Counted from the stretch's first letter, positions 1-64,000 are shown. The stretch: 64,000 bases of DNA from Phyllosticta citribraziliensis (GCF_038025025.1 NW_027117339.1:1054001-1118000); one strand, 5' to 3'. The notes: generated from the letters alone by a model not told the origin. Numbers and translations are program-made.

Positions 1-996
1 GCCTGAATGAAGTGGCGCGGTTGGAGAGCCGGCGAAAGAAGAAGATTGAGGCTTTGAAGGCCAAGGCCAAGCAAGACGACATCAGTAAGCCGAGTCCCTT
101 GTCCTACACCAACACCGACTCTGGGAAACATCGCTAACATTCTGCCTATAGCTCCTTCACTCCTGTCAGAAACGGCCCGTCTCGAGAGGGCATATCCTAT
201 GCAGCCCATTGAAGCGATCCAGTTCGAAGACCTTTTCAGCGCACACCTCTCAGAAAACTGGGACCCCGAAACGAGCGAGTTGCTCTCTTCAGAATCCCAG
301 CTTCAATCAACGCTAGTATCGCGCCTCACAGCAGCCAATGCCGCCTTCAACGCCGCGCGCGCGCCTAGTACCAACAAGTCATCCTCAGACCGCGAAGCGG
401 CGCTGCAGAAACTGGAAAACGCCTACTTCAAGTACAAGGAGGTCATATCCAACCTCGACGTAGGGCGCAAGTTCTACAACGACCTCGCCAAGGTGGTGGG
501 CCGGTTCCGCGAGGACGCGCGCGCCTTTACCTATGGGCGGCGGGCCGAGGCGGCGAGCTTCGAGCGCGACATTGTCGAAGGCATGGAGGGTCTCGTCATC
601 CGCGAGGAAGGCCGCCGCCGTGAGGAGCAGCTCAAGGGCGAGCGAGAGAGGCAGGTTCGTGCCAGTATGCTTGCTGGGCAGCCAGTCCCATCGGCGTTTG
701 ACGTCAATGCGGGCTCTCCCCAACAGCAGCAACCGCAACAGCACCCACAGCCCCTTGGCAGCGGGAACGCAACGCCTCTGCCTGCGCCGACGCCCACTCG
801 CGCCAGCTTTGTCGAGGGCGTGCAGGCGGGCGCCGCTGGGCCCTCGACCAATGGCATGTGGTCGCCTGAGGTGGGCATCCGCTTCGGTGGGCCCCCTGGA
901 GGCGCCGCCGCGGCTGCACCGCAGCAGCAACAACCGCCCGGACCAGACGTACAGAACCGGACGTGGGATCCGAGCATGGGGTTGAAGTTTGGGTGA
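1..996 (+). CDS. RIM20: pH-response regulator PalA/Rim20 (Bro1/ALIX family), 3' part; 5' end lies outside the window; intron 85-151
   Basis: ALIX V-domain-like C-terminal sequence (ETARLERAYPMQPIEAIQFEDLF...NLDVGRKFYNDL) followed by a Pro/Gln-rich tail; GTAAGC...GCTAAC...TAG intron. Confidence 0.85.
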
Positions 997-2233
997 GATG
1001 GAGTGTTTTTCTGCAAGAGTCTCTCATCTGAGGGCGGCAGCGCACGTGGGGCAGATTTGTCCGGTGGTGGTCCAGGGGGTGGCGGTGCTGGCTGATACCC
1101 ATCGTACGGGGCCGTTCACCCGCTACGGCCGGCGTCGACACCACTACCACCGCCACGATGGGTCCTCATCACCACCGCCATCCTGTCATCTCTTTCTCAC
1201 TATTGCATTACTTGAAATTTTCAAGATTAGCGATTTGGGCATTTGATGTGCGTGTTGGCAGTAGACTGCATGATTGAAGGGGGGCCGTGAGAGTGCTAGA
1301 AAGGTGAATTTCATGAAGCTAGCAGGGGAAGACAGGAGCTGTGTGAAGCGTAATTGGTCAGTATACCCGACAATCTCGAGCACCATTGCATGTGTCCGCT
1401 CCGGACATGAATATTCTCAACTTCTTCACCCTTCACAATTCTTCCACGCTTGGACCCGAGCACGTCCAAGTGAATGAAGCAAGCGAGCAGTCGTCGTCTC
1501 GTCCCTCTTCCTGGCTGGAAAGTGACATGTCGGCAATCGGCAGTCGATTGTGGAGTTGACCGAAGCAAGGGGTGCAGCTCACTCGAGCAACGACATGTCA
1601 AAAACAGGGCAGAGGTTTCGATGAATCAGGGTCTTGGTGGACTGAGTGCTCTGGCAAAATGATGAGCCGCCAAAGAGGGCGTGGAAGGAGGAGGCTTAGA
1701 GCGATTTATCTTGTGCGGCATTTTTCCAGAGAGAGTTATTTTGATGGCGGAGAGCGAGGGGGAAAAGAGATGGAGCGTTTGACCATGGACAGACGAGAGG
1801 AGGTGGATTAGTTGGGATTACAGGAGTGCTGTATTGTGAGCAGACACAGAGGGGACACAGAGCTGGCGCGGAGGAGGAGCGAGGCTTAGACACGGTGGTG
1901 CGGTGTTTTGGGCTCAGCAACGGAATGAGAAAGGAGCAACAATAATGTGGGCAAACACAATGACGGTGATGACCACCACCATGACAGCAGGAGAGAGTGA
2001 GACAGGGTTTGAGCATTCGGCTCGGTCGAGAGGTCCCAATTTGACGGACGTGAAGGCCGAACTAACGAGAGAGAAGGTTGAGGTACGGTGGTGAGTGAGG
2101 CGCAGGCACGCACGCAAGCCCCCTTTCCTCTCCGTCGGGATCGATGATCCATTCCATTGGACATTAGCAGCAGCCAGCGCCCCGTGTGGCTGTGTAACGG
2201 TGCGAGGTAAGGAACGGGGACGGTCGACCGATG

Positions 2234-2256
2234 GGACGGACGGACGGACGGACGGA
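2234..2256. repeat. (GGAC)n microsatellite
   Basis: ggacggacggacggacggacgga. Confidence 0.9.
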
Positions 2257-3031
2257 ACGCCAACGGAGACCTGACCCGGGCTCCGACCAAGTTGGGCGCT
2301 GGCTTTGGTGCGTCGGGCATTTTCGAAATGGTTGAATTTTTCTTTTGTATCATGGGTATTGGTTTTGGCCGTGGTCAGGCGCGCGCGAAGGCAAGCGAGC
2401 AAAAAATTCAGCTTACTCAATCGGGCAACAGGTCTGATGGGCACGACAGAGAGGATGATTACATCCATTGCAGACGCAAGCACAAGGGCAACGATAGGAA
2501 GTCGCGGAATGGAATGGGCCGATTGTTGCGTCAATGCATCATCGAATACGTACGTCGTGGTCCCTTGAAGAGCTGAAAGGCGCCGCGATGCCGAGTCAGG
2601 AGAAGATGGAGAAGCGGGTAGCGGGCGGGAGGTTGAACGAGAGAACAAGGATGGTGGCGGCTTGGCCTCTTGGATTAATGTCTGCCTGGAGGTACATGTG
2701 GTTTCGACGACGAGGACGCGTCAGCGCCAGGCTTTGGCATTTGGAATTGGATGGCTAAAGGGTAGGTTTAGTTTGTGAGGCATGGACAGCGAACAAGCAG
2801 CGCAAGGTGAGGCGGTAAGGTATTTGTTGCGGGCCGGGAAGTTGAGGCCACTGGGTGCAGTAGTTACGACCGAGGACTGGGAGTTGGAGTGCAGCCCGGG
2901 CGTTTGCTTTATGATGTAATTGCGAGCAAAAAGCATTCCTATTCGGCTCCAATTGGATCTCACGTGGGGTAGCAAGGCTGAAACCACCTGGAGCGGCGCG
3001 CTAATGGGACTTCCATGGAGGCTAGATTACC

Positions 3032-3034
<3 letters not shown>

Positions 3035-3072
<38 letters not shown>
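3035..3072. repeat. (GGCACA)6 hexamer microsatellite
   Basis: Perfect tandem copies read directly. Confidence 0.9.
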
Positions 3073-3073
<1 letters not shown>

Positions 3074-4067
3074 TCAGCGAGTCTTGTCTGGCGACTGCTA
3101 AGAATAGGCAGGCCGCTGCAACGGCGGCGATCACCCGCGGAGGGTGTTTGATGAGATGATGGTGGAGAGCGAGTTGTGCCTTGGAGTCTGCCTCGGGGTC
3201 GCTTGGCGGCCATGTGGCAGTGCAGTGGAGAGGGAGCGCGAAAGGAGAGCCATGGCCGACGAGTCAAAGTCCCGATACGTGTTTCAAGTTGAGCAGGCGA
3301 CGGCGGAATCACCATGCCTGTCCTCGGTCGCTTTGCTCTGCACTATGACGACGAGTGCTAGAGGTGGACGGGAGTTGCGCGCGCAAAAGAGAGCCGGCCC
3401 GTGCGCCACCAGCCACTCACTCTCACCCTCACCCTGCCCGGGCCTGCTACGAGTAGACGTCCAGTCAGAAAGGACCTGACTCTCGAATCTCTTCTCCGAC
3501 GTCTTCTCCTCGTATCCTCCCTCCTCCTGGACCACCTCGTCCTCGTCCTCCGCCGCCTGCACTGCACCTGCATACCTACCTACTTAGCCGCCCGCCCGCG
3601 CTGTAGGTCGTCCGTCCGTCTACTGTACCCACCTCTACATATCCGCCACTAGCTACACCCACCCACCACCACGGCCCGCTCGGCCTTATTCACCGTCCGC
3701 GCACCGCACTTTGTGCTCTGCGGCCCCCACCGCCAACCGCGCCCTCTACCTCTTCTTTCGCACACCTCTCTCCGCATATCGCAATTCCTGATACCCGACT
3801 ATATTTGGCGCCCCCAACCCCGTCGCGCATTAGGCTTCGCTGCCTTAAAGTCGTCTGCGCTGACTGACCTACATTACCGCCCTCCCGCTCCCACCCTCTC
3901 AGCTGCTGCGCCCCCCCCAGGCTGAGTCGCGAGGCCAACTTTCCACCATCGACTCCATCCAAGCCTCGTCTCCGCTGTCCTCCGCTTCCGCCCTCCCCAG
4001 CCCAGTCGTCGCAAGCCGTCTGCCCTGCGCACCGCTCCTCCCGCTCTCCGCCCAATCCGATTCCTCC

Positions 4068-4076
4068 ATGGTCTGA
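4068..4076 (+). promoter_or_regulatory. Minimal uORF (ATG GTC TGA) upstream of CRZ1
   Basis: The only ATG I found in the pyrimidine-rich leader (~3480-4123); transcription start unknown. Confidence 0.4.
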
Positions 4077-4123
4077 GCCCATCAGTCGACTCAAAGACAA
4101 CAACCACATCCCTCCCACCCATC

Positions 4124-6458
4124 ATGGACCCCCACCAGCGCGGCCGCTCGCCCTCGCAGGGTCACCAGCCTCATATAAGTCAGAACAACTCCCCCTCGCC
4201 ACACGCCGGATATCAAAACGTCACCGGTCTTGGCCTGGACGGAGCTTCGCTGGTGCCTGATTACAACCACACCACAACCTTTGACCACTCCAACAATCCC
4301 TCATTCGACCTGTCACCCAACTATCTGTCGCCTACCCATTCCCAGTATTCTCAGCAGCCGGAAATCGCGAACCACACTTTCCTCCAGCCCCAGGGTCTGC
4401 CCTCCAACGCCACAAGCCCGCAGTTTGGACCTCAGTCCAACATCTACCCCCAGGATAACCTCGCCCTAGGGAACAACGCTGCAGACAACGGGGGATTCAA
4501 TGCGCAAGGCTTTCAGAACAACGGACTAGGGGCTCAATCAATCGATCCTTCCATCCTGCTTGACAGCCAGATCAGCGGCCAACAATTGCATGACCAGTCC
4601 ATTGATCCAACCAACCTTATGAACCAAATGTCGACCGCGGCGCACTCTCCCACCCCTCCTCACCTGCTCCAGGGCGATATGCGCCACTCCAGCAACAGCC
4701 CACACGCATCTCCCAGCATCCACCAGGGCGCCTTTACCCCGTCGGGCCACTCGCGACAACATTCGCTGGATCCTAGCGCTGCGTTTGCGCATCACAACGA
4801 GTGGCACGGCATGCAGCAATTTAGAGGCCATCGGAGAGCGCCCTCAGACACCTATTCGGACGTGTCGTCCTCTGCCCAGCCGTCGCCATACCTCGGAAAC
4901 GCCGACGGCTTCGATGACAGCAACGCTTCGCCATTGCTGGGAGCGCAGCAGGATCCCATGTTCCAGGACGTCCTGAATTTTGGCCAATTCTCTCTATCAG
5001 ACAACCAGGCCGGCATCAGCCCAGGACACAGCCCCGCCATCTCGCCGCGTCTCATGCCCCAGCAGCAGCAACTGCCACCTTTTACAGCGTCCAACAACTA
5101 CGGGCTAGCACCTATCATGAACAACCGCAGCGACGGCATGGACTTGTTTCCCGGGACAGGCCAGGAGCCGTTCCCAGCGCTGAGCAATGATCACGCTCCC
5201 GACTATGGCGCTTCGGACCAAATGTCTCCACCAGAAATCAATATCGATTTTGCGCCGCCCTCGAGGCAGCAAAGCTTTGAACCGCCCAAGCCTGAAGACT
5301 CATCCAACGCATTGAGCCCACCTGATCGCAGTAAGTATTATCAGGGTTTGACATGGGTCAGTCTAATCGTGAATAGATCGCTCGCGTAATCGCATGCGCG
5401 CAAAATCCGATCCCTTCAGCAGCGCCAGCATGCGTGCCGGGCAACCCGCAAGCCCGCCGTCAGACCCTGCTACGTCGCTGCATCCTGACGCCGCGAAACT
5501 ATCCGTCTCCCGCCCGTCGACTCCCGGCGGCGTGGGCAAAACATCGCGCCGCTCTTCGACTTCTAGCATTCCGCATCGCGACTACATGCTTGGCCTCGCC
5601 GACCCGAACCGTCCAAATCCAGCCCACCCTGCCTCTACAGCATCAAGCCCTGGTGGCCACAGCGAATCCGCAGCTTCTGTCACTTCAGCCACTGGGTCAA
5701 AGCGCACGCAGAAACACCCTGCGACGTTTCAATGCTCGTTGTGCCCAAAGAGGTTTACCCGGGCGTACAATCTTCGCTCTCATCTGCGTACCCACACCGA
5801 CGAGCGTCCATTTGTCTGCAGCGTCTGTGGCAAAGCTTTTGCTCGCCAGCACGACCGCAAGCGACACGAAGGCTTGCATAGCGGTGAGAAGAAGTTTGTC
5901 TGTCGTGGTGTGCTCAAGGACGGCGGTTCTTGGGGATGCTCACGTCGTTTTGCTCGCGCAGACGCCCTTGGTCGGCACTTCAGAAGCGAGGCCGGACGTG
6001 TATGCATCAGGCCGCTTTTAGAAGAAGAAGCGCAAGAAAGGGGTTTGGACCTGGGAATATTATCTGGCCAAGCCCAACAGCAGCAGCATCAACCGGGCAT
6101 GGAGCACTTCAATCCCATGATGCAGCCTGGGCAGCCACAGGGCCTGGGCATGATGATGCCTCAGCACCCGCATGGTTCGCCGTTTGATCCGCTAGGCCAG
6201 CAGCCTGGCTTGGGCGTCGCTCATGGTGGTCCCATGATGGGCTTCGCACTACCGCAGTCTCTACTCCAGCAGTACCCAGCCTTGGCCGGAATACAATGGG
6301 ACGCTCTGCCCCCAAGCAACAACGACGACAACATTGACGACGACGCCATCAGCGGACGGAGTAGCTTCGACGCGCAAAGCTCTGGTGGCGACATGTACGA
6401 CGACAATAGCTGGCGCAACGAGCAAACGCTCAGCGATTACGACGGACGAGGCGGATGA
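4124..6458 (+). CDS. CRZ1: Calcineurin-responsive C2H2 zinc-finger transcription factor Crz1/CrzA; exons 4124-5330 and 5377-6458
   Basis: [29 protein letters not shown]...[14 protein letters not shown] fingers; PxIxIT-like docking motif PEINID; Ser-rich region; a 46-nt GTAAGT..CTAAT..TAG intron joins the two ORFs in frame. Confidence 0.93.
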
Positions 6459-8368
6459 GCTAGTCCCTCTAGCACGGACTTGATCGACTTGCTGCCGTCC
6501 GTCCATGCAGCCAGGAACAGTGCGTACCTGGCTGACGCATTAATGATCGCCGTGGGGGCAGCTTCGAAATGATGCGGCGCCCAGCCCACTCACCGCCCGC
6601 TCAAACGTCAAAATCAACCCCCAGACACTTCGCCATGTGTCATGTGCCTGCGGATGAGACGAGTCATCCCGTTGCGGCTTCTGCTCTGGTGCTTGGCCCC
6701 CGTCAGACCGATCCCGTTGAGCCACTTTCACCGTTTCTTTCTTCGCTTTGACCCTGGTGATTGGCACGCGTCACGACTCTTTTTTCTTACTCTTCTTCGG
6801 TGTGCCCCTTTACTTGTTTCTTTGGCACTTTCGCGCTCCTTGTTTTGTTGAAAGAGATACCACATCTTGCTTTAGCCCAAAGTGCTGCTGGTTCGTCTCG
6901 TTCCCTGTTCTTCATCTACTTCGAATCGGCGGCCTGTCTGGCTTCGCTGTCTTTGCTCGCCTCCAATTCATTGTCGAGACTGGCTTCAGCGCCTCGACTG
7001 GTGTTCATGGCCGTCGCTTCGCCTGCAACCTTTTCGAAGAAGGAAGTGACGAAGAGGATCAGATGTCTCGAGTACAGTTGAAGCCAGACAACCTTTGGCG
7101 GCGTACGTGGCCAGGCAGACACGCCTGTGACTTCCTGTCCGGCCCTTTTGATCTTTTGTCCTATTCTCCTTTGTTGTGCTATTCTCATGAACATTCTGCC
7201 CCATATATCTACTTTCCACACGAAATGTCCGATCAATGGCAAAAAAGACCCGCGCCGTTATCTTTGTGGTTGATTGCACCAGAGCTGCCATGTTGTCCTC
7301 CCCTGTTGTGTGTGAATCTATAGAGTATCGCTTCTTTTGCTGTCGTGTTGGTTCGTTGCTTGCTTTATTGTTTTTTACTGCTCGGTCTATCTGTTGCGGC
7401 GGCCTCGTTCACCAGTCGTCGTTTCTCAAATTGAGAGGCCCGACGTCGTTCGCATCGGCCTTGTTGGTCTTGCAGAAGTCGGATGCTTGGACTGCAAAAG
7501 CCAACGTTGGCTTTCCCCTTGGGCGACGCGTCAAGGACATTCATGGCAGGGAAAAGAAGACAAAAGTAGCTAGCTGGGCTGCTGCTCCGCCTCTCTTCTC
7601 TCCGCGACACGTCCCTCTTTCCCCTTCGCTTCTTTTCCCTCCCCATTTCCTCTCTTCTCTTTTTCTTCTGCTTTCCCTTTGGCAGGTCTCTCTGGCGCGC
7701 AAACAAACTATAGACGGACAAGATGATGATTGTGCGAGATCGAGATGGGCACTGGATATGTTTGCGGAACGATTGGTACGAGGCACGGGACAAGCAACAA
7801 GATCCGATGAACATATGTTGGATGGTGGTCGATTCCCTGGCCGGGTTGCGCAGACTGGGAGGAGGAGGTGTTGATCGTTGGCGGCGGAGGTGGTGGAAGG
7901 CTTTGTCGATATCGCCATATAAATGGATGATGGATGAATGGATGAATGATGAATCTACTATGGTTGTGCGTGTATGATGTGAGAGGGTTAAAGCGTTCAC
8001 GTGTTTGGTCCAGTGCGTTTACAAAACGAGTGTCGACTACACGCAGATAGAACAGATAAGCCATCCCGATGCTTTTGACAAACCCCAGAGCCTGTCAACA
8101 ACCAAACGCCTTTTGGGAGCGAATGCCCGAGACACCACGTCAAATGTAGAATACTTGGTAGCAGCATCGTTCATGTTCCGTCAGGTTGGCTAAAAATCTG
8201 AATACCACCTACAGCTCATCCGTCTCAGAAGCAATAGAAACGCCAAGCAGAGCGAAACCTCCCCACCCCCCAGCCAGAGCATCTCACGAAAGAAGCTCAG
8301 AATGCAAAAACACACAAGTCCTTGATCGGGGTTCCGAGAGGCTTCGACTTCGTCAGGCAAGTGCCCCA

Positions 8369-11300
8369 TTAGTTTCGACTTAAAGATTCGTCCGTGGGTC
8401 CAATCGTGCTCGAAGTCAGCGCACTCGATATGGTGATGGCCGTGTCCGGGCGAGGTACGCGGTGTCTGTTGACTGCTTCGCGACCCGCTCGCTCAGCAAA
8501 GGGCGTGCGTGCTGGATTGAAGTCCCCACCCCGTTGTCCATCATCATCCATCAAATTTTCAGATGTCTCGCCGAAGCCCTCGGTTTGATACCACTGTGGC
8601 CTCGCCTCCTCCTCTTCGGCTTCTTGAGCCTCGGCGTCGATGGCCGCCATTCTCACAATGAACTCCCTCTGCAGCTCTTTCAACCAACCTTTGAGCGTCT
8701 GCCCTTCCATGTTGCCAGCGCGGGCTTGCATCAAGTGCTCTTTCAAATTGAGAATCAGCTTGCGTCTCCGTTCGCGAACCACGGCCGTCGAGGTCCTCTT
8801 CTTCCTGTCGAGATTTTGGACCAGACGCGTCGCTACATCGGTTGCCGTCTGGATCATGTCCGGGGGGAGAGGAACGACTCTCGCCAGGGCGAGGCCATAA
8901 TTGCGCTCCTGGACGGGACCTTCGGCGACCTTGTACAGCATATGCATCGCGTTTCCGCTTCGCATATCCACCGAAAGATGCAAATTGACGACTCCGTTCC
9001 TTTCGGCCATTATGTTTGCCAGGTCGCGGAAATGCGTGGCGAACCACACCAAAGCTCGAGAGCTCACGAGCGCTTCCGCTATGGCGAGGGCAATGGCTAG
9101 GCCGTCCCGAGTGCTGGTACCTCGACCCAATTCGTCAATGATTGCCATGCTTCGCTTGTCAACGTTGCGGAGAATGAAGGCAGTCTCGCGCATTTCTGCG
9201 GCAAAGGTCGACATGTTTGCTTCAATGCTGTCGTCCAAGGATACTCGAGCAAAGAGTTGATGGAGAATCGGAAAAGACCCATATTGCGCCGGCACAAACA
9301 TGCCGATTTGAGCCATGACTGCCATGAGAGCAACAGAGCGAATATAGGTACTCTTGCCGGACATGTTGCACCCGGTGATGATCTGGAAGCGTTTTTGCTG
9401 CGTGGCGTAAAAGTCGTTCGGTATGAATTTTGTTGATTGAATCTTTTCGCGAATTGGATGACGACCTGCTTTGATTGCAAGCGTCTCCGCCAGAATTGGA
9501 CGGACATAGTCCTGACTGGTTACCAGGTTTGCAAATCCCGTCATCATGTCCAGCATTCCAATGCTCTCACAGACTTTGAACAGAGTCGCCATGTGGCCCC
9601 TCACCCTCTCAATCAAGCCTTGGACCGTTTTGTGGCTCAAAAGAACCACCTCGTAGTGGGCATCAACCACTTTTTGATTTCGCTTCATCATTTCTAGAGT
9701 TTGACATTCGACCTTGTTCTTCTTCTTGTATATGTTTGTAAAAGTCGCAGGCAGCACACGATTGTCAATGTCGGCCATGTCGAATTGGATGTAAAATTGT
9801 CGAGCGGAATCAAACTTGATGTCCAGGGCCAACTCATGGGTTTCTGTTCAGTATTAGATGGAGGAGGACAGATCATGTCTGAGTCACTTTACCGGCCAGA
9901 TCTTTCACATGCTGATAGACGTCGTCACTGGCCTCTCTGTACGCTTGTCGGGCAACGTCGAGGAGGCCGTTGGTCCCAGACTGTAAGAATTAGCAATAAT
10001 GGCCGGGAGCTTTCTTGGGAGATGCAAACCTTGACGGCGTAAGTGTGCTGGTTCCTCAAATCTATGGGTTTCCAGGCGAAAATCGTATCCTCGTTGATGA
10101 CTTCGTTGATGAGATTTTGAACAGGTGCTACATGGTCAGGGTTGCAAAGCTGAGGCGGTCAGTGGCAGTGACGAGGTCATTTTGCGCCAGGGCAGACCTC
10201 TCGAATTCCGGAAAGCATCGTGCTACGTGCGCCAGTCAAAGCACTGTAGACAGGCTCGATGCAGCTGACGAATTGTTTGAGCATAAGGACTTGATTGATG
10301 GCTTGTTCCATTGATTGCGCAGACGTTTTTGTCGGGACTATGATGAGCTAGAAAGCTGTGAGAATGAGCCAGGATGATGGCGGAGCAGTCGCACCTCTGT
10401 CAGTATTTTGTCGACGTCGAGAAATGCCTTGAGAGCTGTTCAACAGATTAGCAACAGCTTCATGAGCATTTCCGCTATTTCACCTTGTCTTGTGGCGAAG
10501 AACATCTCCTCCTTGGTCGAGAGCTCTTCTAAAGCATCATATCGAGTATTCAGTGTCTCCATATCAGTCAGGGGCTGTAGGACATTGCTACGGAGAAGTC
10601 TTGCTCCCATCGGAGTCTGTGTGGAATTCAAAAGCCCATAGAGACAGTCCCTGGATTTTGGGCTTTCGAGATTCTGAATGAGTTCAAGCGCACGAATTGT
10701 CGAAATATCAATCATCATCGAGCCTTCCTGTGGTATTAGCAGCTCATATCGAGGCGGGAACATTCTGAATAGAACCTTCAGACGGCTCGTATTTGATTCG
10801 AAGAGAATGGAATGGAAAGGTTCTCGAAAGGCCCAATTCAATGTATTTCAGTACCTGCGTCATGGTGAGCACAAGGGGATAAAGAAGCTGAGAGTGGCAC
10901 TACAGCTGCAAAGCAACAGACAGCAAAGTAGTTGCCCTCGAGCGCCAGCTTGATGGCTTCGATGTCCTCTGCAAAGGCAAAGTGCTGGATGTGCTCCATT
11001 CCAGCGGACTCGGACCAGAGTTTGCGATCAGCCAGGGTGATTTCACTGCCGAGCTCTTCAAGACTTTCCTCTATGATGGAGAAAAGTTTGGACTTTGGGT
11101 TCGACGCGGTCTGGACAATGAGAATTTCGGTAGGAGCATAGACGTGGAGCTTGTGGATCGTGCGAACATAGGTTTGGCTGTCACAAATTTGACACAAAAC
11201 TGCCTCTCCGGTGTCCAGGTTGACGAAGGCGAGTCCAACAGTCGGAGATATTCCGCGGCTTTCGCTGACTGCGCAGACAACATGTTGGTTTTCAATTCTG

Positions 11301-11473
11301 GCAATGGTAGAGGCTGCTGTCGTTGGTCTCGTGCCACGCGTCAGCGGCCTCTTGCGACTTGTCCGGCTCGTTTTGGGACGAGACAAAGTGGTTGTATCAT
11401 TTTCAAAAGAACAGAAAGGATACGAAATTGTCGCAGACGTTGAAGTTGTTGATGGACGCCTGAGTGATGCCAT
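8369..11473 (-). CDS. MSH4: Meiotic MutS homolog 4; 8 exons (introns approx. 10855-10903, 10724-10775, 10436-10483, 10348-10394, 10150-10197, 9981-10029, 9844-9892)
   Basis: MutS ATPase motifs GRHP, ITGCNMSGKST, IIDELGRGT, FATHF; N-terminal VCAVSESRGISPTVGLA with no mismatch-binding domain I; manual splicing gives a continuous frame. Confidence 0.9.
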
Positions 11474-11777
11474 TGCGGCTTGCAAACGACAATATGAGAA
11501 GCTTTGACGAGGTCAGAGGTAGTATACGAGAAAGACTTCCCCGAGGAGAAGCTCATGCGTGTGGTAGGTGAGGAGTGAAAGGAATGGAGAAGGTGGGGAG
11601 GGACGGGAGTCGAGATGGTCCGAGCGTTCACTTAGGGCTAAGAAAGTTGTGCTCCACCCAAAAAGTTCAACCACTCTGCATCGCTTTCTTGTGCAAGGCC
11701 TGCGCATTAACAGCTGCCTCCGCCTACGCCAGTTCATACCCACTCGACACATATCTACATCTTCCTCAGTTTCCACC

Positions 11778-13361
11778 ATGGCGACGATCCCACCACCGGC
11801 CAGCAAGCGCCAAAAGACCGCCGCCGCCGCACTTTCACGCGAACAAGCCGCTGTCCCCGAAATCCCGTCTGGGAGCGTACGAGTCAAGTTCATAGACCAA
11901 GCAACCGGAGAAGCGAATGATCTCCCGGTAGTCAGCATACCGCTCCAGCAGGCCCAAGTCAAGAACCTCGAAACTCTCCTCAATGAACTCCAAGGACACG
12001 AAGACGCGGCAGATCAGATACCTTACCGCTTTTTCTACGGCGGCTCAGGCGACGATGAGCAAAAAGAGGGAGAAAGAGGAGAGGCTCTCGGAGACAATGC
12101 AGACTTGTGGAATTCTCTGATCAAAGATGGCAAGGCAACGACAGAACAGGAGATTGTATTGCAATACGCTCCTCAAGCAGTATTCCGAGTGCGAGCGGTG
12201 ACTCGGTGCGCGGCGTCCATGTCCGGGCATGGTCAGCCAATTCTTGCGACTCAGTTCTCGCCCGTGGACAGCTCAATAATGGCAAGTGGATCTGGAGATG
12301 GCACAGCAAGAATATGGGATTGCAACACAAATACCCCTAGGCATACGCTCAAAGGCCACACCAGCTGGGTGCTCGTTGTGAGCTGGTCGCCCACAGGAGA
12401 CATGATTGCGACTGGATCCATGGACAACACCGTTCGCCTCTGGAATCCCAAGACGGGCGCGGCACTGGGTCAGCCTTTGAAGGGACATACCAAGTGGATC
12501 ACGAGCATATCCTGGGAGCCATACCACCTTCAACAGCCGGGGCGTCCGCGCTTTGCCTCATCCTCGAAAGACGCCACGGTGCGGCTCTGGGACGCCGTTG
12601 GACACAAGGCCGACATAAGCCTCAGCGGACACAAGAGCACCGTCAGTTGCGTGCGATGGGGAGGAACTGGCCTCATATACACCGCCTCGCACGACAAGAC
12701 GGTCAAGGTGTGGAACGCAGTCGATGGCACGCTCAAACACACCCTGTCCGCACACGCCCACTGGGTCAACCACTTGGCCCTGTCGACCGACTTCGTCCTC
12801 CGCACCGCTTACTACGACCACAGCCCCAACGTCCCCAAGCCCACCACCGACGCAGAGAAGCTGGCGCTCGCAAAGCAGCGCTTTGAAAAAGCAGCCACGA
12901 TCAACGGCGCCATCGTCGAGCGTCTCGTCACCGCCTCCGACGACTTCACCATGTACCTATGGTCGCCGCTCTCCTCATCAACACCGACCAAGCCCCTGGC
13001 TCGTCTGACGGGCCACGCAAAGCAAGTAAACCACGTCACCTTCTCGCCCGACGGGCTCTACATCGCCAGCGCGTCGTTCGACAACTCGCTCAAGCTGTGG
13101 AACGCCAACACGGGCGCCTTCATCTCCACGCTCCGCGCCCACGTCGCGCCCGTGTACCAGTGCTGCTTCTCGGCCGACTCGCGCCTGCTCGTCAGCGCCA
13201 GCAAGGACACGACGCTCAAGGTGTGGGACGTGGCCAAGGGCAAGCTGTCGGTCGACCTGCCTGGTCACGAGGATGAGGTGTATGCAGTGGATTGGAGCAC
13301 GGATGGAAAGGGCGTTGCAAGTGGTGGCAAGGACAAGGCGGTGAGGACTTGGAGGCATTGA
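11778..13361 (+). CDS. RSA4: WD40 ribosome assembly factor Rsa4/Notchless; intronless
   Basis: MATIPPPASKRQK start, NLE-domain end PQAVFRVRAVTRC, multiple GH...WD repeats, HAHWVNHLALSTDFVLRT, C-terminal GGKDKAVRTWRH. Confidence 0.93.
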   Translation: MATIPPPASKRQKTAAAALSREQAAVPEIPSGSVRVKFIDQATGEANDLPVVSIPLQQAQVKNLETLLNELQGHEDAADQIPYRFFYGGSGDDEQKEGERGEALGDNADLWNSLIKDGKATTEQEIVLQYAPQAVFRVRAVTRCAASMSGHGQPILATQFSPVDSSIMASGSGDGTARIWDCNTNTPRHTLKGHTSWVLVVSWSPTGDMIATGSMDNTVRLWNPKTGAALGQPLKGHTKWITSISWEPYHLQQPGRPRFASSSKDATVRLWDAVGHKADISLSGHKSTVSCVRWGGTGLIYTASHDKTVKVWNAVDGTLKHTLSAHAHWVNHLALSTDFVLRTAYYDHSPNVPKPTTDAEKLALAKQRFEKAATINGAIVERLVTASDDFTMYLWSPLSSSTPTKPLARLTGHAKQVNHVTFSPDGLYIASASFDNSLKLWNANTGAFISTLRAHVAPVYQCCFSADSRLLVSASKDTTLKVWDVAKGKLSVDLPGHEDEVYAVDWSTDGKGVASGGKDKAVRTWRH

Positions 13362-13892
13362 GAGTGTTGATCTGGATTCTGGACATGTGTGTCCGTATAC
13401 TCGATCTTTGGTGGAAATGTTTGTTCTAAACATGTGCTTCTGGATCGGAGCGAGTCTGCAGATGAGGATACCCCTAGAGTATGTCGCATTCAGAGATGGC
13501 GCAGTCAGGGAGCTGCGTGTGCACAAAATGTTTCAATTTATTGAAGGCTCCGCAAAGGCCACTGTTTGGGACAGCCAATTCGCACAATAACTGCGTTGCA
13601 TTAGTCGCACTGGTAAAGACATTGGTATTCAGCTCAGCAGCTTACATTTACTCGCTCGGCTTCGCCCACAAGCCAACTGTTGAGCAATTACGAAGCCCCG
13701 CACACCGAGGATAGAGTCCCACGCTCTGGTTCAAAAGTCATTGCACAAATCGAATTGAGCATTCAATCGCCTTAGAGCAAAAGGAATACACGTGAAGGGA
13801 TACAAATTGGAGTATTCACCCGCCAGACCCTAGAAACTATACAGGGAGCAGTTGTAAAAGTCACAATTTCCGAGGCCAGCCTCAGTAGCTCC

Positions 13893-14955
13893 TTATTCCC
13901 AGAAATGCTTCTTGTCCTCCTTTTCCTTCTTTTCCTTCTCCTCCTTCTCCTTCTCCTTCAGGAAGAACTCGCGGCCGGTGGTGCTCTTATATCCACCGCG
14001 GATGGCATCGGCAATCATTTTACTGTTGTGTCTCATTAGACGTTGGTGCTCTCACATATCCCAGGAAATGGATTCACTTACTCCTTCTTCTGTTCCCAAG
14101 CGCTTTCATCGCTCTGGGTGCCCTGCTTCAGGATGTGCTCCTGGACAAAGTCGATGCCTGCAATGACGGCTGTCAGCAAGGAGAAAATGCTCATGCGAAC
14201 GAGGAAAACAATGAAGAGGACTATGCGCAAGAGAACATCAATGTGCAAGGTTCGGGAAGGGATCAAAGGGGTTGTGGAAGTGAGGTGGGCGGCTCCTTAC
14301 CCTTGTCCAAATGGTCCTCATTCTTCTCAGACTCTCTACCGCCACCAGCAGCAGTGTTGAACTTGTCACCCATCTTGTCGAAGAAGCCCTTGTTCTTCTC
14401 CTCTTCCTCGCGGCGGCGGCGCTCCTCCTCCTCGCGCTCAGCCTTGCCGGTGATCTTGTCCAAGAAGCTGGGCTTGTCCTCCTCCTCGGCATGCTCTTTG
14501 CTTGAGCGGCGGCGGTGCTCAGACTCGCGCCCCGTCTCCTTGTCGTCGTCGATGTGGTGGCCGGAGAACTTGTCGCCGAGCTTCTCGAACACGTTCTTGT
14601 TCTTCTCCTCCTCCTCGCGGCGTAGGCGTTCGCGTTCGCGTTCGCGTGCCTCGGCTTCCTCGCGGCGGCGGCGCTCTTCCTCCTCGCGCTCGGCTTTGCC
14701 GGTTATCTTGTCGAGGAAGCTGTGCTTCTCGTGCTCGGCTTCCTCGTGGTAGCGCTTGTTCTCGACTTCGGGTGACTCATGCTGCTCCTCGCGGCCGGTG
14801 AGCTTGTCCAGGAAGCTACCCGAGGACTTGCGTTCGTGCTGGGCGGCAGGGTGGACCTTTGAGGCATCGTGCTCCTCGTGGTGGCGGTGCTCTTCAGATC
14901 TCTGCTTCTCCGCCTCCTCCTTGTCGTGGCTCGACAATTTGTTGAGGAAATCCAT
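13893..14955 (-). CDS. Hydrophilic charged repeat protein with a conserved fungal C-terminal module (family often annotated DDR48-like); exons 14301-14955, 14082-14157, 13893-14022
   Basis: Spliced C-terminus GGGRESEKNEDHLDKGIDFVQEHILKQGTQSDESAWEQKKDKMIADAIRGGYKSTTG; repeated SFLDK[LI]TG units; canonical introns. Confidence 0.75.
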
Positions 14956-15537
14956 GGTGGGTGTGGGTTTGGGTCAAGAGAGGCAGAAGTTTGTAGATGG
15001 AGATGGAAGACGAGATGTATTGGAAGGTGGCAGATGGGTTGTGAGAGTTGGAAAGTGACAAGGAAGCAGGAGGCCTTGCGAGGAAGTGAGTGGTTTCTAT
15101 AGGCAGCGTTTAGCCGTGACGTGTCTCCACTCGACTCGTGTGTGTCTCCAAACCCTGAGGCTTAGACATGGCCGCTGAGGGGAACTGTTGTGCCCCAGGT
15201 GGCCCGTGGCTCTTGCGCATCGTGACCGTATGCGGCCAGTGGCTGTGTCTTTGCCATCGCTCCGTGTAAGATCTAGAAGCAAAGGTGGAGCGCCAAGTGA
15301 GAGATGCGGCGCCGAGAAATGCCAGAGCAGCGGCGAGAGCGAAGCAGCGGTGAGAGCTGAGAGTGAAGCGACGGACCTGACGCTTCAGATGATGGCAGCC
15401 AGGGCAGGCTCAGGGCAGGGCAGCGGACCGGAGGCGTTTCGACGGTTGGAGCGGGAGGCCCGGCACGTCCAACGGACCACAACAAACAGCTCAGCTCGAG
15501 CTCCCCTCATCCGCTCCAGCTCCAGCTGTCAGCCAGT

Positions 15538-15568
15538 CACAGCCACAGCCACAGCCACAGCCACAGCC
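15538..15568. repeat. (CACAGC)n hexamer microsatellite
   Basis: cacagccacagccacagc... read directly. Confidence 0.85.
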
Positions 15569-15743
15569 GAAAGCCACCCATGACGTCGTGCGTGCCCCGC
15601 CTCACGCGGACCCTGAGTCGCCGATTCTTCTCGATACCTACCTAGGTGCTGTCCCGCAGTCGGACGACGACGACGTGACAGGCTCGTTCCACTACCTGAC
15701 AACTTTTCTTCTTCCTCCCACCGTCTCCTCTTTACCCTCCAAA

Positions 15744-16847
15744 ATGGCCCCCATACCCATCACCATCATCACCGGCTTCCTCGGTTCCGGCAAGACGACG
15801 CTGATCCTCAACCTGATCCCTCAACTGCCCGCCGACTACAAGCTCGCCCTGCTCAAAAACGAGTTTGGCGATGTGGCCATAGACTCGCAACTGGCCTCCT
15901 CGGCCGCCATTTCCGGCGTCCAGGAGCTGCTCAATGGCTGCATTTGCTGCAACCTGACGGGCCAGCTGGGCGAGGCCCTCGACGAGCTGCGCAACACCGC
16001 GAACCCGGACCGTGTCGTCATCGAGACGAGCGGCAGCGCCTTCCCCGCCACGCTGGCCATGGAGGTGAACCGCCTGGCGCGCGAAACCGGAAACTTTGTG
16101 CTCGACGGCGTCATGAGCGTCGTCGACGTCGAAAACTGGCAGGGCTACGAGGACACGAGTTACAGCGCCAAGGTGCAGGCGCAATACACGGACCTGATTG
16201 TGCTCAACAAGGTCGAGCTCGTCAGCGAGCGCCGCGTCGAGGACGTCGAGGACAAGATTCGCGACTTGGAGCTCGACGTGCCCACACCTATTGTCAAGAG
16301 CACAAAGGGTCGCGTGGACAAGGACATTGTGTTTGGCTTGGACGCCAAGCTGGCGAAGAGCGCTGGTGTCACGGAGCACCACCACGACCATGACCACAAC
16401 CACTCAAACGAGGTTGAAGTCTTGTCCGTCACGCTTACTCCCACTGGCGACACTGGCGGCGTCGATGTCGAGAAGCTATCCGACCTTCTGCTCAGTGCTA
16501 CCAAGGACGAAATCTACCGCATCAAAGCCGTCCTCCACGCGACCACGCCTCCAACATCCTCCAACGGGGAACCCGCCGCCTCGGAAGCTTCAAAGACGCC
16601 AGCGCGGTATATTCTGAACTGGGCATTCGGCCGGTGGACGTACACAGCCATATCTGCCAGCTCTTTCCAGTCAGAGACGTCCTCGGGCAACGCGACGCCG
16701 CAGACCAGCCAGGAGCCGGCGCTGAGGATGACCGTCATCACAGCGCGATACGAAGCTAACAAGTGGAAGAAGCAGATTGAGACGCGCGGTTTCGTCGCCC
16801 TGGAGGGCGACGCGCCCGCCGAGCTCAAGGTTGACAGAGTCCTCTGA
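15744..16847 (+). CDS. CobW/COG0523-family G3E P-loop GTPase (putative metallochaperone); intronless
   Basis: ITGFLGSGKTT Walker A, NEFG, GCICC metal motif, IETSG, His-rich HHHDHDHNH stretch. Confidence 0.9.
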   Translation: MAPIPITIITGFLGSGKTTLILNLIPQLPADYKLALLKNEFGDVAIDSQLASSAAISGVQELLNGCICCNLTGQLGEALDELRNTANPDRVVIETSGSAFPATLAMEVNRLARETGNFVLDGVMSVVDVENWQGYEDTSYSAKVQAQYTDLIVLNKVELVSERRVEDVEDKIRDLELDVPTPIVKSTKGRVDKDIVFGLDAKLAKSAGVTEHHHDHDHNHSNEVEVLSVTLTPTGDTGGVDVEKLSDLLLSATKDEIYRIKAVLHATTPPTSSNGEPAASEASKTPARYILNWAFGRWTYTAISASSFQSETSSGNATPQTSQEPALRMTVITARYEANKWKKQIETRGFVALEGDAPAELKVDRVL

Positions 16848-17381
16848 TTTCTCCTGCATCCATCACTCCTACTTTCTCCTCTTTCTTGGGCAAGGAAACC
16901 GATCACCTTTAGACATGGAGACGGCCATTGTCTTGTTCATAGATATACCCCCTTTTTCACCTGCCATCCCTCTTCTCTAAAAATCTCCATCTTACGTACA
17001 TTATACATGCTGTTGCACTGTAAATTTGCCTTTCTTGTTCTTCGCACGGCACGTGCTGTACACCAATGTACCAACGACCATGTTACACTCAGAGACATTG
17101 TGCATTTCACATAGAAAGGGGACATCACAATCAAAACACACTTTTTGCATCAATTTCATGAGATTTGATCCATGGTTTGAGAAATCGTGCTGTAAATAAG
17201 TCACCGCTCGAAGCGAGCTCGTACAACTTCAGAAGACGCTCGTGAACTGCAGGATTCGCTGACACCAAGGCATCCTTTACAAACAGGCAAGTTCGCATAG
17301 ACCTAACTTGGCAGCGCGGGCCGGCCCGCAGCAATGCAGCGCTGGATGGCTGACTGGTGGCTTGGGATTCGCTATAGCGCG

Positions 17382-17424
17382 AGTGAGGCGGCTTTCATGT
17401 TAGTGAGGCGGCTTTCATGTTAGT
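17382..17424. repeat. 20-bp direct tandem duplication
   Basis: agtgaggcggctttcatgtt x2 followed by agt. Confidence 0.9.
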
Positions 17425-17565
17425 ACGGTCTGCCTTCTTAGATCATGGAGGGATCGAGTTGGTCTTGTATTGTACACGTTTTTTGAATTCCTTTTCTAGT
17501 GATGTTGTGATGTGGAAACTGCCTGTTCTTCCTGTCCCTTGGCCTCCACTTCCTCAATACACGGC

Positions 17566-20500
17566 TCACGCGTCGATTTCGTCGAGCGAATCAGCCCAGC
17601 TTACGCCCCCGCCCTCGCGGTTCGCTAGACTCGGGAGAGACGCTGACAAGGCCTCGAGATCGAGGGGCTTGTCTGTCTCTGTAACCGGGACTTCGTCTTC
17701 CGCGTTCGGGCCTGGGGCTCTGGTGGAATCTGCCTTTGGTGCTTCATCCTCGCTCTCCGCTCTGCTCGCGCCGCCGCTCTCACCCCTCTCCCTCTCTTCT
17801 GCTTCCGCTTCCGCCGCTTCCCAATCATCGACCGGATCTTCGCGCATCTTCTCCACCGCCTTCTTCTTGCCCTTCTCTTTGGTCCGCGCCGACGACGGCG
17901 CCAGGACCGTGTACCCGTTACTGCTAGTCGGGGTGCTGGATCCACTACCGTGCGGCGCTGCCGGCCTACGCACGGGAGCCGCCGCTTTCGCTGCCACCTG
18001 GCTCCAGCCGCCGTTGTCAGCCTGGTCGGTCTCGCGGTTGAGAATGTTGAGGCTGGTGTCCGTGCGGCAGAGCTGGACGGAACCTAGTCCATGTTTGCGG
18101 ACTTCGCGTGCGAGGGCTGCCTTGATGTTCTTGAGTGCGCTTTCCACGTCACGGGCGCCCATTGAGGCTGGTTGGTTCGCTCTTAGGACCACCTCGTCCG
18201 AGGGCAAGAATGAAATGTCAAATTGGATCCCAGGAACAGAATCGAGGACGGGGCGGACGCAGGACCGCAGCTCTTCGATTGTCAAGCCAAAGCGAAGCGA
18301 TGCAACGAGGAAGCTGTTGAATGGGTCGCCGAGCACATTGCTGGCTTTAAGCTTCGAGTTATCCGTAGTGGCCTTGGGCTGAGCAGTTCGCTGGTTGTAA
18401 CGGATGCGGACACACTCGCCAATTGTTTTGGAGGGCGCGCTCACGAAGCGAGGAGTCTTGTAGATCAAGACATGGCGATGAGGCGGCGGGTCCATGCTCT
18501 CCGAGTCGAGACCAAAGTCTTCAGCGAGGGCGTGTATGAATGCTCGCTGGTGCGCTGGCATGGGCTTGAAGCGGAGGCGCTTTTCTTCAGAACTACTGGC
18601 AAATACGCGGAACTCACGCTCCTGAGTCTGGGCCCATGGCACATTGCCCTGGTAGAGTGAAAGTGTCTCGGCAGAATACGGAATGTGATCGTCTTTGTTG
18701 GCGTCCGCATTGACATTGAGAGCGAGAGCAAGCTTGCGGTTCCGCTCGAGGCGTGCGCATTCGTCGTCGCACTTTAGCGACTTTTCGAGGTTCCCTTGGC
18801 TGTCTTTTGTTGCCAGGCACTTGGCCTCCTGCTTGCTGCGTTGGCAGGGACAGGTGATGTGGATCTTGTACTGGCAAGGCTTGTTCTCATCGCAAGCGTA
18901 TGGCGAATGACACGGAACTGAGCAGGGGTGTCCACACGTCTTTTCTTTACCGCACTCTTGCTTGCATGCAGTCCCAGAGTCTTCGCAGTCTCCTGGCTTG
19001 TGACAAGGTTTTCTGCACCTGTGAGCTCCACATTTGAGCTTCTTTCCGCAGATCTCTCCGCATCTTGCCTCCTGAAGCCAGCAAGGCTGGTTTTTGAGAA
19101 TGTTCTTGCCGCACATGCATGGCTTGACTGTCAAGTATGGACACTTGGGACAGGTCTCATCATCTTGATGGCAGTTGTGAGCGACTTGAGGGTGACCACA
19201 GGCTTTGGGTCTCTCGCACTCATAGCGACAGGGAGGTGGCTTTGTCCCACAAGGAAGCGGAGGCTCGAGGACAGTCCTACCACAGTGACAGCTGATTTCC
19301 TCAAAGATGGCTTCGCGGCAACTCCGGCAAGGTCCCTTGTGGCAAAGCTCTTCGCACTCGTGGGTTCCACACTTGAGAAGGCGACCGCAACGCTTGACAC
19401 AGACGTGCTCGGCCTCGACCATTTCCACTGGTATGCTGCTGTTTCCAAGCTCGTGGGGCCGACGCCTTGTTGGGCGTTTCGAAGTCCTTTCTGCTGCCTT
19501 CTTCTCGCCAGGACAGCAACGATTTCCGCAGATGTGACGACCGCAATTCATTGTGGCGCGACAGGTCCTCATACAGTGGGGCTGTTCCTCCACGCCTTGA
19601 TGACAGATAGTAGATAGATTCGTCTTTTCGCATCGGCAAGAGATTGGTGTTTTCTCCAGGCATGGCACTTGATCGCAGTCGCCCGAATGGCAAACCCGGG
19701 AACAGGCGTGACCACAAGCCAAAAGCTTGTTGCAACGCTGGCTGCAGTTTGGAATTGGGTCTTCGCAGGTGGTCCGAGGCTTGTCGGTGATTTTGCTGAG
19801 TGGAGTCTTGCCACAAGGGCAGGAGGATACCAGTTCCGGAGAGCGAGGACAGTGAGAGACTGGTTGCTCTTGTGCATGACACGGTTTCTGGCACTGATGC
19901 TTGCCACAGTCGAAATAACGGGCGCAGGCATTTGCGCAAGCAAAGACGCCAGCCCACTCTTCTACGATTTGTTCTCCATTGTCGCGTCGGTGAGTCCTCT
20001 TGCTGAACTTCTCGTCCCCACGGTCAGCACAAATCATCGGCTTTTCTTCCTGTCCGCAGTAGCAGCGGGCGTCTACCAGGACTTCACAAGCACCGCAGAA
20101 TCCTTCGTGACAAGGACGCTCGCAAAAATGCTCGCCACAAGGCATCAACTCTCCACAGACTTGGCCGCAGCTCCATCCGTTCTCGTAATCAGTGTCCAGA
20201 CATCTTTGCGTTTTGGAATCTTTGCCGCAAAAACACGATTGGTTGGGACCCATTTGACCGCATGGGGGACAAGGACCTGCATGGCAAATCTCCGGGCAGG
20301 TATGCGGGCACGACTTGGGTATGACTCGTTCCCTTCCACAAGTCTGACCGCAGGAGAATGGAGGCATTCCTGGGATAGACTTTGGATCTTGTTCTTTTTG
20401 GCACCAGCAGTTGAAGTATTTCGGGACGTTGTCTTGAGGGAGGTTACAGCCGGGACATCTCCATGGGCGGTCGCTATGTTCTGCAAGTGAATTGGATGCC

Positions 20501-21264
20501 CACTCGCCAATGCATTTCAAGTGGAAGACGGTCCAGCACGTTCTGCAAGACCACATCCGAGAATTCCTCTGGACCTCGTTTGTGCAGATGGCACATTCGT
20601 AATGTCCGTTATCAATGTCCTCGTGGACGCGAGTTGTGATATCTGGGGCTTTCGATCTGGACGCCCTACGTTTGCGAGGTCGGGCTTGCTCAAGCTCCCG
20701 TATCCGTGGGGGTTGGCCAGGTTGAAAATCCGGTGCATTCGGCTGCAATCCTTGTGCAGAAGCACCGTCTACCGCGTGGGTTCCGGTCAACTGGCCTCCG
20801 AACGTCCTCCCTTGAAAGGTTCTGATGTTTTGTCCTCGACTTGACTGTGACCCTCCGCGGCCCTGACTTTGTCCACGACGGTTTTGCGCGCCACCTCGTC
20901 CTTGCTGTCCACCGCGCCGATTCCGTCCGCCTCGAGTTGCGTTGTCGGCGCCCGCATTTGCCACGGCTGATGCAGTCCCAGTCTCTTGAGATTCTTGTCC
21001 TACCGGAGTCGACGCTGTCGCTGGAGCAGATTGCCGCGCCGGCTGCGCTGAACCTCGATTGCCCCGACCTCCTCTTCCGACTCTCCCTCCTCTCCTAGCT
21101 GGTGTTTGTGGCTGCTGCGATTGGTCTGGCTGCACAGCACCTCCCGCTGCCTCGGAAGTTTGGGCATTGTTCCTCGGTCGTGGTCCTCTGTTTCTGTTGC
21201 GCCGTGAGGTATTGGTCTCTGGTCCTGCCGGAGGCGCGACCGGAACTGTGGCCTCCGCAGGCAT
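17566..21264 (-). CDS. FAP1: NF-X1-type zinc-finger protein (Fap1/NFX1-like) with RING/PHD and R3H domains; intronless
   Basis: CAIC...CRTCWTVFHLKC...WRCPGC RING; many CGxHxCxxxCHxGxC repeats; R3H-like FKPMPAHQRAFIHALAEDFG; RGG-rich N-terminus. Confidence 0.88.
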   Translation of the reverse strand: MPAEATVPVAPPAGPETNTSRRNRNRGPRPRNNAQTSEAAGGAVQPDQSQQPQTPARRGGRVGRGGRGNRGSAQPARQSAPATASTPVGQESQETGTASAVANAGADNATRGGRNRRGGQQGRGGAQNRRGQSQGRGGSQSSRGQNIRTFQGRTFGGQLTGTHAVDGASAQGLQPNAPDFQPGQPPRIRELEQARPRKRRASRSKAPDITTRVHEDIDNGHYECAICTNEVQRNSRMWSCRTCWTVFHLKCIGEWASNSLAEHSDRPWRCPGCNLPQDNVPKYFNCWCQKEQDPKSIPGMPPFSCGQTCGRERVIPKSCPHTCPEICHAGPCPPCGQMGPNQSCFCGKDSKTQRCLDTDYENGWSCGQVCGELMPCGEHFCERPCHEGFCGACEVLVDARCYCGQEEKPMICADRGDEKFSKRTHRRDNGEQIVEEWAGVFACANACARYFDCGKHQCQKPCHAQEQPVSHCPRSPELVSSCPCGKTPLSKITDKPRTTCEDPIPNCSQRCNKLLACGHACSRVCHSGDCDQVPCLEKTPISCRCEKTNLSTICHQGVEEQPHCMRTCRATMNCGRHICGNRCCPGEKKAAERTSKRPTRRRPHELGNSSIPVEMVEAEHVCVKRCGRLLKCGTHECEELCHKGPCRSCREAIFEEISCHCGRTVLEPPLPCGTKPPPCRYECERPKACGHPQVAHNCHQDDETCPKCPYLTVKPCMCGKNILKNQPCWLQEARCGEICGKKLKCGAHRCRKPCHKPGDCEDSGTACKQECGKEKTCGHPCSVPCHSPYACDENKPCQYKIHITCPCQRSKQEAKCLATKDSQGNLEKSLKCDDECARLERNRKLALALNVNADANKDDHIPYSAETLSLYQGNVPWAQTQEREFRVFASSSEEKRLRFKPMPAHQRAFIHALAEDFGLDSESMDPPPHRHVLIYKTPRFVSAPSKTIGECVRIRYNQRTAQPKATTDNSKLKASNVLGDPFNSFLVASLRFGLTIEELRSCVRPVLDSVPGIQFDISFLPSDEVVLRANQPASMGARDVESALKNIKAALAREVRKHGLGSVQLCRTDTSLNILNRETDQADNGGWSQVAAKAAAPVRRPAAPHGSGSSTPTSSNGYTVLAPSSARTKEKGKKKAVEKMREDPVDDWEAAEAEAEERERGESGGASRAESEDEAPKADSTRAPGPNAEDEVPVTETDKPLDLEALSASLPSLANREGGGVSWADSLDEIDA

Positions 21265-21990
21265 GTTGATTGTGCGAAGAGCAACGACGTTTGCGCCAGA
21301 GGATTGAATGTTGAAGATTTCCAGGTTTTGAGAGCTGAGAGTGGTTGTAAGCAGGAGTGGCGGGCAGCGAGACTGCCGAGAGCGCTGCACTTGCAAAAAG
21401 AGAGAGTTTGGATAGGCTTCAAAAAACCAGCCTTAGGGAACGAAGTAATGAAGCAAACAAAGCAACAGTGCAAGCGAGCGGAGATACGACTCGGCCTGGG
21501 TGAAGAGTGAGGTGGCGGCAAAGCGGACGGCGTCGCTATGGGAAAGAGGCGCACTTTTGTAAGAAAGTGCAATGCTCGTTCGAGAGAGGCTATGACGCGG
21601 AGGTCCGTGCTTCGGCCCTGAGTCAGAGTGACCAGTCCGGCGATAATGCTGAGCTGTTGGCTTTGCGAGGGCGACTGAGGAGCACAGCCCAGCCTCGTGC
21701 AGGTACGGACTTTCAACCTCGAGTGAAGAACAGTCGAGGCTATGATTTTTCGCAGCGGGCGAGGCCGAGAGCGACCGCAAATGGTCGGGTGGCGGGACAA
21801 GGATCCCTGCTCGACTTAGCTCGATCTTATCGCCGTAGGCGGTGAAGCTTGAACCGGAACATTAGAACTGCCGTTGCCCCGACCTGAGGTGGCCTGAGGC
21901 GTGGGTTGGTTCCCCGGGCCGGACGTCACTCCATGCCCGAGCTACCAGAGCGGAGCATCGCTGAACAACCGCAACTGGACCATCATCATC

Positions 21991-22964
21991 ATGGCTCTCC
22001 GAACTGTGGGTGCCGTGGCTCTGTCCATTTCGGCTGCTGCTGCTTTCCAAGGAGCTTCTCCTCTGTTTGTCGTTTCGTCGTCGAGGTCGGTCTGAAACAC
22101 CATACCTGCCAACTTGTCTGCTAACTCGCCGCAGTGAACTTCCCCAACTCCAGAGCAAGAGTCTCGTCACCTCGTCCTCCGCTTCGCAATCTGTCGAACA
22201 GCTTCTTTCCGGCTGCCCATCCGATTCCTATGTCGTCGTCAATCAACCTGGTGTTTCCGTTGCCGACTACGACAACAAGTGGTCCGCGCCATGGCTGAGA
22301 AAGCAATTCCAATCCAAGGACAAGCAAACCATGACGGCCGCCATAAACGAAGTCATCGACGGACTTGACGCAGAGAACGTCACGAAATACGTCGCTGAGC
22401 ATTGTAATGCAGCGCGCGCCGAGGTGGATGCCTCAAGTGGTTACATCTCGCTCGAAGATGCTACGCCACGGGTTATCAAAATCGACTTTGCTGCTCCCCC
22501 GACGAAGCCGGAGGAGAGGTCTTCAGCGCTCATAGAGAGCGATGCTTTCCTTGATGCCGTCATGTCGAAGGTACAAGACAAGAGCTATACGCTCATCTTT
22601 ACCACCACGCCCGTCTCTGGCGGCCAGATTCCTGTGCCAAAGGAGCACGAGGTCCAATATGAGATGGAGGACTCGTATGGTCTGCACACTGAGATGAGGC
22701 GCGAGACGCGCCAACGGCCAAAAGCTTCCGAAGACGTCGCCTTGTTTGAGAAATACCAATTCCTTTCGCCCGGTATGCACTTTTTTCATTTCATTATCTC
22801 TTGTAAGCGCTAACTGGTCTCCAGGTATCTTCATGGGTCTCTTCACTGGCCTCATCCTCTTCCTCATCCTTTACGTCGGAATCAGCGCCGTCGCCGGACT
22901 TGAAGTCTCTTACTATGCGTTCAGCAAGGAGATGGGTCCTTCGGCTCAAAAGAAGCAGCAGTGA
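21991..22964 (+). CDS. BIG1 / V-ATPase S1 (Voa1/Ac45)-like ER membrane protein; exons 21991-22085, 22135-22772, 22825-22964
   Basis: Signal peptide; LFEKYQFLSPGIFMG plus a C-terminal TM helix; KKQQ ER-retrieval (KKxx) end. Confidence 0.82.
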
Positions 22965-23710
22965 ATGAATGCTTTGTGAATTCAATTCTTTGTTCAATTT
23001 GCGTCTGAGGACCATCGGGATCGGAGTTTTTTTTTTTTCAGGATCTTGTGTGTGTTCATGTACAAATCAAAGCGCCTTGGCGAGCGACTGCAGTGGTCGA
23101 GATAGGTTTAACGAGAGATTCCCATGACCTTCCGCATTCCTCAAACAGGACTTGGTTGACGCCCGTGGTTTGTTTATGGTTTGGATCCTGTTCGGGACAA
23201 AATTTGGAGTACTAGTCGTCTCCGATCGTGACCAATCAATTCTAATCAAATGAGCTGGAGCAAGAATACATCAAGACGAAGGACTCATGCTGCTCAGGGA
23301 CACGTCAATCACATTTTCAAACATGTCAAGACTGAAAAGGGAGCCGCAACCATATTGATATTGATACGACTATCCAAGAAATTGAAAAAGGCGTGACGTG
23401 CAAAGAGAGCAACCGCCCGAAGACAGTCAAACCCAGCAACATCAGCCTCGCCCCGCGTAACCCCACATTCCAACGCCTCTACTATGTATCGTCGCGGAGA
23501 GGAACGCCAGAGCCTGGTCTTGCCAACTAGTAGATCACCGAAGATAATTTTTTTGGTCGAATTTGAGGAAAGCTGTATGTACGAGAAGGGGAAGAACGGT
23601 CGTGTTGTCGAAAGGGAGAGCAGAGATGGCGACAGGGCGAGTTGGTGTGGGTTTCATCGCTCATCTACAGTCCCGTCGTGAAGGTTTCCAGAATGGCGAG
23701 GAGAGAGCGC

Positions 23711-24339
23711 TTAGAACTCGAGCTCCTCGTTGGCAGCGTCGATGACATCGGCAAGGGCCTCAGCGGCACGCTTAGCCTTGCGGCAGGGCTGGCCGGGCTT
23801 GACGCAGAAGCGCCACTTGAAGCCGTATCCGGCCTCAGCATCGGCCTCGGGGGCAGCGAGGGCATCGGCGATGGCATCAGCAGCACGCTTGACACGGACG
23901 GCGTGCTCGAAGTCGGAGACGGGCTCAGCACCACGCTTCTCGAGCTGGCCAAGGGCTGATGTTGGTCAGTCAGGGGGCAGTTCAATACCAAGGGGGAGGA
24001 GGTTTACATACCGAGCTCGCTGGCCTCAGCACCAGCAGCAGCGTAGGCATCAGAGACGGCATCAGCGATGGCGTCGGCGTGACGCTTGGCCATGCGGCAG
24101 GGCTGGCCGGGCTTCTGGCAGAAACGCCAGATACGGCCGACCCAACCCTTGGTGGGGCCCTTCTTGGGGTCAGCCTCAGCGTTGGGGGCAGCAAGGGCGA
24201 AAGCGGCGGCGTCAGCAGCACGCTTGACCTTGTCGCAAGGTTGACCGGGCTGGAGGCAGAAAGCCTGAGCGTCAGGGGTGGCAGCCGCGTAGGCACCGAC
24301 GATGGTGATAGCACCAGCAATGACGGAGGTAACCTTCAT
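23711..24339 (-). CDS. ppg1: Alpha-factor-like peptide pheromone precursor (ppg1/ccg-4/ppgA type); exons 24012-24339 and 23711-23955
   Basis: Signal peptide; three FCxxPGQPC units, each followed shortly by a KR Kex2 site; X-A/X-P dipeptide spacers (DA, EA, AP); GTATGT..CTGAC..CAG intron. Confidence 0.85.
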
Positions 24340-24428
24340 GATTGTTGTTTGGGGGGTGTCGGTTTGGTAGTGAGTGAATGCAGACCGTTGGTAGAGAAGA
24401 AAATCCATCTGGCTGCTCAAGACCGGGA

Positions 24429-25010
24429 TTTATACAAAATCCATGATCATTGAGGCGTGGTGTTTGTGCTGCCGTCAATAGGCTTCAATAGAGGACCGAA
24501 ACTTCAATAAGGTGAAAACTCGATAAAGAGTGGCAGCCAAAGGCGGAAAACTGCGAAAGAGAAGAATGAAATAGTGAAGAATTCGAGGCTATCAGTACAA
24601 GCCAAAAGATAGGGTAGTGTTGCAACAGGAAATCGTTTGAGCAATGTCTGGACCGGTACAACTGGGCTGGCCGACTCCCATAGGCAAGGGTGGGTTGACG
24701 ACAGGACACCAGGCTCGCAAATCCAACGTAATAAACGGATTCCTTTCTGGTATGTCCGTAGTACATCCTGTCTTACATTACCCACTCATTTGTTTTGTCA
24801 AACCCAAGGACCACCATCGCAGCAGCATCGCCTCTGCGAGGCCGTATCCTAATTCTCATGGTGTAAACTTTGACCAGCGGCATCGGGAAATTTTCCAAGT
24901 TCACGATGTGGTTCGCGTGGCTCTGGCGGGGAGTGGAGTTCAATGAACCGGAAGTAGTTCTCAATAGCAGGTGGATGCCAAATCGGGTTAGCCCAAAGGT
25001 TGCTCAATAA
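24429..25010 (-). promoter_or_regulatory. Pheromone-gene promoter: TATA (TATAAA, ~24429-24434) and clustered TCAATAR / CTATTGA-like sites
   Basis: gtcaatag 24474, ttcaatag 24484, ttcaataa 24503, ctcaatag 24960, ctcaataa 25003 (plus-strand spelling). Confidence 0.6.
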
Positions 25011-25605
25011 CAACCCGGACCAAGATGTGAGGATTTGGCTTCCCATAAGCTGTGAAACTAAGGTTGATGAGCTTTGTTCTTTGGCAATCGTCTGAAAGAA
25101 GCCGAAGCAAACGGCTTGCTCCTATTCTGGTGGCAGTTGAATTTCTATCATCTTGTGTCTTGGCAACGCGCTGCTTGCGAGATGGCTTGCTTGCCGAGAG
25201 ACCGGGGACCACGCGCATCTTAGGTATGGCTTCAATCTTGTGTTTCCAAGCTCTTCGGGTATTTGATGAGTGGGCTCCAGAGGTAGCATTATGTCCTAGG
25301 TCTGAGAAAAGGCGAAGTACTTTTCTGGTGCATGCAAATGGAAGCAATCTTGCATGTGCTTCGATGACCAGAGCTTCAGCATCGATATTCCGGATAAGAT
25401 GGTATCAGTGAGGTTAGAAAGAACCTGCTTGTTAGAATAGAAGCCCAGATGTTGGTTGCCCAAAGATGGTCGACGTTAGGTTCGGTCAGACAGCCCCACC
25501 GACCGGGCCGGCTGCACGGACCGGACGCGGACCGCGTCCGTTGGTGTCGTCACCCGACGTGAACGCGCCGCACGATTTGTTGATCTGGTCAATCGTCTTT
25601 GCGCC

Positions 25606-27697
25606 ATGCGCTCTCTGTTTTCCAGCGCAACGAAGCGCAAAGTCCTCATTGATCGCTCGGCTTGGGTTTGCAAACAATGCATACTTCGCTCTCAGCTCAG
25701 AAGGAGCTTTGCGACTGCAACGGCAGTGAGCGATGAGAAGAAGTACTTCATCACCACACCTATTTTTTACGTCAATGCTGGTATTTTCCCGTGGGTATGG
25801 TTCAAACTCGAATACTGACCAGCAATGCGTAGCTCCTCATGTCGGCCACCTCTACACGATGGTCCTCGCGGACATTCTCAAGCGCTGGCAAGTCCTGAGA
25901 GGAAAGAATGCCCTTCTGTGCACAGGCACCGATGAGCATGGACTCAAGGTCCAGCAAGCTGCGACGAAGGCTGGCATGCCAGGTCAGCTCTTTTGCGACA
26001 AAGGCGCCGAAGTCTTCAAGAATCTGGCTGCGCGCGGCCACATCTCCAACGATCATTTTGTCCGGACAACCGACCAACAACACAAGGACGGCGTGAAGTT
26101 TGCATGGGTAGGATGGAGGCAATGGTCCGTTTCCTGGGCTACATGCTCACGCATATACAGGAAGTCCTGGAAAAACGTGGATATATCTACTTGTCCAAGC
26201 ATGAAGGATGGTACTCTATCAGCGACGAGACTTTCTATCCCGCGTCACAGGTTCATCTGATCATAGATCCTGCGACTGGCAAGAAAGTCATGGTATGGAT
26301 TCAAGTCGTCGATAATTGGATCTTTCTCTGACAATGACTAGGCATCTAAAGAAACAGGCAAAGAAGTCGAATGGACAACCGAAACAAACTACCACTTCCA
26401 ACTATCGGCTTTCCGGGACAAGCTTTTGGACTTCTACCGAGAGAATCCTGAATGGATTGTGCCGCGGTTCCGTATGGACGAGGTTGTGCAGTCTGTCACT
26501 GAAGGCCTCTCAGACTTGTCCATTTCGAGGCCAGGCTCTAGGTTGAGGTGGGCAATCCCAGTTCCGACCGACGACCAGCAAAGGATATATGTATGGTTGG
26601 ACGCTCTCCTCAACTACGCCACGACCATTGGGTTCCCTTGGGCGCCAGACTCAGAAACATCAAACGTGCCGCCCGTTGAGCCTGGCCAAGGCGATGCAAA
26701 TAACCCAACGGAGGTTACTGAGGACGCGACAAAGACACAAAAAGAGGATGAGGCTGCGCTTAACAACTCAGGCGATAATCTGGTAGATTTATACAGAGGG
26801 TCCTCGGAAATGACCTCTAGTGGCTGGCCCCCTGACTGTCACGTCATTGGCAAGGACATCATGCGGTTCCATTGCGTTTACTGGCCGGCATTTTGCATGG
26901 CGCTGGGCCTCCCCTTGCCACGACGCATCCTTGCCACCAGTCACTGGATCATGGGCAAACAAAAGATGTCAAAATCACTCGGAAACGTTGTGAATCCCTT
27001 TTCTGTACTCGAGCGCTTTGGACCGGACGCGATGCGCTTCTACCTGGCGCACGACGGCGGCATCAACAACGACTCCAACTACAGCAACCACTACGTAATT
27101 GCACACTACCGAAAGAGTCTCCAAAACGGCATGGGCAATCTGACGCAACGAATTACCAGAGGCAGAGGGTTTGATCTGCGAAGAGCAGTCGTGTCTTCGG
27201 AGCAAAACAAGCCCAAAGAAAAAGGCCGAGAGAATCAGCAGGCTGCTCGTCGGCACTGGAAGATGCTGGAAAGCGTTGCAAACGACGTCGACGCAAAAAT
27301 GCAACAATACGACGTTAGCGGTGCCCTCCGAACGACAATGGAGGCCATCTACGAGACCAACCGTTATCTGCAGGAAGCTGCGCCGTGGACCTTTGTAATC
27401 AAGGAGAAGCCTGTCGTGGACTCAGGGACTGAGATGCCAGAAGTGGCCATCGTCAAAGATCGAAACTTGCCACATGTCGATCGCACTATTTACAACTGCG
27501 CGGAGACGCTGCGCATTACGGGCATTCTGCTCCAGCCGTACATGCCGGCGAAGATGAAGACGCTGCTTGACCTACTCGGCGTCGCAGAGGATAGAAGAAC
27601 GCTCCATGATGCCCGTCCCGGTGCGGACAAGGACTATGGTGTTCCCAAGATAGATCCGCTGAAGGTTATGCTGTTTCCCAAAATTGTTGAAACATAG
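25606..27697 (+). CDS. MSM1: Mitochondrial methionyl-tRNA synthetase; introns 25781-25832, 26108-26160, 26293-26341
   Basis: Arg/Ser-rich presequence; YFITTPIFYVNAAPHVGH (HIGH motif), GTDEHG, YVWLDAL, IGKDIMRFH, KMSKS. Confidence 0.93.
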
Positions 27698-28202
27698 GAG
27701 CAGGACGTATTGGACCAAAGGGATTCTTCATCCAAGGGTTGGTGACAAAGGTCGTAGTAGGGACAGGACGGAAGAGGGAAAAGTTAGTTTGTTCAACGAG
27801 CGCGGTCTGGAAGCACTCAGAGCCTCCCGGACTTCAGCACCAGGAGCCTTTGCATCCTTGGCCTCACAATCAGGGGAGAGGATTCAAGCTCACCTAGCAG
27901 ATGCATAGGGGGAGGAAACAAGTAGATACGCCACGGATTTTGCCTCCAATTTTCGATCTATGGCTTGTAAAATATTTCGAATTCTACTTAGTAAACCGAA
28001 CGTTCCTCCCCAAAAGTCTACATACTAGCCCCAGAGATCGATCACATATTGAACGATATTTCCGCTTTCAAGACGCAAGTACTTGGCCGTCTCTGTGTAG
28101 AAAGCTGTGCTTGGAGCCTCAAATGCACCTTCTAATCCAATGGACCATCTTTAGGCGGCGTGAGAGACCGACTACGTTTTCTGCACTGCTTCAATATCTA
28201 TC

Positions 28203-29798
28203 TCACACGTGCATCTCCGAAGTACCCGCGGGAAACTTCGCAATCTCGTCCTCGGCAGGGAGCCTCTGTTTCTGCAGCTTCGCGGCCACGGCATCGACTT
28301 CGTCCCAGACGCGCAAAACGTTCTGTCCGACAATCTTGGCCACGTCGGCGTCGCTGACGCCCTGCCTGAGAAGCTCGGCGACCAAGTCCGGGAACTTGCT
28401 CACGTCCTCGAGGCCCTCGGGCGTGCCCTCGATGCCGTCGTAGTCGGTCCCGAGGCCAACATGGTCATAGCCAATCAGCTCGCCAATGTGCTTGATGTGG
28501 CGGACGACCTGGTGCAACGTGACGTTTGGCTTGTACAAGTCGGGGATGCCGGTGCCGTCGTTGGACTCGGTGCACGAGATGAAGTCGGGGTTGAAGTTGA
28601 CGAGCACGACGGCGTTGCGCATCTTGACCAGCTTCAGGATGTAGTCGGGCACGTTGCGCGGGTGCGGGCACAGGGCGTAGGCAGAGCTGTGGCTGAAGAT
28701 GGGCGGCGCGATGCTGCCCGCCCAGTCGCCGTCTTCGGTGCCGCTCAGGACGTCGCGCATCGTGTCGGTGCTGACGTGCGACAGGTCGACTATCATTCCC
28801 AGACGATTCATCTCTTCGATGAGCACGCGGCCAGCGGGAGAAACACCGCCCCATTTGGGGGTGCTTTTGACCCCCCGGTTCTTTTCGTCGATGGTGACAG
28901 CGGCATCGGCGTAGATGTTGTGGCAGTTCCATGTCAGGGTTGCGTAGCGTACGCCGAGCCGGTGGAAGAGGCGGAGTGTCGATAGCGAGTTGCCGATTTG
29001 ATGCAGACCTTCAATGATGACGGGAGATATGAAGCCTCTCTCTTTGAAGGCGCGGCGGGCAGCCGCAGCATTGGGAGTAGGTGTAAAGTACTTGGGATAA
29101 GCCTGGCCAAGACGATGGTACAGGTCGAGCTGTTCGAGGGTCGCTTTGACAACTGCACAAGGCAAATCAATTTGACGAAGTCTCTCAACTTCATGACCAG
29201 AGACGACTTTCAACCTGTGAAGATGTGGCGTAGAGGGATCACTCCTAGGTTTCGAGAAAGGAGACACGGAAATTCAACATACTCGGAGCGTAGGCTGCAT
29301 CTGAGAAATCGGAGCCATTGGCAGGACACGGCTCAAAGGCGCTCCAAAAGGCACCACCGCTCAGTCCAGCCTCGAGCCTAGGAATGTCGGTGTGCTGCTC
29401 CAGCCCGCCATTCTCAAACTTTTTCTTGAAGTCCTCACCGTAGACGTGGTCTCCGTACAGCGCTCGCAGGACGATGAAGAGGTCATTGTGTCCGTCTGTT
29501 TATCGTCAGAGAACCGGGCTTCTGAATGAGCACGTCATCATGAATGACCTATCAATGGGTTCTGTCTCAAGATCTTGTGAGCGCGATATTCGATTGACGA
29601 GCAGTCTTCTCGCAGACACCTGACAAGGTTGTGGTCGGAGAATTGGACGTAAATAGCGCCCAGAATAAAGGCTGGCAACACAATGAAGTTGAGGATAAGG
29701 CTTAGAGGCGAGCGAGCCGCCCGATGCAGAGCATGGCGCTTCTCAGAAGGCGTAGGGCTTGATTGCTTTAAGTTCACTTCGGATTTTTCAGTGGGCAT
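28203..29798 (-). CDS. Membrane dipeptidase (peptidase M19) with an N-terminal TM anchor; introns 29496-29548 and 29153-29282
   Basis: PLIDGHND, IEGLHQIG, TLTWNCHN, MIVDLSH, FSHSSA, HPRNVPD, GTDYDG. Confidence 0.9.
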
Positions 29799-30115
29799 GT
29801 CGTCGATGATGGAGTAGCTTGAGCATTGGAAGGGAACGGTAACGTACAGAGCATGACGGGAAGTGTAAAGAGTTGTTGAGGGCGTCAATAGCGGGAGCTT
29901 CCCACTCTTGGCCCAGGCCGGGCGGGGATACGCGGACTTTGTTTGGAGGTGCAGGCCTGGGGCATCCATGACGGAGACGGAGAATCGTCCGTGCGTTCCG
30001 CGATCCCTGGTGTGGATCGTGGTCGACGCGGCGAACTTCGGTGGTGAGGTGGTGAAGCTGTCCTCAACCAAGCAACAAGCAGCACACGACCACCACTGTC
30101 CTTTCCACCTCCACA

Positions 30116-30755
30116 ATGGCCATCTTTTCGGCCTTCAACCTCATCCGGGCCATGAGTGCCTTCCATATGACTCTGTCTTACTTTCTGCTCAACGCGCCGA
30201 AAAAGATTGCAGACCAGAACCTTGTCTTCCTTCTGGGCGAAGCCATGCGCATTGTACGATGCCCTTCCAACTCCCTTGCAGCGGTGACCACATAGCTAAC
30301 CACCTCTTCCGCCACCACCAGTCCGAGCCCACCGGCTTCGCCAAGCCGAGTTCTGCCACGGCCATAGCCGCAGTCTTCCTCGCGTTCTGGGCCGTCTCGG
30401 ACGTCCTGGCCGTGTCCATGGACGAAGACGTCGCCTTTCCCTACTGGGCCAACCAGATTCCGACCCGCCTGCTCTTCCTCTTCGGCATCACCAGCTATTC
30501 GTACTTTTTCAAGCCGTCGGGGCTGGCCTTTGCCCCTGGTCCGGGAGATTTCTTGAAGAACAGGGTTGTCTTTACCTGGGGCTTCTTCGAGTGCACAATG
30601 TGGTTCTGGGTATGTTTCGGGTTCACTGTTGGGCCAATGCTCTCGCTGACAAGTCATGGCAGGCATACATTCGCATGCGCGAAGAAAAGTTTGAATTTGC
30701 GAAGCGCCTATTTGAGAGGAGGAAGAAGGAAGCAGCGGCCTTGAGGGACGACTGA
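30116..30755 (+). CDS. ILM1: ILM1-like multi-pass membrane protein; exons 30116-30253, 30322-30609, 30663-30755
   Basis: MAIFSAFNLIR...IADQNLVFLLGEAM; YWANQIPTRL; LKNRVVFTWGFFE...MREEK; in-frame canonical introns. Confidence 0.75.
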
Positions 30756-31023
30756 TGCGGCGGCCAGGTCTAGAAGAATACTGATGTAATCACTCCGCCT
30801 TTTTAGGATCGCCGAGTAATGTTTAAAATTTGGCAATTGGACAAGGTGCACTTCTAGCGATTGTTTTCAAGAACGGAACACGTCAAATGAGCTGTAGAAG
30901 AGCGTGGATATCGGAATTAAAGCTGCAGCAGGAGCAGCAAGACATCTGGTCTGCTACCGAGACCCGTCCTCCCCCTCAGACTTCAGAAATATTCTCAAAA
31001 CAGAATCCCACTCCTTCCGTCGC

Positions 31024-31677
31024 TCAAGTGTCTTTCTCAGGCGTCCCAGAAAGCGAACCCATCTCCTGAATCGTCTCCAGAACTGTTTCTCTCACCCCCA
31101 TCAGGGATTGCCTTCTTCCCTGTGTGAATGATATGCGCTCGTCCAGGGCCTCTTCGTAGTCTTGACGCGCCACGCTGAAGCGCCACTTTGCTGTTCTGAA
31201 CTCTGAGACACCTTTGGCCTGTTTCATCGAATCTTTCGCCTGTACCATCATGTCTAGTCGATTCTCGACAGCAACTCGAAGGTCCTCATCTTGAGCCTGC
31301 TCAGCGCGCCTTATTTCTGCCAGCCTTTCGGCCTCTTCATGCCGCCGTCTCTCCTCCACATGCTGCCGCCGGTGTTGCTCTTCCCTCTCCGCATGCCACT
31401 GCCGGTGTCCCTCTTCCTCCTCGGCATGCCGCTGTCGCTGTCTTTCTTTCTCCACGGCACGCCGCTGTCGCCGTCTCTCTTCTGATTCGGCACGCCGATG
31501 CTGTTGCCGTCTCGCTTCCTCGCGCGCTCGTTCTTCGGCCGGCTGCTGCCAGACCCGTGCCTCTTGTTCCGCTCGTCCATATCGCCCCCACGCGTCGGCC
31601 GGCAAGACCTGTACCGACTTAGGATGTACAGGTCGACGCCGGCGAATAAAGCGCAAGATGCGCTTTAGCAAGCCCAT
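31024..31677 (-). CDS. Hypothetical Arg/Glu/Gln-rich coiled-coil protein with ~11-aa degenerate repeats
   Basis: ~217-codon ORF from MGLLKRILRFIRRRR; 33-nt repeat units; no recognised domain. Confidence 0.45.
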   Translation of the reverse strand: MGLLKRILRFIRRRRPVHPKSVQVLPADAWGRYGRAEQEARVWQQPAEERAREEARRQQHRRAESEERRRQRRAVEKERQRQRHAEEEEGHRQWHAEREEQHRRQHVEERRRHEEAERLAEIRRAEQAQDEDLRVAVENRLDMMVQAKDSMKQAKGVSEFRTAKWRFSVARQDYEEALDERISFTQGRRQSLMGVRETVLETIQEMGSLSGTPEKDT

Positions 31678-32841
31678 TATCGGGGGTTGCGACAGGCGGT
31701 TGATTGTGCGGCGTGAGAGTGAGTTTTTGGGTATGGATCGCGCCAACTGTGATGGCTTGCTGGAAGTGTCGGACAATTTTGAGGACGGACGGCGATGAAA
31801 GAGATGCTCCTCGGTGGATCGAATCAAGTGAGGTTTTGGTGCGCCACTGTTTTGCCTCTGGCGATGTGTGTGTCGACTGAATTTGTATGCGTAGCGAATG
31901 GGGATGGTAGCGAATTAGGAGAGCGAATGAGGACGTGTAGCGAATAGTTGAACGAATGAGTGGTCGAAGCAGTAGTATCAGAATGATCGTTTGAATGCTG
32001 GTGTATGTGTTTATGTGGGACTCCCTGGTTGTAAACCATGGTTGCAGCTCTTGGGCGGCCTTCAAGGAGCACGCTCCTTCCTTTCCATGCTCTTTTTGCC
32101 TTGCCCCTTCCCGAGCACATGATTCCAGCGCTCTTGCTAGCTCAATCTTCAGTCGCTTGGGCTCTGCGCATTGTGCCTGTGGCTGGGTGAGTCGGCGTTG
32201 ATATAGATGCTTAGGTCCAATAAACCACAGAGCATTGTCTGCATACTTGGATTGGGTGGGAGAGGTATTGAGAAGCGGGATGGACAACAAATTTCGAAGC
32301 TGGGCTTTGGGTGCTTTGAGGTTTGGCATCCATGTGGTGGGAAGACAGGGGCGACAGACGATGCGGTAGAGGGAGAGGCGCAGGGAAAGGGGAAGCGGTT
32401 GGCCGATCCCGGACGCTTCCAAGCACGGAACAGTCTTCCTGGTTCCTGGGATGTATTTGTCTTGTACAAATGCACCGTGATATCAATCAATATCAGAGTC
32501 AGCATATCAGAGAAGGCAACCGGAAAGCGCATCTTGTCACAAGACTCATTGAAATCATGTTGGATCCCACAAGCGGAGCGTCAACGACCTGCACGGCCGA
32601 ATGTTTTTTCATTGCGCATAGTAGAGTGTATGCGGGCCTCAGCTACGGGGCGAGGACGTGGTATCAAGCCCATTGACAACAACGCCCACCAACCGACCGA
32701 CCCATTTGGAAAACTTTTTGTCGACTGCAAGCCGCACTGGCTGGCGAAAACCCCGGCGGCCGAACCCTCCTCGAACCGAATTGCTTTGGTGGCGCAAATC
32801 AAATGCTCAATTCATCAAGATCGAGATCGAGATCGAGACGC

Positions 32842-33412
32842 TTAAGCGTCCTCCTCGACGACGGCGGTGGTCAGGCCCTTGGGGTCCTTGACGTTGACGG
32901 CCTGGACGTACGAGTACAGCTTCTCCTTGGCGCCCTCCTCGTCGTTACGCTTGCGCGAGATGCGGACGCGGAGGCGGAAGGGAACGCCCTTGATTCCGGA
33001 CTCCCAGACCTTCTTGTTGAGTTGGGGGTCGAGGCGGACGTCCGAGGTGCCCTGCAAAGTTTGCGTCAGCCCGCTGTCTCTTCTCACGCGCGAAATCTCT
33101 CATCGAGTCGGAGAAAAACATACCATGGCCTTGGTGGCGAAGTCCCTAATCTCCTTGATGGCGCGGGGAGCCCTCTTCTTGAAAGAGACACCGTGAACCT
33201 ATTGTATTGCGAATATCCGAATCAGTCTTCCGCCCAATGCCACTTTGACGAAGCTCAGTGACCATTGCTGGACTTCACCAAACTGATATATTGCTTCAAA
33301 AACGTACACGCTTGTGCAGGTGGATGGTGTACTCGCGCGCGACAACGTCGGCGATGGCGCTGCGCTGCGTCTTGCCCGCGGCGGGCTTGTTGGACTTGGC
33401 TTGGTTGGGCAT
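32842..33412 (-). CDS. RPL31: 60S ribosomal protein L31 (eL31); exons 33308-33412, 33124-33198, 32842-33051
   Basis: [47 protein letters not shown]...[12 protein letters not shown]. Confidence 0.97.
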
Positions 33413-34062
33413 TTTGACTATGGTTTGAGCGATTAGCGGATGCCAAAATCGATCGAGAAACGGCTCCAAGCGAGATGGTGGGCTGTCGCGCACTTACAGA
33501 GTTGTCTTTGGAGGGTGGCCTGGGGTTAGGTTGTCCAGATGGTCGTCGCGATGTTCGAAAAGTTCGGGCGTGAACGTCGAGGATTTGGTGTGGGTTTGCT
33601 CGCTTGTGTCGGGGCAATCTCGGCGATTCAGCCTCATGTGGCGCTGCCGCGTGTGGCGCAAAGTCCTTTCTTCACCACGCAGACCTAGGAGTACCACCAT
33701 TCATCTAGTTCTCTCTGCAACGAGGAAATGTATTCAGATACACAGTCTACATTACACAACTTCACATAAGAATAACGGCAAGTACAGCATACACCAGGAT
33801 GTGCCAGGTATCCCACAAACAACACGCGCCTCCCACCCGACCAACCCTGCCTGCCTTTGTGACTCCCAGGTGTTCCAGTCCCAGCAAACCCGTGCCCGAA
33901 GAATGAAAAAATGCCAGCCAGCCAAACTCCGATCCAAGCGTGCCATGCATGCCGTTGTGTCTTCTCTTCCACCCGGGCCTTTCCATCTTCAAAGCTCGAC
34001 CTGAGAAAAACCGAATACAAAATCCCTTTGCGCAACGAGGACGGTGCGTACATGGAGTCTTC

Positions 34063-36269
34063 TCACCGATGCCCGATGAGCTCAAGACCCTCAAGCATAT
34101 CTACACCGCGCTCGTCTTCCACTTCTTCTTCTTCTTCTTCTTCTTCCTCCTCCTCTGCATCATCCTCATCCACACTGTCGTCGTCGCTTTCGTCCTCCGC
34201 CATGCGCTCCCTCTCATCATCTGAACCCCCAAGGAAACGACGGACAGGGGACAGTGAACGCACACGCTGTAGCATTTCAAATGGTGAAAAGGGCGACCCG
34301 TCTGCAGACGAAGGTCTTCTCGCTTCCCTCTCCCTTTCGCGTGCCTCGCGCTCTTCTCTTTCGGCGAGGAGGAAGTATGAGCCCGAAGACCGCCGGTCCG
34401 CGGGTCGCGGAACAGGAGCCAAGCAGGAGCGTTGTGGCGTTGGCGTTGCGGCCTGTTGTGCAGGGCTGTCTGGTCCCAAGTCATCGGGAGTCTCGTTTGC
34501 CGCCAGGAGACGGAGTTCGCTCGTGTTGAACGATTCGCAGTGAGCGCATTGGTTGCCGAGCCAGTGGTAAGCCGATATCGATTTGACGGAGCAGTCGTTG
34601 CAGTTGATGACAACTCTTGTATCGGAAAATTGGGCAGGCATCGGTTGGCTAACAACAGCGTCCTTGAGTTTACGCCATTGGAGCTCCATGTTGACGGCGC
34701 TCTTCTTGCACATGGGGCATTTGTAGTCGATTTGCATATATGCATCATAGCAGTCGCGGTGCATGTAGTGGCCGCATTTCATAGAAACTACGTCGGTAGA
34801 AGAGGTAAACATGTAGTCTTTGCAGATGGGGCAATCAGCATCGGTGGCGCGTTCGATACACCGATGGTCATCAGCATATTTGATACTAATGCAGACGTTG
34901 CATCTCTGAAGTTACGTCAGCTCACATCCCTCGACAGCCGGAACAGATTACTCACCTTGCAATGAATAAAGTCTTTGCCCAAACCTTCTCCACGCCGGCA
35001 GATACCGCAGTCAGGACAGTGGTATATGCTCCTTGTGCTATCATTGTCCCAAAGCTTGCAAATGTCGCAATAATGCCACGCTGCTCTGACTTGGCAATGT
35101 CTGCAAAACTCAGCTGCTGGCTGTGGCGTGGAGCAAAGCATGCACAGCATAGTCCTGGTCTTTCTGCGATTCAGGTGGTGGTCTTCTTGTTGGTCATGGC
35201 AATGTCGGCACGTGTGCCACCGGTGGCAATCAAAGCACTGGATCTTCACATTTCTCTTGTAATGCTTGCAGCCTAACGTTGGCTCCTCCTCTTCGTTTCC
35301 AGCACCGCCAGCGCTGGCGACGGGATCCACATGACTTTCGGCCGGGCAGAAGGTGGGTTCCAAGTCCTCTGGGGCCAAGTTATAGGGGTTCTCGATATCA
35401 AAGGAAGAGGACACAGACGCAGGCGAAGAGAGAGAAGCATCCACATCTGCAAAGGACGCGGCGGAGCTAGGAGTGAACGGGCGCTCGTGAGACTGGGTGC
35501 TGGATGGAGACCACGGCCACTGAACATGTCCCTGAGAGGCGCGGTACTTTTCCGTCATCAGGTTGTGCATGCGCTGGGCCTTTTCCTCGCTGGTCACCCT
35601 GAGCTTGCGGATGTCGTGTATTCTTTCCCGCAGCAGGCGCATGCCGTCGTCGGCAGGCAACGACTCGGGCATTATGACGGCACTCAAGGTGGTATTTGGA
35701 GAGGTATAGGAAGATCCACGGTCGGGGTTTCGGTGCATCTGGACGACTGTGCTTTCGTTGCCCCGCGGGGGGAGACCTGGGAGACCTGGGAGTCTCTCGT
35801 CCGTGGAGACAGCTGAGCGCATGGAATCGGTGATGTAGAGAGCGGACTGAGGCGTGTAGTCGTCCTCGAGGGTACAGTGGACGGCAGAGCAGGGAGGTGT
35901 TATCCTCGTTGGAGATTGCGTGAGGTTGGCATGACCATGGACGGCGGTGGACTTAGGAGGTTCCTCGGTGGATACGACGGTCGGCTCCTGAAGAGTGGCG
36001 ACGTCAGGATTATCGGTTGGCACGAACGCATCGCCAGCGACTGCAGAGAGACTGATGATGGAGCTGGAAGCAGAGACGTCGCTGGCAGAGGAACTGGGCG
36101 AGTGGCGGGTTGCTCGCTTTACAGCTGCGCGGTCGCTGACACGTGATGGCTGGGAAACAACTCCAGGGATGGCCGACAACGCAGGGCGTTCGACATGACT
36201 GGCGGCAGACAACGCGCGAGCTTGACGGACGACGGGCTCGAAGATGAAGGCTGAGATGAGGCTAGTCAT
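34063..36269 (-). CDS. CHY zinc-finger / RING-H2 E3 ligase (Pirh2/RCHY1-like); intron 34906-34955; probable 5'UTR intron 36297-36394
   Basis: GCKHYKRNVKIQC CHY finger, CPDCGICR, CPIC...CGHYMH...CPMC RING, C-terminal zinc ribbon, acidic tail. Confidence 0.88.
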
Positions 36270-37690
36270 GAGGAGGTGAAGATGCAGGCCAACCCTCTGT
36301 CGCAGCAAAGAAGGCGCCGTTAGGTTGGATTAAGAAGCTTCGGTCGAGACAGTCTGCCTGGTACCCCAACACACCCCCGGCTTCCTGCACTAACCTGTCC
36401 CGCTCCATTCCAGCCCAGCACCTAGGCTATTTGCCCAGCTGTCGCCTACCGTTGTCGGACCATTCTGCATGCGGAACCGGGATGCTCGAGCTCCAAGCCG
36501 GCCGACGTCGTCGCCGATGCTGATCGTATGGTAAACACGGCTCTTGACATGCAAACTTTTTGCAGCCCGTCTGGGCTGTCTGCCGCTGTCCTGCCATTTT
36601 GACAGCGGGTTTCGACTGCTGATCGTCGTGCCATTCTACATTCGCCCCGTCACAAGCTTGCCCGCTACGGACTAGGTCGACCTGTCAGCTCGAGGTAGTT
36701 CCACACGCCGTCTGTCGGTTTGCTTTTGTAGCTGAGACACTCTGTAAACGACGCGACTCACGGCGCATGATGAATGGCGGCCTTTCGCCACTGCAGGACA
36801 ATCTGGAGTATGTCAGTGAGAACCACCTATGCTTAATGCGGTAAGTGGATCAGCAGCGTCGCCCGGGTTTGGGTGGAGGGTGCCTCGGGTATCCGAAGTG
36901 GAACGCCGAGTCTTCCTCCCTTAGACACCCACCTGCAAATCTCAACTACATGCTCATCTCCCCTGCCTCTTGGCCGTCATCGTTGCTGCTTATGGATGTC
37001 GTGCTGGTCGTGCGCATCCGAAATGTTCAACTCAGACGTGCTGTAGTATGAAAACTTTTATCCATATCCCTATCGTACTGCTAGACTATGCCTCTTTCTA
37101 AAAAACTTTGTAGCTGGGCAAGAAAACGCATCGAAGTGGGAGGAAGAGAGAAGAGGGGAAAAAGAGAAAGGTCATAGCCTCGTCCGGTTGCCGAAAACAA
37201 AGCCAGCCCAGGTCGAGACAGGGCAAAACATTCGACCGCCCGGCGCGGAAGTCGATGCTGCTGCCTCTTAGGGAGCCTGCTCGTGTTTAGCTTGCCTGTG
37301 TTCAAGCTTACATTTCCTCCCCTCGTGGCCTCTTCTGGCTGCCATGACCCACAGTGTTGTTCATCTCGTGGGCTGTCTCAAACTCGTCATTGAACAGAAG
37401 AACTTTTGCGCGCCCGCCAATGCTGTAATGAAAAGAAAGCACAAAATAGCCATGCAGGGAAAAGGCCAAGCCCGTCATTGGCTTGTCAAGAAACGAAAAG
37501 TCTCGCAATCGGAGATGTGGGTGAGAAAAAAGAGACCAATGAGCAATGACGTCTAGCCATGCTCTGGAAAGGCTTCGCTAGCCCTAGTGACTGCCGGGGG
37601 GCCTCCAACAAGAAAACTTTTGAATGTGATGTGAGGCTTCGAGGAGGTGGCCTCGATACGATTGCCGAGTATCAAGAGAGTAGGGCGAAG

Positions 37691-39250
37691 TCAGTCAATG
37701 CGACGGGGAGTTGGGGAAGTAGGTGCAGTGATGGTCTTGTTGTCGTCTTCTGATTTTAGTTGGACGCTTGGCTGGTTGTGAGACTGCTTGAAAGGGTCAT
37801 CAGCCGGCTGGTACGAACCATTCATCCAGCCAGAGTTGGATTGCGCCATTGCCGCATTGGAGAGACCAAACAGTCCGGACAGGTCGTTTGGAAAGACAGA
37901 ATGGTGATTGTACGTGGGTAGCTGGTTCTGGTAAGAAAGGTTGCCGCCAAAGTAGTTGTGGTTGTGCTGGGGTGGGTAGTCGAAGTTGAATCCATCGTAG
38001 GGCTGCTGGAAGGGGTCGTTCTGCAACTTTCCAAAGTCGAAGTTGGTAGCATGGGTCTCATTTTGGATGGCCTGGTGCAGAGGCTGGTATTCGGCAGTCA
38101 ATGTGCTCAGAGCTGCCGGCTTGTTGAAGGACACCTCATCATTGTCTCTGAAGACGCCAAAGGTCTTCTTGCGGTTGCGTCTGTCGTGAGCCAAGTATTC
38201 CTGATAGTCCTGCTCGTCATCTTCGTACAAAGCCTGGGCGGCACGCTTCCTGGGCGAACGTCTGCGGCGGCGGTGAGTATTGGGATCAAGGTCCGCTAGA
38301 GCTGCACGATCCAAGAAGCCATGCTTGGGAGAAGCCTCGAGCTTGATAGGAGAGCTGTCAGTGACAGATCCAGAAATGGGCTTTTGTTTCTTGAAGGAGC
38401 CAAATGGCGTCCAGACCAGCTCGGTGGCTTCCACCTCCTGAGAGTTGTGCTCCAATTGCTCAACGACAGAAACGTCCTTCTTCTGGTTCCTCTTCCGCTT
38501 CATCTCTGGTGTTGCCGAGTCGAAAATGTCCATTCCCGGCCAGAAGACTCCCTTGAGCTTCGAGGCCTCACTGACCGTCATGTCATTATCCTGGTCCAGA
38601 CTGATGGGGATGCTGACATTGTGCAGAGATGGCGGCGTGGTTGTCCTCGAGATTGACTCCGACTTGTTTGTGAATATTTCGGAGCCATCATAGTCATGTC
38701 CGTACAGAGAGCTGTAGGCAGTAGTGTTGGTGAGGGGGCTTGGCCAAGACTGGACCTTGGGAACGAACGAAGGCGTGAACTGGCCACTGTATCCGGGAGG
38801 TGGAGTAGGGCTAGGCTCGTGTTTGATAAGCTGTTCGCCCAGGCGGGGGTCGAGTGCGTTGGCAGCCTTTCGGCGGAGCTGATCTTGGGGTGCGTTCGAT
38901 GTTTGCCTTGCCCGGGAGTCTGCAAAGGTCAGAAGTCTGAACGAAGAACAATGCTGGAGATAATGCTTACTCGCAGCTCGTGTGCGAGTCCTTTTCTTCT
39001 CCTTCAAGTTCATCCGTTCTGACATCAGATCCTCCACGCCCCATTCGGCATACCAGCGATCGTATGCTTCAATCTGCCTCTGACATTCGGCCTCACTTGT
39101 AGCCTTGACCTTGATTTTGTAGTAGTGTGACAAATGTCCCTTGGAGGCAACGTGGGTGAGAAGGTGGGAGACATCGCTGAAGTTTGGCTTCTTCGGGCAA
39201 ATGGAGCAGTGCAGAGGTATGCCGTTGGTCGGGAACGGAGAAGACGCCAT
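37691..39250 (-). CDS. Uncharacterised fungal protein with an N-terminal C2H2 (matrin/U1-like spacing) finger; probable in-frame intron 38920-38970
   Basis: CSIC-x14-H-x5-H (HVASKGH); block KLKGVFWPGMDIFDSATPEMKRKRNQKKD; basic NLS-like stretches. Confidence 0.75.
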   Translation of the reverse strand: MASSPFPTNGIPLHCSICPKKPNFSDVSHLLTHVASKGHLSHYYKIKVKATSEAECQRQIEAYDRWYAEWGVEDLMSERMNLKEKKRTRTRAASKHYLQHCSSFRLLTFADSRARQTSNAPQDQLRRKAANALDPRLGEQLIKHEPSPTPPPGYSGQFTPSFVPKVQSWPSPLTNTTAYSSLYGHDYDGSEIFTNKSESISRTTTPPSLHNVSIPISLDQDNDMTVSEASKLKGVFWPGMDIFDSATPEMKRKRNQKKDVSVVEQLEHNSQEVEATELVWTPFGSFKKQKPISGSVTDSSPIKLEASPKHGFLDRAALADLDPNTHRRRRRSPRKRAAQALYEDDEQDYQEYLAHDRRNRKKTFGVFRDNDEVSFNKPAALSTLTAEYQPLHQAIQNETHATNFDFGKLQNDPFQQPYDGFNFDYPPQHNHNYFGGNLSYQNQLPTYNHHSVFPNDLSGLFGLSNAAMAQSNSGWMNGSYQPADDPFKQSHNQPSVQLKSEDDNKTITAPTSPTPRRID

Positions 39251-40167
39251 GGTGAGGGTTTGGAACAAGGCTGGAAGCAACGAAGCAAATTGCTCGGGTG
39301 AAGGACCGACTGATCGAGCTGGCCGAGTAGCAGCGAGGAGCTGGGGGGGCTGGAGAAAGGAGCGGTCGGGATGGAGAGAGTGTGAGGTAGAGCAGAAAGA
39401 AGAGACGAGACGGCCGGAGGACGCTGAGGGTGAGGGTGACGTTCAGTCGACGTCCAGTGTCAGAGCAGGCTCGATTGAAATGAGTGAAGAAGGGACATGG
39501 TGGTTGCTTCCGTGGGGATGTGGAGTGAGAGGGAAAAGGATGCGAGTGAGCAGTTTACCTGCTCAGGACGCAGCGTCGGCCACGCGTGGTATGTACACCA
39601 CCCAACTACTCGACACCATGCCACCACGCCAATGACTACGCAAAAGCGAATTGCCCTTGTAGAGATTCACCGCTATGATGCACACAGTCATCGCATTTAA
39701 GCAAAGAGTGGTTGGTGTTCTAGAGGGTGAATCGTCCTTGTGCGCGCTGTCTGCACCGCCCAAATCTTGACATTCATGCATGCGCCGCGTCAACAACGCC
39801 TCATTTGAAATCGCAGACAACTAGAAACGATTTAGCAGAAGCCCCTTGTGAAGTGCGCAAAAAAGCGCATCAATAGGTAAAGGCGTTGAGGCTGTATTAC
39901 GTTTGCGATTTCATACTACCGTGTACAAATATGCATGTAGCTGAGGTGTTGCACCCTCGACTTAGTACTAGAAAAAGCCGAGCACCACAACAACAACTGC
40001 GTCTCTTTCCTCTTGCCTTGTATCCCACATCCTACGTCAAAGGGAAGTGGGTTATTAGACTGCAAGAGGTATGCTCTTTATCCACTATAGACCCGAGGCG
40101 ATGATGTAGTGATGTGCAAAAGACCAGCATGCTGGCTGGCATCACTGCGACTTCAATCTACCTCATT

Positions 40168-41395
40168 TCACCTTTGGACTTTGAGCACCCGCTGAGTTAC
40201 AGACTTTGGCATGCAGCTTTATCCTCCGTCAGCATTGAACGAGCTTTGCGGTGCTTGTTGCGTCGGTACTTACTACACGGGATCCACTTCCTGAAGACCC
40301 GGGTGCTTGACGAGACTGAGCCCCGCCAACGCAAAGACCGTATGGAATACGTCGACTGCATCGCCCGGTCTATCTGCGAAGCCACCCAGTTCCGGATCTT
40401 GGCACTTGAGAATGAAGTCGGCCAGCTTCTTGCCGTCGATCCAGTGCAGCCTGTCAATCATGGCCATTGCGCTCATCACCCACCAGCTGTAACACACGTC
40501 CTCGAGCTTCTCCGGCCTGCCGTTGAGGCCGCCATTCGGCAGTTGCCTCTCGCTCAACCATGCGCCCAACTTGTCTCTTTCTACCAGGTCCAGCCTGCCC
40601 GCGATCGCCAAGGCGCCCACGCAAGTAAAGACTTGTCCTGAATGACTCTCGGCTCCTGGGGAGGTGCCAAAGCCGCCATCAAAGTTGGCGCAAGCTTGCA
40701 CATGCGCGACCGCCTTGTCCACATCAACGGTATGCAGTAGACCGAGCAGCGAGAGCGCATTGAAGGCACCGTAGAGGAAGCGGGTGTCGGATTCTCCCCA
40801 TTCGTCGCCAAAAAAGGTGCCGGTGGTAGGATCTTGGAGATTCGCAATGACTGTCGAGACGGGGATTCGTCAGCAAGTCTGATTCCACGCAACAAAGCAG
40901 CTGACGGGTCAAATCAAGGTGCAGACGTACACTTTCCAATCTTCTCACGTCCTCCAGGCACCCTGGCCTCCAGATCCTCGAAAGCGTCCAGTGTTGCTAG
41001 AATCTGCACCGCCGACACGGTATACAGCATGTGCGCATCGTGACCCGGCGCTGCGCCAAATCCTCCGCTCTCAACCATGCAACTCAGCACAAAGTCAATC
41101 ACCTCGCTGCGGGGCAGGGCGTCGGGGGCGCCGAGGAGATGCAGCGCCGTCAGGCCCCAATACAGACCATTCAGGCGCAGGTGCTCTGTTAGCCAGTACT
41201 CTAGTTCATCTTTGCGCTGCATGTTGCGAATTCATCGGTTAGTTTGGACGGTTAGCTGGGGCAAAAGCCTCAAGTGACACGCACTGTGTCGAGGCTTTGG
41301 ATGTAAGCGACGTGCTTGTCGGCGTGGAGCTGAAGCTCTTCAGGTAATTGTTCACCCTTGGCGCCACCCCTCCCTGGCCCAGATACAAGCGACAT
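40168..41395 (-). CDS. BET2: Rab geranylgeranyltransferase (type II) beta subunit; introns 41217-41284, 40851-40930, 40217-40273
   Basis: [18 protein letters not shown]...[29 protein letters not shown] prenyltransferase repeats. Confidence 0.93.
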
Positions 41396-42334
41396 GATGT
41401 TCTAGGAGGAGCTGGTAGACGGACGTGGTGTAGACGTTGGTGGTTCTGTCGGGAGGGGTGTAAAGTTGACGTTGGCAAAGGACCGCGTTTGTGCTTCTGG
41501 TCGTGGGGCACGAGCTCCAAGTGACTCAGCCACGACCTAGCCACCAGCCTGGCCGAGTACAGCACTGCAGTGGCTCAGCTTCCCCTTGGTTGTCAACATC
41601 CGTCACTGACCGTCGCCTTGCTCTTAAATATTTTCGCGTTGGGTTAATTGTACAATTTATGCTTTCAAAGCTTGTCTCGATGATGCTCCGCTTCAGAAAT
41701 TTATGCTTGCAACTGCAAATTCCATGACGCTATTTAAGAAACCCACGAATGGTGTGGCTGCCATGCCAGCCCGTAAAGGACGCCGTCTACAGCCCGAAGT
41801 CCAAGTCTTCGCGACCGACCAGCCGACCTTGATGCCTCTTCAACCCGAATGATTGAAGCGATGAAAGTGAACCCGGCTCATGGAGAAAAGCCAAATGGAA
41901 AGGAAAAAATTATGCTGACAACCAATCCGTGCAGCTCGCCCACACTGTACGGAGGAGAATGAGTAGTTAAAATCGAAGCAGAATTGGGGAATCGCCTGCG
42001 TGTCGAGAGGGAAAGGAAATGAATCTCCGCCGAGGAGCGCAGATGCCAGACTTCTAGAATCCACCAAGAACCAAAACAGCTTTTTATACATTGCAGGAAT
42101 GGAATGATGTCCAATGCGCCTGGATCATGGACCTTCCGTCCATGATATGATGGGTTCCGTTTCCGTCCACAGATCCGTCTGAACTCCGACTCCGTGATGC
42201 CGAATGACCATGAGGGACCATGAACTATTGCCCAGTGACAAAAGAAAACTCGTGTCTTTGCGTAGTGGTATTACGGCGTAAACAGTCACTGGCAAGTGAT
42301 TGTTCCTGACAGTTCAAAACCAAGGAGCAGTGGC

Positions 42335-45300
42335 TTACTGCTCAGAGAGCGTCGCAAAATGTTTCTCCCAAATCCAACCAACGGTGCGATTGGGGTCGTC
42401 CTGGTTTCTAGCAAGCCAAAGCTCGCCTCTCATCGCGAGTACATCAAAAACCTGCACCAGTCTGTTAGCCAAAAATTCTGGTCGGCGCGAGTTTATCTCT
42501 TACCTCGCCAGGAACGTATACTAGATACGGAAATCCAGCTTCGCGGCGGTCGTGTGCAATATTGAATTCAAAAAGACTTGCGGCAAGGAACAAGACTTTA
42601 TCAGGCTTGGGGCCAACTTCCGTGTCCGTGTCATCACGAGGGTCGTGAGGAAAGTCCGACATGGGCATAGCGGACGAGAAAATGGACGATGTGCGTGTAT
42701 GCTGGGATACGGCAGTCTGTGTAGAGAAAGAAGACTGACCAGACGTCCGCCCCTGGTCCGCATTTTCTGAGCTTAGGCGCGGGCCAAAGCCTGTGTTGAG
42801 TGCATCTGCGTTGCGACCAGACGAAGTCGACGGTCTGGGAGAAAAGTGGCCGGCCGAAGTGACGGTGGGAAGAGCAAAGGAGTGGGGGGCCGAGTGATCA
42901 CGGCTCGACATAGTGGACCCTGTGCGTATCCGCCCGGGAGTTGACGATGTTGGCGATACCTGGTGAGGCTCTGACAGCAGCGGGGTCCCAAAATCGGGCA
43001 TCTGATTGTAGTTGCCACTGGTACGCTTGCTTTGGCCAGCTTCTGGAGAACCGACCACGATTGACTGGTCGCTTGCAATGGACTGGGTACGCCGCGAGCT
43101 CGAGAAAGTCGAAGGCCGTTTGATGGAAAAGTCGGAATCGGTCATGAATGTGGCAGCCGGGGAGAAGGTTGCCAACTCGCGGAGACTTCGCATTACCCCT
43201 TCTATCCGTTCCAACTCCTCTTGGACACGCTTGTAGTCTCTGTTGAAAATGTTCACGAGCTCTGCGTTGTCGTTACCGTGTTTCCCAACGTCCTCGCCAA
43301 CAGCTAGGATCTGACCAAGCTTGGTGGCAAAGACTTGGTACCATCGCCTCTGGGAGTCGATGAGGTTTCTTTGGCAATTCTCAATGAGCACTTTTGTCTT
43401 GGCGTAGAGAAGTGGAAGCTCGTCTTTGAGTGCACCATTGATGGCCACAAACTCGTCGGCCACCTCTTTTAATTTCTTCTCGACCGTCGTGCCGTTTTCC
43501 TTGGCGACTTTGAATTTTGCATATTCTGGAAGGCGCTTCTTGCGCTTTTGCATGAGCTTTTGCGGCTTCCCATGCAGCTCCCAGAGAATCTGAATGGGCT
43601 TGATGACCGACTTGCGAACTTCGTCTCTCTGATAACTGTTAGTTTCTTAAGCAAACGATAAGGGCAAGGAAACTTACGTGAGCAATCAATCCGTAAGCTG
43701 TGATCTCACGGATTACCATGACATATTGCCGCCACTTGCTCTCAATCTCCAAGTGTAACGGGAAACTGATGTCAAGCCAACCCTCCAGCTCGGTGGCAAC
43801 CACATTGTTTTGGTCAACAAGCTTTTGCAAATCTTCAAGGTATTTCTCCACGTCTCGCATGACGATTTGCAGCTGGAAGAAGTGACCTCCAAATTTTTGC
43901 GAAATGGCGTCGTACTCTGGATCATCGACAGCTTCGGCAAGACCGACTTGCTGCTTGATTTTTTCGGTTCGACGTCCGAATGCTTTCAACGAAAAAGCCA
44001 TTGAGCCTCCATCCGATTTCTCTCGCTTGCGAGTGACAATCTTCTCGACGATTTCTTTGCGACCCTTGGTCTCGTTGATGCGAGCGCTCATAGATCTCAT
44101 GCCATCAGATGCCGCTTTGAGGTTTTGGTAGTCGGGGTGGTCAGACGGTGTATCCTTCAAGATCGAGTCCAGAAGCATGGCGTATTTGAGAAACCTCTGG
44201 GTTGGTTTGACAATGAGGGCATCCAAGTCCCATGCTGAAGTGATGTCTGCCGCGTACTTGTGGCATTCTCCCAGCCAAATGTTGACTTGCTTGTTTTCCT
44301 GCATCTTCATCAGGCGGGTGTTGGCAGCGCCATGATTTTGAACGTAGACGCTGTACACGCGCTCCATGTCCGTGAGGTGCTCCATGAAAACTGCGCCGAT
44401 GCGGGTCTGTCTATCGGAACTGACGCTGACAGGGTCATCGTTGGTATCTGCAGAGCCTCCTGTTGCAACGCTGTTTTCTGTACCAACGCTCTGGCGCTCT
44501 TTCTCCTTTTCAGCCCAACGCCCGTGATGATTCATTTTGTAGATGCCCTCGGCTGCAGGACGAAGAGAGTCGAGAAATTGGAGAGAAAACTCGACCAATT
44601 CGGCAGTGTTTCCAAATAGAATCCGACGGTCCTCATCGGTGACTTCATGAATGGCAAAAGAAGTGCCCTTGTAAATGTCCTCGACGACTTTCATGTCTTG
44701 AAAGTAGTGGAGTTCAGTGTCGATGAGCTCCTTGACCACATATCTGCGACGTCGGAGGCTCTGCTCAACCTTCGGGTCCAGCTCTTCCAGAGTCTCGGAA
44801 GTTGTATCGATGGACTTCTTTCCTGGGGCACGTGAAGAGATCCTCTGTGTCAAGACACTTCCGCCAGACTCAGAGGTTCTGTCCGTGGACGTGCTCCGAG
44901 TGTACCCAGAATCGGCCTGTGCCACAGTGGGCGAGTCTGAAACAAACCGCCTGCTGCGTGCACTGGTGGACGCAGGGGAAGCCATGCCACCGAGTACTTC
45001 TTTCTTTCCTCTTGCGGACGGCGAGTGGACTTTCTCGGGACTGCGAGTTGTACTTGAATTTCTCGACTGCTTCCCATTTGTCGAGCGGCTTTCGAAGGAA
45101 AGGCCAAGACCATCTCTTGCGGGATTCTCCGGTAATGCCGATTGGAACGGGCTGGACAAGCGGGAGACCGTATCGAATGGAGTGATCGCGCCGCTGCTCG
45201 CGTGGGTTTCGACAGGGGGCCGGGGCAGAGGAGAGTAACGCCAGTCCTTGGGTGGAGGTGCGGGCGGCTCCATCGCATCTTGTGGGTCCGCATCAGACTC

Positions 45301-48087
45301 ATCATCCTCTTGTTCCTTGCCGTAGAGCTTGGTAGAGCTGTAGACAATCACTGTGCCGCTGTAATCTCCTTCAGGTGCCAGACTCTGCTCGTATTCGTCA
45401 AGAAAGTCAGATCTGACCTGGCGCCGAGTACTCTGCTTCGGGGTTTCTTCGGGAGAAGGTGACTTTCGGCTGGGCTGGTCTCTGGCGCCAAGTAGCTCCG
45501 ATAAGAAACGCTGAGTTTTTTCCGCAGAACTCCATTCTGTGTGAAGATGTGCCAAGTTGGGCGAAACGGTTTGGAACTGCTGCTGGAATCCATGGGCCAT
45601 TTCTGGGGTGACTGGGGTGGATCCATGATAAGAATCAAGTATCTCGCGAACCTTGGTATATCCTTCGCTGTCCAGGGTAAACCGGTTCTCTGCAGGATGG
45701 TGAATGTGCGGGGTCCAGTCAGCAGACCGAGGGTCGTGGCTAGGGTCATAGTTGTTGCTGTCCACAGCCACACCGGTCAAATCTTCCGGTGCAACAGAGG
45801 AATACCGATCGTCATAAAGAGACTCTCGGCTGTTTCCCAACTCGTTGCCCTGCCAACGAATGGCATGCTCCTCCAGAGTTGGACCTTGTATTGACCACAA
45901 CGGCGGCGTCTCCTCGAGCGAGGAAGCTGGCCCAAGCATGATGTCAATGGAACCAGTGTTTGGTTGCTCCGAGGAACTCTCATCTGTGAATTCGGTCGGT
46001 GTGTTGCTAATGCGCGACTGCCGCAGATGCATCACCGAGTCGAGGATGTTGGAACTGTCGTCGGCGTCGTTTCCATGGCCGACAACAGTCTGGTTGTCGT
46101 GCTCCTGGGCTGGTTCTGGGTTATTTTGCAACAGTTCAGAGTCGGACTCGGATGGGGATGTGTCATCAAATTTTGACTCTGGTTGTGGAACCAGTGGGGG
46201 CGCGAGAACTCCCAAGATGGGAGATTCATCATTTTCGATCTCTGTTGCTGCCGTTGGTGGAGCTTCACTTTCTTCCGTGAGTGGTGGAATATCGGTTGTC
46301 TGCAGTGATAGATTCCTTCCTCGTGATTCTGATCCTGCTGAATCTTCACGCGTCTCTTCCTCAGCCTTTTCGGTTTCGTATATCTGCTGCGGCTGCGCAT
46401 CTGGGGCCGGTGAAGTGGGGCTCACGGGCCGAGACTCCACCTGCACGCGCGTTTTGGATTCGGCGCGCGGAGCCTGTGCCTTGACTCCGCGAGCTCTCAT
46501 CGATTTCTCAATGGCAGCGCGCCGATCTGCAATGCTCGGGCCGCCGCAGCTCGTGCGAGCAGTAGACCACGCCAAATCTTTGGTCTTCGTTTTTGAAGCC
46601 ACAGCGTGTTTTGTCGCCGGGCCTGAGGATGAACTGGGGATTCTTGACTTTTCAGAGACTTTGGCTCTCGAGGAGGCGGTCGAAGCGGCCGAGACCGTTT
46701 GTCGGGGCCGGGAACTGCGTAGGACTGGAGAAGTCGGCAGCGGAGGAACTTTGACTTGGACCGGAACCTTTGGTCCATCCACCGAGCCTCTTTTGGCAGA
46801 CCCATGCCTCTGGGCACTCGAGGGAGTGTTTTCTTTTCCGTGAGCTCCTTTGTGTAATGATGGTGACGCAGGCTGGTATCTGCGATCACTCATCCTCGAG
46901 TTGGCTCTGGAATGAAGGGGCGATGGAATCGATTCGGAGTTTAACGAAGTTCGTCGGGAGGTAGGTAGGGGTATCTTGGAAAAGGTGGGAGAGCGAACTT
47001 GCTCAGTTGAAGAGGACATCTGTTCATCGAACTGGTCAATTGAGTTCGCATTGATCTGTGCCTCGGTTGCGAGTGACAGGGGCAAGCCGCTCAGATCACT
47101 CTTGGATTTCCGGTGGGCTTGAGCTGACGCAGGACGGTCCTGAATTGTCGTCTCGGCTGTCTTGAAAGACTCCGGCGATCCGTAGGCAGTGTAATCCTGC
47201 GCAGTCAGAAACCGGGGGCCAGATCCAAGCGCGCCCCCGTCCCACGAGCCACTGCGATGCCGCGCAGCGGCGTTGATGCCGTATCCTGGAGACTCTGACG
47301 GTTGCGCATCTCGCGGCAGTTCGCCAAACAACAGCGGCCGTCCCGAAAGGTTGGAAACCGAATGAATGCTGCTCACCGACTCTGAAGTATTGTGCCGGGA
47401 ATGGCGCTTCCCGTCCCGCTTGGGCGTACTTCTTGAGCTTGTTCCACCGTTCAAAGCACTGCTGCCATTCGACGCTTTTATGGACTCGACAGGGCTCGTG
47501 TGACCGGCGTCCTTGTCATGTGTCGAGGCGACGTTCTGGGACGGAGTCGAGGCGGGCGAGCTGGCGTGGCGAGGTGTGGGACGAAATGTCGGGGCGGGTT
47601 TGCGAAGCTTGGAGGGCCCCGAGCCGTCGTTTGCGGTCGTAGGCTGGTTGAACTTGTTTACCAAGTTCTTGACTGCAGGACGATGGGTGTTTGTCGAGAC
47701 AGTGCTGGTGCTGGAGCCATTCGGCACGGGTATCGAAGAGGCGGGATTGGAAACGGAGCGGAGGTTTTGGCGCGCCGACTTTAGAGCAGGAGAGGGTGGC
47801 TTGGTATCGTGAGAGACGCGGTGTGGAGGAGGGTTTGGACGCGAAGACACAGTGGCCATGGCGCCGCCGTTGACGACCTTGTCCGACTGAGGAGAGCAAG
47901 TGGATGAGGAGAAGGGACCCTGACGATAGAAGTCGTCTGGGTCACGGACGTCTGGAGCATTAAGCGAGTCGTCGTCGTCGTGGGGTAGGGATCCATTCGC
48001 TAGATAGGCGGCTCGGCAGTCCCGTTGATGGTCGAGATAGCTTGAAGGCGCAGAGTCGGTCCACGATTCGATGTCCTCTTGCTGCAT
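42335..48087 (-). CDS. Rho GEF with DH and BAR domains and a C-terminal SH3-like segment (Tuba/Gef1-like); introns 43629-43677 and 42452-42503; start codon uncertain
   Basis: RRYVVKELIDTE...LIVKPTQRFLKYAMLL DH domain; KFGGHFFQLQIVMRDVEKY BAR region; FLAASLFEFN...GWIWEKHF; long disordered N-terminus. Confidence 0.85.
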
Positions 48088-48748
48088 TGTTCATAGTCTC
48101 CGTGCCGGGCCACGCCAGACGCCGGGGGCTCCAGGCAGAAGGGCACAGGCAGGGAACAGCAGAGGCGAAGAGTGACGGCTACGTAGCAGGTGGGAGGGGA
48201 TTGCGGCGTTGGGCAGGATGGCCGTCGAAGGCGGGGCCAATGGAGAGGAGCGAGTAAAGCGAGTGTCGGAGGTCGTGTCGTGTCGTGGTTGTGGGCGCAA
48301 GCAAATGATGGTGGAGCTCAGGGTATGGCCGCTCCAGCGCACAGCAGAGGGAGCGAATCAGCAGCCGCGTGGCCAGGCAGGAGGGATGAGTTGTTTCACG
48401 ACCAGGGCTGGCGACCGGCAGCGGTATATCGATTTCGGGCGACTGCGGCCGGACGGGCAGGCTAGCCGGGTCGGTCTGGATTGATGGGCGCGGTCTGTTG
48501 GACGTTGTCGCGAGGTGCTCAGACAAATCGAGGGCACGCACAGAAGACGTTGGACCGAGTGGGGCTGCGTTGCGGTGCGGTGCGGTGCGCTGCGCTGCGG
48601 GCTGAGACGGGACGGACGGCAGGTAGGCAGGCAGGCAGGCAGATGGATGGGCTAGCTCGCACGGATGTCGAGATGAGATGGGGAGGAGAGGGAGAAGGAC
48701 GAGTGGCAGGAGAGGGCGAGGGAGGAGGAGGAGAGCGAGAGCGAGAAC

Positions 48749-48775
48749 GACTGGACTGGACTGGACTGGACTGGA
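48749..48775. repeat. (GACTG)n pentamer repeat in the GEF/TERT divergent intergenic region
   Basis: gactggactggactgg...; nearby (GCAG)n and a T18 tract at 49061-49078. Confidence 0.85.
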
Positions 48776-49443
48776 CGGGGAAGAGGAAGAATTGGACTTT
48801 GGACTGGATTGGTGCTGGGCTGGCTGGTTCGTCTAGCACCAGCTGCGGTGCTGGGCAACGCACAGTACAGACGGACGGCGGGAGATGGGCGTTTGGGCGG
48901 GCCAATCAGCCACGAGATTGCAGCAGTGAGATGACGACCGATTGAACCTCTACACATTACTGTAGCTGGCCTGACGTCTGGATTCCGACATGTCGTAGTC
49001 GTCAACCAGCAGCCACACGCTCTGCTTCCCCTTGAGCCATGCGACAGCGCCTCCCGCACCTTTTTTTTTTTTTTTTTTCCTTCTCTCTCTTTTATTTTTC
49101 CCCCTCTCGTTCTTATTTTATTTCCCGTGGCGGCCGCCAAGGTCCACCCGACCCGACAGCAGCACTCGACCACCCACTGGACGGCACCCACGGTCGGCCG
49201 GGGGCCCGCCCCAGGCCCCAGGGTGCGCCAGGCAATCTCAACGCCCTCCGGCCCTCCCTTCAAGCTTCTCCTTTCCCCTGTCTCCCCTCCCTCTGTCGGT
49301 CCGCCAACTACGGATGCCTCCCTGATACCACCTCCGCTGACACCTCTGCTACGCATCATCATTGCTCCGGCGACGACGGCGTAAACACCACACCGCGCCC
49401 CGGACCTCCACCACGCGTGCACCACACCCGCCCACCCACGCCC

Positions 49444-52400
49444 ATGGCCTCCAAGCCCAAGGCTGCCCGCGCCCACGACGATCAGCCCTCAGCCCCGTCG
49501 TCTCCGTCTCCGTCTCCGTCTCCGTCGGCCCCCTCGCCCCCTGTCGCACATCCGCTCCTGCAACAATTCTATCCCTCCGTGCTCACCTTGCGCCAGTACC
49601 TGCTCGTCAAGCTTGCCGCCACGTCCAACCGAAAACACCGCAAAGTCGCACACTTGGCCTGCTCACCCGCCCTGTGCGCGCTCCTCGACCAGACCTGGGT
49701 CGGTTGCAGTCCAGCCCCTTCCCCGGACGCCCGCTCGGCCCTCGACCACGACTTGGACAACTTTTCCCAAGAGACGACTGCTTCTCCCGTCCACCCCGAG
49801 CTCCAGTCGGAGGTGAGTCCGCATAATTCTGCCTTGCTTCACCTCGACTCGCAGGTTTGATCAACATGCGCTCGTTTGAACATCTGGGAAACATCATCTC
49901 TCACCTGTGACGCGACAGCTCCCTTGTCCAACGCTTGCTGCTTCATCTTCAGCCTCTCCCTCTGACAGCTGCTCCAGATTGTGCATTTCGTCATCCGTTC
50001 TCTGTTCAAAAAGTACCCACACCATCAGCGCCCTCCTCACATCCTGTGCCGTGGTTTTCAACGTGCTTCCTTCGCCGCAAGTGACGCGCCTCCGGGACTA
50101 TCAGGGGTCGTCTCTTCCCAACCCAATCGCCATGTAGACACGCTCAAGGGCCCGCCGTGGTCCGAATTGCTCGTAGCCCTGGGTCGCGGCGGCGAATCCA
50201 TCATGATTGAGCTCCTGATGAGCTGTGGAATTTTCATTGTGCTACAAGGCTCGTGTGGAAATTGCTACCAGCTAAGCGGTGAGTACGACGGTTAAAACAT
50301 GTGGCGCATGTCTGAGACCGAGACAGGGACGCCTCTGACCGACATTGACCCAACCACGCCCGCCAGGGCTCTACAAAACCATTGTGGGCAGGACAAGCCC
50401 TCAAACCCTGTTGCCGGAGCGGAAGCTAAGCGGCACGCGCAAGCAAGGGATAGCCTGACATCCATCAGGTTTGTCAGAAGCCGGATTCTGTATGCCAGAG
50501 CAGCTTTGAACGCGAGGGGTAGAGTGAGATTCGGGCTCCGCCATATCCGTACGGCTTGTGAAGCTTCCTCTGCAGCGAATCCGACTAAGTCTCGCAGATG
50601 TCTTCAACAGGTTTCCTGATCATGCGTCGTTTGCGCAGACACTTCATGTGATGAAGCACATTTTCCCTCGGCAATTCGGCCTGCACAATGTCTTCACCTC
50701 CAAGATCGACTACAGGGAAACATCTCATCCATTCAAGGACTACACTTTACGAGAAAAAGAAATTGCTTATGCCCAGCTCAGCAGGATGACGAAGCTGGAC
50801 ACAGCCACCGCCGAAGCACGAGATGCGATTCCAAAGAGACTCCGAGGTCAAGCGGTTGATCTCGTCCGTAGGCTGAGAACGCTGCACAATCGATGCGCGT
50901 ACGTTGAACTGTTGCGCCATTATTGCCACAGCAGCATTTTCGATGCGCGCAAGACCAGTACTGCTTTTCTCGACGTTGCAAAAAACTCGACAGTGACGTC
51001 TGTGGAAAAGGACCACGATGATGGCCCCTCGAGCCCAATTCTTGCATCCCAACCTGACCGCGCACCGTCGAGGCCAATCAACGCGGGTTCTGTTGACAAG
51101 GTTTGCTTCACAGACTTTGCAACCCCGAGTTCTCAGGTATCGGCATTTTGTCGCGCGGTCATGAAGAATGTCGTTCCCAATCAGTTCTGGGGCGAGGGCG
51201 AGATTCAAGAGCATAACAAGCGCGTCTTCCTGAAGCATGTTGACAGGTTTGTGTGTATCCGCCGCAATGAAAGCCTGACACTGCATCAAGTGCTCCAGGA
51301 CATCAAGGTATGCATTCCAGATGGTTGATGGGCGTGGTGCTAAACTCTGAAGATATCTGAAATCGATTGGCTTCGGCCTCCTAATGTGCTTGCAGGACAA
51401 AAGATGTCCAAGAGCGATTTCGAAAAGCGCAGGGAAATATTCCAAGAACTCGCCTACTACCTCTTCGACTCGTATCTCATCCTCCTGATTCGTTCCAATT
51501 TCCACGTAACCGAGTCCAATGTCGATAAAACCCGTCTCTTTTACTTTCGCCATGACGTCTGGAGGATGCTTGCGGAGCCAGCGATTTCCAAACTCAAAAG
51601 AAGCATGTTTGAAGAGGTCAAGGGCGAAGAATTCCGTCGACTATCGGCCAGGACTCGGCTGGGCTACAGCCAGGTCAGACTTCTGCCCAAGAAAACTGGG
51701 GCTCGTCCGATCACCAATCTACGGAGGCGCATGCAAACTACCGTAAACGGCAAGACGATGCTCAGTCGCAGCATCAATTCGATAATGAGACCGGTGTTTT
51801 ACGTGCTAAACTATGAAAAGGTAAGGCATGAGCTACATTCGTGGTGCGTGTGAAGTACTCAATCCCCCGAGCCTACAAGACTCGAGAGGCGGACCTCAAT
51901 GCCATGAGCTTTATTTGGTCAAAGTTGACTCGCGATCGACAGTCTGCACAGCCGCACCTCCTTGGCTCGTCCATGTTCTCTGCCGGTGACATTTTCCCCC
52001 GCCTCACGGCGTTTCGATCGTCTTTGCAAGACAGAGATTTGGCGGGCAGTCCTCTATATTTTGCCAAGGTTGACGTCAAGTCTTGCTTCGACACAATTCC
52101 CCAGAAAAGGCTGGTGCAACTCGTGGAGAAAATCCTGCGGCTGGAGGAGTACCGAGTTGCCAAACATGTCGAGATACAAGCGGCAGCGCCATACAAATAT
52201 TCGGGCAACGTTTCATCGACGGTCAAACCCGTCAAGAGGTACGTGTCAACGGGCAAGGCAGCTGGTGAAACACGCAGCTTCGACGACAGCCTAAAGTGTG
52301 ACAAGAATATGAGCCGTTCCAACACAGTCTTTGTCGACGGGGTTGTCGAACAGGTTCAGCGCAGGAATGGCGTGCTTCAGCTGCTGGCCGAACACGTCGA

Positions 52401-53714
52401 ACACAACATTGTCAAGATTGGCAAAAAGTACTATCGGCAGAAGCAGGGCATTCCGCAGGGGTCCGTCCTCTCGAGCCTCTTGTGCAATTTTTTCTACGCC
52501 GACATGGAGATGAAGCTTCTCGGCTTCTTGTCAGGCGACGACGACGTGCTGCTGCGTTTGATTGACGACTCGCTGCTAATCACGACGAGACGCGAGCACG
52601 CCGAGCGGTTTCTACGAATCATGCAGGCCGGAAATGCCGACTATGGAATTGGCATCAAGAAGGAAAAGACGCTGGTGAATTTCGACCTGGTTGTGGACGG
52701 GACCCCAGTGCCAAGGGTGCCACTCAAGACAAGTTTCCCTTTCTGCGGCACCATGATCGACACGGAGAGCCTCAACCTCGGCAAGGAGCAAAAGCCGAAG
52801 AGTCGGCGCGGTAAGGTTTGTGGTGATGTAGTCGTGATACGAGACTGACGCAATCGGCAGCGGTGCAAGATGGGTTGACGGTGGAATTCTCCAAACTGCC
52901 GGGGCAGACGTTCCACCGCAAGACGCTCAAGTGAGTTGGCCAGGGAGGTTCAGAGGTTGGCCTGGTGGGCAGGGGAGGCTGGCTAACGGAAGTGCGACGA
53001 ATGACTAGTGCGTTGAAGATACAGCTTCACGGCATGTTTCTCGACACGAGCTTCAATGAATTGGCGACGGTGTTGACGAACTTGTACCAATGCTTCGTCG
53101 AAGCCGCGCAGAGAAGCTTTGAATACTTCAGGAGCTTGACGGAGAGCGGGCGGCAGCGGTGGAGGAGCAGCGAGGTCCTCATCAGTAAGCAACGTCCAGA
53201 AAAAGTCCACTTTTGCAGAATATTTTGGTCGAGGGCGGATTTGGATCGCCGGGCTAGCGCGGTTGATCGCTGCTCGTGTTTTTTTGCACACGGCGGGTGA
53301 TCAGCAGCGGTGGGGAGGAGGGGCGACGATTGTGGGAGGATGTACAGATACGAGAGGCGCTAACTTGGGTGATGACGACGACAGAGACGGTCGAGGATGT
53401 GTGGACGCTGGCGGCTGGCATGATGGACAGGCAGAGACGGCGGCGGGCGAAGGACGACGAGGTGCACCGAAGCGACGTCAGCCGACGTCACGGGCGATGG
53501 TGAGTTGTTTCGTAGGGAGACGAGTTTGGGACGGGCCGTGGCTGACTTTGTTTGTAGGCTGGCATGCTGTGCCTTTGATCGAGTGTTTCGGCGGCGCCAG
53601 ACAAAGCACGCCGCTTTCGTGCAGTGGTTGCGCGCCAGCCTGGCGCAGGCATGTCCATCGTCGCGCGCCGACCGAGGCTTGCTAGAGCGCGTAGTAGGAC
53701 GGACTGGACTGTAA
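49444..53714 (+). CDS. TERT: Telomerase reverse transcriptase; 10 exons (introns 49813-49977, 50279-50326, 50549-50597, 51308-51352, 51821-51942, 52811-52860, 52931-53008, 53185-53384, 53500-53557)
   Basis: TEN (HILCRGF, CYQLSG), IFPRQFGLHNVF, T motif FHVTES...FYFRHDVW, motifs 1/2 RLLPK/RPITN, A KVDVKSCFD, B' GIPQGSVLS, C LLRLIDD, E FPFCG; all exons join in frame. Confidence 0.95.
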
Positions 53715-54079
53715 CTTGGCGGGTACCTGGAAGTGTATCTAGGACAATGACGGGGATTGATGCATGCGTGCGTGAGCCCAGCCTTGTCTTCCTTTCCTGT
53801 TCCCTTCTTCCTGCCCCCCGGGTTTTGCTCTCGCCTTTGGCAGCGCGCTCCCCGCTACCAGACGGGCGACGGTGGTTATTACTTGCAGCCAATTTCCTCC
53901 CCTATGCGCTGCTCCACTCCCCTCCCTCCGGTCTGCAGTTCTCGACCCTCCTGTCTCCGGCGGCACGTCCTGCGAGCTGTCCTGCGCGCGCTCCGCGGCC
54001 GTGCATTTCGTTATTAAGGATCCTCGACGCCCAAAGCGGTTACGCCCTCGACGGCGCGACCGGGGGGTGCCCCTTCACC

Positions 54080-56751
54080 ATGCCCGCAACTTCCTGCTCG
54101 ACAGACGCCCCGTTGTACCTCTATCCCCCCCGTTTCCTACACGACCACCACTCCGACTCCGACTCCGACTCCTGGCCCAGCCTCGCCAGCATTTTAGCCC
54201 TCTCCCCTCTCCCACATCATCATCATGATTTCCTCTACCCGCTAAAGCCCACGGACGGCCACGCTCTTTCATCGTCACCACACCCACACTCGTTCAAGCC
54301 TTTCCACTTCCGCTTCTCCGCTCCCGCTGCCGCCGCACTCGACCACGGCCGCCCCCGACTCCGCTCTCTCCTGAAACCAATGCCTGCAACAACACCAACC
54401 ATGCACTTCCCAGCGCCAGCTCCAGCTCCCGACTCGCCTCCCGACCTGACAGACTCCAAGTCGTCCAAGTCGTCGTCGCTGCGCTCGCCCAGCCTCTCCG
54501 ACCTGACGGGGCCTCAGGACAACTCGCACTTTGAAGAAATCACCCTCGACGACGTCAAGTCGCTGCCCCGGTATGACAACCCTTCGGCCACGGGCGACAA
54601 GCGAGACTCGGCCAAGGCCTTTGCAATCCGCAGTCCAATGGCTCTTCCTGGCACCCAGCCGCGGGCAAACGGCGCCGTGGGAACAGGCGCCATCCGGGAT
54701 TTGACAAACGGCGCGAAACCAAAGTATCCGGGGTTACAAGCTCAAATCAATGGCGCAACCAAGAACTCTTCGTCCAATCTCAGCCTACCCAGTCGCAAAG
54801 CCCCCCGCCGAAGCGTCACGGCCTCTGCTGCTCCTTCGCTTCTCTCTCCCGGGCGTCCGCCGAGGACCCCATCGCCGGGAGGCTCTTCCTCGCGTTCTAC
54901 TCGCTCTCCGCGCCACCGGTACACTGCACCTCCAGCCTCTCCCACCGGCCGCTCGCGCTCCGAGCTCGACTTCAGGCCCGGTTCCATGCCCACGGTTCGC
55001 CGTCAGTCATGGCAACCCGGGCGCAAGACTGTCGAGGAATTGGAGGCCGAATACCACGATTCTGATGAGGATCTGCCTGACGATGCCGTCATGTGGAATG
55101 TACCCATGTCGCCACGTCCACCGCACCAAAGAATGTCTCGCTCGCCTTCCATGTCCTCGGTTGCAGAAAGCACAATCTCCGAGAGGCATCATGCTTCTGC
55201 GCCGGCGGTACTTGGCGAAGCTTCGCGTACTAGGTCGCCAAGCAGGTCGACCACGGGATCGTATGCGGCGTCAACCCACAGCAGCATCCCTGAAGACGGC
55301 GAACTCAACATCTCGCGGACCAAGTCATGGACGGACGCGTTGGGCGACATGTCCAAGGAGGCCAGGGAGCTGACGGAGGCTTTGGAAGAGTTTGCTGGAG
55401 AATCGGAGAGGCAACGGGAGGCCAGGATCCAGAGCGGTGCGGCCTCAGCAAGGCCCTCGGTGGAGAAGAATGCTACCAGACCGGCCATGGTCCAACTACC
55501 GCCCGTCCAAAAAGGAAATATCATGATAGATCCTCTACCAGTTAGCAAAGAGAAGGAAAAGGTACTGAGCAGGACACGGCCAAGCTGGCTGCCGCCAAAA
55601 AGCCAGAAGGAGGAGCGCAAGCACCTGAAGGAATACCAGAGAATGATGGTGCATGCTCAAGAAGCTGGTGAGTGACTTTGCGGATCAAGGTAAGAACTGG
55701 ACTAACAATGAGACAGAAAAGCGAATGGTTGCCAAGCAACAGGAGCTTAACGCCCAGCGCGACGACCAGCAGAATTCGCTCTTCCGAATCTGGGAGCAGC
55801 ACGTCATCCCCAACTGGGATGCGGTCATCATGTCACCCCGGACTCGTGAGATCTGGTGGCACGGAATCACACCGCGCAGTCGTTGCGAAGTCTGGAAGCG
55901 AGCCATTGGAAACGATCTCGGATTGTCGGAGACGAGCTTTAATGCGGCATTGAGGAGAGCCAAGGCGCTAGACGCGAAGCTGTCGAAGCTTGGCCCGAAC
56001 CAGAGCAGTGCTCGGGAGGCCGTTTGGTTTGAGAGCATCCGGCGAGACGCGAACGAGGCCTTTCCAGAGCTCAAGATCTTTCAGACTGGCGGTCCGCTCC
56101 ACCAGACTCTGATCGACGTGCTCATGGCGTATTCAATGTACCGCTCTGACGTGGGCTATGTCCATGGCACTCATGTAAGCTTTCGTCCTTGCCGTCTGCG
56201 ATGGACTTACTAACACTTCACAGCTCACTGCTGCCCTTCTCATCCTCAACATGTCTCCTAGCGACGCCTTTATTGCCCTCGCAAACATCCTCAACCGTCC
56301 GCTTCCCATGGCCTTCCTCGTCCACGACACAAACGCCATGCGTCGCGCGCACGATCTCGTTCTCCGGACTCTTGCGTACAAGCTGCCGCGCCTTCACACC
56401 CATCTCACCAAAACCCTGGCCCTGGCGCCGGAAGAATTTCTTGATCCACTATTCCGCACTTTGTTCTGCTGTCGCGGCGCAGGCCTCGACATTGCCAGTC
56501 GCATTTGGGACGTCTACGTGTTCGAAGGCGACAAGGCTCTGGTGCGCGCTGCGGTCGGCACGCTTGATGCCTTGGAGGGCAGGCTGTACGGCGAGAAGCA
56601 AGAGGTTCTGGAGTTGCTTGGTTGGAGAATGCCAGACAACTGGGCCATTGCCGACGAAGATGCCTTCATGCGTGGCGTTAGGAACGCTGGCAAAGTCGAT
56701 GCTCAGGGTGTCGAGAACAGCCCAAGTCCCATGGGTCGTGTTGAGAAGTAA
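54080..56751 (+). CDS. TBC-domain Rab GTPase-activating protein (TBC1D12/14-like); introns 55668-55716 and 56175-56223; start may instead be 54380
   Basis: LSRTRPSWLPPK, WWHGITPRSR..VWKRAIGNDL, YRSDVGYVHG, SRIWDVYVFEGD; CACCATG context at 54080. Confidence 0.85.
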
Positions 56752-58793
56752 ACGTCTCCACGAGGCTGAGATTTGGACGAGGGGCAGGAACCCTTTGAGG
56801 GTGTGATCCAACCAATCGACCGAGGCTGTGCGAAACACCCGCTGTCTGTGCCTCTGCGGTACGAGGTCTCCCTCCAGTCAGAAAGATGGCATGGACGATC
56901 GATCGAACGCTGCGCCGAAAATTTCTTCGCTGCACCCGCGACTGGGAAAGATTTGGACACATTCCCTCGAACTCCACGATCCAAAGAAAAGAAGTTTTGG
57001 AGAGCAGAAGCCATTGAGGAAACTCGCGTCTGTTGCCAGTACCCCATCTTTGCTGCTGGCCAACGTCACACCAACGGCCTACCCCAACGCCCAATGACAC
57101 TCGTGCAAGAGCGCACTGGGCTTCTTCCTTGCCTCATGCGCACTCGTCCGGCCTTGCTTGGGCTTTTTGACTTCAACTTTATACCCATGTCGGTCGACCT
57201 CTTTCGATCCGACCCGCTATGTACCGCGCAACCCTCCTTCCCGTTGACCCTGTGCTTCTTTTCGGTCATTCGATGCCCCGAGCTCTTGTTCTCGGGGTCG
57301 CAACCTGTTCAATTTCTCCCAGTGTCATCTTGCATCGACGACGGCGCCGCTAGCGGCCAAGTCTGACGGTCGGCCTCTTCCTTCTTTTCAGCTTCCCCAT
57401 TTCACGTTTTGTCCCGTCATTTTGAAGCGAGATTTTCTTGTTTTAGCACTCTTCCTTTCTCTTGGGTAATCAGAACTGCCAAGGAGAGCGGAGCAACGGC
57501 GAACACATTATTCATATCACTCCGACCACACGCATACGATACACACACACGAGCCCTGCGAGTCTTCTTACAGTCACACACACTCATGTACAAAAAGTTT
57601 CATTGCTGGGAGGCAGTGTTGCCTCCTCGACAGACTCGACAGAGACCACCATCATCGTCTCTTTGTCCAGGTGCATCAACTCGGCCTCCTCGTCCTCTTT
57701 CATTCTTCTCTAGCCCCTTCCTATCCCTTCACTTCTCTTCTTCTATTATTACCCTTCTGAGGCACCACTTACATGCATCCACCCACCTTGTTCTTCTCTT
57801 TCCCTATGCCTTAGGCACTAGATGTATAGCTTGGGACCGCTGGGTCTTGTGGCGTCTACCTCCCTCGACTCCGCTTCGGTCAAGATGTTGACTCCGATTG
57901 GCTTTCTCCCCTGTCTCATCGACTCTAAATATCAATGTATAAATACGAAATACAAAAGGTCAAATATTCTTGCTTCGCGCTGCTGTCGTGATTCAATCAT
58001 TTCCCGCAAAGCATGGCCATGGTCCAGTCGCGCGTTCGTACTCACATGCGACTAACACATTACTGCCTCAAACGCTCGTCTACTCGTCCTCTTCCGTGTG
58101 CATGTGCTCTCCGGCGAGCCCTTGCGGCAATCGACCCCCCTTTTCTCTCTGGGCGGTGGCGCTACACCGCGTTCAAGCCTCTACAAGCCTCGTCAAGCCG
58201 CCGTGATCCCTCTTGGGATGCGCCACGCCGCAGGCCGAGATAAGCTTTCGGACCGCGCCACCACCACCACCACCGGCGGCGGCACCACAAGACAGTAGTG
58301 GCGCACGAATAGGGGCGTGGGTCAGGAACAGGAACCAGGAGGAGCAGCCACCGCTGCTGCTGCTGCTGCCGCGGGTGCCGGTGCGCGATGCGACTCCTTC
58401 TGGACGGCAGGCAGGCAGGCAGGCACGTGTCGGCTTGGTTGATTGATTGAGTGAATGGTTGTTTGATTGGCTGCTCTACCTCTAGAGTAGAGCCTTCGCG
58501 TAGAGCAATTTCCGGGGTTTTTACCTAGTAAAGAAGAAATTAGAAGAAGAAGAAGAAGACAGGACGGAAAAACCGTCTGCGGCATTTTGCATCCATCCCT
58601 TAACCGAGAAGCTTGCTAACCACACACCCGTCGCATGTGTTGCGCTTGTCCGCTTTGTATCCAGCGCGCAGCGGAGAAGCTTGCGCTCAACGACTCAATC
58701 TCCAACGCCTTTTCAATGATGATGGTTGTCAGCCTTTTCTCCTCCATGTTTGTTGTTGGAGTGTTGGTTTAATTCGTTAACTTGCTTCTCCGT

Positions 58794-58819
58794 TTGCTTG
58801 CTTGCTTGCTTGCTTGCTT
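58794..58819. repeat. (TTGC)n microsatellite
   Basis: ttgcttgcttgc... read directly. Confidence 0.85.
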
Positions 58820-59241
58820 GGTGAGGCCGCTCACTTGCTGACAAAATGCTTATGACTGACTTTCGACGCAGAAGCCCTGATGGCAAGAATTAAGACTTTG
58901 TTTTGGTTGACGAATTGTACCAAATCTGCTCGCTGTCTGTCTATCGCAACAGAAGAGCAAGAAAGAAAGCGAGTGAGATGACGGTGGTGAGCGTGAAGAA
59001 ATAAAATGAAAAAAAATGCTTCTCTACCTCTCACCCTCACGCACCCGCAAAAGGGGGAAAACTCTGATTCACCAATCACTACCCATCTCCATGGCTCTCC
59101 ATCACCAACTTCTCACCACCGCCCTTCCTCTTTCTCTGTCCCTCTCTACCAACAAAGCACATGCTACATGAGTATCATCCAGCCAATTGCCCCACAAAAG
59201 ATCAACGCACAAACCACCACCACCACCCACCGCACAAAACC

Positions 59242-59264
59242 AAAAAAAAAAAAAAAAAAAAAAA
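59242..59264. repeat. A23 homopolymer
   Basis: Read directly. Confidence 0.9.
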
Positions 59265-60552
59265 GTACAAAACGTACAACAGACGGGATTCGCTGCTGGT
59301 CACCCACGCAACTACTAATCGCCCGCAACGCAGCTTGTCTATGGAAGAGCGGACGGGGTTCCGAATTCTCTGCGTGCTATGGTCGTACGTGCTAGATGAG
59401 CCGGGAAACAAGCATCATGAATCCAAGGTTTGCGTGAGTGAAAGGCGTGGGTCGCGGTCAGAGGGGTGTCAGTGGAAGAGAAAGAGTTGGCGTAATGGGA
59501 TGGAATTGAATGGGCAGGGTAGGGCGAAAAGGTTGGATCGATATCAGGGTGGAAGGGAGTCAGTTGTGGTGACGCGTCCAACGACGCCGACCCGGATGCG
59601 CACGCCAGGGCTAGGTAGGTGCGGTGCGGAACCTGTCGTACTCGAATCATTGCTGTACGAGCAGCTCATGCGATGGATCGCTGCCACTGTAGTCTGGAAG
59701 AAGTGGATACGTACACAGACGACTCGGAGACCGAGCCTGAGAAGGCGCTCAAGTGAGAAGACGAGTGACGATACATCATGATGCAAGCACTCTGGTGAGC
59801 GATCGAATACCCATGCGAAGGAGAATCAGACTGCTATTGTTTGGCTTTTGTTTTATCTTCAAGTCAAAAAGGGGCGTCCGACGACGATACTGCACAGCAA
59901 TCCACCCACCCAGCTCAGATCAAGGCCAAACCAAATACACACAGAGTGTCGCTCCATGGTCTATTCAGAGCGACATGAGAGAACAAAACGACAGTGCCAA
60001 GGAGAAAAATCAAAGAGAAAAAAAGGAAATGGGAATCACGGCGGGAGAAGGAAGATGACGATGAAAACACGAGGGAATACAACAAACGAAAAGGGAGGAA
60101 GAAAACAAGGAGACGCTCAGTATGTGAACCAGGCAAGTCTATAAAAGGCTCGAGGGCAATTTGGTATCTCAATGGTATTCCGACGGCGCTTCGTAAACAA
60201 CGTTTGGCTTGTGCAAGCTGAGGGGCGGCGCTGCGGTCATGCCGAGACGCACGGGTATTAAAAGATGATGACCTGGCCATCATCTGACACGAGAAGGACG
60301 CCCAGGTTGGGGAGAGAATGTTGAAAATCGCATGCGAAATGGTGGAGGGGAGGGCGGTCGACGCAAGGGAAATGCAAGACACGCCGGACGTTAGAAGTCG
60401 CTTCGTATCGGAGCGTACCAATTCCGACGCGCTCGCATGGTTCAAAAAGGTGTAGGAGAGGGCGAGTGTCTTGGGACTGCCAACGACGTGGCCGTCGGCG
60501 TCCTGGGGTATCCTGTGCTCGAGGCTAGCTCGCACCGGCATTCGCTCGCTGC

Positions 60553-63500
60553 TCAGCGGCGAGCACCAGTGACGATTTTGCCAGACGAGTCCATGTTGCC
60601 CGTCAGCTCGGCGACGCGAGCCTTGATCCTAGCGACGCGATCCTCAATCGTTTCCTCGCCAGAAGTTTCGCCATCTTCGGTCTTCATGCTCACGCTCTCG
60701 CTGTGGCGCGGCCTGGTTGACCGATCTTCACTAACTCGCATAGCCCTCTCAGCCGCATTCTTGCGGATTTGCGCCCAACGGTCTTGCGTTGGAGGAATGG
60801 CCTGCTGGGCGTCGTGCATGGATGCTTCGGAAGACGCGTATTCAGAGCTCTCGGCCTGGGAGGCGTCATATCCAGCAGTCGTGTGCTGAGCCTGGCCTGG
60901 ACGGCTTGCGTGCGTGTAAGACTTTTGAGCAGGAGGAGTGGATGGCGATGGTTCTTCGTCGGTGTAATCTGTGCCGTAGGAATTATCATCAGGTCCTTGG
61001 TCGAAGTTGGAAAACTGCTGCTCCGCCTCTTCCTGCTCCCTCGTGTGGACTCGCGAGACGGGCACAGGGCGATCGTGGTCGTATACAATAGCATCCTTGC
61101 GCATGGTAGGGGCTTCGTTCTCGGGCTGCTTCTGGATGGGTTCCGGTGGAGGCGGTGGCGGAGCGTGGGCCGGGGGTTCGGGGGTAGCCGCAACTTGGCG
61201 TTGGTTGGAGTTTGGGCGCGACGTGCTCTCGCGCTGTTGGGCTTCAAAGCCGGCACCAGTGTCGGCGGCAGTCGGATCTGGAGTCTTGTTGCGCTGAAGA
61301 GGATTCTCCTTTTGCCTCTTGGTAAACAATCTCTTGAAGCCGCCGCCCGTGTTCTGAGTTGGCTTCTTAAGCTTCTTGTGCTCGGGCTTCCTTTCGGCTT
61401 CAGGGCTCGTTCGGCCGTGCTCAAAAGCCTTTTGAGCTGCGACAGTGGCCGGGTCGGGCTGCTCAAACTTCTTGCGCCTCTCGGCCAGGCCCGTGGGCGC
61501 AGCTGCGGCTTTGTCGGGACGCTGGGCAGTATTCTTGCTGGGATGACCGTCTTCCACACTGACGGGCTGTTCGTGCGAGGGGCGGGCAGGGCTACTGGGA
61601 CTATAATGAGTGTAAGGGACAGGCCTACGACTGTTAGGATTTGGGCAAAAGAAAAATGAAATCCAACTAACCATGAGTCTCGGTTGGACTGTACGGGCTT
61701 TCTCGGGAGCTCCTTTGACTTGTTAGGCTCCGGAGTGTCCTTGCGCGAAGCTACTGGTTCCGGTGATGAAATGGCTCCGTTGGAGATGTTGGCAGAAGAC
61801 AAATTCTCATGGAAAAAGCCTTTGCCGGTCCCTGCTGCATTGTCTCCGAGATACTGAGCTCGCAGCGCTTCCTTGTCGAAGTTTCTGGCCCACTTCATGG
61901 CCGGTCCCGCCTCGGACGCAACCAACGGCTGCAAAGTCATGACACTGTTTGTCTTGGTCGATGTAGCATCGTCTCTGCCGCGGCGCTGATTGGAGTCCAT
62001 GGAGCCTTGTTGTCGCTGTTGGAGAGCGAGATTGGCCGCCGCTGCTTGGATCTTGGCGTGTTGGTCCGGTCCAATACTCGTCTTGCTCATGGGCGTCTCG
62101 TTTTGCTTGCGGTCATAGGGCTCCTTTGCAGGTTTCTTGCCAGTTGACTTTCTGCGACGGCGCCTGCCAAAGCTGAACTTGCTCTTCTTCTCCACGACGT
62201 AGGCGCCCTCTTCAGGACCAGGGGTGGCGCCCTTGATTTGCTCCTCCACGACGAGCCATCTTCCTCCCGCAAGCTTGGTCTCCACAAGCGCACATCGGCC
62301 AAACACAGCCTTGCGCTCGTTGGGCTCTTCTGGTGCCAAGCTCGTGATCCACACCCAGAAAAAAGTCTCATCCAGGTCAAACTTGTTGATGCTTGCGACC
62401 TCGCCGGGTTCGAGGTTCTCGGCGGTCTCGCCGTGCCTCAGGTGTGACTGGGAGCTCTGCACCCGTGTCACCTCGCCGATTGGAGGCAGTTGCTTGTCGG
62501 GGGGAAGTAGCATTGGTGGCCGTGGGGCCGCGGCTTTATCGTCAGTAAAACCAGAGGACAGAAAGTCTGCCCACGAAGGTGTTGTAGGCCTACCGAGCTC
62601 ATTTGCCATTGAGCGTGGAGTGGTCCTCAGACCACCATTGCTCGAGTTTGTGGAGCCTCCAGTGCCACTTCCAACGGACGTGTCGTCCAAAAAGCCGAAG
62701 CCAAGATCTTCGAATTTGGACCACGATGGATCGGATGAGCCGTTGACTTCGACGGTCGCGCCATTAGCAGTGGAAATGGCTTTCAAAACGCGGCGGCACT
62801 CGTCAGACAATGTCTGGACAGGGTCGTCGTAGTACGCAAACTCGCGGAGCACCCTATCGGACTCGCGATATTCAAAGTTCTTGGCTCTCCGGAGTAGCGC
62901 AAATGGCGTAGGTGATACCGAATCAACAATAAGAACCACCTTGGTGGTCGACGTCAGCATTAAGGTTGGAGGTTCGGGAGGGTATTCGGTCTGATTCAGC
63001 AAGGCCTGAAGGGAGCGGGGTAGGTTGGAGATGCCGGTGATGATTTTGTCCTCTGGCGCAAGAGAGCGCAAGTAGGCAAAGAAGAGATGACTGGTTGCGT
63101 CTGCGGCCTGCGCCCAAGTCTTGTAACCGCCCTCGAATCCTTTGCCCAAATCGGCGTGTTCAAACGCCCACCAGCCGGCCATTCGAGAGAGCTTTCTGCC
63201 ACCAAGCCCATTGGTTTTGCCACGAGCGGCGACAGCGGCCAGTAAATCGAAAAAATCCATGATGATTTGTCGGCGCGCCTCTGACTCGACGCTCAAGGGA
63301 ATGAAGGTGTCAAAGGAGTGCTTGGCCATGCCAGAATCTGTAATTGTTAGGTTCCGATCCGCCAACCTTCCGAGATGAAAGCATACCTTGCTCTCCGACG
63401 CGGAATAATTCATAGGCGTCCCAAGTTACGACGCCTCCAGGAAGTCTGCTCCAGCACCATTTCATAATGCTGCAGAGTACCTAACATGAGGGTCAGCGCG

Positions 63501-64000
63501 GCTGTATCGCACAAGCAATCAAAAAGTCGCGCTGCTGGAGGTTTCGAGCAAAGCGGAGCCTTGCAGATTCGGCGACTCAGTTGCGGGAGGATTTCTTACC
63601 ATTGGCTCAGTCAAGCGCAATTCATTCCGAAGCCCGTCGCCGAAGCACATTGATCCTCCTTGGTCCATGTCTTTGAAGAAGTTTGTGATCAAATGGCGGG
63701 CAGACGTCGAGTCTGCACCAGGCCTGAATGGCAGGAGAAGGAACGGCGTGTCGAGCGCTGCTCAGGTATTAGATGGTGACGGGAGAATGGCGGTGGGGAG
63801 GCAAACTCACCTCTCGACTTGAGCTCCTGCGTACAAACATGAATGAGCTCCTGGACTTGGTCTGGAGAGACTTGCTTCCAGGACCAAGACTCTTGCCAGC
63901 GCGGCTTTGGCGGGGCGTTTGCAGTGCCATCAGAAAAGTCCCCATATTTGCCGCCCTTAGCCTTGGCTCCGTCTTTGGGCTTGAAGACCTTGGAGAAGAA
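60553..64000 (-). CDS. Msb1/Mug8 (DUF1708)-domain morphogenesis protein, 5' partial; introns 63758-63810, 63481-63599, 63338-63386, 61625-61671
   Basis: CTQELKSRALDTPFLLLPFRP, KWCWSRLPGGVVTW, GLGGRKLSRMAGWWAF, RPTTPSWADFLSSGF, C-terminal IEDRVARIKARVAELTG. Confidence 0.85.

What the first reader, a model, noticed from the sequence alone, without database searches (positions are those of the whole stretch)
23711..24339. Pheromone-type Kex2-repeat precursor encoding three different Cys-bridged peptides
Seen: after splicing, the secreted precursor holds FCLQPGQPCDKV-KR, ...KKGPTKGWVGRIWRFCQKPGQPCRMA-KR and GYGFKWRFCVKPGQPCRKA-KR, plus a Cys-free unit (GAEPVSDFEHAVRV-KR). Known: ascomycete alpha-pheromones follow a WCxxxGQxC pattern, are cut by Kex2/Ste13/Kex1, and often occur as near-identical repeats. 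Here the core begins with F, the copies differ, and two carry basic or aromatic N-terminal extensions that X-A/X-P trimming would not remove. Inference: a diversified peptide set, possibly with distinct Ste2 specificities or extra (e.g. membrane-active) roles. The ORF track misses this gene as a unit.
Basis: partly seen in the sequence, partly recalled or inferred. Interest (0 to 1): 0.7.

Follow-up and report, generated by a model that had tools for sequence, protein, structure and literature searches.

The report
Alpha-type mating pheromone precursor gene
This is a real, spliced and transcribed gene of the citrus-leaf fungus Phyllosticta citribraziliensis that encodes the usual secreted precursor of the fungal alpha-type mating pheromone, and most of the features that looked odd are common in its relatives.

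Summary
A two-exon gene on the minus strand (24339..24012, 23955..23711; 56-nt GT..AG intron) encodes a 190-aa protein. It is identical to an NCBI 'uncharacterized protein' of Phyllosticta citribraziliensis. The predicted splice joint is present in contigs of three runs.

The protein belongs to the ccg-4/ppg1 alpha-type pheromone precursor family. phmmer found 181 relatives, almost all built from xCxxPG[QE]xC-x-K-x-KR units. Named hits include 'pheromone' proteins of Pseudogymnoascus, Sporothrix and Colletotrichum. Published Pseudogymnoascus destructans alpha-factor repeats have the same F-first 12-mer form.

The claimed oddities are family-standard: F-first cores, a 3-residue tail before KR, N-terminal extensions and non-identical copies. 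The Cys-free unit is a decayed fourth loop unit.

What remains unusual is modest. The two main peptides are predicted to be the most cationic in the family (+7, +5). Their sequence is conserved across the citricarpa clade.

Verdict: a new member of a known kind. Receptor activation, processing and mating-type control were not tested. The scan's earlier notes hold nothing on look-alike DNA.

The parts
24012..24339 (-). Exon 1: start codon at 24339..24337, codons 1-109 plus the first base of codon 110
   Evidence: Translation. Identical to residues 1-109 of P0003.
23956..24011 (-). Intron, 56 nt, GTATGT...CTGAC...CAG, phase 1
   Evidence: Sequence. The joint 23955/24012 is seen in contigs of X1, X3 and X4.
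23711..23955 (-). Exon 2: codons 110 (last two bases) to 190, plus stop TAA at 23713..23711
   Evidence: Translation. The 190-aa product equals P0003.
24286..24339 (-). Probable signal peptide, about residues 1-18 (MKVTSVIAGAITIVGAYA). It is followed by AA-TP-DA-QA, four X-A/X-P dipeptides.
   Evidence: Read directly. The MKVTS-hydrophobic start is shared by relatives. No signal-peptide predictor was available.
24226..24261 (-). Unit 1 (leader unit), residues 27-38, FCLQPGQPCDKV, followed by KR 39-40
   Evidence: Conserved in P. citricarpa, P. citriasiana and P. citrichinensis. Similar leader units occur in P. capitalensis and B. dothidea.
24088..24165 (-). Unit 2, residues 59-84, KKGPTKGWVGRIWR + FCQKPGQPCRMA, followed by KR 85-86. 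It is preceded by nine in-register X-A/X-P dipeptides (residues 41-58).
   Evidence: One in-frame insertion at its N-terminal end is the only change against P. citricarpa and P. citriasiana.
23891..23932 (-). Cys-free unit, residues 118-131, GAEPVSDFEHAVRV, followed by KR: the relic of a fourth loop unit
   Evidence: It aligns with a complete unit in P. capitalensis. It aligns with B. dothidea DFCHDEGQPCYRMKR with a 5-residue gap. The spacer after it is 80% identical in DNA to the spacer after unit 1. 4 of 14 residues differ from P. citricarpa and P. citriasiana.
23774..23830 (-). Unit 3, residues 152-170, GYGFKWR + FCVKPGQPCRKA, followed by KR 171-172. It is preceded by nine in-register X-A/X-P dipeptides (residues 134-151).
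   Evidence: Identical in P. citricarpa and P. citriasiana.
24429..24434 (-). TATAAA about 90 nt upstream of the ATG. The RNA-library contigs of X3 and X4 end at 24424 and 24379.
   Evidence: Sequence and contig ends, table 8. Contigs cannot define a transcription start, so this is a weak inference.

Best explanation
This is the alpha-type (ppg1/ccg-4/MF-alpha-like) mating pheromone precursor gene of Phyllosticta citribraziliensis.

Inferred pathway, from what is established for this family:
- The signal peptide takes the 190-aa precursor into the secretory pathway.
- A Kex2-type protease cuts after the five KR pairs (residues 39-40, 85-86, 116-117, 132-133, 171-172).
- A Kex1-type carboxypeptidase removes the trailing K and R.
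- A Ste13-type dipeptidyl aminopeptidase removes the in-register X-A/X-P dipeptides.

This would release three two-cysteine PGQPC loop peptides. One is a leader-unit peptide, FCLQPGQPCDKV. The other two are variants of the main repeat, sharing WRFCxKPGQPCRxA and carrying basic or aromatic N-terminal extensions. They would be sensed by the Ste2-type receptor of the partner.

The gene derives from a four-unit precursor of two alternating unit types, as still seen in P. capitalensis. The third unit has decayed into the Cys-free segment.

Shown here: gene structure, splicing, transcription, family membership, and conservation of the peptide units. Inferred: processing sites, secretion, receptor and mating role.
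For: **Gene and transcript**
- Gene structure and product.
- The spliced joint appears in three runs of three studies, two of them RNA libraries.

**Family membership**
- phmmer against 1.84 billion representatives gave 181 hits at E<=0.001 and 55 at E<=1e-10.
- Of 215 retrieved proteins, 204 carry at least one xCx(2-5)G[QE]xC core and 178 carry two or more.
- Named relatives: P. destructans VC83_06943 (UniRef 'Pheromone', E=1.3e-27), Mollisia 'clock-controlled pheromone', Sporothrix 'pheromone precursor protein' (4.5e-13) and Colletotrichum 'clock-controlled pheromone ccg-4'.

**Published parallels**
- PMC10569646 (passages and Table S3 read) describes the family rules: signal peptide, X-A/X-P sites, KR sites, GQ/PG turn. 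It lists WCGRPGQPC, RCGHPGQPCG and, for P. destructans, FCWRLGQPCDKV, FCWRPGQICEKA and FCWRPGQPCGKV.
- PMC6339444 (passages read) reports two-Cys alpha pheromones in 13 non-Pleosporales Dothideomycetes and RFCHLPGQGCSK in Xylona.

**Processing signals**
- Both spacers before units 2 and 3 are nine consecutive X-A/X-P dipeptides in register (read).

**Constraint on the peptides**
- Against P. citricarpa and P. citriasiana, 1 of 57 peptide-unit positions differs, versus 14 of 133 elsewhere (Fisher p=0.04).
- In a close relative's transcript (X4), 9 of 9 listed CDS substitutions are synonymous.

**Copy number and strain**
- Only one family member per Phyllosticta species was retrieved.
- The sequenced P. 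citribraziliensis strain is reported heterothallic MAT1-1 (PMC6859488 and PMC9073689, passages). I recall, without having checked it here, that this is the mating type which expresses alpha-type pheromone in heterothallic Pezizomycotina.
Against: - No peptide product, receptor activation or mating-type-dependent expression was tested.
- No genome is held, so the Ste2-type receptor and a possible second precursor gene could not be sought.
- Pfam has no model that hits the protein.
- Only three loop units remain and no two are identical. Among relatives with 3 or more cores, 41 of 114 have all cores identical.
- By a crude processing rule, units 2 and 3 would be much longer and more cationic than is usual for the family. 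This could point to a role beyond receptor signalling.
- No Ste12-type TGAAACA element lies between the gene and the next gene upstream (0 of the window's 8 matches fall in 24340-25700).
- The kind of run X1 is a guess, and contig depth cannot rank expression.
Confidence: 0.85

Rival explanations
1. Same family, but the citricarpa-clade peptides have gained a second, non-mating job. Examples would be membrane-active or antimicrobial action, or autocrine or chemotropic signalling. The long Trp/Arg/Lys-rich N-terminal extensions would provide it.
For: - The predicted unit 2 peptide (26 aa, net +7) exceeds all 583 predicted units from other genera, whose maximum is +6.
- Unit 3 (19 aa, +5) is matched by only 1.2% of them.
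- The P. capitalensis units carry +1 to +2.
- The extensions are conserved: the only change against P. citricarpa and P. citriasiana is one inserted residue.
- PMC6339444 notes sex-independent roles of alpha pheromones in other fungi (passage).
Against: - The processing rule is crude. A cut at the KK pair, or at a single Arg, would shorten the peptides.
- Basic or aromatic extensions are common in the family. Examples are VYGRLRNWIG-FC..., RWGVQG-FC... and KYNGHLR-WC....
- No activity data exist.
- Conservation is equally explained by receptor recognition.
Confidence: 0.1
2. A pheromone gene in decay. The locus is losing units in this Phyllosticta clade and may no longer give a working signal.
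For: - One unit has decayed to the Cys-free segment.
- In the P. citrichinensis protein model, unit 2 is read out of frame: residues 59-79 match the window's alternate frame at 18 of 21 positions. Its unit 3 has GQLC.
- Only three loop units are left, against four in P. capitalensis.
Against: - In P. citribraziliensis, P. citricarpa and P. citriasiana, all 36 core-plus-tail residues are identical.
- Substitutions in close relatives' transcripts are nearly all synonymous.
- The gene is spliced and transcribed.
- P. citricarpa is reported to mate in the laboratory (PMC6859488, passage).
Confidence: 0.04
3. A Kex2-processed repeat protein of another kind: a precursor of a modified peptide (ustiloxin or dikaritin type), or a secreted effector.
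For: It has the general KEP architecture of signal peptide plus KR-separated short units. Pfam gives no hit.
Against: - None of 47 open frames scanned between 11.5 and 39.4 kb gave a tailoring-enzyme domain. The neighbours are NF-X1/R3H, methionyl-tRNA synthetase, an M19 dipeptidase, Ilm1, CobW and WD40 proteins.
- The X-A/X-P trimming signature is described as generally dedicated to maturing alpha-type pheromones in Ascomycota, and as absent from the Ascomycota precursors of toxic cyclic peptides and from epichloecyclin precursors (PMC6339444, passage).
- The protein is clearly homologous to pheromone precursors.
Confidence: 0.01

Closest known systems
Alpha-factor pheromone precursors of Leotiomycetes, especially Pseudogymnoascus destructans (PMC10569646, Table S3; protein P0164)
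   Same: - Homologous by sequence (E=1.3e-27).
- F-first core and 12-residue units that include a 3-residue tail before KR.
- A leader unit ending in DKV.
- Non-identical units in one precursor: FCWRLGQPCDKV, FCWRPGQICEKA, FCWRPGQPCGKV.
- X-A/X-P spacers.
   Different: - P. destructans has five units, three of them identical, with cores placed directly behind the X-A/X-P signals.
- The Phyllosticta gene has three loop units, none identical. Two carry 7- and 14-residue basic or aromatic extensions.
ccg-4/ppg1 alpha-type pheromone precursors of Sordariomycetes (named hits from Sporothrix, Colletotrichum, Stachybotrys, Cercophora)
   Same: - The family is detected by HMMER.
- Shared build: signal peptide, a leader unit directly behind it followed by KRAAEA..., repeated xCxxxGQxC units and KR sites.
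   Different: - They are longer (about 240-300 aa), with a long non-repeat spacer after the leader unit.
- Their cores mostly end in CW.
- The mating function of ccg-4/ppg1 is recalled from the literature and was not checked here.
Two-cysteine alpha pheromones of non-Pleosporales Dothideomycetes, and Xylona heveae RFCHLPGQGCSK (Le Marquer et al. 2019, PMC6339444)
   Same: - Same class-level group.
- Two conserved cysteines.
- An R-F-C start as in Phyllosticta WRFC.
   Different: - Phyllosticta and other Botryosphaeriales pheromone sequences were not found in that paper's held supplements. The terms searched gave 0 hits, apart from Macrophomina in the species list.
- Figure 6 of the paper could not be seen.
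Orthologue in Phyllosticta capitalensis (P0157/P0156/P0009, 'hypothetical protein')
   Same: - Same gene by alignment.
- Same leader unit type (FCQMPGQACSKL).
- Same alternating tails ...K[VL]-KR-AA[DE]A and ...KA-KR-[HA]ADA.
- Same central spacer HADAIADAV.DAYAAAG.
   Different: - P. capitalensis keeps four loop units, three with an identical core (KGLH-FCYFPGEPCSK[AV]) and net charge +1 to +2.
- The citricarpa clade lost one unit, and the two remaining main units differ and are strongly cationic.
Kex2-processed repeat proteins that give modified peptides (ustiloxin, phomopsin, epichloecyclin type)
   Same: Signal peptide and short units separated by KR.
   Different: - No tailoring-enzyme genes lie nearby.
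- This precursor has the Ste13-type X-A/X-P signature, which the paper says is absent from the Ascomycota precursors of toxic cyclic peptides and from epichloecyclin precursors (PMC6339444 passage).

Membership tests
Alpha-type (MF-alpha/ppg1/ccg-4) pheromone precursor | N-terminal signal peptide | tested here: inconclusive
   The N-terminus is MK + VTSVIAGAITIVGA + AYA, and the same MKVTS-hydrophobic start occurs in relatives. No signal-peptide predictor was available, so this rests on reading the sequence.
Alpha-type (MF-alpha/ppg1/ccg-4) pheromone precursor | Several short peptide units, each followed by a Kex2 dibasic site | tested here: met
   Three loop units and one relic are each followed by KR; there are five KR pairs in all. 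DNA repeats of 88 nt (3 copies) and 59 nt (5 copies) were found.
Alpha-type (MF-alpha/ppg1/ccg-4) pheromone precursor | Ste13-type X-A/X-P dipeptides ahead of the units | tested here: met
   Residues 41-58 and 134-151 are each nine consecutive X-A/X-P dipeptides in register, and residues 19-26 are four (read). The rule is as stated in PMC10569646.
Alpha-type (MF-alpha/ppg1/ccg-4) pheromone precursor | Unit core of the Pezizomycotina type (two Cys around a GQ/PG turn) | tested here: met
   The cores are FCLQPGQPC, FCQKPGQPC and FCVKPGQPC. Published repeats include WCGRPGQPC, RCGHPGQPCG and FCWRPGQPCGKV.
Alpha-type (MF-alpha/ppg1/ccg-4) pheromone precursor | Sequence homology to accepted family members | tested here: met
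   phmmer gave 181 hits. Named 'pheromone' or 'ccg-4' proteins scored E=1.3e-27 to 9.6e-6.
Alpha-type (MF-alpha/ppg1/ccg-4) pheromone precursor | Transcribed, with expression governed by mating type | tested here: inconclusive
   Spliced transcripts are present. Dependence on mating type could not be tested. The sequenced strain is reported as MAT1-1.
Alpha-type (MF-alpha/ppg1/ccg-4) pheromone precursor | Released peptides activate the Ste2-type receptor and are needed for mating | not testable with these tools
   No genome is held, and no receptor sequence or assay is available.
Modified-peptide (ustiloxin/dikaritin-type) KEP precursor | Clustered tailoring enzymes (DUF3328/UstYa oxidases, tyrosinase, methyltransferase) | tested here: not met
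   None was found in 47 open frames scanned between 11.5 and 39.4 kb. Small or intron-split genes could have been missed.

The most novel reading that the evidence does not exclude
In the P. citricarpa clade the alpha-pheromone gene changed from a leader unit plus identical repeats, the form still seen in P. capitalensis. It now gives three different peptides. Two of them are the longest-tailed and most cationic predicted in the whole family (+7 and +5), and they are frozen in sequence across at least three species. These Trp/Arg/Lys-rich extended peptides may act beyond Ste2 signalling, for example as membrane-active or antimicrobial agents or as self-signalling cues on the leaf. Alternatively, the three peptides may be read differently by the receptor.
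Probability: 0.1. Interest if true: 0.5.

Novelty: new member of a known kind. Interest (0 to 1): 0.25.

Why it matters
Public records name this protein and its orthologues in P. citricarpa, P. citriasiana, P. citrichinensis and P. capitalensis only 'uncharacterized' or 'hypothetical'.

I found no open paper that pairs Phyllosticta with a fungal pheromone gene. 'Pheromone' occurs 0 times in PMC6859488 and PMC9073689. The 2020 paper on the Phyllosticta mating-type locus is not held.

Naming the gene gives a handle on mate recognition in a genus where mating biology matters for citrus black spot epidemiology.

The peptide units are identical in three species of the citricarpa clade, so this pheromone cannot by itself tell those species apart. 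The Leotiomycetes study reports the same pattern within families.

Beyond that, the finding is ordinary.

Tried and rejected
- **Whole-genome search** for further copies or for the receptor: no genome is held.
- **Pfam** on both exon products: no family.
- **Tailoring-enzyme cluster:** none in 47 open frames.
- **Promoter motifs:** TGAAACA occurs 8 times in the window against 9.4 expected, and none lies in 24340-25700. CTTTGWW occurs 43 times against 34 expected, with one site (25072) upstream. Neither is informative.
- **Earlier scan notes by sequence:** nothing.
- **Petters-Vandresen et al. 2020** (Phyllosticta mating-type loci): not held, so I cannot say whether it names pheromone genes.
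- **Le Marquer et al. supplements:** no Phyllosticta, Guignardia or Botryosphaeria entry and no PGQPC string.
- **Contig depth:** 174 in X1. It was not used as a measure of expression, because contig depth cannot rank genes.
- **My recollection of thallism:** I recalled that P. citribraziliensis is homothallic. That was wrong; both papers call it heterothallic.
- **A call with the wrong strand setting** was repeated correctly.

Full report
**1. Observation**

The gene lies on the minus strand. Exon 1 (24339..24012) translates to MKVTSVIAGAITIVGAYAAATPDAQAFCLQPGQPCDKVKR...FCQKPGQPCRMAKR...AEASEL. Exon 2 (23955..23711) translates to ...LGQLEKRGAEPVSDFEHAVRVKR...GYGFKWRFCVKPGQPCRKAKRAAEALADVIDAANEELEF*.

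Between them lies a 56-nt intron (24011..23956) with GTATGT, a CTGAC branch-like site and CAG. It is in phase 1. The spliced product equals a 190-aa database protein at 100% identity: 'uncharacterized protein J3D65DRAFT_664713 [Phyllosticta citribraziliensis]'. So the window comes from that fungus or a near-identical strain, and public annotation already has the gene as one unit.

The pattern CCNGGNCARCCNTGY (PGQPC) occurs three times in 64 kb, all in this gene. Shuffles gave 0.04 on average, and 0 of 100 reached three. Direct DNA repeats of 88 nt (3 copies, 66-77% identical to the reference copy) and 59 nt (5 copies) show the gene was built by unit duplication.

**2. Transcription and splicing**

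Contigs of four runs were laid on 23500-24600. The joint 23955/24012 (skips 56; CT..AC on the + strand, which is GT..AG on the minus strand) is present in one contig each of X1, X3 and X4.

- X1: 2273 nt, 0 differences from the window.
- X3: RNA-Seq library.
- X4: metatranscriptome.
- X7: covers only part of exon 2.

The kind of run X1 is a guess, but X3 and X4 are on record as RNA. The X3 and X4 contigs differ from the window by a few percent and so come from relatives. X4 carries a 3-nt insertion at 24162 that matches the extra Trp of the P. citricarpa and P. citriasiana proteins.

I classed the substitutions listed, table 3, that fall inside the CDS:

| Run | Synonymous | Note |
|---|---|---|
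| X4 | 9 of 9 | |
| X3 | 10 of 12 | the other two sit in codon 59, beside indels |
| X7 | 2 of 2 | |

The table omits differences near contig ends, so these are not complete counts.

**3. Surroundings**

Forty-seven open frames between 11.5 and 39.4 kb were scanned against Pfam (15, 32). The hits are housekeeping-type genes:

| Position | Strand | Pfam hit |
|---|---|---|
| 17566-21432 | - | NF-X1 zinc finger / R3H |
| 25730-27697 | + | methionyl-tRNA synthetase |
| 28203-29273 | - | M19 dipeptidase |
| 29869-30744 | + | Ilm1 |
| 15393-16847 | + | CobW |
| 11568-13361 | + | WD40 |
| 34917-36329 | - | CHY zinc finger |

Nothing resembles a peptide-tailoring cluster.

**4. Relatives**

phmmer with the exon 1 product against 1.84 billion representatives gave 181 proteins at E<=0.001, 55 at E<=1e-10 and 2 at E<=1e-30. 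A second search with the full protein gave 83 hits.

I examined 215 retrieved proteins: the best 150, the hits, and cluster members, Phyllosticta included. The two exon translations were left out. Of these, 11 have no xCx(2-5)G[QE]xC core, 26 have one and 178 have two or more.

Named hits:
- Pseudogymnoascus destructans VC83_06943 (UniRef 'Pheromone', E=1.3e-27).
- Mollisia scopiformis and Cercophora ('Clock-controlled pheromone').
- Sporothrix brasiliensis 'pheromone precursor protein' (4.5e-13).
- Colletotrichum 'clock-controlled pheromone ccg-4'.
- Botryosphaeria dothidea, which is in the same order as Phyllosticta by my recollection.
- Several lichen fungi.

Orthologues exist in P. citriasiana and P. 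citricarpa (191 aa), P. citrichinensis (173 aa) and P. capitalensis (211-221 aa). All are named 'uncharacterized' or 'hypothetical'.

**5. Literature**

PMC10569646 (passages and Table S3 read) states the family rules. These are a signal peptide, repeats of 9-14 residues preceded by X-A/X-P sites and followed by KR/RR/KK, and a GQ or PG turn. It notes that additional residues sometimes lie between the repeat and the Kex site.

It lists WCGRPGQPC for 31 of 36 Sclerotiniaceae, and RCGHPGQPCG and RCGYPGQPCG. For P. destructans it lists FCWRLGQPCDKV, FCWRPGQICEKA and FCWRPGQPCGKV (three times). That is the same F-first 12-mer with a 3-residue tail, a DKV leader unit and non-identical copies.

PMC6339444 (passages read) reports that 13 non-Pleosporales Dothideomycetes have alpha pheromones with two conserved cysteines, like Leotiomycetes and Sordariomycetes. 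It gives RFCHLPGQGCSK for Xylona heveae. Its held supplements contain no Phyllosticta or Botryosphaeria entry.

**6.

- **F-first core.** F starts 222 of 682 cores, against 260 for W. It is the commonest first residue in 83 proteins, against 64 for W.
- **Copies differ.** Among 114 precursors with 3 or more cores, 41 have all cores identical, 57 are mixed and 16 have all different. Three of the 16 are the citricarpa-clade orthologues. Where a repeat occurs at least twice, the first unit differs from it in 16 of 83 precursors.
- **Residues after the second Cys.** A 3-residue tail before the dibasic pair is found in 520 of 658 cores from other genera.
- **N-terminal extensions.** By a simple rule (distance back to a dibasic pair or to the end of two X-A/X-P dipeptides), 252 of 658 cores have 3 or more extra residues, 278 have none, 119 have 1-2 and 9 have no signal found. 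Examples repeated within one precursor are VYGRLRNWIG-FCGVPGQAC, GLLRAGNFGN-WCIAPGQMC, RWGVQG-FCHRVGQPC and KYNGHLR-WCYRRGQAC.

**7. Anatomy and history of this gene**

Alignment with P. capitalensis shows four positions for loop units with alternating tails. In P. capitalensis the four units are:
- unit 1: ...SKL-KR-AADA
- unit 2: ...SKA-KR-HADA
- unit 3: ...SKV-KR-AAEA
- unit 4: ...SKA-KR-AADA

Units 2-4 share the core in KGLH-FCYFPGEPCSK[AV].

In the window's gene the corresponding tails are DKV-KR-AADA, RMA-KR-HADA, (relic) VRV-KR-AADA and RKA-KR-AAEA. Four results show that the Cys-free segment GAEPVSDFEHAVRV stands where unit 3 should be:
- It aligns with that unit in P. capitalensis.
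- BLASTP aligns DFEH-----AVRVKRAADAIADA with B. dothidea DFCHDEGQPCYRMKRAAEAIAEA.
- The DNA after it is 80% identical to the spacer after unit 1.
- It is the fastest-changing part: 4 of 14 residues differ from P. citricarpa and P. citriasiana.

It is a decayed unit, not a fourth conserved product.

The two remaining main units share WRFCxKPGQPCRxA and differ at two positions plus their extensions. Their PGQPC codons are identical (CCCGGCCAGCCCTGC), while unit 1 uses CCCGGTCAACCTTGC.

**8. Constraint**

Between P. citribraziliensis and P. citricarpa or P. citriasiana, 1 of 57 positions in the three units (extension, core and tail) differs, and that one is an inserted Trp at the start of unit 2's extension. 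Elsewhere 14 of 133 positions differ (Fisher p=0.04).

The peptides are thus conserved across species reported as heterothallic (PMC6859488 and PMC9073689, passages). They cannot by themselves distinguish those species.

In the P. citrichinensis protein model, residues 59-79 match the alternate reading frame of the window's unit 2 (18 of 21), and unit 3 reads GQLC. That species is reported as homothallic with a displaced MAT1-2 idiomorph. I saw only the protein model, not its DNA.

**9. What remains unusual**

I applied one crude processing rule to all units: a cut after KR or RR, trimming of X-A/X-P runs, and an end before the next [KR]R. Under it the 583 predicted units from 186 proteins of other genera have a median length of 13 (IQR 12-16) and a median net charge of +2 (IQR 1-2, maximum +6).

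| Predicted peptide | Length | Net charge | Units from other genera that reach this |
|---|---|---|---|
| KKGPTKGWVGRIWRFCQKPGQPCRMA (unit 2) | 26 aa | +7 | 0 of 583 by charge; 2.7% by length |
| GYGFKWRFCVKPGQPCRKA (unit 3) | 19 aa | +5 | 1.2% by charge |

The rule is mine and untested. A cut at the KK pair followed by removal of G-P would shorten unit 2.

**10. Mechanism**

Shown:
- a spliced, transcribed gene;
- membership of the alpha-type pheromone precursor family;
- conserved peptide units with KR and X-A/X-P signals in register.

Inferred from the family's established pathway (PMC6339444 and PMC10569646, passages):
- entry into the ER;
- Kex2 cuts after five KR pairs;
- Kex1 and Ste13 trimming;
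- secretion of three loop peptides;
- recognition by the partner's Ste2-type receptor.

Whether the two cysteines form a disulfide was not tested, and I did not check the literature on it.

**11. Verdict**

The pheromone-precursor reading is supported. The claims of novelty are largely removed by the relatives. This is a new, so far unnamed, member of a known kind, with an unusually cationic pair of predicted peptides as the only feature worth a follow-up.

Noticed in passing
P0005 (P. citrichinensis orthologue) versus window 24088-24165: In the public protein model, residues 59-79 match the alternate frame of the window's unit 2 (18 of 21), so unit 2 appears deleted or frameshifted in that species. 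Its unit 3 reads GQLC instead of GQPC. This could be real decay in a species reported as homothallic, or a faulty gene model. No DNA was seen.
   Followed up: partly
Proteins P0018, P0163, P0185 (lichen-forming fungi Agyrium, Vezdaea, Ptychographa): Clear members of this pheromone-precursor family carry the public name 'putative serine/threonine protein phosphatase', which looks like an annotation error. The earlier scan note e1-7652314 describes a lichen-fungus precursor of six two-cysteine loop peptides in an 'undescribed family'. It may belong to this same family; I did not test that.
   Followed up: no
window about 23088-25416 (extent of the X1 contig): The spliced, 100%-identical X1 contig is 2273 nt long. 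It runs about 410 nt below 23500 and about 815 nt above 24600, far beyond the 573-nt CDS. Possible causes are long untranslated regions, overlapping neighbouring transcripts or assembly across genes. Contigs cannot tell these apart.
   Followed up: no
window 21965-22813 (+) and 31024-32482 (-): Long open frames (282 aa; 296 and 287 aa) near the gene have no Pfam match. They were not examined further.
   Followed up: no
P0118 (Botryosphaeria dothidea, 298 aa): This precursor from B. dothidea keeps GQPC-type units only at its two ends (VCDEPGQPCYALRR and FCHDEGQPCYRMKR). Its internal repeats are YCHFRGSACP-KKR and YCRFRGSACP-KKR, which lack the GQ turn. The conserved end units and the repeated middle units may therefore have different roles.
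   Followed up: partly
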